64,000 nucleotides of DNA from Amphiscolops sp. MND2022 (taxonomy: Eukaryota), in the NCBI GenBank assembly GCA_964187785.1, contig OZ076409.1, forward strand, positions 58,220,001-58,284,000. Reading direction: 5' to 3'. Under the pieces are notes generated by a model. The model did not search any database. It saw nothing but the letters and a program-made list of their open reading frames with translations, and was not told the DNA's origin. Made by a program: the position numbers and the translations under genes. Of the stretch, positions 1 through 64,000 are shown piece by piece; position 1 is the stretch's first letter, and every line of letters starts with the position of its first letter.

Positions 1-2
1 CG

Positions 3-278
3 TCTGAAATTTGTTCCCTCATTGTTCCAAAAATGCCAACAGTATTCAAGGAAAGATTGTCTACGAAAGATGAACAACATAGAGAGTCTGGTCATCATGA
101 CTGTTTACAGAACAAACACAATCACTGTTGGATATGTATGACTCTCAATTCAGCATGTTGGTGTGAGTGGTTGCAATGCACCACTTGTAGGAAAGTTTGC
201 TGTTCCAAAGTGTGTGGAACAATGTTAGTTTCATGTCCACATTGTAGGGAAGGACAGCTTTATGATCCCCTCCAATAA
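3..278 (+). CDS. Cys-rich RING-like zinc-binding protein, possibly 5'-partial and possibly a Polinton accessory gene
   Basis: The frame is open from position 3 (SEICSLIVPK-MPTVF...). It has a dense Cys/His pattern CWIC..CWC..CTTC..CC..C..CPHCR ending in a RING-type CPxCR. Confidence 0.45.
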   Translation, partial: SEICSLIVPKMPTVFKERLSTKDEQHRESGHHDCLQNKHNHCWICMTLNSACWCEWLQCTTCRKVCCSKVCGTMLVSCPHCREGQLYDPLQ

Positions 279-1299
279 TTTTTCAATCATCAAAAACCCA
301 GCCTTTTTAAAGGCTACCCTGATGCGAATTGAGGCTATAAACAAGTTTTATACTCATTTCAAAGTCATGGGAAGCTTTTAAATGAAACTATTATTAATTT
401 ATATTTTTCGATAATTATTTTATTGAATGATCTCTTTCACGGTTTACTAGACAGTTTAGAGAATCAATAAGTCTAACCTGTCATGTTCACTGCGACTCAA
501 ACGTTCATTCACTTTTCATTCCCTTCATGAATATTCTCTTTCGCAGATTACTACTGTAAGTTTACTACTGTATACTGTAGGTTGAATGAAAGTCAGCAGT
601 GTCTCTTCAATTAGTTTTGGTTGACTCAATCCGTCACAAGTGTTCGCTGATATGTTACTTTCAGTAGTCCAGTAAAGGACGCTTCCCAAGGTTTCATGAC
701 TCACTTAATCCAGTACAAGTGCTGGCTGAATTTTGCAACTAGTAGCTAAGTACGGGAAACTCACTCAACAAGAATTAGTTTAGTATTGAAAGTTATTCGT
801 TCCGCCAGGAATTTAGTATAATATAATCGAACCAGTATTTATGTAAGTGAAGATTCATCGATTTAGAAAAACTATTATCAGTAACATCCGGTGGGAACAA
901 GTATTGAGCATAATACTTTTAAGTGAACAAGAACATGTAAGTAAGAATCGAAAACTTAGATTTTTCAAGAATCAGAGATTAATTCTATCACATAGCTTTT
1001 ATCTCGTTCAATTCCATTTTGAAGCTTAAGTAAGTTTTATTGAGTATATGTTAACCTATAGCGCTAAGGGTGTGTTATCGTGACGTCTCGGAATGAGTCT
1101 TAATCGTTACAGCTATAGGCCAGTCATATCACGCCGACCGCGGGGTATACACCCCCATGTATATAAGGGGGTGGGGCCCCCCCGCGCTCCCAACATCAGA
1201 GACATCAACTCAATGTACTCAAATTCGAGAAAACACAACGGGTTTTACTCTTTTTTCGTGAAAACGAGTTTGAAAATTTAGTTTAAAATTTGAAAAAAA

Positions 1300-4200
1300 A
1301 AGTTTATATTTGTTTGAATATGTCAATTTTTATGAAAAATGGATATTTTTATTGGAAAAATCATCAAAAAACACGAAAAAAAGTTGTTCTTTTAATGAAA
1401 AAATTGGTCTAAAATAGAGAAAAATAAGTTTTTATTTGGTGAAAACAGCAAATCTCATTCAAAAAATGGTCGTTTTCTATTGAAAAATTATCGAAAAACA
1501 CGAAAAAAAGGTTGTTTTTTATGGAAATTTGCTCAAAATTCATAGAAAAGTGGTTAAAATTATCAAAAAATTGGTCTAAAATAGAGAAAAATGACCTTTT
1601 ATTTGGTGAAAACATCAAATGTCATTCAAAAAATGGTCGTTTTCCATTGAAAAATTATCGAAAAACTCGAAAAAAAGCTTGTTTTCTATGAAAAAACGGT
1701 CAAAATTCATGAAAAAAAGGTTGAAATCAACAAAAATTGGTCTAAAATGGAGAAAAATGAACTTTTATTTGGTGAAAATATTAATTTTTTTTCGAAAAAC
1801 GGTCGTTTTCTATTGAAAAAGTATCGGAGAACACGAAAAAAAGGTTGTTTTTAATGAAAAATTGCTCAAAATTCATAGAAAAGTGGTTAAAATTATCAAA
1901 AAATGGTCTAAAATAGAGAAAAATCAACTTTTATTTGGTGAAAACATCAAATTTCATTCAAAAATGGTCATTTTCTATTGAAAAGATATCGAAAAACTCG
2001 AAAAAAGGTTGTTTTTTATGAAAAAACGGTCAAAATTCATGAAAAAGGGGTTAAAATTAACAAAAAATTGGTCTAAAATAGAGAAAAATGAGTTTTTATT
2101 TGGTGAAAACATCAAATCTCATTCAAAAAATGGTCGTTTTCTATTGAAAAACTATCGAAAAACACGAAAAAAGGTTGTTTTTTATGGAAAATTGCTCAAA
2201 ATTCATGGAAAAGTGGTTAAAATTATCAAAAAATTGATCTAAAATGGAGAAAAATGAACTTTTATTTGGTGAAAATATTAATTTTTATTCGAAAAACGGT
2301 AGTTTTCTATTGAATAAGTATCGGAGAACAAGAAAAAAAGTTGTTTTTTATGAAAAAACGGTCAAAATACATGAAAAAAGTGGATAAAATTAACAAAAAA
2401 TTGGTTTAAAATGGAGAAAAATGAGTTTTTATTTGGTGAAATCATCAAATCTCATTCAAAAAATGGTCGTTTTCTATTGAAAAATTATCGAAAAACACGA
2501 AAAAAAGGTTGTTTTTAATGAAAAATTGCTCAAAATTCATGGAAAAGTGGTTAAAATTAGCAAAAAATGGTCTAAAATAGAGAAAAATCAACTTTTATTT
2601 GGTGAAAACATCAAATTTCATTCAAAAATGGTCATTTTCTATTGAAAAGATATCAAAAAACTCGAAAAAAAGGTTGTTTTTTATGAAAAAACGGTCAAAA
2701 TTCATGAAAAAGGGGTTAAAATTAACAAAAAATTGGTCTAAAATAGAGAAAAATGAGTTTTTATTTGGTGAAAACATCAAATCTCATTCAAAAAATGGTC
2801 GTTTTCTATTGAAAAATTATCGAAAAACACGAAAAAAAGGTTGTTTTTAATGAAAAATTGCTCAAAATTCATGGAAAAGTGGTTAAAATTAGCAAAAAAT
2901 GGTCTAAAATAGAGAAAAATCAACTTTTATTTGGTGAAAACATCAAATTTCATTCAAAAATGGCCATTTTCTATTGAAAAGATATCGAAAAACTCGAAAA
3001 AAAGGTTGTTTTTTATGAAAAAACGGTCAAAATTCATGAAAAAGGGGTTAAAATTAACAAAAAATTGGTCTAAAATAGAGAAAAATGAGTTTTTATTTGG
3101 TGAAAACATCAAATCTCATTCAAAAAATGGTCGTTTTCTATTGAAAAATTATCGAAAAACACGAAAAAAAGGTTGTTTTTTATGGAAAATTGCTCAAAAT
3201 TCATGGAAAAGTGGTTAAAATTATCAAAAAATTGGTCTAAAATAGAGAAAAATGACCTTTTATTTGGTGAAAACATCAAATGCCATTCAAAAAATGGACG
3301 TTTTCCATTGAAAAATTATCGAAAAAACTCGAAAAAAAGCTTGTTTTCTATAAAAAACTGTCAAAATTCATGAAAAAGAGGTTGAAATCAACAAAAATTG
3401 GTCTAAAATGGAGAAAAATGAACTTTTATTTAGTGAAAATATTAATTTTTATTCGAAAAACGGTCGTTTTCTATTGAAAAATTATTGGAGAACAAGAAAA
3501 AAGGTTGTTTTTTATGGAAAATTGCTCAAAATTCATGGAAAAGTGGTTAAAATTATCAAAAAATTGGTCTAAAATAGAGAAAAATGACCTTTTATTTGGT
3601 GAAAACATCAAATGTCATTCAAAAAATGGACGTTTTCCATTGAAAAATTATCGAAAAAACTCGAAAAAAAGCTTGTTTTCTATAAAAAACGGTCAAAATA
3701 CATGAAAAAGTGGATAAAATTAACAAAAAATTGGTTTAAAATGGAGAAAAATGAGTTTTTATATGGTGAAATCATCAAATCTCAATCAAAAAATGGTCGT
3801 TTTCTATTGAAAAATTATCGAAAAACACGAAAAAAGGTTGTTTTTAATGGAAAACTGCACAAAATTCATGGAAAAGTGGTTAAAAGTAGCAAAAAAATGG
3901 TCTAAAATAGAGAAAAATCAACTTTTATTTGGTGAAAACATCAAATTTCATTCAAAAAATGTTTGTTTTCTGTTGAAAAATTATCGGAGAACACGAAAAA
4001 ACGTTCAAAATTCATGAAAAACAGTCAAGAATCGGGGAAAATGGTTTTATTTGGTGAAAACGGCTGTTTTGTACTGAAAAATTATCGAAAAACATGAAAA
4101 AATGTTGTTTTTAATAGAAAAACGGGCAAAATTCAAGAAAAAGTGGGTGAAGTTAACGAAAAATTGATCTAAAAAGCGAAAAATGAATTTTTATTTGGTG

Positions 4201-4400
4201 AAAACATCTAATTTCATTTTAAAAAACGGTCGTTTTCTATCGACAAATTGTCAAAAAACACGAAAAAAAGTTGTTTTTCATGGCAAAACGGTCAAAATGT
4301 ATACGAAAATGTTCATAATTAATGAAATATTGAACTGAAACTGTGAAAAAAAATTTTATTTAGTGAACAAAGATCAATTTTATGAAACATTGTTGAAAAT
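1300..4400. repeat. Tandem satellite, ~166-bp unit, ~17-18 copies, with 332-bp higher-order repeats
   Basis: The motif GGTCTAAAAT recurs at ~1406, 1573, 1739, 1906, 2070 and onward. Near-identical spurious ORFs are offset by 332 bp (2599/2931, 3173/3505, 3280/3612). Units degenerate toward both edges. Confidence 0.95.
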
Positions 4401-4506
4401 TCATCTTCACTGAACAAAAACAATTCACACCAAGAACTTTATTGGAACATAAATTCAAATCAAACAGCAAAAGATTCATGAAGGAAATACGAACTAATCA
4501 AAATTA

Positions 4507-7500
4507 TTAAATATCCAATGCTTTCGTATGAATTCCGTCGGACAACACTTGTCTTTTCGGATAAAAGTATGAAAGTCCATTCTTCTTCAATTCGTACGTG
4601 GCAACACTGTTTTTAACAACTCGGAAACCTCTGTTTGTGGTAACAACGGACTCTTTCTGTAACACCTTACGATACTTCTGCAAAGGTTCATCATTTACTA
4701 GGGCATGCTTGTTCAATCCTTTGCAACTAAGTTTAGTTGTATTACTGGAACTATCGAAGCAACAATAAGTTTTCGAGCAGAGGGCTACCATTTCAGTACA
4801 TCTGAACTCTTCTTTAAATAGTCCCGGTGTGCGTTGATCGAAAACCCAATGTTTGTTACAACAGTTCCTGGGGAAAAAGTTTGAGTGACCGTTCGCAGCA
4901 AAATCATCCCGACAATCGTCTTGTCTGCTTAAATCCCATATCAACTTCATTTCGGGTTTGATTATATCTTCCAAAGTTTCTCCAGCCAAAGCCATGTAGA
5001 GACTATCAGTATCCATTTCAATAAGTTCGAACTTCTGAGGATCGCAAAATAACTGGAAAAAATTATAATACAATTGTAACATCGTCAATTTAGCATACTG
5101 AAGGATGAAGAAACCAACAATAATAGGTTCTTTATGTTCTACTACAGGCTTGATGAGTTCAACCTCAAAAATGTTTGCGGACAGTACATTGAGACTTTTA
5201 AATTTGCTTTCATTAATGAGTTTGTTCACCTTTTCTTCGTTGGCATATTTTGTGGTAGTGTGTCGCGAACGATCCATTATTTGATATCCATACGATGAGT
5301 TGGCGATAAGTTTCATTGTTTCTGCCACCACCGAAGAATTTTTGTTCTTGTCTCCTTCTCGCCTGGCTTCAACAACAGTGTCAACAAAAGATTTGAAACA
5401 CTTTCGAGGAGTGTATTCTATGAACCACGTAACATTCGATACGACGAGTCCTTTTTCTAGATAAAACTGTAAAAGTGGAGTTATTAGTGGTCCTTTTGAT
5501 AAATGAAAACTTGAAATCAACATCCTCCGAGGTTTTTTCAGGATATGATTTTTCTCAGCAAAATCTCTCATATGTGGACCAATGTCTTGCAATCCAACGT
5601 AAAAATTCTTGAAGATTGGAGGAAACTCATCGAACTTAGCTCGTAAGTCACAGGGAACCTCAATTGAACAGTCGATTACACCAAAGCGTCTCCCAGTTTT
5701 GATATCCTCCAGCATCTCAGATTCGGTTAATGGATTCTGATAAGGATAGCATTGTCGCATGAAGTCTCCAGCACCATCAACATTCTCACGAACTTGCTTC
5801 CACCATTCACACTCCCAAACCTCTTTAATATTATAACCAGCTTCGGTGAGATAAATACGACGAACTTCATCAAACTTTCTTCGTTTTGCTCCATTTTCTA
5901 GGGCAGATAAAGAGAGCCGGTTTTTGTCTTGACAATTGCAAAAGTGCCAGTAACATCCCAGAACTTCGAAAACAGTCCGACAATGAGAACAGTATCCATC
6001 TACAAGGTACTTTCCTATACGTTTCTGGGATTTGTGGTTGAATTGTGTGCGAAGTTTACAGTTTGGATACTTAATTTGTAAGAATTCCAGAACAACACAC
6101 TCCAGAAAGTTTTTCTGGTTTCGCCGAGGATGAAACTTTCCAGTTTCAGTTTTCATTTCCCATTTAGTGTAAACACCAGTCGGCATATCTTTTGTCATAG
6201 AAAAAGGATATAATTGACTGGCATCAATTCCCACAATTGACCGACACACGTTATTACTGTTCCTGATTCGTGTTTCTCCAACTTTAGCATATCTTGTGAA
6301 GATGATGGATGGTCCACCTGTTAACCATGACCGAATATAATCATCGTAGATTTTGTCAGTCTCATTGAAAGGAAAGAACTTAGCAGTAGTCGTTGAATGG
6401 AGAATTCTGTTCGATAAATTAGGTAGCGTCAAACCCAGTTTCAACATATCAATGTTTTGGGAATGGTAGAAGTTCAACATTTTCTGTAACGCTTCGAGTG
6501 TGGGAACAACGTCCTTGTTATTGTACCATTTCAGATAATCTTTGAAGCACTGCATTTTTTCCCGTTCCCAAAGTTTCTGCAACTCTTCATAGTTTTCTTC
6601 TTTTCCTTTGGGAACCGATGACAGTCCAAGTTTCTTGAGAGCATCTTTGGAACATATTCCACGAGAAAGAAGTTCATTGTACTGTTTCTGGTCGACTTCA
6701 AGAACATTCACTTTCTTAAGCTCACTATAGAAAGAACTAATATCTGGTAGCTGATTCACTTCGAGTTTTTCGACAGTATCTAACCATTCATAAGGAAAGA
6801 ATCCTTTCTCCTCGGAAGCGCCGTATGCTTTGAGGAACTTATCTAATGAAGTTGCGCCTCCCAAAAAATTGAGAATATCCATGAATTGTAATCCCAAAAA
6901 GTTCATACCAATGTACTTGTTGCAAACCTTGATGACCGACGGAGTGCACTGGTAATCATTCAGAAGAATATCGAGAAGGGGTTCTTTGATAAGATTGAGG
7001 TCGTAACGTGAACTGTTGAATCCGAATACAGGAAGATTATCACAATATACAATTAAATCGGTCTTGACTTGAAGGAGAAGATTCTTCTCTTTTTTACTGT
7101 TCTTGTCTTCTCCCGGACTGTCGTCAGAACTACACTCGTTAATTAGTAGTTTCTCATCTAAAGCTTCGAAGTTTTTCTGAAATAATTGACGGAGTTGTTG
7201 GGAACTAGATCGTGAAAGAATTACCAATTCCTCGATGAATTTGCTTACCAGGAGACGAGGATCTGAATTGCATATGAATATAGGTTCTGATAACAAGTTG
7301 GAGAAAATTGATACACTAATAGGAACGTGTTTTCCAATATAACGAGTCATCTCAGAGTTAGGGAGTGTAGAATCAGGTACAGTAATAGATTCGAAGTCGA
7401 ATACGACCAAATTTTCGTACAGAAACTCTTGAACTGGAATTTCCAAGTTTGTCAATTTTTCGAAAATAGTCTCCTTCAATTGATAAGGTCCTTTAGGATA

Positions 7501-8739
7501 ACGATGAGAAACTCGATCAGTACAAACAGTGAGATGTCTTTGGTAGTTAGAGACTTTCGGGAAAAATTTATCGCAATGATCACATCGGTACTTCTTCAAA
7601 AATTGATCAATGTTTTTAACCCAGCAAACATGATTATCGTATTGAAGTAAAGAAAAAGACTTCTCATACGACATCAGGGAACGATAAGATAAAGTACCGA
7701 CGAGATTACCCTGCTCATCAAAAGAAATTGAGAACAGAGAAATATTCATTCCAATAATGTTCTCAACAACTTGAATTTCATTTGTCTGTATCCCCTTGAA
7801 ATGAACAATTTCTTTACCAATTCGAGATAAGAAAGTCGAGACTAAAGAATTCGTAGAGGTGACGAGATCTCTTTTTCCAAATACTTCGAACGCAACCGCT
7901 CTGAAGAAACACAGGTTGTCATCATAAGGTTTTTTGTTTCCATCTACCAGAAACGTTCGAATGTTAGGGTTTTTGATTATTGCTTGAGGAAGGTTAACTA
8001 CCGAACAACCAAGGGGAATCTTCTCTAAATGATAAAGAAAAACTGTCAAGTTTGTTAAGAGAGCAAACTTCCATTTGGTATTCGGACGATGCACGACACA
8101 ATCATGGAGAAAATTTTCCTGTTCTATTCGACTCTGTAATGTCAATAAATCACTTTCATTCTCAAGAGTAATAGGTGTTTGAAAAATAGGGTTATTGTCA
8201 GCTGCATAGTAGTATCTGTATTCACCACTTTCAATTCTGTCATGGAGAACAAATCCAAAAGATAGATTCAACTTAACTGCACAGTTCAGATTCAGGAATA
8301 CTTCTCGCAGTTTCTCATTAATCAAGATAGGATTGAACTCTGTTAATCGGAAATTGTAAATCGTTTTCTTCTTCAACTTCAATTTTGAATCAACCAGGAA
8401 ATGTTGCACAGATCGAAGTTCTTCCAATAATTTTGGATCCTCCTCACCAAATTCAGATAAATCAATTTGATCGATTGGTATTTTTCCCACTCTTCCATGT
8501 ACTTGACGTTTATGATAACTCAAACGGTTGAACGTAAGAAACGGTAAATTACAGATAGAGCACACGAAACTAGACGTTGAGTGTTTAGCAAGAAAGTGTC
8601 GAGAAAGTTTCTCCTCTTTGGCAAACGATGAGGAGCATTTGCTACATTGAAACTGATGAATCTTTTTATGACGTGCAAAGTTATTGCTTCCAACAAACTT
8701 GGAACAAATGGGACATTGTTTTAGTTCTCTATGAGACAT
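4507..8739 (-). CDS. Protein-primed family B DNA polymerase (1410 aa) with N-terminal C2H2 fingers, OTU-like domain and inserted VSR-like nuclease
   Basis: Exonuclease motifs VFDFES, FNSSRYD, YNNKDV. Polymerase motifs DASQLYP, KLIANSSYG, MDTDS. Three C2H2 fingers in aa ~8-81. DDNLCFFRAV...NHV. VDGYC..EVLGCYWH..WECEW. Confidence 0.97.
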   Translation of the reverse strand: MSHRELKQCPICSKFVGSNNFARHKKIHQFQCSKCSSSFAKEEKLSRHFLAKHSTSSFVCSICNLPFLTFNRLSYHKRQVHGRVGKIPIDQIDLSEFGEEDPKLLEELRSVQHFLVDSKLKLKKKTIYNFRLTEFNPILINEKLREVFLNLNCAVKLNLSFGFVLHDRIESGEYRYYYAADNNPIFQTPITLENESDLLTLQSRIEQENFLHDCVVHRPNTKWKFALLTNLTVFLYHLEKIPLGCSVVNLPQAIIKNPNIRTFLVDGNKKPYDDNLCFFRAVAFEVFGKRDLVTSTNSLVSTFLSRIGKEIVHFKGIQTNEIQVVENIIGMNISLFSISFDEQGNLVGTLSYRSLMSYEKSFSLLQYDNHVCWVKNIDQFLKKYRCDHCDKFFPKVSNYQRHLTVCTDRVSHRYPKGPYQLKETIFEKLTNLEIPVQEFLYENLVVFDFESITVPDSTLPNSEMTRYIGKHVPISVSIFSNLLSEPIFICNSDPRLLVSKFIEELVILSRSSSQQLRQLFQKNFEALDEKLLINECSSDDSPGEDKNSKKEKNLLLQVKTDLIVYCDNLPVFGFNSSRYDLNLIKEPLLDILLNDYQCTPSVIKVCNKYIGMNFLGLQFMDILNFLGGATSLDKFLKAYGASEEKGFFPYEWLDTVEKLEVNQLPDISSFYSELKKVNVLEVDQKQYNELLSRGICSKDALKKLGLSSVPKGKEENYEELQKLWEREKMQCFKDYLKWYNNKDVVPTLEALQKMLNFYHSQNIDMLKLGLTLPNLSNRILHSTTTAKFFPFNETDKIYDDYIRSWLTGGPSIIFTRYAKVGETRIRNSNNVCRSIVGIDASQLYPFSMTKDMPTGVYTKWEMKTETGKFHPRRNQKNFLECVVLEFLQIKYPNCKLRTQFNHKSQKRIGKYLVDGYCSHCRTVFEVLGCYWHFCNCQDKNRLSLSALENGAKRRKFDEVRRIYLTEAGYNIKEVWECEWWKQVRENVDGAGDFMRQCYPYQNPLTESEMLEDIKTGRRFGVIDCSIEVPCDLRAKFDEFPPIFKNFYVGLQDIGPHMRDFAEKNHILKKPRRMLISSFHLSKGPLITPLLQFYLEKGLVVSNVTWFIEYTPRKCFKSFVDTVVEARREGDKNKNSSVVAETMKLIANSSYGYQIMDRSRHTTTKYANEEKVNKLINESKFKSLNVLSANIFEVELIKPVVEHKEPIIVGFFILQYAKLTMLQLYYNFFQLFCDPQKFELIEMDTDSLYMALAGETLEDIIKPEMKLIWDLSRQDDCRDDFAANGHSNFFPRNCCNKHWVFDQRTPGLFKEEFRCTEMVALCSKTYCCFDSSSNTTKLSCKGLNKHALVNDEPLQKYRKVLQKESVVTTNRGFRVVKNSVATYELKKNGLSYFYPKRQVLSDGIHTKALDI

Positions 8740-8748
8740 TTTGAGAAA

Positions 8749-9306
8749 CTATAAAGATTTGGATATCCGATCAATAGTTTCAAGTAATTCTTCTCGTTTG
8801 CTAGATAACAATATCAAACTTATTTTGGAGAGAAGAATTGCAGTAGTGCAAGCTTCGGGAGCTCTGGGAGAAATCAATGTTGATTTTCTAGACTTAGTTT
8901 TGAATTTCTTCCGAAGAAGTCTTTTTTTGGACACACTGAAACTTGTTAGGACTGGAGACGGGAGAGATTTATGGAAGTCGATTGCTGACAAAAGTTTTTG
9001 GAAAATGAATCCTTTCAATTCTAGTATCTTCATGAAATAAAACTTGAAGACCGTGAAAAGACAGTCTACACTCTGATAAGAGAAATTGCACTGGAGTGAT
9101 AAATCTGAAGAACTGAGATGTGTGCTGTAAACTAGAATATGGTACTGACAATTGGGAGAATTACAGAAATTTGAATTGTGAATTGATACTGAGTATTGTT
9201 CGAATTCGGTGAGGTCAATAGGATAATCAGAGACTAAGAGAAGAAACGAATTTTTACTATATTTTTCGAAGAAAGCAGGAAACAGATCCAGACTACCGCA
9301 AGCCAT
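8749..9306 (-). CDS. Polinton hypothetical protein (185 aa)
   Basis: ATG-initiated ORF ending 10 bp before the pPolB start on the same strand. Contains a CNSPNCQYH motif and a basic C-terminal patch (KKRLLRKKFKTKSRK). Confidence 0.7.
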   Translation of the reverse strand: MACGSLDLFPAFFEKYSKNSFLLLVSDYPIDLTEFEQYSVSIHNSNFCNSPNCQYHILVYSTHLSSSDLSLQCNFSYQSVDCLFTVFKFYFMKILELKGFIFQKLLSAIDFHKSLPSPVLTSFSVSKKRLLRKKFKTKSRKSTLISPRAPEACTTAILLSKISLILLSSKREELLETIDRISKSL

Positions 9307-9354
9307 TCTATTCTCAATTTATTCCATGTCAAAGTATTTCCTCAATTTTTATAA

Positions 9355-10012
9355 GTTTGAATTTGGGTACCTTTCATGAATTCGTTGCTTTGCATGAACT
9401 AGATGGTGTACAATCACAACAACGAACTGTGATTGGTGGAGGTAATTTATTCCTAATTTATTCAAACTTTCAAATTTGGTACCTTCCATGAATTTGTTGC
9501 TTTGCATGAACTAGATGGCGTACAATCACAACAACGAACTGTGATTGGTGGAGGTAATTTATTCCTAATTTATTCAAACTTTCAAATTTGGCACCTTCCA
9601 TGAAATTGTTGGTTTGCATGAACTAGATGGCGTAAAATCACAACAACGAACTGTGATTGGTGGAGGTAATTTATTCCTAATTTATTCAAACTTTCAAATA
9701 TGGCGCCTTCCATGATATTGTTGCTTCGCATGAACTAGATGGCGTACAATCACAACAACGAACTGTGATTGGTGGAGGTAATTTATTCCTAATTTATTCA
9801 ATCTTTCAAATATGGCGCCTTCCGTGGAATTGTTACTTCGCATGAACTAGATGGCGTACAATCACAACAACGAACTGTGATTGGTGGAGGTAATTTATTC
9901 CTAATTCATTCAAACTTTCAAATTTGGAACCTTTCATGAGTTTGTTGGTTTGCAAGAACTAGATGGCGCACAATCACAACAACGAACTGTGATTGGTGGA
10001 GGTAATTTATTC
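9355..10012. repeat. Six 112-bp tandem repeats with internal palindrome; likely enhancer/bidirectional promoter
   Basis: AACTAGATGG occurs at 9397, 9509, 9621, 9733, 9845 and 9957. Units contain CAATCACA-n9-TGTGATTG. The array lies between divergent ORFs starting at 9306(-) and 10142(+). Confidence 0.92.
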
Positions 10013-10141
10013 ATAATCTCCAACTGCTCCGAAATTCAATCTCAAACTTCTTCACAAATCTTCACAAATCATCTAAATTTTGGTCTGTAAATCAGCTTCG
10101 AAATTCAATTGCGAATATTTAACTCCCGAGTTTTCACCATT

Positions 10142-10783
10142 ATGCCTGTTTATCGAATGCTCAACACAGAATTTGAAACTCGGGATCTATTTATCTACTT
10201 CCACATTGACACGCAGGAAGTGCGAATCCTAACAATTAAACCTGACGATAACTCAGAAGAGATTGTCGAAAGCTGTGTGTTGCCGGAAGCTCTTTTTCGG
10301 ATGCAACATCGTTGGCTGGGGAACCTAAACACTAGCAACGAAATCCCCAACGGAGTCAGAGCCGAAGTAGCAGGGGAGTTCAAAACGTCGGGGGATGCTG
10401 CGGAACATTCGTTAAATGTTACAAAGGTACGAGACGAGAGGACTCTACCACTGAAAATTAGGGAAGACTTCGCAGTGTTCCATTTGAACAGAAAGAAAGT
10501 CAGGGAGAATGTCGAGCACGAACTGGAAGAAAGAGAGTGGATTCGTTCCTTCTGGGGAGTGGAGGAAGCAGAAGAGAGAAGCGAGAGCCCGATTCTCTTT
10601 TCTGACAATTCCTCTACTATTTTCAACACCCCACCATCACAACAACGAGCCATTTACGGACCTCCACTCCCTGGACAAGACTGGCCAGCTACGCCACAAA
10701 ACAGAGTGGAAATCCCGATGCCGCAAGCTCCCAGATCAAGCCGGAGACGTCGGTATTCCGAAATTAGCGAGGATAGCTTTTGA
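10142..10783 (+). CDS. Polinton hypothetical protein (213 aa), disordered Pro/Ser-rich C-terminus with NLS-like RSSRRRR
   Basis: The only long plus-strand ORF between pPolB and the right end. First ATG at 10142. Followed by a T-rich 3' region. Confidence 0.75.
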   Translation: MPVYRMLNTEFETRDLFIYFHIDTQEVRILTIKPDDNSEEIVESCVLPEALFRMQHRWLGNLNTSNEIPNGVRAEVAGEFKTSGDAAEHSLNVTKVRDERTLPLKIREDFAVFHLNRKKVRENVEHELEEREWIRSFWGVEEAEERSESPILFSDNSSTIFNTPPSQQRAIYGPPLPGQDWPATPQNRVEIPMPQAPRSSRRRRYSEISEDSF

Positions 10784-10971
10784 ACTGTTTTATAGTTTTC
10801 ATTTGTATTTATTACTGTTCTATTGAGTAACTAATTTCATTGATTGATGTGCTGTACGTTAGAAATTCAACTGTTGGTGAATAGCAAAAAAATTTTAGAA
10901 AATAGTTAAATTAAGGTTCACAGACAATTTAAATAGGAGTTTATGAAGAAAGTTTACAAAACCGTCACACA

Positions 10972-11376
10972 TTACAAAACTTCTGCAAAGAATTTGAGAA
11001 TAAAAACATCATTCACATCATACATTAAAAAGTTAGAAAACAAACAATAGGCAAAATAGATACAATAAAGTCCGCAGAGATCTCGCTTCTGTAGAGTTAA
11101 ACGATTCAAAACTTTAATCGATTTCTTAGGATTGAGTTGAATAGTTTTGTAGTAGGTTGGTAAATTACCAAGAGAGTCTCCGAAAAAAATTTTTCCCCGA
11201 CAATTCGCAACCATCACCCAATGCACTCCAGGTCTCTTGCTGGTGTCGGTGTTACAGATGAAAAAAGTATTATGAGGAATAATTTCAGGAATCATATCTG
11301 CTGGGAAGGAACCAAGATACTTGTACTTCAAAATACCAAATCTGGAAATGATTCGTGATAAATGATCGTTATCCAT
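10972..11376 (-). CDS. Adenain-like cysteine (maturation) protease
   Basis: NTDTSKRPGVHWV (catalytic His), FGDSLG (Asp), LQ..DLCGLYC (Gln/Cys). The ATG at 11376 overlaps the MCP stop. Confidence 0.93.
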   Translation of the reverse strand: MDNDHLSRIISRFGILKYKYLGSFPADMIPEIIPHNTFFICNTDTSKRPGVHWVMVANCRGKIFFGDSLGNLPTYYKTIQLNPKKSIKVLNRLTLQKRDLCGLYCIYFAYCLFSNFLMYDVNDVFILKFFAEVL

Positions 11377-12610
11377 TTTTAACAACTGAACCGTTCTTGT
11401 CAATAAATATTGTAGAAATTCTCTCCCCGAAGATAACTACCTCGGTTGCTGCAGTGATAGGAGTTGTGAATTTCAATTCTAATCTAAGACTAGCGGCGAC
11501 AACATCAGGGTAATAGATTTGAACGTTAGCTTCTTGGGTAGACGTGAGGTCGAATACTTGTACAAAATGATTATCGTAATCCTCAAGAGGAATACCAGGA
11601 CCATCTTCATCGAATTTGAGAGCTCTCATTGACGTGATGTAAGACTGAACATTTTGAGTAGTATCCAAATCGACAACAACCTGGCTTCCTCGAACCAATC
11701 GTAAGGAACTGAGACCAAACTTTTGATAATGAAACGGGTTAGTCTTTAAAGTTCCAGTGAAAGCAGTATTGACATTCATTGCAATTGCTAAACGTCTAAT
11801 TGGAGCATTATTAAAAATGTTTTCATGAATATACTGGTTCTGTCCGCTGGGTATTATGAAAGATTTCGCTAAAATTTCAGAAAAATTATACCGCGCTGCT
11901 CGTAGCTGGAGAGTGTTGTGGAGATCTTTATAAATTCGATCTTCGACAGCAACTTGTCGAACGAAAAGTGTCGCCTCCAAGATTTTACCGATGAAATTTT
12001 TATTCTGCTGTGAAATTAAATAGAAAATTGGTCGCGAACGAACCAATCGTAACCGTACATTAACATTAGGGAGTAAAAACTTGTCACAAGTGAAAATATC
12101 AACACATAACTTCCCGTAGAAAGCAACAGTATCACTCTTTTTCCCTTTTCTAGTGACAAAAGGTTCTTCTCCAAAAGCAGACGGATCTTTTTCATAGTCA
12201 TAACCTTGACAAAACGATATAGATTCCTTGGTTCCCTTGGTACCAGAGAACTCATTAGAAACAAAAGCTTTGTGTGGGTAAAGACCGTTAGATGTGTAAA
12301 CTTGTTCGTTGTTGAAGAAAACTTCACAATTGGAGAAAAGCGAATGCATTGTATTGTTGACAAACATAACATCGTCAGTTCCGTCTAAGTCTGCAGTTCC
12401 TTTACCAATTTTTACTTTCAAATATAGGAAAGTTTCTTGTAAGTCAATCATGACGTTTCGGTCCGTTGCAAAATTAAATTCGAGTGAAGATTCATTGAGA
12501 GAATTTGTGGGATATATTTTCTGAAGGTTGGACCACTCGATTGGTTCCAAAATTGGTACTCGTTCGAACAGATCCAAAGAAGAGTGAGTCATTGTCTTGG
12601 GAATGGACAT
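11369..12610 (-). CDS. Major capsid protein (double jelly-roll, Polinton PY/hexon-like)
   Basis: 413 aa. N-terminal HSSLDLF..P, then NNTMHSLFS, LLPNVNVRLRL, NPFHYQKF and FDLT motifs typical of Polinton MCPs. Confidence 0.9.
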   Translation of the reverse strand: MSIPKTMTHSSLDLFERVPILEPIEWSNLQKIYPTNSLNESSLEFNFATDRNVMIDLQETFLYLKVKIGKGTADLDGTDDVMFVNNTMHSLFSNCEVFFNNEQVYTSNGLYPHKAFVSNEFSGTKGTKESISFCQGYDYEKDPSAFGEEPFVTRKGKKSDTVAFYGKLCVDIFTCDKFLLPNVNVRLRLVRSRPIFYLISQQNKNFIGKILEATLFVRQVAVEDRIYKDLHNTLQLRAARYNFSEILAKSFIIPSGQNQYIHENIFNNAPIRRLAIAMNVNTAFTGTLKTNPFHYQKFGLSSLRLVRGSQVVVDLDTTQNVQSYITSMRALKFDEDGPGIPLEDYDNHFVQVFDLTSTQEANVQIYYPDVVAASLRLELKFTTPITAATEVVIFGERISTIFIDKNGSVVKNG

Positions 12611-12614
12611 TATT

Positions 12615-12992
12615 CTAGGTAACGTTTTTAAAAAAATCGTCCCGACTGCGTTGTTTCTGAGCTTTCTGTTTAATGATTTTTTTCTTCAATCCTCTTTTTC
12701 TTCTCTGTTTCGACTTTCTCTTCACTCTTCCTCCTCCAAACTGTTTTTTTGCAGTGGCTTTAGCAGTACGCTTCACTGCTTTTTTGATAGAAGCTTTTCC
12801 CTTGATAACTTGATCGAGTTCAGGAATCGCCGATTCTATGACATCTCTTCCTAACTTCTTCGCTACAGGTAAAACATACTTTCGTAAAATAGGAAAAGTT
12901 GTCCTAGCAATTGTTCCTGCAAAGGCTCCTAATCCTCTCCCACGTTGTCTCGGTACACCACGAAAATAACTCATTTTGTCAAAACCATCCAT
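12615..12992 (-). CDS. Basic core/DNA-condensing protein with protease-cleavage-like Gly motifs
   Basis: YFRG..RQRGRGLG and QFGGG motifs, amphipathic middle region, very Lys/Arg-rich tail. Located between the minor capsid gene and MCP. Confidence 0.75.
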   Translation of the reverse strand: MDGFDKMSYFRGVPRQRGRGLGAFAGTIARTTFPILRKYVLPVAKKLGRDVIESAIPELDQVIKGKASIKKAVKRTAKATAKKQFGGGRVKRKSKQRRKRGLKKKIIKQKAQKQRSRDDFFKNVT

Positions 12993-13026
12993 CCTGTAAG
13001 ATAATTAAAGAGAAAATGAAAATAAA

Positions 13027-13827
13027 CTAGATTCTATTCCCGTCTTTCACTTTTTTGAATAACAGATTCAGGCGTGTGTATCCACAAGATAGAAACGGAA
13101 TAAGTTCACCCGTAGGTGATCTCAACTCAACTGAAATAGAATGAATTGAATGTTTGAGTACTCTTCGGAAGTCCAGCTGCATGAAAGTTTTCGATCGTAT
13201 TCCTGACTCTTCCGTCTTTTCAATCGCAAACGTTTTAAGATTAGGTACTTTGGAGTCACCAACTATATTACTATTTATAAAATCAGTGTAAAGTAAAATG
13301 GAATGGATTCGTTGTAGGTCGAAAGCTAAGGGGGAAACTCGAGGAACCTGATCAATTAAAACATCGAATTTTGATGGTATGAAACCAAAAATGTGTTGTA
13401 GGTCATCGCTTATCAATCCCAAATGGAAATCTTTGATCGTTGCTAACTTCAGCTGTTGTGATACAGGATCAATTTCACAAGTGATTAAATTGTTAAGCAA
13501 AGCTTTGTCTATATAGTTCACATATCGTGAAGATTGTGAGACCTTACTTATCAATGCAATAACCACAGAATCTATGGAGTCATAGCATCCAGGTTGTAGA
13601 TTGAAGTATTCCAGATGTTTCACTCCTTTCCTGACAATAGACGTTTCAAATCTTCCCTCAGTAATGTTACAAATTTTCGATGGATAGCTTATTTCAGTCA
13701 CAGCTACTTCCCATTCGCCACTCAAATGTAGCTGTTCTGGTAATAGGTTAGAAAAAGATGCTGAAGAATTGGTCCGAAATATATTTCCGGAAGCTGAAGA
13801 GTGCAACTCTATTGTAAAAGATTCCAT
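13027..13827 (-). CDS. Minor capsid protein (penton-like)
   Basis: MESFTIELHSSAS..F..N....F.N.LP..L.L.GEWEVAVTEISYP at the N-terminus and LYTDFI..NIVGD...ISVELR..TGELIPF at the C-terminus. Confidence 0.88.
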   Translation of the reverse strand: MESFTIELHSSASGNIFRTNSSASFSNLLPEQLHLSGEWEVAVTEISYPSKICNITEGRFETSIVRKGVKHLEYFNLQPGCYDSIDSVVIALISKVSQSSRYVNYIDKALLNNLITCEIDPVSQQLKLATIKDFHLGLISDDLQHIFGFIPSKFDVLIDQVPRVSPLAFDLQRIHSILLYTDFINSNIVGDSKVPNLKTFAIEKTEESGIRSKTFMQLDFRRVLKHSIHSISVELRSPTGELIPFLSCGYTRLNLLFKKVKDGNRI

Positions 13828-13859
13828 CGACAAATGGTGAACTCCTTTTGTAGTCAAAT

Positions 13860-14807
13860 TTATCTCGAGATATGTTTAGAAAGTTCGTGATGATAAAATT
13901 TACCTAAAATTTTCTCGCCTTCCAAATCTTCCAGCTCGTACGTAGGAACAGGTTGTCTGGTTGAAAGATTGATTATTCGAAAGAGTTCATCTGTGAACTG
14001 AGGTTTGTAACCTTTGGAAAAAGAAGTAGTAACTTTAGCTATTCTAACAAAATCCCCTTTCCGGAACGGTGGTGTCTTTTCACTGAAGTTCACTTGTCTA
14101 TACAAAACTTTCAGATAGTCAGAATTGGTAACCTTGTTTGGAGCGAGTCCTGTTGATCTGTTGATCCTCGAATTCAAACAGTCAACAAGGTTCGGTAGAT
14201 TACGGAAATAATTATAGTTCCCACTTTCCTCCAGATGCTTGTAAATTATTGTTTTCAACGACCTTATAGCCCGTTCAGCAAAACTAGCTTTCGTTTCGCT
14301 AAAAGTGTGATACACATTTATTCCAGCATCTTCACAAAAGGATCGAAAGTCCCCGAAAAACTCTTTCCCTCTGTCAATCCATAATCGTTTCGGAATTACA
14401 AAGTTGTTCGAATTAGAACACAATTTGATAAAAGCCATTTTGGTTGATTCACTAGATTTGTTCTTCATAGGTTCAACCCTTATAAAGCGTGAAAACACGT
14501 CAACACAAACCATTAGGAATTTTGTGTGAGAATTCCATTGGGATAATTTATCAACTTGTGCCAGATCTAAACACCATATGTCATCAATGAACCTGGCAAA
14601 AACATGTAGTCTAGGAAATTTCCGGATTCGATTTTTGTATTTGGTGTATGACGCTTTACTATCAAGAAATTGTTTGACTTTCGTGCGTGAGAGACCACTA
14701 AGTCTAACTAAATTTGATATTGAACCGAACGCTGCCGGTCCGTTCCGGTATAATTTTGTAAGTTTGAGTCTTTCAGAAAGAGAAAGTGATCCAACTGTCA
14801 TCATCAC
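13860..14807 (-). CDS. Retroviral-like DDE integrase
   Basis: WCLDL (D), WIDRGKEF (D), AERAIRSLK (E). C-terminal GDFVRI..F.KGY..FTDELF..FY..EL. No chromodomain is evident. Confidence 0.96.
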   Translation of the reverse strand: MMMTVGSLSLSERLKLTKLYRNGPAAFGSISNLVRLSGLSRTKVKQFLDSKASYTKYKNRIRKFPRLHVFARFIDDIWCLDLAQVDKLSQWNSHTKFLMVCVDVFSRFIRVEPMKNKSSESTKMAFIKLCSNSNNFVIPKRLWIDRGKEFFGDFRSFCEDAGINVYHTFSETKASFAERAIRSLKTIIYKHLEESGNYNYFRNLPNLVDCLNSRINRSTGLAPNKVTNSDYLKVLYRQVNFSEKTPPFRKGDFVRIAKVTTSFSKGYKPQFTDELFRIINLSTRQPVPTYELEDLEGEKILGKFYHHELSKHISR

Positions 14808-15297
14808 CAGTTAGAGCGGTACTGTTGGCAAGGTATGTTGATGGTAGCTTCAATTGTTGCAGAATGACAGAATATCTCGGGTTGAAATTAGCTGACTTAT
14901 GTCTCAAATCATAAACGAAGTCCCGAGCATTGACTTCTGTGTCTGTATTATTCACAACAATTGTGTTTCCATTAGAAAATTTGATCGACGGGTTGGAAAA
15001 CAGTTCTTCTAATATTTTCTTGGCCTTGGAATCTTTCTTGAAAACATCCAAGAGATACTCTTTAAGTTTGGACTGCTTATTAGAAGGTTGAACAATTCTA
15101 GTATCATTGGAAGTATCATTGGAAGGGGAGTGCTTTTTATTAGACTTGAGCGATTGTGGTAAGGAATTAAAGAAACTCATTCTTTCGTTGGTAGATTCTG
15201 TTTGTACATCTATAGGTGATGAAAGGTCTGTCTGAAAATTGGTTTTCCCTGCTTTCCATAAATGAAGAGGAATCAAAACAAATTTATTATTTTCCAT
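14773..15297 (-). CDS. Polinton hypothetical protein (174 aa)
   Basis: N-terminal KFVLIP. Overlaps both neighbouring ORFs in the compact minus-strand gene run. Confidence 0.75.
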   Translation of the reverse strand: MENNKFVLIPLHLWKAGKTNFQTDLSSPIDVQTESTNERMSFFNSLPQSLKSNKKHSPSNDTSNDTRIVQPSNKQSKLKEYLLDVFKKDSKAKKILEELFSNPSIKFSNGNTIVVNNTDTEVNARDFVYDLRHKSANFNPRYSVILQQLKLPSTYLANSTALTGDDDSWITFSF

Positions 15298-15613
15298 TGT
15301 CGAAAAGATGTTGAAATTTATCTAAAACAGCTTGTGCAATGAATCTGAATAGTATAATTCCTTTATCACAAGCCAAAAGGAATCGACGTTGTTTCAAACT
15401 AGTCTTTTTAGATATCAATTGTTTAATGATTTGCTTCAAGGGAATCAATTTGATCTTGCTCGCAACTTTCAGGTTTCCATGGACTAGGTTTCTACAACAT
15501 TCGCAGAGAAATCTGACAAAATCTTTCGAACAAAGTTTCAGGAAACTTTTCTGTAAATCTTTACTGGAGTCGAGGAGAAGCTTTAGAGTAAAGTAATCCA
15601 GTTTTTTGATCAT
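15287..15613 (-). CDS. Small basic Polinton protein (ECxxNxxxGN type)
   Basis: FLCECCRNLVHGNL..KLI..K.SLKQRR motif. Located directly downstream of the ATPase. Confidence 0.75.
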   Translation of the reverse strand: MIKKLDYFTLKLLLDSSKDLQKSFLKLCSKDFVRFLCECCRNLVHGNLKVASKIKLIPLKQIIKQLISKKTSLKQRRFLLACDKGIILFRFIAQAVLDKFQHLFDNGK

Positions 15614-16265
15614 TTATTTCTGTTACTCGCGACCTACTGTTTGGTAAATAGAAAACGGTTGGAAATGAAGTGATATCTGAACAAAATCTTAGTGGATCGG
15701 GTGTCTTTGGTGTTAAATCTATCAAAATATGACCATAAGGTTTGGAGGTTGCATCTGAATACCACTGTTTTAGGTCAGATCCCAGACCTAACTGCTTCCC
15801 AAGAACATTAATCTGCTGTACATCTCTTGGTGACTTGAATAAAATGATGTGAGTGTTTTGTAACTCAGTGTCGCGACCAGTAGAAGCTTTGTGAAAAAGG
15901 TTGTGTTTAACATAAATACAGTTCAAATTTCTATGTCTTCCAGCAGTGGCGAGTTTCTCGAACTTCTTGGAACGTGAAATTTCGTCACAAGAATCATCGA
16001 AAATTAATAAGTACTTTGTTCCATCATTAGGTAAGTTATCAATGAAGTCGAAATCTAAGCTACCGATGAATTCAATGTTCTCTATGTCTCGCTGCATCCG
16101 TATATACAAGTTCTGGAAGAATTGATAAAAATAGAAAATCTTATCAAATTTGGGAACGAAAGTTCCTGCTTTTAGCATCTGAAATATTAGGTGACTTTTC
16201 CCTGAAGCAGATGGTCCAACCAAGGACATGAACACTCTATCTTCCGTGGAAATTAACTTATTCAT
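15561..16265 (-). CDS. FtsK/A32-like genome packaging ATPase
   Basis: Walker A GPSASGKS, Walker B LLIFDD, AGRH motif, ILFKSPRD. Likely start is the ATG at 16265. Confidence 0.95.
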   Translation of the reverse strand: MNKLISTEDRVFMSLVGPSASGKSHLIFQMLKAGTFVPKFDKIFYFYQFFQNLYIRMQRDIENIEFIGSLDFDFIDNLPNDGTKYLLIFDDSCDEISRSKKFEKLATAGRHRNLNCIYVKHNLFHKASTGRDTELQNTHIILFKSPRDVQQINVLGKQLGLGSDLKQWYSDATSKPYGHILIDLTPKTPDPLRFCSDITSFPTVFYLPNSRSRVTEINDQKTGLLYSKASPRLQ

Positions 16266-16267
16266 AT

Positions 16268-16531
16268 CTAAGGACGTGGATTCGGAAGTATGTACCCGAC
16301 TACACTTGATAAAATAGCTACCCAAACGGTTGTTTCTTCACAACTTGAGGAGAGTAGAATACTGACGACAGAAGTAACAATTAATATAAGAACAACACTG
16401 CTTTGAATAATGAATAGGCTTGCTGATCTCGAACACTTACGTCCGCACACGTTCCAAGGTTGACGCTCCTCGTTATTATCGTCGAAAATTATCTCTTTTG
16501 TATGTACCACTGGGTTATTGGAATTTTGCAT
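16268..16531 (-). CDS. Small two-transmembrane protein (87 aa)
   Basis: Two hydrophobic helices (LFIIQSSVVLILIVTSVVSILL; VWVAILSSVVGYIL) ending GYILPNP. ATG at 16531. Confidence 0.75.
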   Translation of the reverse strand: MQNSNNPVVHTKEIIFDDNNEERQPWNVCGRKCSRSASLFIIQSSVVLILIVTSVVSILLSSSCEETTVWVAILSSVVGYILPNPRP

Positions 16532-16578
16532 ATCTAGGAACGACTGTATGATAACATTAGTTGTCAAAGTAATGACTT

Positions 16579-16989
16579 TCAAACTCGAATTGTTTCGAAA
16601 AGTGATGGTAAGAAAAACTTCAAGTATAGACAATAGGAGATTCCCGTTAAATGTCCTAGGAAGCAGAAGTTGGGAAACTTGTTATCAAATCTGAATACAT
16701 AACAATACCCTGGTCCTACATTCAATTCCCTTTTCATGAAGCCCGAGGCATCATGTAAAACTGCATGAAGTCGAAAAACTTTTGAGAAAGATAGAACACG
16801 ATCAAGAGGTGAATCGTCAATACCTATAATACCTCCGAAAGGGGACTGTTCATCTATTTGCAACAGATTTATTTCCGGATCAAGTGATTTGCATGCTGCT
16901 AAAAAATAATTCTTTCTTCTGGTGTTCCTACTGAAACTGTAATCATTCGATATTTCCTTTTCCAGTTCGTTGATAAGCTTTACATCCAT
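16579..16989 (-). CDS. Phospholipase A2-like protein (putative entry factor)
   Basis: GGIIG..LDR..RLHAVLHDA..GPGYCY. The HD dyad context resembles viral PLA2 domains. Confidence 0.6.
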   Translation of the reverse strand: MDVKLINELEKEISNDYSFSRNTRRKNYFLAACKSLDPEINLLQIDEQSPFGGIIGIDDSPLDRVLSFSKVFRLHAVLHDASGFMKRELNVGPGYCYVFRFDNKFPNFCFLGHLTGISYCLYLKFFLPSLFETIRV

Positions 16990-17175
16990 TTTTTATAGCA
17001 ACGTTCAGATGTGAATATCTTTCACTTGTATTGGTAAGAAAAATTCAGAATAGGATCTCAATTTTAACTGGTTGTGATCAACTGAAGATCTGGGAGAAAA
17101 AACTTGAAATGGAACAGCAAACAATGAATTACAATGGAAACAATAAATATATAAAATGAATCATTCAACAAAAAT

Positions 17176-18045
17176 TCACATAAACAGAGAAGGAAGAGAG
17201 ACAGACGTAGTCAGTTTCTTATTCAATGCTAGTGTTTCCCTGACGAATGTTTCCATCAGCTCCACTTTAGAATTCAGACACTTGGATACTTCTCCCACTT
17301 TCATATTGATACATCCTTTCCTGACGAAATTGTCCTCTGTGTTGACTCGTGTGTATAACTTCAATTGAATATAGGAGCGGTAGAAGTTTTCTTTGTCATA
17401 GACAGTCATTGAAGCACAAATCTTTCGTCTCGCTGTTTCACAAAGTTCCCAAAATTTAGCACAACTTTTGGAATCTTCTAATGGCGTGGGGAAATTCAAA
17501 TAAGGATTCTCAGCAGTATAGGACGTAACAATGATTTCATTCGAGTTTTCCTCAAACAAATTTCGAGCTTCCTGCAAAACCTCATCGAGTGATGATAGCA
17601 CTCTCCTCATTTCCCAGGTGGAGAGAATCAGAAGCTGATGAAACTTCATTTGTCCCATAAATTCTTTATAGATTTTAATATGTATCCAATTACTGGTTGG
17701 ATGTTTTATTTCAGTGGCAGGAATAGAAATTCTTAAAGTTCTTTCGGGTATACAAGAAAAGTCCCAGCATTTAGTCGAAGATTGTGCATCTGCAAGAAAA
17801 CCAGTTTGTCGGTACTTATCCAGAACTGATTTCCCAAAAGATAAAGACTTGGAAGTCTGAGGTGCCACCGCAAGCGTGCCGAAGTCTAAAGTCTCCTCTG
17901 GTCCAATATCCACATAACTTGTGAACAAGTTGGTAGAGAAATTGGGAGATTGATGTGGAGTTGGACAAAGTTCAGATTGTTCCATTTTTCCTTTGCTGGT
18001 TCGAGGATAATCGTTCGATTTTTCAGAAACTATTTTTCGTTTCAT
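17176..18045 (-). CDS. Protein with two PC4-like (ssDNA-binding) repeats
   Basis: Two similar segments: LRISI...WIHIKIY...LILSTWEM and RKICASM...YIQLKLY...KGCINMKVGEV. First ATG at 18045. Confidence 0.6.
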   Translation of the reverse strand: MKRKIVSEKSNDYPRTSKGKMEQSELCPTPHQSPNFSTNLFTSYVDIGPEETLDFGTLAVAPQTSKSLSFGKSVLDKYRQTGFLADAQSSTKCWDFSCIPERTLRISIPATEIKHPTSNWIHIKIYKEFMGQMKFHQLLILSTWEMRRVLSSLDEVLQEARNLFEENSNEIIVTSYTAENPYLNFPTPLEDSKSCAKFWELCETARRKICASMTVYDKENFYRSYIQLKLYTRVNTEDNFVRKGCINMKVGEVSKCLNSKVELMETFVRETLALNKKLTTSVSLPSLFM

Positions 18046-18204
18046 TACTTGCAAGGTACAGAACAAGCTAGTAATTGTGTTCGGGCAAAATTAAATGAGA
18101 ATTTTTCGTTGCACTGCCAAAAGGGAAGTGATCCAATGAAATTGCTCTAATTTGAATCGTTTCAATTCGTTAGTACAATTGTTTTCATTCCTAAGTACTT
18201 TAAT

Positions 18205-18390
18205 CCGTCCCCGCGGCGGCAACAGCTGTCACCGGCGGCGGCGGCGGCGTTCCGTTGGCGGCGGCGGCGGCGGCCGTTGAACTCCTCCTTTTCTGTAAAT
18301 TTCCAAATAAGGGATTTCTAGTCCTATAACCAATCTTAATACATGTACTCCTCACTTTATACCCCTCTGTTCAGCTCACTCTTTACTACT
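18205..18390 (-). repeat. Polinton right terminal region (presumed TIR) with GGC-rich tract
   Basis: (GGC)n tracts at ~18213-18275. The minus strand reads AGTAGTAAAGAGTGAGCTG from 18390. A TATAAA lies on the minus strand near 18360. Confidence 0.7.
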
Positions 18391-18486
18391 TTGGTATGAA
18401 CTTCATTCTGCAATGATTTTTAGAAGCTTCGTTGAAATGACTGGGATTTTCAATTCATACATAATTTAAAACGCATGGCCATTTAT

Positions 18487-18963
18487 TAATATTTCTGCTT
18501 TAGCAGGAATGTTATTGTAACCTCAAAGTTGGTCCTTTTTTTTTCAGTCGTCAAATTTCGTCCTACTGAATAATTCAGATATTTTGTTCGGCAGTGAGTG
18601 TAAGCGTGGGAAAGCTGCCGACAACAATTCAATTCTAGTGCGATAGAACGAGCGAGTGGTAATTATCCATTCGTATGCTGACGTCATTGAGATGAAGCGA
18701 ATGAGTGTTAATTATTCGTTCGTTGAGAGCTTCGCCTGCATTCAAATGCGAATGCGAAACTTCGTCTACGCTTAGTTATATTTTCTTTAGTCCGAGAAGA
18801 ATTAAAGGCGGTGCAAACTTGTACAGTGATTAATTGTGCTCTAAGTAATGATTAAACAGGAGTGTATTGGTATTCCAGATATGATTCTTTTATTAATGAT
18901 TTTTTGTTTTAAAAAAATAAAGATTAAAGCAGAAATAGTACTGAGCCCCGGAGGGGCCTATTT
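18487..18963 (+). mobile_element. HINE/DINE-1-like non-autonomous Helentron, family A, copy 1
   Basis: SubTIRs TATTTCTGCTTTA (18490) and TAAAGCAGAAATA (18925). 3' hairpin GCCCC-GGA-GGGGC followed by CTATTTT. No TSD. Three near-identical copies in the window. Confidence 0.85.
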
Positions 18964-20591
18964 TGATTTCTGTTGTTATCTCAATTTGCGTTTCTTTTTG
19001 TGTACTGGACTATGAAATCGTGACATCTCAAATTCAGTTTCGATTCAAAGTTGTTTTTATTTTTACCATTTTCCTGTGATTGACATTTTGCCAATATAAT
19101 TGTGATGAAAATTTCCGCTAAAATGCTGATATTTTGAGCCCATCGTAATCTTGAATGCGTTGTTGCCATTGATTGCTGCACCAGGCAAGGCTACTCATGG
19201 CGTGATTTTTATCTACGTTTCTCTACTTGCACTGTTGCACAAGATCGGTTTCAATTTAATTTCCATCCTTTTACATCCATCCTTGAAATCATATATTGAT
19301 ACTGAATGCCTTCAATTTTGAGGTGCTGTCATGTCTTTTCGACCGTAGAAGGGGGTTTTGAACTGAATGTGGGCGGTCTTTGAATGCATTAGAAAAAGTA
19401 GAAAAGGAAGATAGATACAGAAACAGTTTTTTGTTACCATGCAATTTTTGGTTATGCAATTTAAATTGCGAAACGTCTGGAAATTCGAAGCGAGCTCAGC
19501 GTTCAACTGAAAATCTTTCTCGATTTTTTTTCTGTAAAATGTCGGTTGTGTTGAATTTGTATACTGCAAATGTTTTTGTGTATTTTCGATTTTTCTCGAC
19601 GTGGACCATAATAAATTCGTATAATTTTTGCTTTGAAGACGGTTTTTATTTGAAGGTTTTAATGTCAAAATAAGAGGGTTAAGGATGTCTAATTGAGACA
19701 GTTGCTTTGGAAACAGACAATCTTTAATTAGACGTGTTCAACTTGGCATTAGTTTTTACAACCGTAGTTTTAAGTTTGTGTCATAATCGTGGAAAATCTT
19801 TGTTGTATTTTGATTGCTGTAAATTTATCGTTCTTCAGAATTCTTTAGATTGCGGTAATTTGATCCATGGCAATAATTTTTCTTTGGAATCTATTTAAAT
19901 ACGAAGAAAGCTACTTGAATGTCTTTCGACTGGTGTTCTCAATTCCTAAACCTATTACATGGCCTTGTTTTGATTCCAATTTCACAATCAATACAAATTG
20001 TTTTCCAAGAATCAAAGTCTTTCTGCAATTTCCTTGAAGCTTTTGTTTTTCCCGAATAATGTATTGATTCGTTTGGTATATGACAGCTATTAACGCGTCT
20101 TCAATCCTCAAATCTGATATCCGTCGAAAGGCAAAATTATTCAAGTTTTTCCCCATCAAACTGCCTCATCTGTAAGACACTGTACGCCCTATTTCACATC
20201 GATTGCAATACAGAATCAACATGCAAAAATAAATAAAGACGTAATGAAACTAAAAACAGTTTCAAGCTTACCCCAGTAACTAATGAATCACTCCTAGCAG
20301 TCTTGTCAGTATCTTGAATCTTTTTTGTGCAAAACAAAAACTAGAAATTCTTAGAGCTTAACTAAAAGGTTTACAGCATTCGTTGCTTTTTGCTGTTTTT
20401 CCTGACTGTAGACTTGACAAGACCAAGCCAAAGCCTACTCAAACAGACATTTTAGCTGTCAAACCAATGCAAATGAGTCACCTGTGTGTCATGGCGAATC
20501 TGTGGTGCAGAATGATTGGTTTAAATGGTGACCAATCACAGAATCAACTATTATTTAATGAAAATAAAACCGATATTAAAACAGGTCTTAC

Positions 20592-20719
20592 CTCTTCCCA
20601 TTGACTCGCGTACCGTAGGAGTCGAGTAACCCTCAGAAGTTTGAGAAGGGTGAGCAATTTCGCAAGTCTCAAAATTTTCAACGTTCTTGAAGCACTGGCG
20701 TATGTAGCACTTCGGTTTC
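20592..20719 (-). CDS. HCN: HCN channel exon (S4), duplicate copy
   Basis: RTLKILRLAKLLTLLKLLRVTRLLRYASQWEE, bounded by cag and GTAAGA. Confidence 0.88.
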
Positions 20720-21135
20720 CTGAAACCAAATCGAAAAGGGATTTTTGATAAACAGATCAAGGTAGAAGCTTATACGAAAATAGTTTTTGCAAGTCTCGCT
20801 TCCAGAAACTCAGTTTTGCTTATCGAAACTGAAGAACTAACAAACAGTATGTGAGAATTTAATTACCCAAGAATGTATGAGAGTGTTTTGGAAAAGCATT
20901 TTCTGACTGAAAAAAAAATGCACCGAAGCACAAAAAGGCCAAAGGGTACTTACTTACTCCCTTTCAGTTTTTCATAGTTTTACCGTACCTCCCAAACAAA
21001 AATGGACCAAAGGGTTCCCCCTTAGTTTTTAAAGCTTTAATTGGGGCGCCGGCTTTAGACGTTCTCTTCTTGTTTGCCAGTGATTCTCCCTTTTTTCATA
21101 ACGCAAATTAAAAAGACGAATCAACAGTGTGTAAC

Positions 21136-21276
21136 CTGATTTGTTGTACAGTTTGAGAATCATGTCGAATGGCAAGGAAGAAAGGAGATCAGTGATGAAC
21201 CATGTTTTGAAATACTTCCTCAGAATTAGGTTGGGTTGTAAGATTATTTGAGTCGTCGTGTTGTTGGCCGGTATAC
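21136..21276 (-). CDS. HCN: HCN channel exon (S2-S3 linker, S3), duplicate copy
   Basis: GIP...IILQP..I.RKYFKTWFITDLLSSLPFD, with AG/GT boundaries. Confidence 0.88.
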
Positions 21277-21909
21277 CTGAAATAAAGAGATTCAGTTTCG
21301 TTGATTGGCATCGATTTTTCCCTTCCAGCATTCATGTACTGAGGTTCAAACTACCCTTATAAATACGTTGCTGTAGTTTTCTATTTTAGTGCTCTGTCAA
21401 AAAAGTGGAGTCAATTTGATAGCAGAAAGCTTCCAAAATGTCTGCAAATCAAATTCATTATGAAGAGGCAGAATAGACGTTTTTATGAGCTTGCTTATTT
21501 ATTAAAAAATATATGTATGCTTTGTAATTGGTCACAAGAAAACATTGATATCCAGAGCATTGTCATTTTTTTGAGTTAATGAAATATTCAGTTTAATTTC
21601 CATAATGAAAAGCTCCAAGTTTGAAAATTTGTAAGGAAAAGTTGTAAGGCTATACGGCAGTCTGGTTTTGAGATTTTGGTAAGTTTCCGTTGTTGACTCT
21701 GTCTTGTGTAAAATCTGGGCATCAGCTTCTTGCAGCAAGAAGTGTCCATACTTCAAGTAAACCGAAACGTGGAATAATTTTCAATAAAGCGAAAATAGTG
21801 ACTCTCCAGATGAAATGGACGAGTTTCAGTGCATCTGACATCTTTGATGTGTGCCTTTGATCATCATTTAAAAAATGGAAGCATCATGCATAGAATGACC
21901 ATGATTAAC

Positions 21910-22076
21910 CTGTCCGGAAGTTGAGGAGGAGGTCCATGATGAATACTAGGTCGTTAACGAGGTTGAAGAAGAACCAGCCCTCGTTAGTGTATCTGTCGTC
22001 GAAGAATGCGATGGCTATGGGAAGCATAACCAAGTTGGAAATTAGCAGAATCAGCATCAGAAAGTCCCAAATTATC
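21910..22076 (-). CDS. HCN: HCN channel exon (S1-S2), duplicate copy
   Basis: RIIWDFLMLILLISNLVMLPIAIAFF...WFFFNLVNDLVFIMDLLLNFRT, with AG/GT boundaries. Confidence 0.88.
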
Positions 22077-22942
22077 CTGAACATACGAGATCCAATTTAT
22101 CTAATTATCAGATTTAGTCTCAACTGCCTAGTGCTATAGTTGAAAAAAGAATAGCTTTTTGCCCTTCAAATTCAAGCATGTTTTTTTTCCGCCCATATTT
22201 CGCATGGAAAAGGAAAATCACAGCCGCGTTTTTTTTTAAAAGTTGCCATGTTCTTCCTTATAACTCAACTACCAAAAATTAAGGTTCATAGCATATGAAT
22301 TGTAAAGCTATTTGAACTTTTTTTAAAAAAAAGTTCCTCAAATGAAAATGCTCCTAAAAAGTTGCAAAATGCCCAAAAATGCAAATATTTATCCAGTTTT
22401 CAACTATTTTGGGCAACTTTGGTACAATTTTTGACTCTTTTCGTGAGTATAAATACTCAGAGTTCGACGACAAAGCAATTAGCTGCTTAGCATACTTTTC
22501 AGTAGAAAAATTCTAAGCTTTTTCGAAAAGTGTCACAATAGAGCTTCCACAAAGTTAAATGACGGAAAAAATAATTTCTCATATATTTTTGGAGAATTTG
22601 AACGTTTATTCAAAGAAGTGTCTATAGCACTAAAGAGTCAATTTTTAGTCTTGGGCTTTTTGTACGAACGTTTCCGTTTACATATGTTTATTGGCTTTGC
22701 TCGAGCCCTAGAAAAATGTTGTCGCTGGAATAGTTCCAAGCGAAAATACTCGATGCTCGATGGGCGCCTTTTTAGGTACAAAAGTTGAAGTCGATGCGAG
22801 GCATTTTAGCCCATGTTTTTGATGAAAAAGAAACTTTTACAGTTACTATTTTTTAAAATCCACAACGCTGGGGAGCAAGAGTTTGTGTATTCGAATCCCG
22901 CGCTGGTCTACATTTTTTGTTTGAAAAACTAGACAAGATCAA

Positions 22943-23697
22943 GCAAGACGGGAACGTCTAAAAGTCGGCGATTTGTCTAAGGCTCAAAAAACGCAGTTTT
23001 TAAAATATCCTCAAGGCGTTTTCATGAAAAACTCGGAAAGAGTGCCTTTCGTGCTCAAAAAACGCTTCAGAACATCGGATATAGCGTGCTGAGAGAAATA
23101 CGTGGCTTTTTCCGATCATACGCCTCCTCCTCAGTAAAACGCAAATCACTTCGGATATAACGTAAAAAGTTCGGATATATATAGTGTGCTGGGACAAATG
23201 GGAGCACTTGTTTTCGAACCTCCGCCTTCTCCTTAGCAAAACGCAATATTGTTCGGATATAACTTCAAAACTTTGTAACGTAATTTGAATAGTAATGAAA
23301 CAAATGGTTTCTGGGTATATGTCGAGAAAACCTAATTTCAGACGAAAAATGAGAATTCTGAAACAGTCTCATAGTGTCGAAAAATGTAAAATGGGAGACC
23401 TTTTGGGCTTTTCGAAACTCCAGGTTGCAAAATACCAAAAAATTGAAGGAGACCCTTTGGAGACATTTAGAAAATTTTTCGAAAAGTCTCATAGCCGAAA
23501 AAAATTGAAAGGTGGACCCTTTAGTCTCGTCCGGTTTTGTGTTACGCTCAAAAAGGAACTACAACGACCGCTGTGTTCCCGCCAAACTGAGTAAGCTTTG
23601 TACTAAAAAGTACATATATTGTGAGCTCTGTGGTCTGACGAACAAAAAACTGTCATTGTAATAGTCGGGCACTCTCAGAAAAAGCGCAGACTAAAAA
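22943..23697 (-). mobile_element. HINE family B copy (duplicated at ~28960-29714)
   Basis: AAGACGGGAACGTCT hairpin plus AGTCGGCG at the left end; GCGCAGACTAAAAA at the right end. Confidence 0.7.
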
Positions 23698-24502
23698 CTG
23701 GACAAGGCCCTTTTTCGGTATCTGTTCACTCTTCGTGTTTTCACTCAAGAAAATATGTTTTTCGAGATTATTGTGTTTTTTGGCAATGTGCGACTTTTTA
23801 TTATTTAAAAAATGTTCTTCCCTTTCCTGTTTTTTTAATGAGCGCTTTTTTTAATGGGCCAGACTATTACGACTAGTTTTTTTCGTAAAACCACAGAATG
23901 TATGGTCTATTTCACTTCAGGTCGTCCCTCCAGATATTTTTGCCACTCTGAAAGTTATGAAATTTTCCCAAAAGCCACACTGAGTTTTTGAATGACTTTT
24001 TTGAGCCTTAAGCGGTGCGCTGGCTTTAGACGAAACCGTCGTATGTTTTAATTTGGCCTAGAAGTGAGAATGCAAAGTTTGGAAGCAGGTCGTCGTGGGT
24101 TCGAATCCCACACGGATTAAAACTTTTTCGAATGCTTCAGTTTTCTCAAACGTGGATTTTCTAAAATTTCAGTTAGGGAAAACTGTTTTTAGAGTTTCAA
24201 GGGTATCTCGGATATCTTATTTCAGAGGTGTCTCATTTTTGAGTTTTTTCTCTCATGAGTTTTTTTTTGTTTTTTTCAGTTGACAATATCACTCTGAGTG
24301 GTCCACTTTTACAATTTTTGTTCATCTTTCATATTTGTTCATCTTCCATCTTCGACCCAGCCGGAGAGCTTGGGTTCGAATCCCGCACTAAACCATAAAT
24401 TTTTTAATGCTTCCAAAAGTACAGGTGAGACCAAAGGGTCCCCCCTTTGGGTTTTTTTTCGGCACTATGCGACTTTTTTTCGAAAACTTTCGAAATTTAT
24501 CA

Positions 24503-24980
24503 AATATTTCTGCTTTAGCAGGAATGTTATTGTAACCTCAAAGTTGGTCCTTTTTTTTTTTCAGTCGTCAAATTTCGTCCTACTGAATAATTCAGATATT
24601 TTGTTCGGCAGTGAGTGTAAGCGTGGGAAAGCTGCCGACAACAATTCAATTCTAGTGCGATAGAACGAGCGAGTGGTAATTATCCATTCGTATGCTGACG
24701 TCATTGAGATGAAGCGAATGAGTGTTAATTATTCGTTCGTTGAGAGCTTCGCCTGCATTCAAATGCGAATGCGAAACTTCGTCTACGCTTAGTTATATTT
24801 TCTTTAGTCCGAGAAGAATTAAAGGCGGTGTAAACTTGTACAGTGATTAATTGTGCTCTAAGTAATGATTAAACAGGAGTGTATTGGTATTCCAGATATG
24901 ATTCTTTTATTAATGATTTTTTGTTTTAAAAAAATAAAGATTAAAGCAGAAATAGTACTGAGCCCCGGAGGGGCCTATTT
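24503..24980 (+). mobile_element. HINE family A copy 2, at the duplication junction
   Basis: Same sequence as 18487-18963 apart from T-run length and one substitution. Confidence 0.85.
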
Positions 24981-26608
24981 TGATTTCTGTTGTTATCTCA
25001 ATTTGCGTTTCTTTTTGTGTACTGGACTATGAAATCGTGACATCTCAAATTCAGTTTCGATTCAAAGTTGTTTTTATTTTTACCATTTTCCTGTGATTGA
25101 CATTTTGCCAATATAATTGTGATGAAAATTTCCGCTAAAATGCTGATATTTTGAGCCCATCGTAATCTTGAATGCGTTGTTGCCATTGATTGCTGCACCA
25201 GGCAAGGCTACTCATGGCGTGATTTTTATCTACGTTTCTCTACTTGCACTGTTGCACAAGATCGGTTTCAATTTAATTTCCATCCTTTTACATCCATCCT
25301 TGAAATCATATATTGATACTGAATGCCTTCAATTTTGAGGTGCTGTCATGTCTTTTCGACCGTAGAAGGGGGTTTTGAACTGAATGTGGGCGGTCTTTGA
25401 ATGCATTAGAAAAAGTAGAAAAGGAAGATAGATACAGAAACAGTTTTTTGTTACCATGCAATTTTTGGTTATGCAATTTAAATTGCGAAACGTCTGGAAA
25501 TTCGAAGCGAGCTCAGCGTTCAACTGAAAATCTTTCTCGATTTTTTTTCTGTAAAATGTCGGTTGTGTTGAATTTGTATACTGCAAATGTTTTTGTGTAT
25601 TTTCGATTTTTCTCGACGTGGACCATAATAAATTCGTATAATTTTTGCTTTGAAGACGGTTTTTATTTGAAGGTTTTAATGTCAAAATAAGAGGGTTAAG
25701 GATGTCTAATTGAGACAGTTGCTTTGGAAACAGACAATCTTTAATTAGACGTGTTCAACTTGGCATTAGTTTTTACAACCGTAGTTTTAAGTTTGTGTCA
25801 TAATCGTGGAAAATCTTTGTTGTATTTTGATTGCTGTAAATTTATCGTTCTTCAGAATTCTTTAGATTGCGGTAATTTGATCCATGGCAATAATTTTTCT
25901 TTGGAATCTATTTAAATACGAAGAAAGCTACTTGAATGTCTTTCGACTGGTGTTCTCAATTCCTAAACCTATTACATGGCCTTGTTTTGATTCCAATTTC
26001 ACAATCAATACAAATTGTTTTCCAAGAATCAAAGTCTTTCTGCAATTTCCTTGAAGCTTTTGTTTTTCCCGAATAATGTATTGATTCGTTTGGTATATGA
26101 CAGCTATTAACGCGTCTTCAATCCTCAAATCTGATATCCGTCGAAAGGCAAAATTATTCAAGTTTTTCCCCATCAAACTGCCTCATCTGTAAGACACTGT
26201 ACGCCCTATTTCACATCGATTGCAATACAGAATCAACATGCAAAAATAAATAAAGACGTAATGAAACTAAAAACAGTTTCAAGCTTACCCCAGTAACTAA
26301 TGAATCACTCCTAGCAGTCTTGTCAGTATCTTGAATCTTTTTTGTGCAAAACAAAAACTAGAAATTCTTAGAGCTTAACTAAAAGGTTTACAGCATTCGT
26401 TGCTTTTTGCTGTTTTTCCTGACTGTAGACTTGACAAGACCAAGCCAAAGCCTACTCAAACAGACATTTTAGCTGTCAAACCAATGCAAATGAGTCACCT
26501 GTGTGTCATGGCGAATCTGTGGTGCAGAATGATTGGTTTAAATGGTGACCAATCACAGAATCAACTATTATTTAATGAAAATAAAACCGATATTAAAACA
26601 GGTCTTAC

Positions 26609-26736
26609 CTCTTCCCATTGACTCGCGTACCGTAGGAGTCGAGTAACCCTCAGAAGTTTGAGAAGGGTGAGCAATTTCGCAAGTCTCAAAATTTTCAACG
26701 TTCTTGAAGCACTGGCGTATGTAGCACTTCGGTTTC
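26609..26736 (-). CDS. HCN: HCN channel exon (S4)
   Basis: S4 ending QWEE|GTAAGA; phase 1 to phase 0. Confidence 0.9.
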
Positions 26737-27152
26737 CTGAAACCAAATCGAAAAGGGATTTTTGATAAACAGATCAAGGTAGAAGCTTATACGAAAATAG
26801 TTTTTGCAAGTCTCGCTTCCAGAAACTCAGTTTTGCTTATCGAAACTGAAGAACTAACAAACAGTATGTGAGAATTTAATTACCCAAGAATGTATGAGAG
26901 TGTTTTGGAAAAGCATTTTCTGACTGAAAAAAAAATGCACCGAAGCACAAAAAGGCCAAAGGGTACTTACTTACTCCCTTTCAGTTTTTCATAGTTTTAC
27001 CGTACCTCCCAAACAAAAATGGACCAAAGGGTTCCCCCTTAGTTTTTAAAGCTTTAATTGGGGCGCCGGCTTTAGACGTTCTCTTCTTGTTTGCCAGTGA
27101 TTCTCCCTTTTTTCATAACGCAAATTAAAAAGACGAATCAACAGTGTGTAAC

Positions 27153-27293
27153 CTGATTTGTTGTACAGTTTGAGAATCATGTCGAATGGCAAGGAAGAAA
27201 GGAGATCAGTGATGAACCATGTTTTGAAATACTTCCTCAGAATTAGGTTGGGTTGTAAGATTATTTGAGTCGTCGTGTTGTTGGCCGGTATAC
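27153..27293 (-). CDS. HCN: HCN channel exon (S2-S3 linker, S3)
   Basis: YFKTWFITDLLSSLPFD; phase 1 to phase 1. Confidence 0.9.
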
Positions 27294-27926
27294 CTGAAAT
27301 AAAGAGATTCAGTTTCGTTGATTGGCATCGATTTTTCCCTTCCAGCATTCATGTACTGAGGTTCAAACTACCCTTATAAATACGTTGCTGTAGTTTTCTA
27401 TTTTAGTGCTCTGTCAAAAAAGTGGAGTCAATTTGATAGCAGAAAGCTTCCAAAATGTCTGCAAATCAAATTCATTATGAAGAGGCAGAATAGACGTTTT
27501 TATGAGCTTGCTTATTTATTAAAAAATATATGTATGCTTTGTAATTGGTCACAAGAAAACATTGATATCCAGAGCATTGTCATTTTTTTGAGTTAATGAA
27601 ATATTCAGTTTAATTTCCATAATGAAAAGCTCCAAGTTTGAAAATTTGTAAGGAAAAGTTGTAAGGCTATACGGCAGTCTGGTTTTGAGATTTTGGTAAG
27701 TTTCCGTTGTTGACTCTGTCTTGTGTAAAATCTGGGCATCAGCTTCTTGCAGCAAGAAGTGTCCATACTTCAAGTAAACCGAAACGTGGAATAATTTTCA
27801 ATAAAGCGAAAATAGTGACTCTCCAGATGAAATGGACGAGTTTCAGTGCATCTGACATCTTTGATGTGTGCCTTTGATCATCATTTAAAAAATGGAAGCA
27901 TCATGCATAGAATGACCATGATTAAC

Positions 27927-28093
27927 CTGTCCGGAAGTTGAGGAGGAGGTCCATGATGAATACTAGGTCGTTAACGAGGTTGAAGAAGAACCAGCCCTCG
28001 TTAGTGTATCTGTCGTCGAAGAATGCGATGGCTATGGGAAGCATAACCAAGTTGGAAATTAGCAGAATCAGCATCAGAAAGTCCCAAATTATC
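27927..28093 (-). CDS. HCN: HCN channel exon (S1-S2)
   Basis: WD..ML..NL...P..I.FF...DL.LNFRTG; phase 2 to phase 1. Confidence 0.9.
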
Positions 28094-30289
28094 CTGAACA
28101 TACGAGATCCAATTTATCTAATTATCAGATTTAGTCTCAACTGCCTAGTGCTATAGTTGAAAAAAGAATAGCTTTTTGCCCTTCAAATTCAAGCATGTTT
28201 TTTTTCCGCCCATATTTCGCATGGAAAAGGAAAATCACAGCCGCGTTTTTTTTTAAAAGTTGCCATGTTCTTCCTTATAACTCAACTACCAAAAATTAAG
28301 GTTCATAGCATATGAATTGTAAAGCTATTTGAACTTTTTTTAAAAAAAAGTTCCTCAAATGAAAATGCTCCTAAAAAGTTGCAAAATGCCCAAAAATGCA
28401 AATATTTATCCAGTTTTCAACTATTTTGGGCAACTTTGGTACAATTTTTGACTCTTTTCGTGAGTATAAATACTCAGAGTTCGACGACAAAGCAATTAGC
28501 TGCTTAGCATACTTTTCAGTAGAAAAATTCTAAGCTTTTTCGAAAAGTGTCACAATAGAGCTTCCACAAAGTTAAATGACGGAAAAAATAATTTCTCATA
28601 TATTTTTGGAGAATTTGAACGTTTATTCAAAGAAGTGTCTATAGCACTAAAGAGTCAATTTTTAGTCTTGGGCTTTTTGTACGAACGTTTCCGTTTACAT
28701 ATGTTTATTGGCTTTGCTCGAGCCCTAGAAAAATGTTGTCGCTGGAATAGTTCCAAGCGAAAATACTCGATGCTCGATGGGCGCCTTTTTAGGTACAAAA
28801 GTTGAAGTCGATGCGAGGCATTTTAGCCCATGTTTTTGATGAAAAAGAAACTTTTACAGTTACTATTTTTTAAAATCCACAACGCTGGGGAGCAAGAGTT
28901 TGTGTATTCGAATCCCGCGCTGGTCTACATTTTTTGTTTGAAAAACTAGACAAGATCAAGCAAGACGGGAACGTCTAAAAGTCGGCGATTTGTCTAAGGC
29001 TCAAAAAACGCAGTTTTTAAAATATCCTCAAGGCGTTTTCATGAAAAACTCGGAAAGAGTGCCTTTCGTGCTCAAAAAACGCTTCAGAACATCGGATATA
29101 GCGTGCTGAGAGAAATACGTGGCTTTTTCCGATCATACGCCTCCTCCTCAGTAAAACGCAAATCACTTCGGATATAACGTAAAAAGTTCGGATATATATA
29201 GTGTGCTGGGACAAATGGGAGCACTTGTTTTCGAACCTCCGCCTTCTCCTTAGCAAAACGCAATATTGTTCGGATATAACTTCAAAACTTTGTAACGTAA
29301 TTTGAATAGTAATGAAACAAATGGTTTCTGGGTATATGTCGAGAAAACCTAATTTCAGACGAAAAATGAGAATTCTGAAACAGTCTCATAGTGTCGAAAA
29401 ATGTAAAATGGGAGACCTTTTGGGCTTTTCGAAACTCCAGGTTGCAAAATACCAAAAAATTGAAGGAGACCCTTTGGAGACATTTAGAAAATTTTTCGAA
29501 AAGTCTCATAGCCGAAAAAAATTGAAAGGTGGACCCTTTAGTCTCGTCCGGTTTTGTGTTACGCTCAAAAAGGAACTACAACGACCGCTGTGTTCCCGCC
29601 AAACTGAGTAAGCTTTGTACTAAAAAGTACATATATTGTGAGCTCTGTGGTCTGACGAACAAAAAACTGTCATTGTAATAGTCGGGCACTCTCAGAAAAA
29701 GCGCAGACTAAAAACTGGACAAGGCCCTTTTTCGGTATCTGTTCACTCTTCGTGTTTTCACTCAAGAAAATATGTTTTTCGAGATTATTGTGTTTTTTGG
29801 CAATGTGCGACTTTTTATTATTTAAAAAATGTTCTTCCCTTTCCTGTTTTTTTAATGAGCGCTTTTTTTAATGGGCCAGACTATTACGACTAGTTTTTTT
29901 CGTAAAACCACAGAATGTATGGTCTATTTCACTTCAGGTCGTCCCTCCAGATATTTTTGCCACTCTGAAAGTTATGAAATTTTCCCAAAAGCCACACTGA
30001 GTTTTTGAATGACTTTTTTGAGCCTTAAGCGGTGCGCTGGCTTTAGACGAAACCGTCGTATGTTTTAATTTGGCCTAGAAGCGAGAATGCAAAGTTTGGA
30101 AGCAGGTCGTCGTGGGTTCGAATCCCACACGGATTAAAACTTTTTCGAATGCTTCAGTTTTCTCAAACGTGGATTTTCTAAAATTTCAGTTAGGGAAAAC
30201 TGTTTTTAGAGTTTCAAGGGTATCTCGGATATCTTATTTCAGAGGTGTCTCATTTTTGAGTTTTTTCTCTCATGAGTTTTTTTTTGTTT

Positions 30290-30753
30290 TTTTCAGTTGA
30301 GAATCTCACTCTGAGTGGTCCACTTTTACAATTTTTGTTCATCTTTCATATTTGTTCATCTTCCATCTTCGACCCAGCCGGAGAGCTTGGGTTCGAATCC
30401 CGCACTAAACCATAAATTTTTTAATGCTTCCAAAAGTACAGGTGAGACCAAAGGGTCCCCCCTTTGGGTTTTTTTTCGGCACTATGCGACTTTTTTTCGA
30501 AAACTTTCGAAATTTATCAAAGGGTACCCCCTTGAATTTTTTTGAAGTTTTCGGTTTGTAGAAAACGTTGAATGAGCCTGAATGGCCTCTTTTTGAGTTT
30601 TTCGGCATTGTGCGACCTAAAAAATACTTTTCGAAAAAAAATCAAAATTTTTTTTGAAAAAAAAATTTTTTTCCAAATTTTTCCAATAGTTGTTCCTTGA
30701 ATATTTTTGAGCCTAAGATATGGCGCCGACTTGGGACGTTCCCGTCTTGTTTT
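30290..30753 (+). mobile_element. HINE family B copy, 5'-truncated
   Basis: Ends GCCTAAGATATGGCGCCGACTTGGGACGTTCCCGTCTTGTTTT. Closely matches the inverted copy at 42676-43175. Confidence 0.75.
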
Positions 30754-31076
30754 CAATAGTTGTCCTTGAGCATATTCGACAGACTTTGCTGTTTTGAGCC
30801 TCACCACGGGGCACCAGCTACGGCCGTTCTCGGCTTACTGTAATTATTCATCTTGGAATATTTTATTGAATTTGCGCAATGCAAAAAAGCACATTTTGTG
30901 AGCGTATTTTGATGAAATCTTTCATCTATTCCCAATTTTCAATGACAAAAAATTGATTGAAGTCTTTTTTGGAGTTGTTTTTCTTTGGAATTCGGCATTC
31001 AAATGAAAGTGCAAAAATCTCAGACTGCAGACGAGAGACATAACTTTGCAAGTCTGAAATGACATCGAATGATTAC

Positions 31077-31262
31077 CTGAATATACTGAAAGGATGAATG
31101 ATCCATGGTGCTTCCTGTATGCATCTTTGACGTTCTCTTTTGACTGCTTTTTTGCTTCCGAATATCCGGATTGTGAATCTGTTGATGGTGGGATGAATTA
31201 GGGACTGGATTCCGTGAATCATTTTGTGGCTACAAGATTCCATTTTAGATGACAACCATGAC
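31077..31262 (-). CDS. HCN: HCN channel exon (N-terminal HCN domain)
   Basis: LIHPTINRFTIRIFGSKKAVKRERQR...WIIHPFSIFR matches the HCN pre-S1 signature. Splices in frame to 28093. Confidence 0.92.
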
Positions 31263-31631
31263 CTAAAAAAAACGCAAATACATATGATCATGTGTAATCC
31301 AGTACACTGTTTTGTACATTCTGGTAAAAACACAGCATGGAGAAGCTAATTTCGTTGAGTACAACCTAGGAATATGTATTTTTGTCTAGACAATTATGCC
31401 ATTGGAAGCTAAAGATAAAACATCTTCAAACTTTTGCACGGTCGGAGAAAGGAGTACTTGAAATCTTCTTTTTAGATATGTATCATTTTGATACCGGGTT
31501 TATAGCGTCCACGAAGTTCCCTCTGGCAAAGATGCGCCTGAGTAGTGAGTGACAAAAAGGCCCAAAAGCTTCCAAACTTTTGGTATTCTTTGTTCTCGGC
31601 TCTAACTCAAGCATTACAATTCGATGACGTG

Positions 31632-32166
31632 TTTTTAGTCGGCGCATTTTAGTAGAAAATGTGCCCGACTCTTACAGTGGGGAGTTTTTTTAGACGCTTA
31701 AGGTCCACTTTTTTGTTCATTTGTTCAACAACGTCAAACCTCAACAACTCGAACATCAAAAGCGCGTCCAAAACGAAAAGAAGAAACAAAACAGACGTCC
31801 AGAACCTCGAAATCACACTAAGGATCCCCCATAGCCCCACTTTTTTTCGGCAATATGCGACTTTTTTTGAAACTTTTTGGATTGCACCAAAGGGCCCCCC
31901 TTCATTTTTTTCAACATTGTGCAACACAATGGATATCAAAAAAATCCCAAAGGGTCCCCCCTTTTACATTTTTCGGCACTGTGACCTTGTTCAAAAATCT
32001 CATTTTAAAAGTTTTTTTGTGAAATTTTTTCAAGTCCCCAAAGGGCTCCCCCTTCAATTTTTTTTCTTATTGCAACCAGCTGGAGTTTCACAAAGCCCGA
32101 AGGGTCCCCCTTATTACAATTTTGAGCCTTAGATATAGCGCCGACTTTGGCCGTTCTCGGCTTGTT
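31632..32166 (+). mobile_element. HINE family B, full-length copy
   Basis: 5' TTTTTAGTCGGCGC..GCCCGACT, central AAGGGTCCCCC repeats, 3' GCGCCGACTT plus GCCG-TTCT-CGGC hairpin and TTGTT. Confidence 0.8.
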
Positions 32167-32321
32167 CAATAATTCTGGTAATTTTATATGCTCACGTCTT
32201 TAAATATATATTGTAAATTTCAGAATCATTTTTTTGCCCCTTAACACGTTTTGAAACACTCTTTTTTCTTCAGGAAATACTCTTCACGACGAAAAATGAC
32301 AAGTTTTAAAATGTGACCAAC

Positions 32322-32502
32322 TTTTGTTTAGCTATGACGTCATTCTCGATGTCGATCTCTGTCCTGAGCATGGTGGCTGTCTGGCTGGTTTGCATGGAGG
32401 ACACCGAGTTGAAGTGGCGCTTGGCGGGTGCCCCGTTCGCAAACACCTCGCTGCTGTCGTCCGCGGGAGTCGTCGGCTCAGTTCCCGAAATCAGGTTCGA
32501 CT
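32322..32502 (-). CDS. HCN: Probable upstream HCN exon (disordered N-terminus)
   Basis: GC-rich open frame SNLISGTEPTTPADDSSEVFANG...DVIAKQK. CTGCAG acceptor; the AA|GT donor is in the phase needed to join 31262. Confidence 0.65.
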
Positions 32503-35329
32503 CTGCAGATCAAAGGTACCATGATAATTCCATAAAATGAAGAATCAACTATAAATTCAAGTGAAGAATAGAAAATTGACCTTGACCAAGATGGGTAAAG
32601 AGCTCAAGTCTGAAGTCGGCGTCCCTTTCAATACGCTACAAGACTGTATGAAACATCTGGAAATCTCACATTGCCGAAAAAATTGTCGTAATAGTTTGGC
32701 AAAGACTGATGGTTTTGGCTCAATGTCAGAGACGTCCGGCAAATTTTGAGAATGTCCAATGCCCTGTACTCGAATTAGGATAGGCCAACCGAATTCATTC
32801 AACAGGTTTTGAGTAGTTTTGAAAGAGGTGAACAAAAACCAACCAAAAATGTTTATTTACCCTTTCGAAAAGATTTTAATGTAGGCATTGAGAACGGTTG
32901 AAATGAACCAGGTCAAATGACGAAACAGTTGGATGGAGGAAATCCGAGACTGTTTTAATACTGCTAAGGTAAAGATCACAGACTAATCAATACAAGTTCA
33001 TGAATAATCGTCGAGTGACGTTTTTAAGACATGAATATGACGCCGATGGAAGTGGAAACGATACAAAATGAGTGAAATAGGAACTCATTTGATCGGCATT
33101 GCCTCAGAATTGAAGTTTGTTTCATTTCTTCATTACCATTCTCTGTAACATGAAACTTGTTTTGCTAGCTTATTATAAAGCTAACGAGACGTAAAAAGAG
33201 CTGTAATTTTCCTTGCTGCTAGTTGCCTCACGTAAAAGGTTTTTAATATCTGCTATGAATTTTGTTTCCAAAAACTGATTATTTTCCGTGGGTTGGTGCT
33301 TCCACTTAGCAATCACGGAAGGAAAAAGATGATTTATTATGTTGGTGTAATTGTCGTACCTCAATGGGTAATTATGCAACCTAGTCAGATGGACGTGGTA
33401 TGACGTGGTGCGATATTTCAAATTGAACTAGAATATGGAAATAGAAAGGATGGTATGTTACTCGTCCGTAGTTCGAGTCAAAAGTATTTTCATTTGTCGC
33501 ACTATTAAATTAACCACAGGCGGAATTGCATTTTCATATACTTATAGAATTGCATAATTTACGCGCTGTTTGATGTTTTGTATTGGCTCCAAATTTTATC
33601 CCTTACTTTTGAACATTTTCGCGTTATTGATCCACACGCTGTTGTCGCGGGTATAATTATTCCATACTAAAATTTGATTCATCTCAAAATGTTACATCCA
33701 GCAAGTTTTCATGTGTCGCTGAAAACAGTGTGATCCAAAATGTATGTTTCTCTCGTAGTGTTTTAAACTACCGATTCACTCCTCAAAGGGTAGCCAACTT
33801 GAACGTATAACATTGATCGATTTTTCGTGTCTTTTTGTCTCATTGTAATATCTTCTGTTGATACTACTGAGCGTGTTCAAATATGAACAACTTTCGTATT
33901 TGTGAACAACTTGAATGACTTTCTTCAAAGGAAAGAGTGCAAAAATTATTCAGCAACGAAATAAGTGTGAACAAGTGGTTTCGAATGAAGCGATTATGGA
34001 AAAATTAGCAAGTTGTTCCGGAAATGACACGCCTTTATTGACGGATAAAATCAATTTTAAAAAACATGATAGTTTTTGAGACGTCCACAACGTTTTAAAC
34101 AGATGTTTGGTAAAACTTGAAACCCAATAGCTGAAGTAATGATTGAAAAAGTTTCCGAAGAGGCTGCTAATATCCCTATGATGAAAAAAATATATATATA
34201 ATTCTTGAAATCTCGCAACATATTGCAACATAAGGCAATGCATTCTTCTCGCAAACTGTCTTCTTCTCGCAAACTGTCTTGTAAGAAAAGAATTGACATT
34301 GCAAGACTCTTGAAGGGAAATATCGAATGTTCGAGATTCTTTCATGTTTCGACTGAGAATTCGAGGTGTCGAGAAAACTGTCGTTGTGTTCTCTCCATCG
34401 AACATCACATGATCATGCCCGCTAGTTCCTATTCTCACTATCGAAAAAGCGATTCCAGACTTTCATATAAGATGGTGCTATAACCAAAAATCTTGTTTCA
34501 GTCACCTCAATTGCGTCAATTTAATATTGACTTAATAGAGATGGCTAGATAGATACAGCAATTGATTGTTTTGAGCTGTCAGGAACCTGAAAATGCAAAC
34601 AACAAAAAATATCTCCAGAAGTGTGATTTTAGTAATGTAACCTGAAAGCTTATTTGTCTAAATGAACTGATATTTGAAACATAGTTTCGATGTTCATTAA
34701 AAAAAACTAATAACCCACTTATATTATGTACACGATGAAGACTTTGAAATTAAGCTGTACAAACCCGGATTGTGTACTTTTTAGGAACAAAACCCGAGAA
34801 AAACATTTTTGACCATCGGCGCAGCTTTTGACTACGTTATCTTAACTGATGTCTCGCAAGATTTGCATAGTTTTGCAAGACTGGCTCGGCTAGCAAGAAA
34901 CTTGCAACACTAACGTGTTTTGTAAACTAGCAAGATTTCAATTTCTTCCAAACTAGGAATGTGTCACATCAGTTCAGTTTTCCAATGAAGTTGAAATTCG
35001 TTCAATAAACCAGATCAAAAAAGCTCCAAGGATCATGAAAGCTCCACTATCATTTAAGGAAGTAATTTCAGTGCTAGTAATTATAGTGATGCTGGCTTAC
35101 ATAAAATGAAGATGAGTTGAGTTCGTTTTTATATCTGACGACCTATTATTTTGTATTAAACCACCATTTCTTGAAAGTATTTTGGTTTTACTTCTTGTTA
35201 TTGCACACGTGGATCATCACCGGCTTTTCCATCCATTGGAGAATAAAAATCATTTAATTTTTTTTCACATTTTTCACTCAAGAAGCTCCTCTATTTGAAG
35301 TTTTGTAGTTAGAAACCCAAATATATTTT

Positions 35330-35806
35330 TAATATTTCTGCTTTAGCAGGAATGTTATTGTAACCTCAAAGTTGGTCCTTTTTTTTTCAGTCGTCAAATT
35401 TCGTCCTACTGAATAATTCAGATATTTTGTTCGGCAGTGAGTGTAAGCGTGGGAAAGCTGCCGACAACAATTCAATTCTAGTGCGATAGAACGAGCGAGT
35501 GGTAATTATCCATTCGTATGCTGACGTCATTGAGATGAAGCGAATGAGTGTTAATTATTCGTTCGTTGAGAGCTTCGCCTGCATTCAAATGCGAATGCGA
35601 AACTTCGTCTACGCTTAGTTATATTTTCTTTAGTCCGAGAAGAATTAAAGGCGGTGTAAACTTGTACAGTGATTAATTGTGCTCTAAGTAATGATTAAAC
35701 AGGAGTGTATTGGTATTCCAGATATGATTCTTTTATTAATGATTTTTTGTTTTAAAAAAATAAAGATTAAAGCAGAAATAGTACTGAGCCCCGGAGGGGC
35801 CTATTT
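35330..35806 (+). mobile_element. HINE family A copy 3 (stand-alone, defines element ends)
   Basis: Identity to 18487-18963 stops at both ends in T-runs; no TSD. Confidence 0.87.
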
Positions 35807-36611
35807 TTAATTTCAGAGCTCACCTTCATTTTGTTTGCTATCGTTTCGATCAACAAAGGTGTATCTATACAAACATCTTTTGTTTTTTTTTTTTTTAGTT
35901 ACAGACCTTACTGTGGCCGCAGTATTTCCAAATCATAACTGTCTTTCTCGAGTGGTCGGTATATATAGTACTGTCGACTGCAAGGAACTGTACGTTATCG
36001 TGATTACCATAACCCAACTTTGTTGAATTTTTTTGACAGAAGCCCAAGCGTGAAAGACATCATACTTCAAGAATCTAATTAGTGTCAAAGCAAACATGCG
36101 ATTTGCGTCAAACGCCGGATTTGATATACTTATGTGACCTCTTGTAAATCAATACGACCACTTCTTGTTAATTTCAAAGGACCACAAAAGAGGAAACTCG
36201 TCCTAAATTATTCATAGTTTGCCGCCTCCGTTTTTGATTGGGTATTTTTTAACATCGTAAGTGCAAATTGAAACTGGAAAAGGAATTTTAGGAAGAAAGT
36301 TCAGATGCAGAACATTGATTAAAAAACTTTCTCTGACGTTTTTTCTCAACATTGATATTACTAAGTGATTTCGGGAATAACGTTCATTGACTTAGAAGTT
36401 GAATTAAATCATAGCCAAATTTTTTTAAGCTTTCATTTTTTTTCATTTCGAGGTTTGCGGTAATATTCTTTGAAACTTGACGAGGATGATTGCACGTCAA
36501 GAGCTGGCTGAAACATTGTTAACAAAAACTATTTTTGTGCCATCCCGTTTGTCCTTTCGTATAAAATATATCCTTGTCTGTCAGTCGAAAATCTGAGCAA
36601 ATTTGAAATGA

Positions 36612-37170
36612 TTTTTTTAGTCGACGCTTTTCTTGAAAAGAGCCGACTATAGTCATGGTTTTTCGTCAGTGTTTTTATTTTTACAAACTTTTTTTCGATA
36701 CACCTGAAGTGACCGAAATAGTTCTATCAAAAGTTCTACAAAAATTTAAATTGGCCCAGGGAACTGAACCAAAAAGGTTTCCCGCGTAACGCAATGCCGG
36801 ACGAGACCAAAGGGTCCCCCTATCAGTTTTTTTCGACACTGCGAAACTTTTGTTTCGGAAAAAATTTTTCCCCAAAGGGTCCCCCTTAAATTTTTGGAGT
36901 TTTGCGACAGAATGGATGCTGAAAAATCCCAAAAGGTCCCCTCTTCCATTTTTTTGGCATTGTGAGTTTTCGGATTTTTTTTCGGGTTGTTGACAAGCAA
37001 CATTATTAGTTCTTTCTTTCTTTCAAAAGCAATCTATAGAAGGCCGAAGCCTATAGTTATTTTCACGGGTGCTGTACAATGTAGAAGAGAATACTTTGAC
37101 ACGTTGAAGTCCTTTTGCTATTTTGTAACATTAGATATGGCGCCGACTTGAGCCGGTCCTGGCTTGTTTA
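36612..37170 (+). mobile_element. HINE family B copy with a small nested insert
   Basis: TTTTTAGTCGACGC start and ATGGCGCCGACTTGAGCCGGTCCTGGCTTGTTT end. Confidence 0.72.
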
Positions 37171-40100
37171 CACTGTACTGTACATGAAATTATAAGAGCA
37201 GTCAATTCACTGACCCTCTCGCTTGTTTTAAATCGTCCCAGAAGATGCGTAAAATTGTTTTCCAAAAAAGTATACCTTATTATTTCTGAGATAATCTGTG
37301 CACCACTCGTATTTTGAATGTTTTGCGCTTACACAGTCTTGAGCCGGGTACACCATCTCGTTTTTTGTCTAAAAAAAATCTGTTTTTGAAAAGTTTGTCA
37401 CGTCGACGGTCATTTTTTTCCGGTTTCTGTTGGTGTATTTTGACTCACCTGTATTTGAAATATCGGAGCTGCTATTGGTGCTGCTGATGGAATAGAAGGC
37501 ATAAGAAAATGTGTTTTGGGGGAGAAGTAAATTGATTGTGACACCACAATTGCAAGCAACCCTTTTAAACAAACCCAAAAAGGAGGATTATTTATTCTGC
37601 GAATGTTCTTTCAACACTATCTCCGACGGTCTCCACAAACAATATGCTCTCAATCAATATTTGAATATAGATGAAAAAGCGCCAAGCGCTAATCAATGAT
37701 TTATATGTTTGTTTTCCCTCTTGCTCATCTGTATCGAGTGATATATTTCTTATTGTCCCATGTCCAGCCTTTCACAACTAAAATTTGGGTTTCTTTGTTC
37801 CAATCGCGAGGTAAAATTTGAGGATAATAGAATGATTATGGACTTTTCTCAATGTTTTCGGAATAATTCTGAATTGCATTTCGCAAATGCAAAGAAGTTG
37901 TCTCAAGTTGAGATTTTTCCCGAAGATTTCTAACGTTTTCAATAGAAGATGAATTTGTGCATAACTAGTGTTCAAAAATATTATGCATTCGAGATGAAAA
38001 CCCGGAGAAATTGAGAGAAACTATTGATTAATGATTACGCGTCGTAAATTCGGCTAGCACTCGATCGGAATAACTCGAATGTCAATGATGAAATTTTTCA
38101 AATGAATTGAGGCCGACTTTTTCAATCAATTTTTGACATGATTCGCTTTGTTCCGTAATAGGTTATGAATTGTTTCCTTTTTGTTTGCAGGCACTTTTTA
38201 TTGTTTGGTATTGTGTCTAGAGAATTCGGCAATTTCGAATAAGTCTCCGCGTGTTCGAACTATTGAATCTGCCACTGTTTTTGTCTCCTGGGCAGAACAT
38301 ATGACTGCCTGATTTACTTTGGTGCGAAGCCAACTTCAGCTGTACCCTCGACAAATCATATAAACTTTGATCCTGTTAATTTATCGCTGAACTCGATGAA
38401 TGTGCGGAAACGATTGAAATTGTACGATTGATATTGATGTAATAATATATAATAAATTTTACTACAACTAACAGTAATATCATGTTTTTCAGATAATTGA
38501 TGATTAGTCTGCAAGTATGAAACAAAACGTGCGATATTTATGTCGAGTGACTTTTGTGGTCACTGTTGGTTACAGGATAACTTCATTACTGGCAAAATTA
38601 GAATGATTATCATTTCAAAACCTTTTTTTATGGCCTGTGCTCATTCATCCTGCATTTCTATTGGCTGATGTTGGTTGTGTTGGTATCAATTCTGTCATTT
38701 TGGGCTTGAGACGATTATTGAAATTTAGTGATTCTAGTTCCAAAAAAAAAAGAGGCGACGTGCCGAGTAAGTTGACTTTTATTTGACCTAATTTGAATTT
38801 CTGATGGGCGCATGAAATGATTTACTTCCAAAGTTTACGACATGCTCAGTGTTTAGCACATTCAACCACAGGTTTCACTTTAGAGTTGGGAAAATTTAAT
38901 TATTCGATGTTATCTTAACTATTTTTTTGTTTAATTGCGTTTTGATGCATTTATGGAAAAATCGATTTTCTCTCCGAACTTGTACTGCGTTAGTTTACTG
39001 TCAAAGATTTCAATGCCAAGAAGTTCGTGAGATCCCCTGGATGGGCGCTTTTGTTTCTATATACACGATCTCTTGTCAAAATTGAATACACAGTTCTTTC
39101 TACCTATATAATCCCTATTATGCTGCTCAATTTACCCCTTCTCAATTTTTGATCATATCTTTTTCTCACCGTCTTTTAAAAAACTTCAAAAATTTGACGT
39201 GTTATCGCATTGATTCCTCGAATCATTTGAAACTTTTGATGGTAAAGACATACATTTATTTCTCTACATTTGTCTGTAAGTTCAAACGAGATTTTAAACT
39301 TTTTTTCGATTCATGTGACTTGGCAAACCTTTTGAGCTATTGCTTTAGATTTTTCAATGTCAACTCAATGTGAAAACTGTGCTCTTTGTGTTCATTAAAA
39401 ACAGTGACGACTCTAGTCTAGATCAACTTTCCAAGTAATTAGAATCTCGAGCAAAATTATGACTTACCTTGAATATCGTACATATTTTTGTCGCAGTTGG
39501 TGGTAATATAATTTAATTAATTCAGCATGTTGAGGATTGCATTTAAAGCTAGGGTGTAACCTTGTGAGATTTCAAACTCCAAATTTACCATGTGAACACC
39601 AAAATGTAGATGATGCATGCTGGGTTTGAAGGGATCCAATTTGTAGAAATTTTGGAGCCATGTGATCTCGATTTGAAATAATTTTCGTGTTCCTGTGGTC
39701 AAGAAACTGGGCGTTAAATTTAGACGGCGCTTGAATTGCTAGCCAGTTAAGAAAGACTTGAAGATTTGTTATTTCCGTGCGCAAATTACTTTAATTCCAT
39801 CGATACTACTTATCGGACGTGGCGGCGTAATGAATTATGTGAGGATTTTCAAACGTCCACAGCCTCGTTTTCCTTTCGTGCCATCAAATTTGAGTTGAGA
39901 AATCGTTTTGCTATCTTTCTCACGTTGGATTTCCGTATCAATAACTTTCCATTTGCGGGGCTTTCAAACTTTCGAATAAACTTATGGGTAATAATGAAGT
40001 GGAATATTTGTTTTGTGTTGCAAAGCGCGAGTAAGTACTGTCTTGTTTTTATTCAGTCGAGATTTGTTTCTAAACAGCTTTGAAGCTCAAAGAGAAGTCT

Positions 40101-41303
40101 GGTTTAAACGATTCGCACCAACACTTAAACGTGCCAATAGCTCCGAAGTGGTTCTTTGTTGTTGAGTTGGTGCTCAAATCGCCGCAATAGGTTTCACCTG
40201 TCGAGATTGGCCAACATTGCGTGAACCAACAATAATCGTGGGTCTTCTTTTCTATCTAGAAACTGGTCCGAAAAGCAGGCCCTACGAACAACGATCACCT
40301 GAATATCGAAAGAATCGGAATTTGTGGTAACGGCGATGCAATCCGTTATTCTTCCCTATTCAATTTAGAAGCCGCTTCTGTTAAATAATAGCGCTTTTGT
40401 TTTTATTATATTCGGTTTTATATTCAATAATCTCGTCATTTAGCACAATTCCATTGCTCCATTCTTGGAATATTATCGGAAGAACCAACTAAAACTGTAG
40501 CAACGCTTTCTGGAAAATTTTAAGCTGGAAAAGTGTTGGAATAATTGTGGCCAAAAATTATTGTCCAATGGCAGACATTCTTGAGAACCAGCAGCAGAGG
40601 CGGCGGCTGTAGTGGTAATATGTAGAAGCGAAGGAAGTTGCCGGTCGGCAGCCGCCAGCTTGGTTTGTATAAGCGTTACGTCACTTGTCAAATTTTTGTT
40701 GTTTGATTTACAAGTTCTATCCTTCTTGAGTCGACTGTTGCATTGATCATGTGAGGGGATAGGAGCATATTGTAGGTCTTCGCTACTTCTCAGACTCTCC
40801 CCTCTTCTCAACTTTGCATTAATGTTTTGACGCGAAAATTGATGCAATCAAATGCCGTCTAGTAACTTCTTCCGCCGCTGCCGCTCTTCCAAAACAACCC
40901 CCTCTCTGAACCTCTTGTTAACCTAAACCTATTTGCTTACTTTCTGCCATGTCTTCTACCCCATTTCTCCCATTTCCCTTTCCAATTTCTTGCCTTTACT
41001 TCAATTGCACGTATTATCCGATCGCGGGGTTTCAAGTTTTCCCAACTAGCGACACTAATGGAAAACGTTTTTAATTGACTGACTTTCATAGCATGACGTA
41101 TGTTCATTTTAGGGACGGCCTCAAGTTGAAAAATTGAATATTAAACGTTGCTCCAATTAGACTTGTATGTCCTTCTTTGGTGTAATCCATTTGTAACTCA
41201 CTAAATTGAAAACAGACTTGAATCATCCAAGCACTGTGTATTAGATTTTTCTTTTGCTACATGCCCTAAGGCCATAGTTCTTTCTTAACTTCCAATTTTT
41301 CTA

Positions 41304-43175
41304 TTTTTAGTCGGCGTTTTTGATAGTTTCGAATCCCAGGAGGTACAATTTTCATCTAATTTTCGCAAAAGTAAACGAGACCAAACAGAGTCAACTCTTT
41401 GAAGCCTTTGGGTTTTTCATGCGCTCTGCAACTTTTTTCTCGAAAACTTTTCAAATTCATCAAATGGTACCGACTAAAGCAGTGGCTTTTTTGAGACCGC
41501 CAATTGACATATTTCTATAAGCTCTAAAAGCAATTCTTTGTTATTATATTTAAGTTAATCCAGTTGGCTCAGTTGTTAACGCGGGTTTTCTGCTCGGGTG
41601 ACGAGGTCTGAGTCTCGCACTAAACTAAAATATTACGCTTGCAAACGTAGAGGGGAGACCAAAAAATCTTGAGAAAATTTTAAAAGTTATTTGGTTTCTA
41701 GTTGTGAAAAAAGTGGATTTTGAGTTTTATGGTGTCTCCGGGTATTTTCCGGCACTGTAAATTCGATAACATTCTCGCAATAGTGTCTCTTTGCATTTTT
41801 GTAAAACTTGATTTTTGTAAACCTTGAGCGGGGCGCCGACTTCGGCCGTTCTCGGCTTGTTTTTAAATTTTTGGTTCGGAAAAGTGTTTAGCGGGCCTAA
41901 AAGATCTCCCTTTGGGTATTTTGACACTTTGCGACATTTTAGTCGGCGCTTCATGAAGTGAAACGCGACTATAATAGTGACATTTTTCAATCCACACGAA
42001 CTGACCAAAATTGTTCTACAGAAGTTCTACGGAATATTATGATGTCAAATTGAACCATTTGGCCTAGCGAACTGAACCAAAAAGGTTTTTCCTTACTTTC
42101 CGCGTAATATACAGTACCGGGAGAGACTGAAGGAACCCCCTTTCAGTTTTTTTCGTCATTGTGAGACTTTTCGAAGAAAAATTCCCCAAACGGGCCTCCA
42201 ATTTTTTTGATGCTTGGTGACAGAATGGATGTTGGAAAATCACAAAGAGTCCCCCATTAAGTTTTTTTCGGCATTGTGAGACTTTTTTTCGAAAAAAAAA
42301 CATTTCCCCAAAGGGTTCCGCCTTCAATTTTGTTTTGCGACAGAAATGATGAAAAATCTCAAAGGGTCCCCCTTTTAGCGCGCCATTTCGGTTCAACTTT
42401 TGGGTTTTTCGGGTACAGTGAAAAATACTTGACACTTTGAAGTCCTTTTGCTGTTGTTTCGCCTTTTGCTGCAAGCCTAATTGTTGTGATAAACTTATTA
42501 AATAGCCTTAGATATGGCGCAGACTTGAATCACGAACTGGCAAGTGAATCACGAACTGGTAGGTGGAGATCCCGGAAAGTGAAACTTCGACCCCAATCAA
42601 TACTGGAACATATGGTACATGTAGTAGGTGCCAGTTCTCTGTTCAAAGCAGTGAAAACTTTCCACATCAGGTAAGAACAAGACGGGAACGTCTCAAGTCG
42701 GCGCCATATCTTAGGCTTAAAAATATTCAAGGAACAACTATTGGAAATATTTGGAAATTTTTTTTTCTCAAAAAAAGTATTTGGTAAAGTCGCACAATGC
42801 CGAAAAACCTAAAAAGAGGTCATTTAGGCTCATTCAACGTTTTCTACAAACCGAAAACTTCAAAAAAATGCAAGGGGGTACCCTTTGATAAAATTCGAAA
42901 ATTTTCGAAAAAAGTCGCATAGTGCCGAAAAAACCCAAAGGGGGGACCCTTTGGTCTCACCTGTACTTTTGGAAGCATTAAAAAATTTATGGTTTAGTGC
43001 GAGAATCGAACCCACGCTCTCCTGCTTGGTCGAAGATGAACAAATATGAAAGATGAACAAATTGTAAGAAAAGTGGACCACTCAGAGTGAGTTTGTCAAC
43101 TGAAAAAAAATTTTAAAAAATACTCACTGTAAGAGTCGGGCTTTTTTCCTTAAGGGAAAAGGCGCCGACTAAAAA
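41304..43175. mobile_element. Cluster of three HINE family B copies (41304-41864 +, 41937-42520 +, 42676-43175 -)
   Basis: Each has the TAGTCGGCG terminus and the GGCGC(C)GACTT subTIR. Confidence 0.75.
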
Positions 43176-43749
43176 CCATCCAATCCAAAAAGTAACTGCA
43201 ATACCTGGTCTGAGTCTGAACCCTCTATCGAAGAATCCTGTCAAAAATCTCGAGTATCTATTTATGAAAGGTCATCTCTCAAAACATTTTCATCTGGTTT
43301 TGTGGCATGACTTCTTGAACAATACAATTTCTGCACACCCGAAGCATAAAACCCCAGCGTTAAACATTCAAAGCCTTGGTGAAGTTCTGGACCGTATCAA
43401 ACATAGACTGAGTGCAATCATTTACTGCCGCCGTTTTGGTACTGCTGATATCTACGAAGAGTTGAAAGCAAGCGGGGTCACAGTTATTAGCGTAAGGAAA
43501 TACCTTCATTTGAAAAAAAACTAACGACGGTAACTTGCTGTTGAAACATTCCGTTTTACATCCAGAGAGTAAATTGGAGCTGAAGTCAGCCATTGAATGT
43601 TTCTCTGAAACACGGTAATAACTTGAAAGACTTGACAAAGAACACGCGCTCTAGGAAGACCAGGCCATCACAGAAAAAGAGGAAGGGAAGACAGCGAAAA
43701 TGAGTTAGTAGTTCACACTTTGTGTTTCAAACTGAGCCGAACCTGTGCG

Positions 43750-46200
43750 GACAAGCCTTTTTTTGCTGGCTGACTGACTGCACTCGGAAGGTTCATGTTT
43801 CATGTCGGGTAGATCGCCCTGCTCGCAATCCCACAGCACTCTGGCCATGACAGGCCTTGACATTGTCGAACTAGCGCAATCACTTATCCCTGTCTTAAAG
43901 AGTATTCAAGATACAATCTCAAAAAGTATCAGCGACGAATTTGAAAAAGTCAATACATGCATCACGTCTAATCTTGAGAATATAAATGAGAAACTGTGTG
44001 CTATCGGATCTAGACACGAAAAAATCTAGATCTAAAAAAGATCTAGACACGAGTCAGAGCTGGAAACGATAGGCAAATCAGTCTCAAACTTGATATTGAG
44101 CCGAGATTGTACGAACGACAATATCGACACTAGAAGCTGCCCTAGAACAGAGTAAAGCAGAACTTTCCAAAGTGGAGTCGAATTGCGAAACTCTGGCCGC
44201 CGAGAAAGAAAAGATAACGGCCGAACTCGAAATCCTGAAGAAACAACTGGAGACCGACAAATCTCCTGAATTTTTGAAAGAAAAGGTTGACCAACTGTTG
44301 AAAGAAACAATTGATCCGGAGAGTGAAGAACGAGACCGCGATCAATATGGACCGGAGTGGCAGAGGTTTTTGACCAAGTGTAGGCTTGACTCCCTCGAGC
44401 AGTATAACATTAGAGTGCACAGGCAAGCCTTATTCGCTCAAAGCGCAACATAGTGCTTTCAATATCTCGGATTCCACGACCATACCTTTAACCGTGCAAA
44501 ATTGGCAAATTACGTCATTTGTCCCGGATTCCACGGATTTAGTCGTGGATTCCAGTAACAAATGCTTAGCTGTACGAACTGTCGGCATGCAGCGGTGTCC
44601 CGGATTCCACAAAAACGTAAGTTTTGCGAAATGAACCAATCAGATTGCAGAAATCATAAATTTCCTGGATTCCACGACTTTATGCTTGACGCGATATGCG
44701 GCATCTCTTCTTGAATTAAATTCAAGTGGAAGACTGAACAAACATAATATTATGCACTACTTTTCGTATATTAATTCAAAATGATTCAGACAATCACACC
44801 AATATCACACAAATTTTTTGTATTTTTCAGTTTAGTACCAGTTTTGTCGTGGAATCCAAGACACGCTTAACATCAAAGAGAAAACTTGTCCTGAATTCCA
44901 CGACTTTTCTCAATTTTCGTGTCCCGGATTCAACGAAAACAGCAAAATAGCTTGCCTGTGCACTGTAATGAACCGCCGAGACTGTCTTCTTTTCTTTGCA
45001 CTCGAAGAACGCGACGACGAGGACTGTACCAATGTTATTGTCAATACATTACGAGCTATGGGTGCAGCGATTAATCATGATGCAATATCAATTAGTCATA
45101 GGCTTCATACCCAGAGTAGAAGACCCAACGAGCTGCGACCCATCATTGCGAAGTTTACTACAAGAAGCACTAGAAATTATATCATCACGTCTAAAAGCAA
45201 CCCGAAACATTCCCAATATCAATATAATGTCTTTATCAGAGAACAATTCACGAAAGAAAAAAGATGGTTATTTCGTCACCATGAAGGAATCCCGATTGAT
45301 ATTCAGAAAGGATCAATTATATGGTACTGTCAACTCTCTAGATGAACTCAACACGAAGGTGGGATGGGATGTGTCGCAGTTGAAGTCACTTTTCAATAAT
45401 TAGCAACCAGTCACCCACGAAAAAAAGCAACACTGTAGCAAATATCACAACAAATTCATCCGCGTGCTAACTTTGAACGTTAGAGGAATTGTTTCTAAAA
45501 TAAATCTGATTGAGATCCAAGATGTAATTAGTGAAAATTACGTAGTAGGACTCACTGAAACGCTTTTTTTAGTTTTCTCAAAGAATGTCGAAGTCATGAA
45601 ATTTTTACCGGGAAGAATAAATTTCTACTTAAAGGTTACCGAGGTCTAGCTTTTTTTGTGAGGAAGTCTTTGGACTTTGATTTCACAGAAACCGACATTG
45701 GGAATAAATGACTGATCTCGATAAAAAAATTCTAATCAATTGTTGCATACCACGAGCAAATGAGTACGCTAACATCATAAACGATGGTGAATTTCGCAAT
45801 TTTGTCAAATGTTGCTGCCAAGACCTTGCAATTCAATCTTGGCATGTAAATATACGAACAAGTTCTTTATGTGAGACCTATAGCTCCTCCAAACATCACC
45901 TGAAGTTGGAGAATTATTTACATTGTTCAAAACCACGCGAGAGGACACAGCTATCTAAGTTCAGTTGTGCCCCATCTTTTTTACCCATTGTGCGTAACAA
46001 AATAACAAATGAAACCAGCCTTGTATGTCCTTTTTGTGGTTTGACATGTAACTCAGATGAATATCATGTTGTTAACCTGTAAACCCGGTCGGACTTTTTG
46101 TATAAGTATCCGAATGTCATAAAATTTGACCAGCTGATGAACTCCACTAAAAACTAAGAAACCTCGCTTCCTTGTGCGAATCTATCCGTGCCCTCTGTTG
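43750..46200 (+). pseudogene. Decayed, internally deleted LINE (CR1/L2-group-like): ORF1 plus APE start and C-terminal Cys motif of ORF2
   Basis: Coiled-coil then LDSLEQY|NRRDCLLFFALEE..SHRL..RPIIAKF (ORF1 RRM type). TLNVRG..VGLTET (APE). LSKF..LPI..CPFC..DEYH. The RT domain is absent. Confidence 0.8.
44408..44970. mobile_element. Non-autonomous TIR element, CACTA/EnSpm-like, inserted in LINE ORF1
   Basis: TIR CATTA(G/C)AGTGCACAGGCAAGC, 2-bp AA TSD, repeated GGATTCCAC motifs. Removing it restores TAT AAC CGC CGA (YNRR). Confidence 0.8.
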
Positions 46201-46687
46201 TGCTAAATTTGACATGTAAAATTGTTGCTATTTCTGAGCCTTAGATATGGCGCCGACTCATGCCGTTACCGGCGTATTTTGTTTATGCTTGCAAAGGTAG
46301 AGAACAGAGGCTCACTGAAGCCCCCTTCGATTTTTAGCAGGAACATAGGGTTTTGCTAGCACGGGGTATTTTAAAGTTTTCCGCACTATGCAACTTATCG
46401 AAGAATTTTTAAAAATAATTTTCCGTAATTGTTGATTTTGGCGTTCTCTGTTAAGGAACGCCGTTTCCGAGTATTCAGGGTGACATCTTTGGTTCTGAGG
46501 GACTCATGAGATTTCTCAATACCCGTGGAAAAGACCTATGGTTTTTCGGCACTGTGCGACAAAAGGTACCACTTTCATTTTTAAGAAAGTTTTGCGAACT
46601 TGAATAGGAACTTGAAATTTTACGATGGTGTCCCTCCCCATGGTGCCGACTTGGGCCGTTCCCGGGTGGTTTCTATTGAATAGAATG

Positions 46688-48120
46688 ATTTTTAGTCGGC
46701 GCTTTTCGAAGAAAAACGCAGACCATAGTAGTGACTTTTTTTAAGACCAACGAACTGACAGATTTTATAACTTTTATAAGTAAGCACTAACACTGCTGTC
46801 TGGCACTAACACTAAACCACACTGGCATAGAGGTTACAACTTTTTGAGGTCTGCCAAGCGGAAGGACATGGGTTCGAGTCCCACCCTTGACCAATTTTTT
46901 TTTGTGTAGATTTTTTTCGGCTTTTTGAGACTTTTTTTCGCAATTTTTTTAATGTCTCCGAAGGGTCCACCCTTCATTTTTTTCCTATTTTGCAAAAGAA
47001 TGGATGTTGAAAAACAGCCAAAGGGCCCCTTTTACATTTTTCGGTACAATGCGACTTACCAGAGACTTCAAAAAAATTCAAAAATTTTTTGGAAATTTTT
47101 TTGGGTACTGTAGAGGAGAGTACTTTACACTTTGAAGTCCTTTTGCTATTTTTGAGCCTTAGATATGGCGCCGCGATTTTTTTCCGCGCGACAACTTTTG
47201 TTTTAGCCGGCAAGGGACACAGTTCAGGCGTTCGTGGTCTAGTGGTACGATGCTTGTTTTTCAAGCCAAAGGTTTTGTGTTCGAACCGGTGCGTTTGCGC
47301 TGGTTTTTTTACAAGCATTCTGAAGCAAAAGAGTTCCCCTTTTCACCTTTTTCGGCACTTCGAGACTTCCCCGTTTCGGCTTTGAGACATTTTCCAAAAA
47401 TTTTTCAATGTCCCTGAAGGGTCCCCTTCATTTTTTGATCTTTCGCAACAGAATGGAGGTTTAAAAATCCCAAAGGGTCCCCTCTTTCAGATTTATCGGC
47501 ACTATGAGACTGTTCAAAATTCTCAAGTTTTGTTTTCCGGAAATATTTAAAGTCTCCAAAGGGTCCCCATTTTTTGATATTTTGCAACAGAATATGTTGA
47601 AAAATCTCAAAGCGCCCCCATTTTTATAGTTTTAGGCATTGTGAGATTTTCAAGATGAATATTTTTCGTCCTAAAATTAGGTTTTCCCAGGCCCAGCACG
47701 CTATATGCGAATTTTGTTTTTTTTAAAGACCGGCGTTTTTTCTAAACTTTTTAAAAATTTATTTTCATTGAAGCCCCCCTCAATTTTTACTAGAAGCGAA
47801 ACTTTTTGCGAGCATAAAGTACTCTTAGGGTTTTCGGCACTATGCGACTTACCGGAGGCCTTCATCAAAAATCGAAAAAAATTGAAAATTTTTTCCCTAA
47901 TTCTTCGTTTTTTGCAAGGTTTTCGGTTGAGTAAAGTGGGCTTTTCGGTGTTTCCAATTGGGGTAGAATGGTTTTCGAATCTTATGCGTATCCTTTCAGG
48001 CATTTTTTGTCGCTGTAAAATTGATGAAATTCTAACAATAGTGTCCTATGCATATTTTAAACAAAACTACTTTTTTGAACCTTGAGAAGGGCGCCGACTT
48101 AGTCCCTTCATGGTTTGTTT
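46688..48120 (+). mobile_element. Nested/adjacent HINE family B copies containing tRNA-like segments
   Basis: TTTTTAGTCGGCGC at ~46688; 3' blocks at ~47155 and ~48090. Confidence 0.7.
47227..47300 (+). pseudogene. tRNA-derived sequence (A and B boxes) inside a repeat; not a functional tRNA
   Basis: TGGTCTAGTGG (A box) and GTTCGAACC (B box). Cloverleaf stems are poor. Confidence 0.4.
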
Positions 48121-49140
48121 TAAATTGATCAAGTAGAAAAATTGTCCGACTCCATAGCCCTTGGTTCTCCGTTATGATATTGCGCATTTGGTTTTCTCTT
48201 CAAAAGTTCGCAACTTCGCAAGTGTTTGCGAAGCACGGCTTCGTCTCATGTCAATTTTCTTTTCAAAAACGTTAAGTAGATAAAAGTTTCATTTTTCAAG
48301 TCTGTGGATTGTCATCCACGGAAATATGCGAATACCCACGGAGAAGTTTGGAGTCCCCCAACAAGATTTCTCAGTAGCGGAATTTTTGTTATTGAACTCT
48401 GGATTGTTGAACTGACGAAAAGTGCCTAAAATGGTCGAAGTGTTACATTTTTAAGCAATGTCGCTTTTTCGTGCGTTTGTGATATTAAAAAGTTGCCTTA
48501 GGTATTTTCTCAAGACGATTTACTGGAAATCTGAATTTTTTGTCTTCGAACTCTGTCAAAAACAGAACTACCGAGAATTTTTTTTTAAATGTAAGATTGT
48601 TGTACACGGTCAAAAGGGATTAACTTTTGCTGGAATGTTGAGGCTTTTTCAACAAAGTTACTAAAATGATCATACCTTCAATGTTTTGACATTTTTTTGC
48701 GATTTAGAAGGAATTGCAGGGTTATTTTTGGCACTATGCTACTTTTGATACGTTTTCTACAATGGTCTCCTTTTACCTATTATAATTTCAACTGTGTCCA
48801 GAGTGTCCTTTTTTCGGCACTGTGACATACACAAGATTTCTGAATAGTTGTCCCTGAACATTGCATAAACCGCTTTTTTGAGCCTTAAGCGTGAGCTGTT
48901 CTTGGCTTGTCTGAAGACATACTTTCATTGTATGCTAACTTTTCTTCTTCGCCAATTTGAGTTTTTCTAAAAATTAGCAGTTTTATTTTGTAGTTTTCAA
49001 AATAACTTTTTCAGTTATAAATTGTTTTTCGTAGGTTTTTCAACTCCTAATCTTTTGATAATTTTTCAATAATACTTCCTTCAAATTTGTACGTAGCATT
49101 CTGGTGTAACAATGGGTTTTGGTTGGCGCTTGTTATTCAA

Positions 49141-50050
49141 AAAACAAGCCGGGACCGGCCCAAGTCGGTGCCATATCCAAGGCTCAAAAATAGCAAAAAG
49201 ACTTCCAAGTGTCAAGTATTCTCTTTTACAGTACTCGAAAAAATTACATACTCAAGAAATGGACCGAGTGGCGCGCTGAAAGGGGGACACTTCCGAAATT
49301 GTCAACATTTTTGTCGCAGTTGAGGGGGTTTTGTCGCAAAACATCAAAAAATTGAAGGGGGAAAAATTTTTATTTTCGGAAAAAAATCTCACAGTGCCGA
49401 AAAAAAAACTGAAAAGGGGGACCCTTTGGGATTTTCCAACATCCATTCTGTCGCAAAACGGCAAAAAAATTGAAGGGGGACCCTTTGAGGAAAAAAATTC
49501 CCGGAAAAAAAGTCTCGCAGTGCCGAAAAAAACTGAAAGGGGGGACCCTTTGGTCTCGTCGGGTATGGTATGTTACGCGGGAAAACAGGAAAAACCTTTT
49601 TGGTCCAGTTCGCTAGACCAAATAGTGCAATTTGGTGCAATAATATTTTGTAGAACTTTTGTAGAACTATTTTGGTCAGTTCGTGTGGATTGAAAAAAAA
49701 AGAAAAGCCACTATAATAGTTGCGTTTCACTTCATGAAGCGCCGACTAATAACATACTTTTATATTGACTAATTTTTCTCAACTCACTTTGAAGCGTTCT
49801 TTTTTAGTCGGCGCTTCATGAAGTGAAACGCAACTATACTTTTTTACTAGTGACTTTTCAATCCACACGAACTGACCAAAATAGTTCTACAAAGTTCTAC
49901 GAAACTTTAAATGTCAGATAGGGCCCAAGGAACTGAAATGTAAATGTTGTTCCTTTTTTCAGCGTAACATACAATAGCGGGCAAGACGTCTCATTGTGCC
50001 GAAAAATTCAAAAGGGGAGAACCTTTGGGCTTTTTGAAAGTTCAGTTTGC
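49141..50050. mobile_element. Head-to-head HINE family B pair (49141-49750 -, ~49800-50000 + truncated)
   Basis: Inverted TAGTCGGCGCTTCATGAAGTGAAACGC termini ~50 bp apart. Confidence 0.72.
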
Positions 50051-52499
50051 TGTCAGTTAGAACTTATTCGAAAGCTTTTGATATGTATATTTATTATCGA
50101 ATTGACCCATTTTACGCAGTTTTGCTTTACTATTTAGTTATCTAGCAAAATCGTACTTCTCTGAATTTTCATTTCACGTGATTTTATTGGTATTGGTCTC
50201 GTTCGTGAGTGAACTACTTTGAATTGTTTTGAGTGGAGCCAATTTCTGTCATTTTGTTTCGTTTCCGCGAACAGTTGATCGATAGTAACTAGGAATGTTA
50301 TCTCTATGCGAAGTTAGCTTTCTCCGAAATCAGTGTATGTAGATTGAATCAAGTGAATTTCTAATTTGTTAATTTCATGGGGTATGATTTCTATCCTGCT
50401 CAGATCGCTTCTAGCATATGATGTAAAAATCTCGTTTTAGAGTTCTCAGTAGTCTTATATTTTTGCTCCCTGTGAGTATCGGAGGCTTCTGGGCCAGTAA
50501 AGTCGGGCATCGCGTTCGGGGGATCGATTGACGAAAAGTTAGTCCACCATGGGTATGGGAGGTTTTTTGGTTGCCTAAAGTCTGCTTCAGTTTCAAAGCG
50601 TATTGAATTTCTTCGAACGATTTTCGATTGTTTGGTTAGATTTTAATGACTCTGATCTTGAATTCCTGAGAAAGTTTGCTGTTCAAACAATGTTTGAAGA
50701 AAAAGTTTTCTGAAAAGTCTTTTTTTCAGCTAACACCCTTTCGGTTAGCAGTGAATTTTCTCGCTATCAAATGTCGAGAAGACAGCTCCCTCGATCGTGT
50801 GCAAAAGGATGTTGCCTATGGTAGTTATTTTAAGTCAGCGTTTGGTATTCTGAATATTATTGATCTGTAATTGCAGTAGTTTCGAAAACAAGATAATGTT
50901 ACTCATTCATTTTCAATTATTTTTGTATCCGGTACTACTTTGTAGTTTTTTGCTGACACTATTCATACGGTAAGTGTATTTTCTTGATTATCTACTGAAT
51001 AAAATTTTTCCCGGTGTATCTTAGTATTAGTATCGATTTTGCCTGTATTGTTTATTAATGTAATTGCTTCATATAAACGATGCATAACTTTATTAAATGA
51101 GCCAAAGAACTGAAAAAACCAAACCCTTGGTTCGTTTTAAGAAAATTTTCCGCTGAAAACATTTTGTCATTTCACAAAAGCTTCGTGTGAACAATGTGAG
51201 ATGCAATTTTTGGATCTTTCAATTTTCGAAAATGCTAGCTGAAGGCGAAGAGGGCTTTGATGAGCTGGAATGATATTAGTCTTTAAGTGGCGGTTTTTTG
51301 AGTTTTTAGGAAAATAAAAATCTTACCTTGTGTATTCATGGTTGTGTGACCCCAATAATCAGGAAATTCTAATCAAGACCGAACTAGGGGTGCGGAAATA
51401 ATTCTATTGTAACTGATTGCTAACATGCGCTGTAACCGGATATAGCGCAACATCTATGTAACTGAGATTCTTTGAATTTTATTTCCGTCTCATTCCCCTG
51501 TTGATGATAAATTACTTCACTGGGGTTGCGTTTAGTTCTACACTTCTAAGGGTGCGGGTGTTGAAATGTGGAATAAATTGGCTAGGAATTTGATGTAGCG
51601 TATAGTAGATGCGTGGATGCGGCTAAAGTAACAATAGAAATGGTTTGTCGGTTGAGATTTTTGTATTCATAAATTTTTGCTAGCCTTCCTCCAAAAGTGG
51701 TAGTTTTTCCTATGCTAGATTTATCCTTATTTGGCAATATTCGAATGTGCTTGCTCTCTGCTCATAGCACGTGCTCCCCTAGTTTGTTTCACTTCTAAGT
51801 TTCACGGATGTAGCGTTTATCACGGGGGACTAAACAGTTTGAAGCGCCTTTGTACCATGTGGCGTTTTAATTAGCTCAAAATTACAACTTCCATTCTAAC
51901 ATTGGTTCCTAAAACAACCATACAAGTTTGTCCGAGGCTGTTAACATGGAGCCTCAAATTACGTCACGCATCATGGTCGAATCAACGAACGTGGAACCTC
52001 TTCAGTCAGAGAGTTAGTGCTTTCATCATTTCAGTCCATGGTTAGGTCAAACGCGAGTGCATGGAAAACCCTCATGCATGGCAAGATCATAGAAAATTGC
52101 CACACCTCTTATGAATTCCCCTATTTCCTATTTTGCGTTTAACGGTGTCTTCTCTGCTCGGTATCAAGTCGAAATCTCTCAAGTTATAACCCAAGTTGAA
52201 GAACTCTCCTAGGTTAAAATCTCTTAAATTAAGGTATCGTGATTAGCTACGTTCACATACCTCAAGTGCCGTAAATACAGGAACGAAGCGGAGCGACGTG
52301 CCGTTATTTGACTAGCAGATGTTTTGACGAAGGCCAACCTGGAAGGCTGAGTCATACAACCAATGTTTTGACTAAATAATATTTAGGGGAGTTCGAACTA
52401 TGCTCGTCCAAACACCTTGAGACTTCATTAAAAATCTAACAGTTTCGCAAACCCAAGTTTTATCCGAAACAGGTGTCTGTGTCGGCAGGCCTAGTTTTT

Positions 52500-53850
52500 T
52501 TTAAAAAATGAAGTGTCAAAAGCTGATGTTCTTTGACATTTCAAGTTTTCGATTTTCCGGGTAATTCGAAACCGCCCGAAAAAAAGGTTCGACCATCGAG
52601 AATTGATAATGTCTATATAATGATAGTGTTTGCAAATCAGTCGATGTAGAAACCCAGTTAGGTTTAGATTTAGCTTTTTTATCACAGCCAGTAAAAGCGT
52701 GGGATGGTCTTCGGTAATTTTTGAAATAACGGTATCTGAATTGGCTAGTAATGTGATATCAATGTACTTGAACTTTCGTCGCCTTTCAAATAGAAATGCA
52801 ATTGCCGCTATGTGTGACGGAGTTTGTTTTTCTTCTAATCTATTACCTACGGCGATTATCTTAAAATTATAGATTGTGGTTGCAAGGTAACCCCACAGAT
52901 TTCAAACGCCCCCAACAAGGCGGCCTGATTAAGTTTGCCTGCGGCCGGTTGCATGTTTTGAAAGCATTTTTAATCAGATCATATTCAAAAATTACCCTAC
53001 CTTCATTGAACTCTTTGTTAACCTCTGCTGTATATTCTCCAATAAAAAACATTTGGTTTCGCTTCAATAAATGAAATGTTTTTGCCTGTTTATTGTTTCC
53101 TAGCTGAGCACCATAACTAATGAAAATTAATTTTCTTTTCATGGGGAAAAATTTTGCGAGAAAATGACAAGACTTACTTCAAATTGTGATTAATAATTTG
53201 TGGCTGTTTGCGGAAGCGTCTCAAATGGTATTTTGAAAGAGCACGTTGTGCTGTTGACTTATTTCCTTCGAACGTGAGATTTGTCTTGCTTACGTCAGCT
53301 GGAATAGTTGTTGCGTCGAAAGAGCTTAACACCTTACCAACGTTCTTATGCGATTTTTCGTAGAAAGGCTAAACCGCTCCAATTAGGAAGAGTGTTTCAC
53401 TGTACCGAAGAAAATTGTGCTACCGAAGAAAATTGTATCGAAGAAGACATCTTTTGCTACTTGTGGTGAAAATGTCAGCTTATTGAATAATTTTAGCAAC
53501 TACTCATCGGCAAGCCAATTGACCATTTCGAACTTTCTTTTTGATCATTAAGGGTCGGCTAAATTTGAGGTCGAATTTAATTACAGGAACAAGTGCGTGA
53601 AAAAGGTCAAAAATCCTTTTCGCTGCCATGAAGTCACATGATGTCATCAGTCATTGAATTATTGTAATGGTTCTTGTTTGTGAATTTTGCTATGTTTATC
53701 GGACATGCACTTTTCCCCGACTTTATTATTTTTTTTACTAATTGTTCTTTCTTAGTAGCAAGTCTAACTCTTACCTTTGTAACCCAGTTTGATTGTTTCG
53801 TCAATAAGCAATTGGGTTTTGACTCAAATAACTCTTCACTCACTGAGAGT
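52500..53850 (-). pseudogene. Possible decayed Mutator-like transposase
   Basis: CWGRLKSVGLPCNH resembles the SWIM finger of MULE transposases. The surrounding frames are broken. Confidence 0.3.
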
Positions 53851-53891
53851 TTTTGAAGTTAATGCAAAAGCTCATTTCACTTGTTGCATTA

Positions 53892-55492
53892 TTTTTTAGT
53901 CGGCTCATTTTAGAAGAAACTGAGCCCGACTATTACAGTGGCTAGTTTTTTTTTCGTCAGATAACAGAATGTATGCGTACTGGACACTTTTTACAGAACT
54001 ACTAAAGTACTGGATCGGCAAACGGGGAGTGCATTTAAGATAGTGCAAAGGGTCCCCCCTTTCAGTGACTCCATTTTTATCGTAAGATACAAAACCGGAC
54101 GAGACTATAGGGTCCCCCCTTTGAGTTTTTTTCGGCACTGTGCGACTTTTTTTCGAAATTTTTTTTTGTATCCAAAGGGTCCCCCCTTCGAATTTTTCGA
54201 TATTTTACAGCAAACTGAAGTTTCGAAAAGCCCAAAGGGTCTCCCCTTTCAAGTTTTTCGGCACTATGAGACTGGCTCAAAATTCTTATTCTTCGATTTT
54301 TCGTTTTTTTCGAAAATTTTTTAATGTCTCGAAAGGGTCCCCCCTTCAATTTTTAAAATATTTTGCAACATAATAGATATATAAAAATCCCAAAGGGTCC
54401 CCTCTTTTAGATTTTTCGGCACTATGAGACTGTTCAAAATTGTCATTTTTTGTCTGAAATTAGGTTTTTTCAGTATATATCCACCAATAATTTTTTTAAA
54501 AACTACCCGAAACTTGGACGTAATATGGAGTGAAGCACTATATCCGAATTTTTGACGTTATATACGAATTATATTCTGTTTTACTAAGGAGGAGGCGGAG
54601 GTTCGAAAACAAGCGCTTCCATTTGTCCCAGCACACTATATCCGATCTTTGAGACGTTACACCGCGCAACAAATAGGATTTTGAAAAAAACCCAAAGGGT
54701 CCCACCTTTTACAATATCAAGAAGTTTGAGTTTTTTGAGCCTTAGATATGGCGCCGACTTTAGACGTTCTCGTCTTGTTTCCAAGTGTAGGGGATTGTTA
54801 TCCTTTCTTAGTCTGCTCTTTATGAAATAAAATGCCACTACTGTACTTTAGTGGCTCTTCATTTTTAGTCGGCGCTTCATGAAGTGAAACGCGACTATTA
54901 GAGTGACTCTTTTCTATCCACACGAACTGACCAAAATAGTTCTTGAAAGTTCTACAAAATATTATTGCACCAAATTGCACCAATTGGCCTAGCGAACTGA
55001 ACCAAAAAGGTTTCTCCTGTTTTTCCGCGTAACATACCATACCGGGCGAGACCAAAGGGTCCCCTTCAATTTTTTGCTGTTTTGCGTCAGAATGGATGTT
55101 GGAAAATCCCAAAAGGTCCCCCATTTCAGCTTTTTCGGCACTGTGAGATTTTTTTCCGAAATAAAAATTTTCCCCCTTCAATTTTTTGCGACAGAATGGA
55201 TGTTGAAAAACCCCAAAAGATCCCCCTTTCAGTTTTTTGGCATTGTGAGACTTTTCGAAAATTTGTTTTTCTCCAAAGGGCCCCCCTTCAACTGCGACAA
55301 AAATGTTGACAATTTAGGAAGTGTCCTCCTTTTAGCGCGCCAGGGGCTGGCGCTAGCGGGCCCCGGCGCGCCACTCGGTCCACTTTTTTTGGTTTTTCGA
55401 TTTTCGAGTACTGTAAATTGACACTTGGAAGTCCTTTTGCTGTTTTTGAGCCTTAGATATGGCGCCGACTTGGGCCGGTCCCGGCTTGTTTT
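53892..55492 (+). mobile_element. Two full-length HINE family B copies (53892-54780, 54862-55492)
   Basis: Both termini and the 3' hairpins (AGACG-TTCT-CGTCT; GCCG-GTCC-CGGC) are present. Confidence 0.8.
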
Positions 55493-56632
55493 CAATCTGG
55501 TCGAAGTGATCAAAACAGTTCTCCGAAACTTCTACAACACGTCTAAAATCTAACGAAGGACAAAGATGTTCGAAAAGCCCACCTTTCATTTTTTCTACGC
55601 TTTTATTCAAATTACAAAGCTATAAAAGAATTTTCCGCTCTTTACAACTTTGGTTTTCGTGATGTTCTCAGTTTTTTCCCCAAACCTAAAGGGTCCCTTC
55701 GAATAGAAATTCACGTCTGTGAGTTCTTACAGAATGTCAGTTGACACAAATATTATTAAAAATAGTATATATTTTTTTCTGCAATTGCAGAAATTTTAAA
55801 CCCCTTTGGCAACAAATTCAACAATTGGGATGGAGCGAACCTAGTTGAATCCGCGTTCCGAGTGGAGTTCCTTATTACATCATAATTTTTAGAACTGGAA
55901 TTTTTTTGAAATCATAAACTTTTATGACCTTCTCAACCTTCAACTTGCGAGCATAAAAAAATATTTAATTGCGGGTGACTTTAGGGCTCGACATTTTGTA
56001 CTTAGATGCTTTGTTTTTAAAGACAATTCTATTTCGATTTTCAGAAAACTAATGTACTATGGGAATCCAAATAAGAGCGACCCGTGTGTAATATTTAGGA
56101 CCAAAAATCGGTAACCCCCTTTTTTATCAAGACCCCTACTAAAGTTTCATTATATATGAGCAGGTTTTGTGCGAAATAAGCTTCCGAAATACATGACGAA
56201 CAACGAGGAAGCAGTTTTGCCTAAAATACATTTTCTCGTTTATCCCCTATACACCATATACTTAATTCAAGTTTTTAGGAGCCGAAAAAAATCGACTCTT
56301 TATGCAATCGTACCTTTATTATCTGACGGTACCAAAATTGTATGACGGATCTGAGAAACAGCCAGAATTAGTTCAAAATTGACCAACAAACGGTCATTTT
56401 TGGACTTATTTGACTTTCTCAAAAACTGTCCCTACGATTCGGACGTACAAACATTCTACAGCATATTTTGGTCCTATGAGTGCAATGACATCAAAATCGT
56501 ATGGCTGGGATTTGAGATTTTGTCAAAATTAGTCCAAAAATGACCAAATGACAAAGTAGGTAATTTGTTTTTCAATATTTTTTAATTCCTTTTCTTCACC
56601 GCACATGCGGCTCTGGTTTTTACATGTAAGCG

Positions 56633-57020
56633 TTTTTTAGTCGGCGCTTTATCCTTTTAAGGAAAAATGCCCGACTATAGCAGTGACCTTTTTAGTCGGC
56701 GCTTTATCCTTCTAAGGAAAAATGCCCGACTGTATCAGTGACCTTTTTTTAGTCGGCGCTTTATCCTTTTAAGGAAAAATGCCCGACTATAGCAGTGACC
56801 TTTTTAGTCGGCGCTTTATCCTTCTAAGGAAAAATGCCCGACTGTATCAGTGACCTTTTTTTAGTCGGCGCTTTTCCATTAAGGGAAAAGTGCCCGACTA
56901 TAGCAGTGACTGTTTTTAGTCGGCCCTTTTCTAGGGAAAAGTGCCCGACACTTACAGTGGCTAGTTTTTTTTAGTCGGCGCTTTTCTAGTGAAAAGTACC
57001 CGACTCTTACAGTGGCTAGT
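56633..57020 (+). repeat. Seven tandem 55-57-bp copies of the HINE-B 5' palindromic end
   Basis: AGTCGGC at 56639, 56694, 56751, 56806, 56863, 56918 and 56973. Confidence 0.9.
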
Positions 57021-59345
57021 TTTTTTCATTTTTTTTTTCGTCAGACCACAGACCTCATCGCGTATGTACCACTTTTTACAGAAACTGATAAAACTACTCA
57101 GACTACTCAGGCCAAGTCCGGCCAATGCAAACTTAGTGCAATGGGTCCCCCTTTCATTTTTAACCTCTTTTACGTAACCTACAAAACCAGAAGAGACTAA
57201 AGGGTCTCCCCTTTCAATTTTTTTCGGCACTGTGCGACTTTTTTTCGAAAATTTAATGTCTCAAAAGAGTCCCCCTTTCAAGTTTTTTGATATTTTGCAA
57301 CAGAATATATGTTAATAAAGCCCAAAGGGTCCCCCTTTTACATTTTTCGGCACTATGCGACATTTTCTGAAAAAAAAAATCAAAAATTTCAAGTTTTTTT
57401 TTAAAAAAAGTCTTGCGCTTTTTAAGCCTTAGATATAGCGCCGACTTTAGACGTTCCCGTCTTGTGTCTTCAGACTACAATCCTCACACTGATCGGGTAA
57501 TTTTTTAGAAACAATCCTGAAACCACCTAAGGGGCCAATGCAAACTTAGTGTAAAGGGTCCCCCTTTCATTTTTAACCTCTTTTACGTAACCTACAAAAC
57601 CAGAAGAGACTAAAGGGTCTCCCCTTTCAATTTTTTTCGGCACTGTGCGACTTTTTTCGAAAATTTTTTAATGTCTCAAAAGAGTCCCCCTTTCAAGTTT
57701 TTTGATATTTTGCAACAGAATATATGTTAATAAAGCCCAAAGGGTCCCCCTTTTACATTTTTCGGCACTATGCGACATTTTCTGAAAGAAAAAAATCAAA
57801 ATTTCAAGTTTTTTTTAAAAAAAAGTCTCGCGCTTTTTGAGCCTTAGATATAGCGCCGACGTTAGACGTTCCCGTCTTGTTTTTTTTTCGTCAGACTACA
57901 ATCTCACTCTGATTGGGCCACTTTTCTTACAATCGAAACTACTAAAACTACTACCATAAGGCCAAGCCCGGTCAGCGGAAATTAGTGCAAAAGAGTCCCC
58001 CTTTCATTTTTTATCATTTTAACGTAACCTACAAAACCGGACGTGCCTAAAGGGTCCCCCTTTTGGATTTTTTGGCACTGTGCGACTTTTTTTTCGAAAA
58101 AAAATTTAATGTCTCAAAAGGGTCCCCCCTTCGAGTTTTTTCATATTTTGCAACAGAATATATGTTAATAAAGCCCAAAAGGTCCCCCCTTTTACATTTT
58201 TTGGCACTATGCGACGGTTTCTGTAAGAAAAAATTCAAAAATTTCAAGTTTTTTTTCAAAAAAAGTCTTGCGCTTTTTAAGCCTTAGATATAGCGCCGAC
58301 TTTAGACGTTCCCGTCTTGTGTCTTCAGACTACAATCCTCACACTGATCGGTCCATTTTTAGAAACAATCCTGAAACCACCTAAGGGGCCAATGCAAACT
58401 TAGTGCAAAGGGTCCCTCCTTTCATTTTTAACCTCTTTTACGTAACCTACAAAACCAGAAGAGACTAAAGGGTCTCCCCTTTCAATTTTTTTTCGGCACT
58501 GTGCGACTTTTTTCGAAAATTTTCTAATGTTTCAAAAGAGTCCCCCTTTCAAGTTTTTTGATATTTTGCAACAGAATATATGTTAATAAAGCCCAAAGGG
58601 TCCCCCCTTTCACATTTTTCGGCACTATGCGACGGTTTCCGAAGAAAAAATTCAAAAATTTCAAGTTTTTTCAAAAAAAAGTCTTTTGCGCTTTTTAAGC
58701 CTTAGATATAGCGCCGACTTTAGACGTTCCCGTCTTGTTTCTTCAGACTACAATCCTCGCACTGATCGGTCCATTTTTTAGAAACAATCCTGAAACCACC
58801 TAAGGGGCCAAGCCAAACTTAATGCAAAGGGTCCCCCTTTCATTTTTTACTTTTTCAAGGTACCTACAAAACCGGACGGGACTAAAAGAGTCTTCCCTTT
58901 CAATTTTTTTCGGCACTGTGCGACTTTTTTTCGAGAAATTTTTTGTCGCCAAAGGGTGCCCCCTCTCATATTTTATTTTTTTTTACCGCAGCCTGCAAAA
59001 CCGGACGAGACTGAAGGGTCTCCCTTCCATTTTTTTCGGCACTGTGTGACTTTTTCGATTTTTTTTCAAAAAATTGGTTGTCCAAACAATATCTCCCCTT
59101 TACAGTTTTTCGCCTGTTTACAATGGTTCTTGTCTTTTTTTTTCAGGTAGGTTTTCTTCATTTTCACTGCATCCACGAAGGTATTGTTGAATGACTGCGT
59201 TGTTTTTGACTGTTTAAATTATTTTCATTGCCTGTTTTATTTTCATTGTCATTCGTCATAAAAATTGTTTTTTTTCAGTTTTTAAAAACTTTGCGCTTTT
59301 TGAGCCTTAGATATAGCGCCGACTTTAGACGTTCCCGTCTTGTTT
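56966..59345 (+). mobile_element. HINE-B concatemer: one 5' end followed by five body+3'-end units
   Basis: GCCTTAGATATAGCGCCGAC..AGACGTTCCCGTCTTG ends at ~57465, 57880, 58320, 58740 and 59343. Confidence 0.85.
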
Positions 59346-61150
59346 ATCAATTATCTGAATTCAGATCCCTTCTTAATATGACCGCATCTCATCTGTACCC
59401 TCAGAGTACTAATTTAGTCATGTCATTTCGTGATGATTGATGTTTTGAAAGTTATATTTATAATCAATCGTTGAACAACTTTAGCATAAAATGTCAAAGC
59501 TCCAAAAGATTAAAGCGATTGAACCATTCCTGTTGCAAGCACCTCTAAAACAATGCTTTTTTTTACTACATGGCAATTGTATTATCTGAAATTTCCTTTG
59601 CCAAATGCCGCAAAACCAAATACTGAAGCAAAAGTTTGTTTGTTTTCCTGTTCAAAACGAAAACCAACTGAAGTGGTTTCGGGAATGTGAAATGTTTTGT
59701 TAATCTGAAGTCCCCATGCTTTTCTAGCTCGTTTATTTACCGTCTGTCTTGTGCTCCATGGGCTGGTAACTGTGAACTTGTTTCATGCAATTAACCCTTG
59801 AATGAAATTTCCTTTTCCAAGGTGGAACCCTTAATAAAATTAAACCATAATTGGTATAAAAACATTGAAAATGCAGTTTGGAAATGACAAACTTGCATGA
59901 AATGTTGCATGGGTTTTGAAGACTTGAGTGTTTGCGGTAAAGTCACGTGAAACTATTTGACCTTCTTTGAGTCCCAGAAACTTCAACTAACCGGTTGTTC
60001 GAATCGGTCTCCACGATCCAATAAGGTCAACACTGGTCACATCGAAAGTTTCCATCTTGCAACCCAGTTTGAAAATTGAAGAGTAACCGCTTGGCGGGAA
60101 GAGTGAACAAAGCAATGCGATCAATTTAATTTAATTGGAAAGAAAAGCGAGGCTCCACTTTTCTGTGCTGTCAGTTTCCATCAATTACTCTTCACCGTGA
60201 ATTCTTGGTAGAAGTGAAAAGAAATAATTTATCGACTTGATGACTGAACTAAATCAATAATTCAAGCTTCAATTGTGTACAAAGATGTAGCATTAGTTCT
60301 GTTACTTCTGCATTTCGGTGATTTCTCTGCGGTACCACCTTCGTTGCGATCACATTTTGTGCTAACTGTCGGGTAACAGGGTATAACTGACATGGGTGTA
60401 TTGTGTCGCACCCCACCCCTCTCTGTGTCCTTTAACAAAATCTTGGTGCCTGCTCGGGTAGCTGTAGACAGCCTGGTATATCGAAGGAATAAAAGCCAGG
60501 GATGATGCTACACAAATGGCTGTAGGGATGCTTGAAGGCTGCAGATTTGCTGCCTTCCTTGTAGATAATTACAGGCACTTCTTGCTCTGGTTTATGCACT
60601 CAGAAGAGAAGTAAGAAGTAAGTACCAAGACAGGACCCGGAGAACAAAGTAAAGCGAATAGAACCTGAAATATTCACAGAGCGAAGTGCTGCTGGAAAAC
60701 CTCTGGAAATTGTTCAGCTCTTTTAGTGTTGCATCAAACCATGCTGTGACATGAGCAAGTGTGGTTGTGACAGCTTGGAGATATTATAAAATCCCATCAC
60801 CAACAGCTGAGCCGACCTAGGCAACGCTGATGCATTACACCCTTTCGCCATGTTATAATTTACTCCCCGCGTAGATTATATTTGCTCATTTTTCTTAGCC
60901 TCCAGCTTACTTCAAGGTTACCCATGACCAATTTTTTCTGGCCTTTCGTATATATTTCAAAGTTTTCTACCGCTTGAAACTTAATGTTCAAGTTCTATGT
61001 GACGTCATAAGACTTCATGATGAACTCATTTGAAAATCTTGAAGCATTCACCAATTTTGAGTTTTGGGTGCAATCAAGTGAATTCCAGGAAATGTGGCTA
61101 ATGTATCACAAACATTTGAATATAGCAAAAACTCCAGGGTGCCAAAAACA

Positions 61151-61656
61151 GGCTACGGAAAACTCAACACATGAAAACTCAACACATGAAAATTCAACAC
61201 AAGAAAACTCAACACAGAAAACTCAACACATTTAATTAATTTTAGTTAACACCTCCATTAAGTTTATTTTCCGAAATCTAACTAATTGTTAAATCCGTAT
61301 TATTTCCGTTTACACTTAGTCGCAATTGCGACTCATTTTAAAAACATATAAAGACGTATAATTTTCTTTACACCTAGTCATGATTGCGATTCTTTCCTAT
61401 ATTAAACTGTTTTTCACGTTGAAACGTTGTTAACATTGGCCCAAATCATGAAACAAAACGATAGAAAAAGTTTAAACGCAAACACGAATACTTTAGAAAA
61501 AATGCATAAATTTTGAGCCGTACGAACAAGGGATATAGATGTATAATATATATCACGATTATTAAATGCTTAAAATGTGTTGAGTTTTCTGTGTTGAGTT
61601 TTCGTGTGTTGAGTTTTCTTGTGTTGAGTTTTCTTGTGTTGAGTTTTCTGGTAATC
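61151..61656. mobile_element. Foldback/Mutator-like MITE with tandem-repeat TIRs
   Basis: About 5x GAAAACTCAACAC(A) at the left end, inverted at the right end. 9-bp TSD CCAAAAACA (61142-61150 and 61657-61665). Confidence 0.82.
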
Positions 61657-64000
61657 CCAAAAACATCCGTATTTTTAAAATTTTCTCAAGACCTTCGAAA
61701 TTTTCTCTGTCACTGATGTTCTCACGTTCTAGGTAACAGAAAGTATGTCCCTAAAAATTCCGAACTCTTTGAAAAGTTTTCTGAAAGAATTTTTGACAGT
61801 TTTCTAAAAAATGATTGACCTAAGAAAGAAAAAGTTGTTCCCCTATTCCGCGGGGCGGACGACGAAAACCCGTTGTTTTCTGAATCGGTACCTTTTTTAT
61901 AAGCGGTTGAAAGTTCCTTAGCATAGAAAAGAGGTTTGAGAGAGACGAAGAATTTGTCACAAATGAAAACGAGCGTAATGATTTGGAATTTTCTCGTGTC
62001 AAATGTAGTTTCAAAAATGTAAAAGACTCTTAAGTATGCGCTCGAAATCTAAAATTAAGTAAAAAGCGCCAAAAATGCAGTCGAAAAAATTGTTTCTGTT
62101 CGTGTTTAGACCGACTTCTATTCGTTGCAGTTAACTTAATGAGACAATAATTCATACTACTGCTATTTGAATTTGACGGTTATAACTTGAATAGTGTGGA
62201 AATGTTTTAGAAAGAGAAAACGAAACATTCGTGCAACCATACCTTATTCAAAAGTAAGCTGTTTTGTATGTACATCAATCGAATTGTCTTCTTTGTTGGT
62301 AATTGTTTTGCACCATTTCCAAATGAGTTTTCTTTAAACCTGCTGTTCCGTATTGTTATTTCAGAAGAATTGGCGTTTCATAACAATTAAGCGCGCCGAA
62401 AAGAAACGGGCTGATGGTTCAACGTGATACAGATGTACCATGTTTGTTTTTGCTATGCTGAAATGCTGTCAAACTGCAGATCGATGAATCGCTAAGTTTC
62501 TAAGAACTGGGAGGGGCTATGAAAGTAATTATATTGGTTGGAGTAAAAATGTTCACTGGTTTTCAACGTTGCCGTAAGTAGGAATATTAGTGTCCGTGGC
62601 TGATTCAAGTCCACTTTTGAGGTGCTTATCCTGTTTAATACACTACCTGATACTTCCTCCCAATTTGCGCAATACTCTCATCCCCTATCCAATTACGGCT
62701 CTCATCCTGGTCAAATGTGACGAGAGCAGCCCAAAATAAATAGCACCATTAAAAAAGCATCATTAAAGAGCGACACCTAACAAGAGTGGCTGTGCTAAGA
62801 TTGGATAGCGTAAATCGTTGGTATGTTCTTGGTTCTCGCTGGTTGCAGTTAAAGAAGTCCCGTCGCCCTTTTACGACAAGAAAGTGAGATGAAGGAAATG
62901 AATGGATTTATTGAATTCGTTTTCAAGGCTCCAGAGTTCGTATTCAATCTAAAGACAAATGAAAATAAATCATTATCTAGGTACAATAAAAGATTTTTTA
63001 TATTCAATCTGACGTGGTTGGTTGTTTAACGCTCGTATAGATCAAAACTGCATGGCTGAGAAATGGAGACGATTATTTATACAACGAAGTAACTTCAACA
63101 CAGTGTTTCCTTTGTGCTTGTTATCTGCCTCGATACAGTGGATCGAACACCTTCGAACCGACTGGCAATTCTAAGGTTCCAAATTAGATTTATTTTCAGT
63201 AGGGTAAAAATAAACCAAGCTCTTTGAATGTATTCTCACTGCAGTTGGTCTAAAAACCATGATGCTTCAAGATCCGCTTACATTACGTCTAGATGTTGTC
63301 TCTTTAAGCTGCCCTGTCAACGCATTACGTCAAGGTTGTTTTTGGCTATTTTTTTCTGCTTTATGCATTCAAGTTTATAAAAGCAGTTCCGACTGAGAAA
63401 ATGGCATCGGGGAACCTTCAGCACAATCAAAAGGCACTTAATACTTAATTTTTATTATTTGGACGTTTTTACGACTGCTAATTAATTTTTTATTGCTATA
63501 TAAATAAAACAGTTTCAAAAATACAAATTTCTAGCTTTAACAAAGAGTAGATTCATTGTTTTTGTGGCATATTTTTCATTTGAATATTTCGATTGAATGG
63601 AGTGACCTCTTTATACGACATTGAGGCTTTTTGAGAGATGTTTTATGTGGAAGATGCTATTTTTTGTTTCATTTCCATGTTTGAGCTGCTATTGAAGTAA
63701 CGACATCTTTAAGGCAATAGTGGTTTTATTTCCAGATTCAATATATGCAATAGCGTAAAATTAATCGCAGTCACATTTTCCACTTTGTCAGTTTTGTCAT
63801 ACTCCAAATACTGCTCTTTCCATAGAATTCAATTACAAAAGTTAGTAATATTATTTTTTTCAAGAAGAGGAATTTTTTCAAGTGCTTCAACTTTTGTTTT
63901 CAATTTGGAACTTTTTAAGTATATTACGAGTAAATGTGAGGAAACAACAAAGCGTTTCTGAATTTTATCAAAAGTGCTACTGAAAATTGAGTTAAAATGA

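Follow-up and report, generated by a model that had tools for sequence, protein, structure and literature searches.

How does a tandem duplication come to begin at the tip of a transposable element? The question is raised by a stretch of 64,000 nt of Amphiscolops sp. MND2022 (GCA_964187785.1, contig OZ076409.1, positions 58,220,001-58,284,000 of the forward strand; hereafter the window), in which about 6 kb of an HCN channel gene is present twice in direct succession, starting at the left end of a HINE element. The original prediction, made from the letters of the window, took this arrangement for the tail-to-head junction of a read-through transposition, with unequal crossover between HINE copies on different alleles as the alternative.

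Results

The HINE family and its target rule

The ends of the HINE were defined from 52 young copies and from paralogous empty sites. The element adds five T in total and is best read as T-AATATTTC...CCTA-TTTT; the empty sites place its insertion after [A/T]TT[T/A]T, without target duplication. In 51/51 canonical copies the left flank is TT and the right flank TTTT. A T precedes AATATTTC in 622 copies and is missing from 6, among which the window copy is the only young one; TT stands before AATA in 619/622 copies, and of these only 7 are without T at -5 and 24 at -4. The subTIR, 13-bp TATTTCTGCTTTA, starts at base 4, and about 30 nt separate the end of its perfect complement from the 3' end, a spacing slightly shorter than the 38-60 bp of the HINEs in PMC4067079. 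A 3' hairpin (GCCCC-GGA-GGGGC) and a 5' hairpin at the subTIR both fold with DNA parameters, the latter with 12-13 bp, G-T pairs included (top strand -4.4 kcal/mol, bottom strand -2.8). With its subTIRs, 3' stem-loop, 5' palindrome and T-rich insertion without target-site duplication, the family has the same anatomy as the non-autonomous HINE/DINE-1 Helentrons (PMC4067079).

Anatomy of the window duplication

Alignment of the copies bore out the predicted tandem duplication (Table 1). They are 99.87% identical across 6027 alignment columns, and their differences are exactly those originally listed: four substitutions (18814C/24831T, 24065T/30082C, 24284C/30301G, 24288A/30305C) and one indel, T9 versus T11, inside the HINE. 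The claimed start at the HINE 5' end was right and can be refined to base 2 of the 478-bp element, the junction copy lacking the leading T as predicted; the run past the 3' hairpin, put at about 5.5 kb, measures 5538 bp from the element's 3' end (18964). AA is common to both breakpoints (ATCA-AA-TATTTC), leaving a 2-nt slide. The site does break the target rule, as claimed, with the refinement that a target-like half-site lies 2 nt to the left of the join. ATTTAT also precedes the original HINE, giving a microhomeology between the two breakpoints that 1.1% of 2000 random sites score equally well. The multicopy repeat in which the break had been placed is indeed broken centrally, and its left half is copied at 24256-24502. 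The window is N-free, its junction is present once in the assembly, and derived bases are found in both copies. A search of the assembly found no further copy of the unit or of its distal segment elsewhere; the copies are adjacent only. The duplication is confirmed as real at the level of the assembled sequence.

Table 1. Positions of the features discussed, in window coordinates unless a chromosome is given.
Feature	Position	Strand	Details
Duplicated unit, copy 1	18488..24502	+	6015 bp; breakpoints slidable 2 nt rightward
Duplicated unit, copy 2	24503..30519	+	6017 bp
Junction	24503..24504	+	AA microhomology; first T of HINE absent
Junction HINE copy	24503..24981	+	bases 2-478; consensus at position 327; T11 run
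Upstream original young HINE	18487..18964	+	478 bp; canonical target TTTAT|T; private 18814C
Independent solo HINE	35330..35807	+	same young subfamily; served as reference
Distal breakpoint site TTTAT|CAAA	30513..30521	+	target-like motif 2 nt left of join
Unrelated multicopy repeat	30273..30751	.	contains distal breakpoint
HCN exon A, copy 1	21910..22076	-	167 nt, phase 2 to 1; Ion_trans start, S1-S2
HCN exon B, copy 1	21136..21276	-	141 nt, phase 1 to 1; S3 region
HCN exon C, copy 1	20592..20719	-	128 nt, phase 1 to 0; S4
HCN exon A, copy 2	27927..28093	-	identical to copy 1
HCN exon B, copy 2	27153..27293	-	identical to copy 1
HCN exon C, copy 2	26609..26736	-	identical to copy 1
Single-copy HCN exon upstream of duplicated block	31077..31262	-	ends phase 2; acceptor edge approximate
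C3 duplication	C3:38722969		unit 4146 bp, 1 difference; starts at HINE base 1
C7 duplication	C7:20409159	-	unit 4627 bp, 1 difference; starts at HINE base 15

The channel exons match XP_075259017.1 (HCN3-like; PF08412, PF00520, PF00027) at 60-98%; the matches reach from 31237 to a point 18.9 kb beyond the window's left edge and run from the Ion_trans voltage sensor to pore, C-linker and cyclic-nucleotide-binding exons. Three exons are present twice, as had been predicted; what the prediction missed is that the block A+B+C is out of frame. It comprises 436 nt (3n+1), so default splicing would frameshift the channel, the expected six-exon product meeting a stop 30 codons into the second exon A, and the allele is predicted to be null or weak unless the three exons are skipped. 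With its block out of frame, the duplication has probably harmed the HCN gene rather than given it something new.

Recurrence in the genome

Further HINE-anchored duplications had been proposed as a genome-wide check, and two more independent ones with the same anatomy were found, on C3 and C7. Screens targeting HINE left ends with an odd flank gave 11 matches, 3 young and 8 older. All three young copies (window, C3, C7) are junctions of tip-anchored tandem duplications; none of the eight older copies is. The three duplications lie on three chromosomes, all belong to the youngest HINE subfamily, and their units, starting at most 15 nt from the HINE tip, include 3' flank of 3.7-5.5 kb. The chance expectation for tip-anchored duplications was about 0.04, with a probability of about 7e-4 for at least two further cases, figures that use a background rate shown to be set too high. 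Anchoring at the HINE left tip is recurrent, far above chance.

Other classes of HINE copy were also screened. Breakpoints lie at the HINE tip rather than in its interior: among the shared 3' flank matches listed (100 of 385), none of six other pairs was an adjacent duplication starting in the HINE. One near-identical shared-flank pair, outside these six, lies 32 Mb apart. Close same-strand HINE pairs, considered as possible duplications, were independent insertions in seven regions and in 14 copies from wider pairs. One close-pair region holds a 426-bp partial head-to-tail copy. For 31 matches with mildly odd targets, no junction was found among the 23 examined with upstream sequence (20 kb for 11, 10 kb for 11, 4.2 kb for 1); the other 8 were judged from earlier comparisons. 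Background tandem duplications had units of 3.4 and 4.0 kb, two of four background candidates having been discarded as not simple tandem duplications. The one on C6 carries an 8-nt templated insert at its junction; its candidacy as a duplication at another element's tip was dropped, the start lying inside a longer repeat.

Joins and copy differences

The joins lose 0 (C3), 1 (window) and 14 nt (C7) from the HINE tip, the first HINE base being kept in one of the three (C3). Microhomology is AA in the window and TAA at C3; C7 is blunt, with 4/6 matching bases beside the join. Units of a few kb with 1-3 nt of microhomology or homeology are as found in duplications of the MMBIR or TMEJ type. None of the junctions (0/3) combines an intact left end with a canonical target, versus TT in 619/622 copies. 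The C7 donor HINE lacks its last 60 bp, hairpin included, and the C7 break lies within the left-end hairpin's loop, as if the strand had been single-stranded. The losses and micro(home)ology are unlike the precise junctions that Helraiser makes in vitro (PMC5876387), and host repair therefore probably closed the joins. Read-through as originally inferred thus survives in part: the association with the HINE left end holds up and recurs, and one donor is without its 3' hairpin, but a clean tail-to-head ligation by transposase does not fit these joins.

Of the six substitutions, five are found at most 450 bp from a breakpoint (p ~7e-4, post hoc), a clustering at the edges that gene conversion in the middle of the unit could also produce. 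The upstream HINE has a private substitution that is not in the junction copy in 2/3 cases (window position 327, C3 ~92), against a background of 3/47 (Fisher p=0.023, post hoc); in a short dimer on C2, the private change sits in the downstream copy. Private substitutions and the T-run difference are equally compatible with errors of donor re-synthesis and with a second HINE molecule. The distal sites were also considered as cryptic terminators, an idea rejected on the window and C3 sites: an AT-rich hairpin precedes the window site, and there is none near the C3 site.

A candidate autonomous Helentron

One of ten long Helitron-type ORFs checked, on C13, has the 3' end of the HINE family (34/36 nt); identity is about 70% over the last 60 nt, and the subTIR match is only 9 bp. 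Across a tandem array, 26.7 kb upstream of the ORF, lies a 97-bp match of 100% to the HINE 5' end, and we infer that ORF and match may belong to one element. The ORF has OTU, DUF6570, Helitron_like_N and PIF1 domains and a weak Exo_endo_phos match (E=9e-4, below the cut-off); no solved structure matching its endonuclease-like tail was found. It points toward the hairpin end.

Discussion

The best explanation, which we hold at a little less than even confidence, is a nick at the HINE left tip by a Helentron transposase, followed by run-on copying and in-place, microhomology-guided end-joining by the host. The Rep domain would nick the top strand at T|TAATA and remain on the 5' end. Host synthesis from the 3'-OH would displace the old strand across the HINE and for a further 3.7-5.5 kb, until the fork stalled or was cut at a distal site. 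The displaced arm, trimmed by 0-14 nt, would then be joined to the new 3' end, producing the order distal site|HINE tip and tandem copies. For Helraiser, transposition begins at the left end, and about 11.7% of events read through, a share of at least 36% when there is no hairpin (PMC4778049). The polarity of the C13 ORF fits such a start, and the C7 donor, which has no hairpin, agrees with the read-through prediction. Against the explanation, unit sizes like those of the background duplications suggest that a generic host pathway sets the length.

Read-through, fork collapse at the nick and re-integration of a circle leave the same end product in an assembly. In the second of these, to which we give perhaps half the credence of run-on copying, the same nick occurs without read-through: a fork arriving from downstream runs off, and the HINE-tipped broken end re-invades or end-joins kilobases away (by MMBIR or polymerase theta), re-copying the interval. 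Such a collapse explains the tip anchoring, the loss of the unpaired terminal T in the window and the 2-3 nt of microhomology. A templated junction insert is a hallmark of polymerase theta, and the C6 background duplication has one. Nick-derived single-ended breaks also give microhomology-bearing tandem duplications of up to 6.9 kb, in wild-type mouse cells too (PMC12309385). However, collapse predicts neither the terminator-less C7 donor nor a break in the top-strand hairpin loop, each a single case, and the bottom-strand hairpin is the weaker one.

In the third, an improbable route, read-through frees a circle of 4-6 kb whose tail-to-head junction is aberrant, and homologous recombination then returns the circle to its own locus. 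About half of the Helraiser circles from cells had aberrant junctions (PMC5876387), and differences confined to the edges fit a long central heteroduplex between two alleles. The route nevertheless requires two rare steps, and circles should insert elsewhere too, at odds with the absence from the assembly of a dispersed copy of the window unit.

We regard as quite unlikely a two-step origin, with normal or abortive insertion of a second HINE molecule at the distal site and subsequent unequal crossover between it and the upstream copy. The junction copies do have the family consensus where the upstream copies have private changes, and T9 versus T11 and the target-like motif next to the window join favour a second HINE. 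Against this, all three junction sites are off the target rule and the C7 copy is without 14 nt; moreover, young solo insertions ending in this way, which ought to be much commoner than recombinants, were not found (0/3). Since ordinary insertions require a strict T-rich target, crossover between them, the alternative first put forward, is unlikely, and so is random misassembly.

About as unlikely is a fragile site without any transposase, in which the left-end hairpin stalls forks and ordinary template switching follows: the left end does fold, C7 broke in the loop and the window breakpoints are microhomeologous, but the hairpin is short and partly of G-T pairs, the eight older odd-ended copies share the same tip without a duplication junction, and all three events fall in the youngest subfamily. 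Very unlikely is an assembly artefact from mis-joined haplotypes, chimeric reads or an unrolled circle: the copies are 99.9% identical and the window duplication is known from the assembly alone, but one tip-specific anatomy recurs at three loci on three chromosomes, the junction is unique, both copies hold derived bases in N-free sequence, and long reads should span a 478-bp repeat.

Several known systems resemble a nick at the HINE tip with run-on copying. Thomas et al. (2014) suggested that DINE-1-linked gene duplications may stem from end bypass (PMC4067079). All three duplications start within 15 nt of the left terminus and carry 3' flank beyond the hairpin, as end bypass would have it, but the first base of the left end is kept in one of three and insertion at a new canonical target elsewhere was not seen. 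Yang et al. (2008) described DNAREP1-flanked new genes, screening dispersed duplicates, setting tandem ones aside and leaving the mechanism undecided between recombination and mobilisation (PMC2211543); the duplications here are tandem, very young, base-resolved and start at one end. Helraiser shares left-end initiation, hairpin read-through that rises without the hairpin, and aberrant junctions in cells (PMC4778049, PMC5876387). It is, however, an engineered, canonical Helitron1 whose products are new insertions elsewhere and circles, and whose transposase makes precise junctions in vitro (PMC5876387), whereas the duplications described here remain at their locus and have trimmed joins.

Tandem copies have been attributed to rolling-circle elements in ToxB-HLE (bioRxiv 10.1101/2025.11.13.688278), where both edges are fixed and the authors call their model unvalidated, and in the Helitron-paired KCS arrays of poplar (PMC13253262). 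Each is a single locus; here three unlinked loci have one fixed end and one that varies, and their elements come from a family of high copy number whose target rule is known. Ac/Ds reversed-ends transposition (PMC3744419; cf. PMC4270019) likewise starts a tandem duplication at an element end, but through a cut-and-paste DDE transposase, two nearby ends and an 8-bp target duplication; the duplications here involve one HUH-type end and no target duplication. The nick-induced duplications of BRCA1-deficient type (PMC12309385) are similar in their few-kb size, microhomology and proposed nick origin, and arose from engineered Cas9 nicks in mouse cells, where we propose a natural transposase site. 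In the literature searched, with most subscription papers outside reach, we found no report of recurrent HINE-left-tip tandem duplications; the available text of PMC7919458, PMC13286980 and PMC8277862 did not contain the same anatomy. Nor did the literature searched yield a Helentron transposition assay; hence the initiating end, and the flanking of duplicated genes by DINE-1/HINE, rest on analogy and association.

Three base-resolved young duplications from the same tip provide a natural footprint of the initiating end, and copies whose left flank violates the target rule offer a cheap genome screen. The end-bypass idea of Thomas et al. becomes testable in genomes with a recent HINE burst. 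We tentatively suggest that active Helentrons may act as site-specific one-ended re-replication origins: any non-autonomous copy could be nicked at its left tip and send a rolling fork past its terminator, leaving the downstream 4-6 kb tandemly duplicated in about 1 in 200 copies of a young family. If true, such firing would make tandem duplication of exons and genes a routine outcome, by a route separate from capture, and DINE-1-associated duplications would have a direct mechanism.

Results

Comparison of the window with itself gives a single long near-perfect direct repeat (table). Exact alignment of its copies shows four substitutions and a T-run that differs in length by 2 nt, all as listed in the original prediction. 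The anchoring that the prediction gave for the unit, at the left end of a HINE (a non-autonomous Helentron-type rolling-circle element of 478 bp), also holds, the left edge of copy 1 being base 2 of the element. The join reads ATCA-AA-TATTTC, with AA common to both sides, and the full junction occurs once in the 1.07-Gb assembly, in the window on contig C1. A target-like motif matching the left flank of the upstream (donor) HINE lies 2 nt from the join (1.1% by chance). Both copies have derived bases, copy 1 at 18814 (C) and 24288 (A) and copy 2 at 30301 (G).

Coordinates of features (C, contigs of the same assembly, G000; L, stretches elsewhere in it)
Feature	Position	Strand	Remarks
Duplication copy 1	window 18488-24502		exact alignment
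Duplication copy 2	window 24503-30519		exact alignment
Solo HINE	window 35330-35807
C3 duplication	C3:38722969		unit 4146 bp, 1 difference
C3 duplicated unit	G000:C3:38723450-38731263
C7 duplication	C7:20409159	minus	unit 4627 bp, 1 difference
C2 partial HINE pair	G000:C2:2200209-2201116 (L062:1210-2116)		bases 1-426, then full copy
C6 background duplication	G000:C6:1620634-1627493 (L049+L050+L263)		3434 bp, 99.9% identical
Candidate autonomous Helentron	G000:C13:25883430-25918644 (L127, L128, L173, L174)		35 kb
Clustered open frames	G000:C1:73.5-76.5 Mb
Maverick-like element	window 1-18391 + L090:9502-10000		~18.9 kb
Its right repeat	window 18198-18391
Its tandem arrays	window 1270-4380 and 9338-10017		~166-bp and ~112-bp units

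The three duplicated exons (A, B and C, on the minus strand) match HCN3-like XP_075259017.1 at 75-85%. Exons for the pore and the cyclic-nucleotide-binding region come next, with an open reading frame, at 4-19 kb beyond the left edge of the window. Assignment of the duplicated exons to S1-S4 rests on an Ion_trans match plus a charge pattern that we take to mark S4. The exon copies are identical, and each block (167+141+128 = 436 nt) is entered in phase 2 and left in phase 0. If all six exons are spliced, the frame is predicted to shift and to terminate 30 codons into exon A of the second block, whereas skipping of three is predicted to give a normal protein; because of this frameshift, the duplication allele is predicted to be null or weak. 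The intron after exon C holds an element bounded by terminal inverted repeats of 194 bp (98.5%). It encodes a polymerase B (ORF of 1413 aa), an integrase and an A32-type ATPase, from which gene set we take it to be Maverick/Polinton-like; tandem arrays lie within it, and its right repeat ends 96 bp before the duplication.

Three genome screens for HINE left ends violating the target rule gave 11 matches. In eight of them, all from older subfamilies (77-83% identity), no duplication junction was present within the 10-20 kb inspected per side. All three young odd ends are junctions of tip-anchored tandem duplications, namely that in the window and two more, on C3 and C7, which the genome-wide search proposed in the original prediction brought out. 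The C3 join is TTC-TAA-TATTTC, with the first T (base 1) kept; the C7 join has the tip minus 14 nt, a break within the left-hairpin loop, and its donor lacks the last 60 bp. What is duplicated on C3 is a segment of the pol region of an LTR retroelement rather than a host gene, with frames running by eye from reverse transcriptase to integrase-like. No duplication junction was seen at 31 mildly odd targets (23 inspected in flanking sequence), and no tip-anchored duplication at close or wide same-strand HINE pairs or at six other pairs with a common 3' flank (among 100 of 385 matches listed). A partial head-to-tail HINE pair on C2, with a private change in its downstream copy, has tip-anchored geometry and is possibly a short duplication from early termination; alternatively, it could be a nested insertion with a deletion.

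Unselected sequence totalling 931 kb contained four candidate recent duplications; at this rate, 0.04 tip-anchored duplications are expected by chance genome-wide (upper bound ~0.1), and the probability of two further tip cases is ~7e-4 at the point estimate. This estimate is conservative because only two of the four candidates were simple duplications. Tip-anchored units are similar in size to background duplications, one of which, on C6, has an 8-nt templated insertion at its junction. The screens require an exact match of 21-25 nt; more heavily trimmed tips escape them, as do junctions whose target is fully canonical, and three is therefore a lower bound. At the level of the assembly sequence, these tandem duplications are linked to the HINE tip.

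The HINE carries subterminal inverted repeats of 13 bp, has hairpins at both ends and inserts at T-rich targets without duplicating them, all features reported for the HINEs of PMC4067079 and HLE2 of PMC11417382. Comparison with empty sites gives five T added in total per insertion, which we read as one left and four right, as described for FoHeli1 (PMC5148889). Of 47 copies picked by position, 40 do not differ from the reference except in run lengths, which points to a very young burst. Targeting is strict: the first T is present in 622/628 left ends and the second in 619/622 of these, while T is missing at -5 in 7 and at -4 in 24 of the 619. Seven of 92 copies examined adjoin another family copy (L011, L015, L029, L063, L176, L214), and young HINEs often land in or directly behind older members because the HINE 3' end mimics the target. 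An older variant (L040-L043, L161) has both flanks common to five loci on different chromosomes, and so was nested in another repeat that later spread.

Among 10 long Helitron-type ORFs examined for a HINE terminus, one, on C13, has it. This ORF matches OTU, DUF6570, Helitron_like_N, PIF1 and, weakly, an endonuclease; it ends 1.75 kb before a terminus agreeing with the HINE 3' end in 34/36 nt, and at 26.7 kb upstream 97 bp agree perfectly with the HINE 5' end. Judged by the polarity of the ORF in this candidate partner, the duplication-anchoring end would be the left end; ORF orientation may invert among Helentron-type elements (PMC5148889, PMC4067079). The candidate element, with its HINE-identical left tip and family 3' end, contains a 17.5-kb array of ~219-bp units and a 2244-codon open frame with OTU, Rep, Pif1 and endonuclease-like domains. 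On C1, more than 12 clustered open frames, mostly ~2375 codons and nearly all on one strand, match Helitron_like_N.

Discussion

We consider it probable that a transposase started these events, by one of three routes. Our tentative preference is read-through copying from the transposase nick, joined in place by the host. Helraiser is nicked at its left end and its donor regenerated by synthesis (PMC4778049, PMC5876387); read-through of its hairpin is reported in ~11.7% of events, and in at least 36% without the hairpin (PMC4778049), and its junctions are precise in vitro while about half of the circles in cells are aberrant (PMC5876387). Run-on synthesis would give a forked molecule whose displaced arm starts at the HINE tip, and if this arm were then joined to the newly made 3' end at the point of fork arrest, the observed order of copies would result. 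The trimming of tips by 0, 1 and 14 nt and the microhomology at the joins point to host end-joining rather than clean strand transfer. The C7 loop break and the donor without a terminator, one case each, suit a displaced top strand. The original prediction of read-through transposition stands for the left-tip start and the carried 3' flank; the precise join and new target that define classical Helitron transduction are absent.

Collapse of a fork at the same nick would leave the same end product, and nick-induced microhomology duplications of up to 6.9 kb have been reported (PMC12309385); we regard this as a possible but rather unlikely route. Re-entry of a circle into its own locus by recombination, again with the same product, seems less likely still. 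A private substitution missing from the junction copy is present in the upstream HINE at two of the three loci (background 3/47; p=0.023, post hoc), and T-run lengths differ between the upstream and junction HINEs of the window; unequal crossover involving a second HINE molecule therefore keeps a small probability. The private changes could reflect such a molecule or error-prone donor re-synthesis. The three cases together have six substitutions, five of them no more than 450 bp from a breakpoint; repair errors, two alleles or mid-unit gene conversion could each explain this and the derived bases in both window copies. Crossover between normal HINE insertions, the alternative first proposed, does not fit, since none of the three junctions has a complete left end in a canonical target.

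Transposon-made tandem duplications are already known for Ac/Ds (PMC3744419), and Helitron-like tandem units have been proposed at single loci for ToxB-HLE (bioRxiv 10.1101/2025.11.13.688278) and poplar KCS arrays (PMC13253262). For duplicates linked to DINE-1, an origin by end bypass has been put forward (PMC4067079); the screen for these took in dispersed copies only (PMC2211543). In the open-access article texts searched, no earlier account appeared of tandem duplications arising repeatedly at the left tip of a HINE. Overall, the pathway that we infer works like Helitron end-bypass at its start and like microhomology-mediated tandem duplication at its finish.
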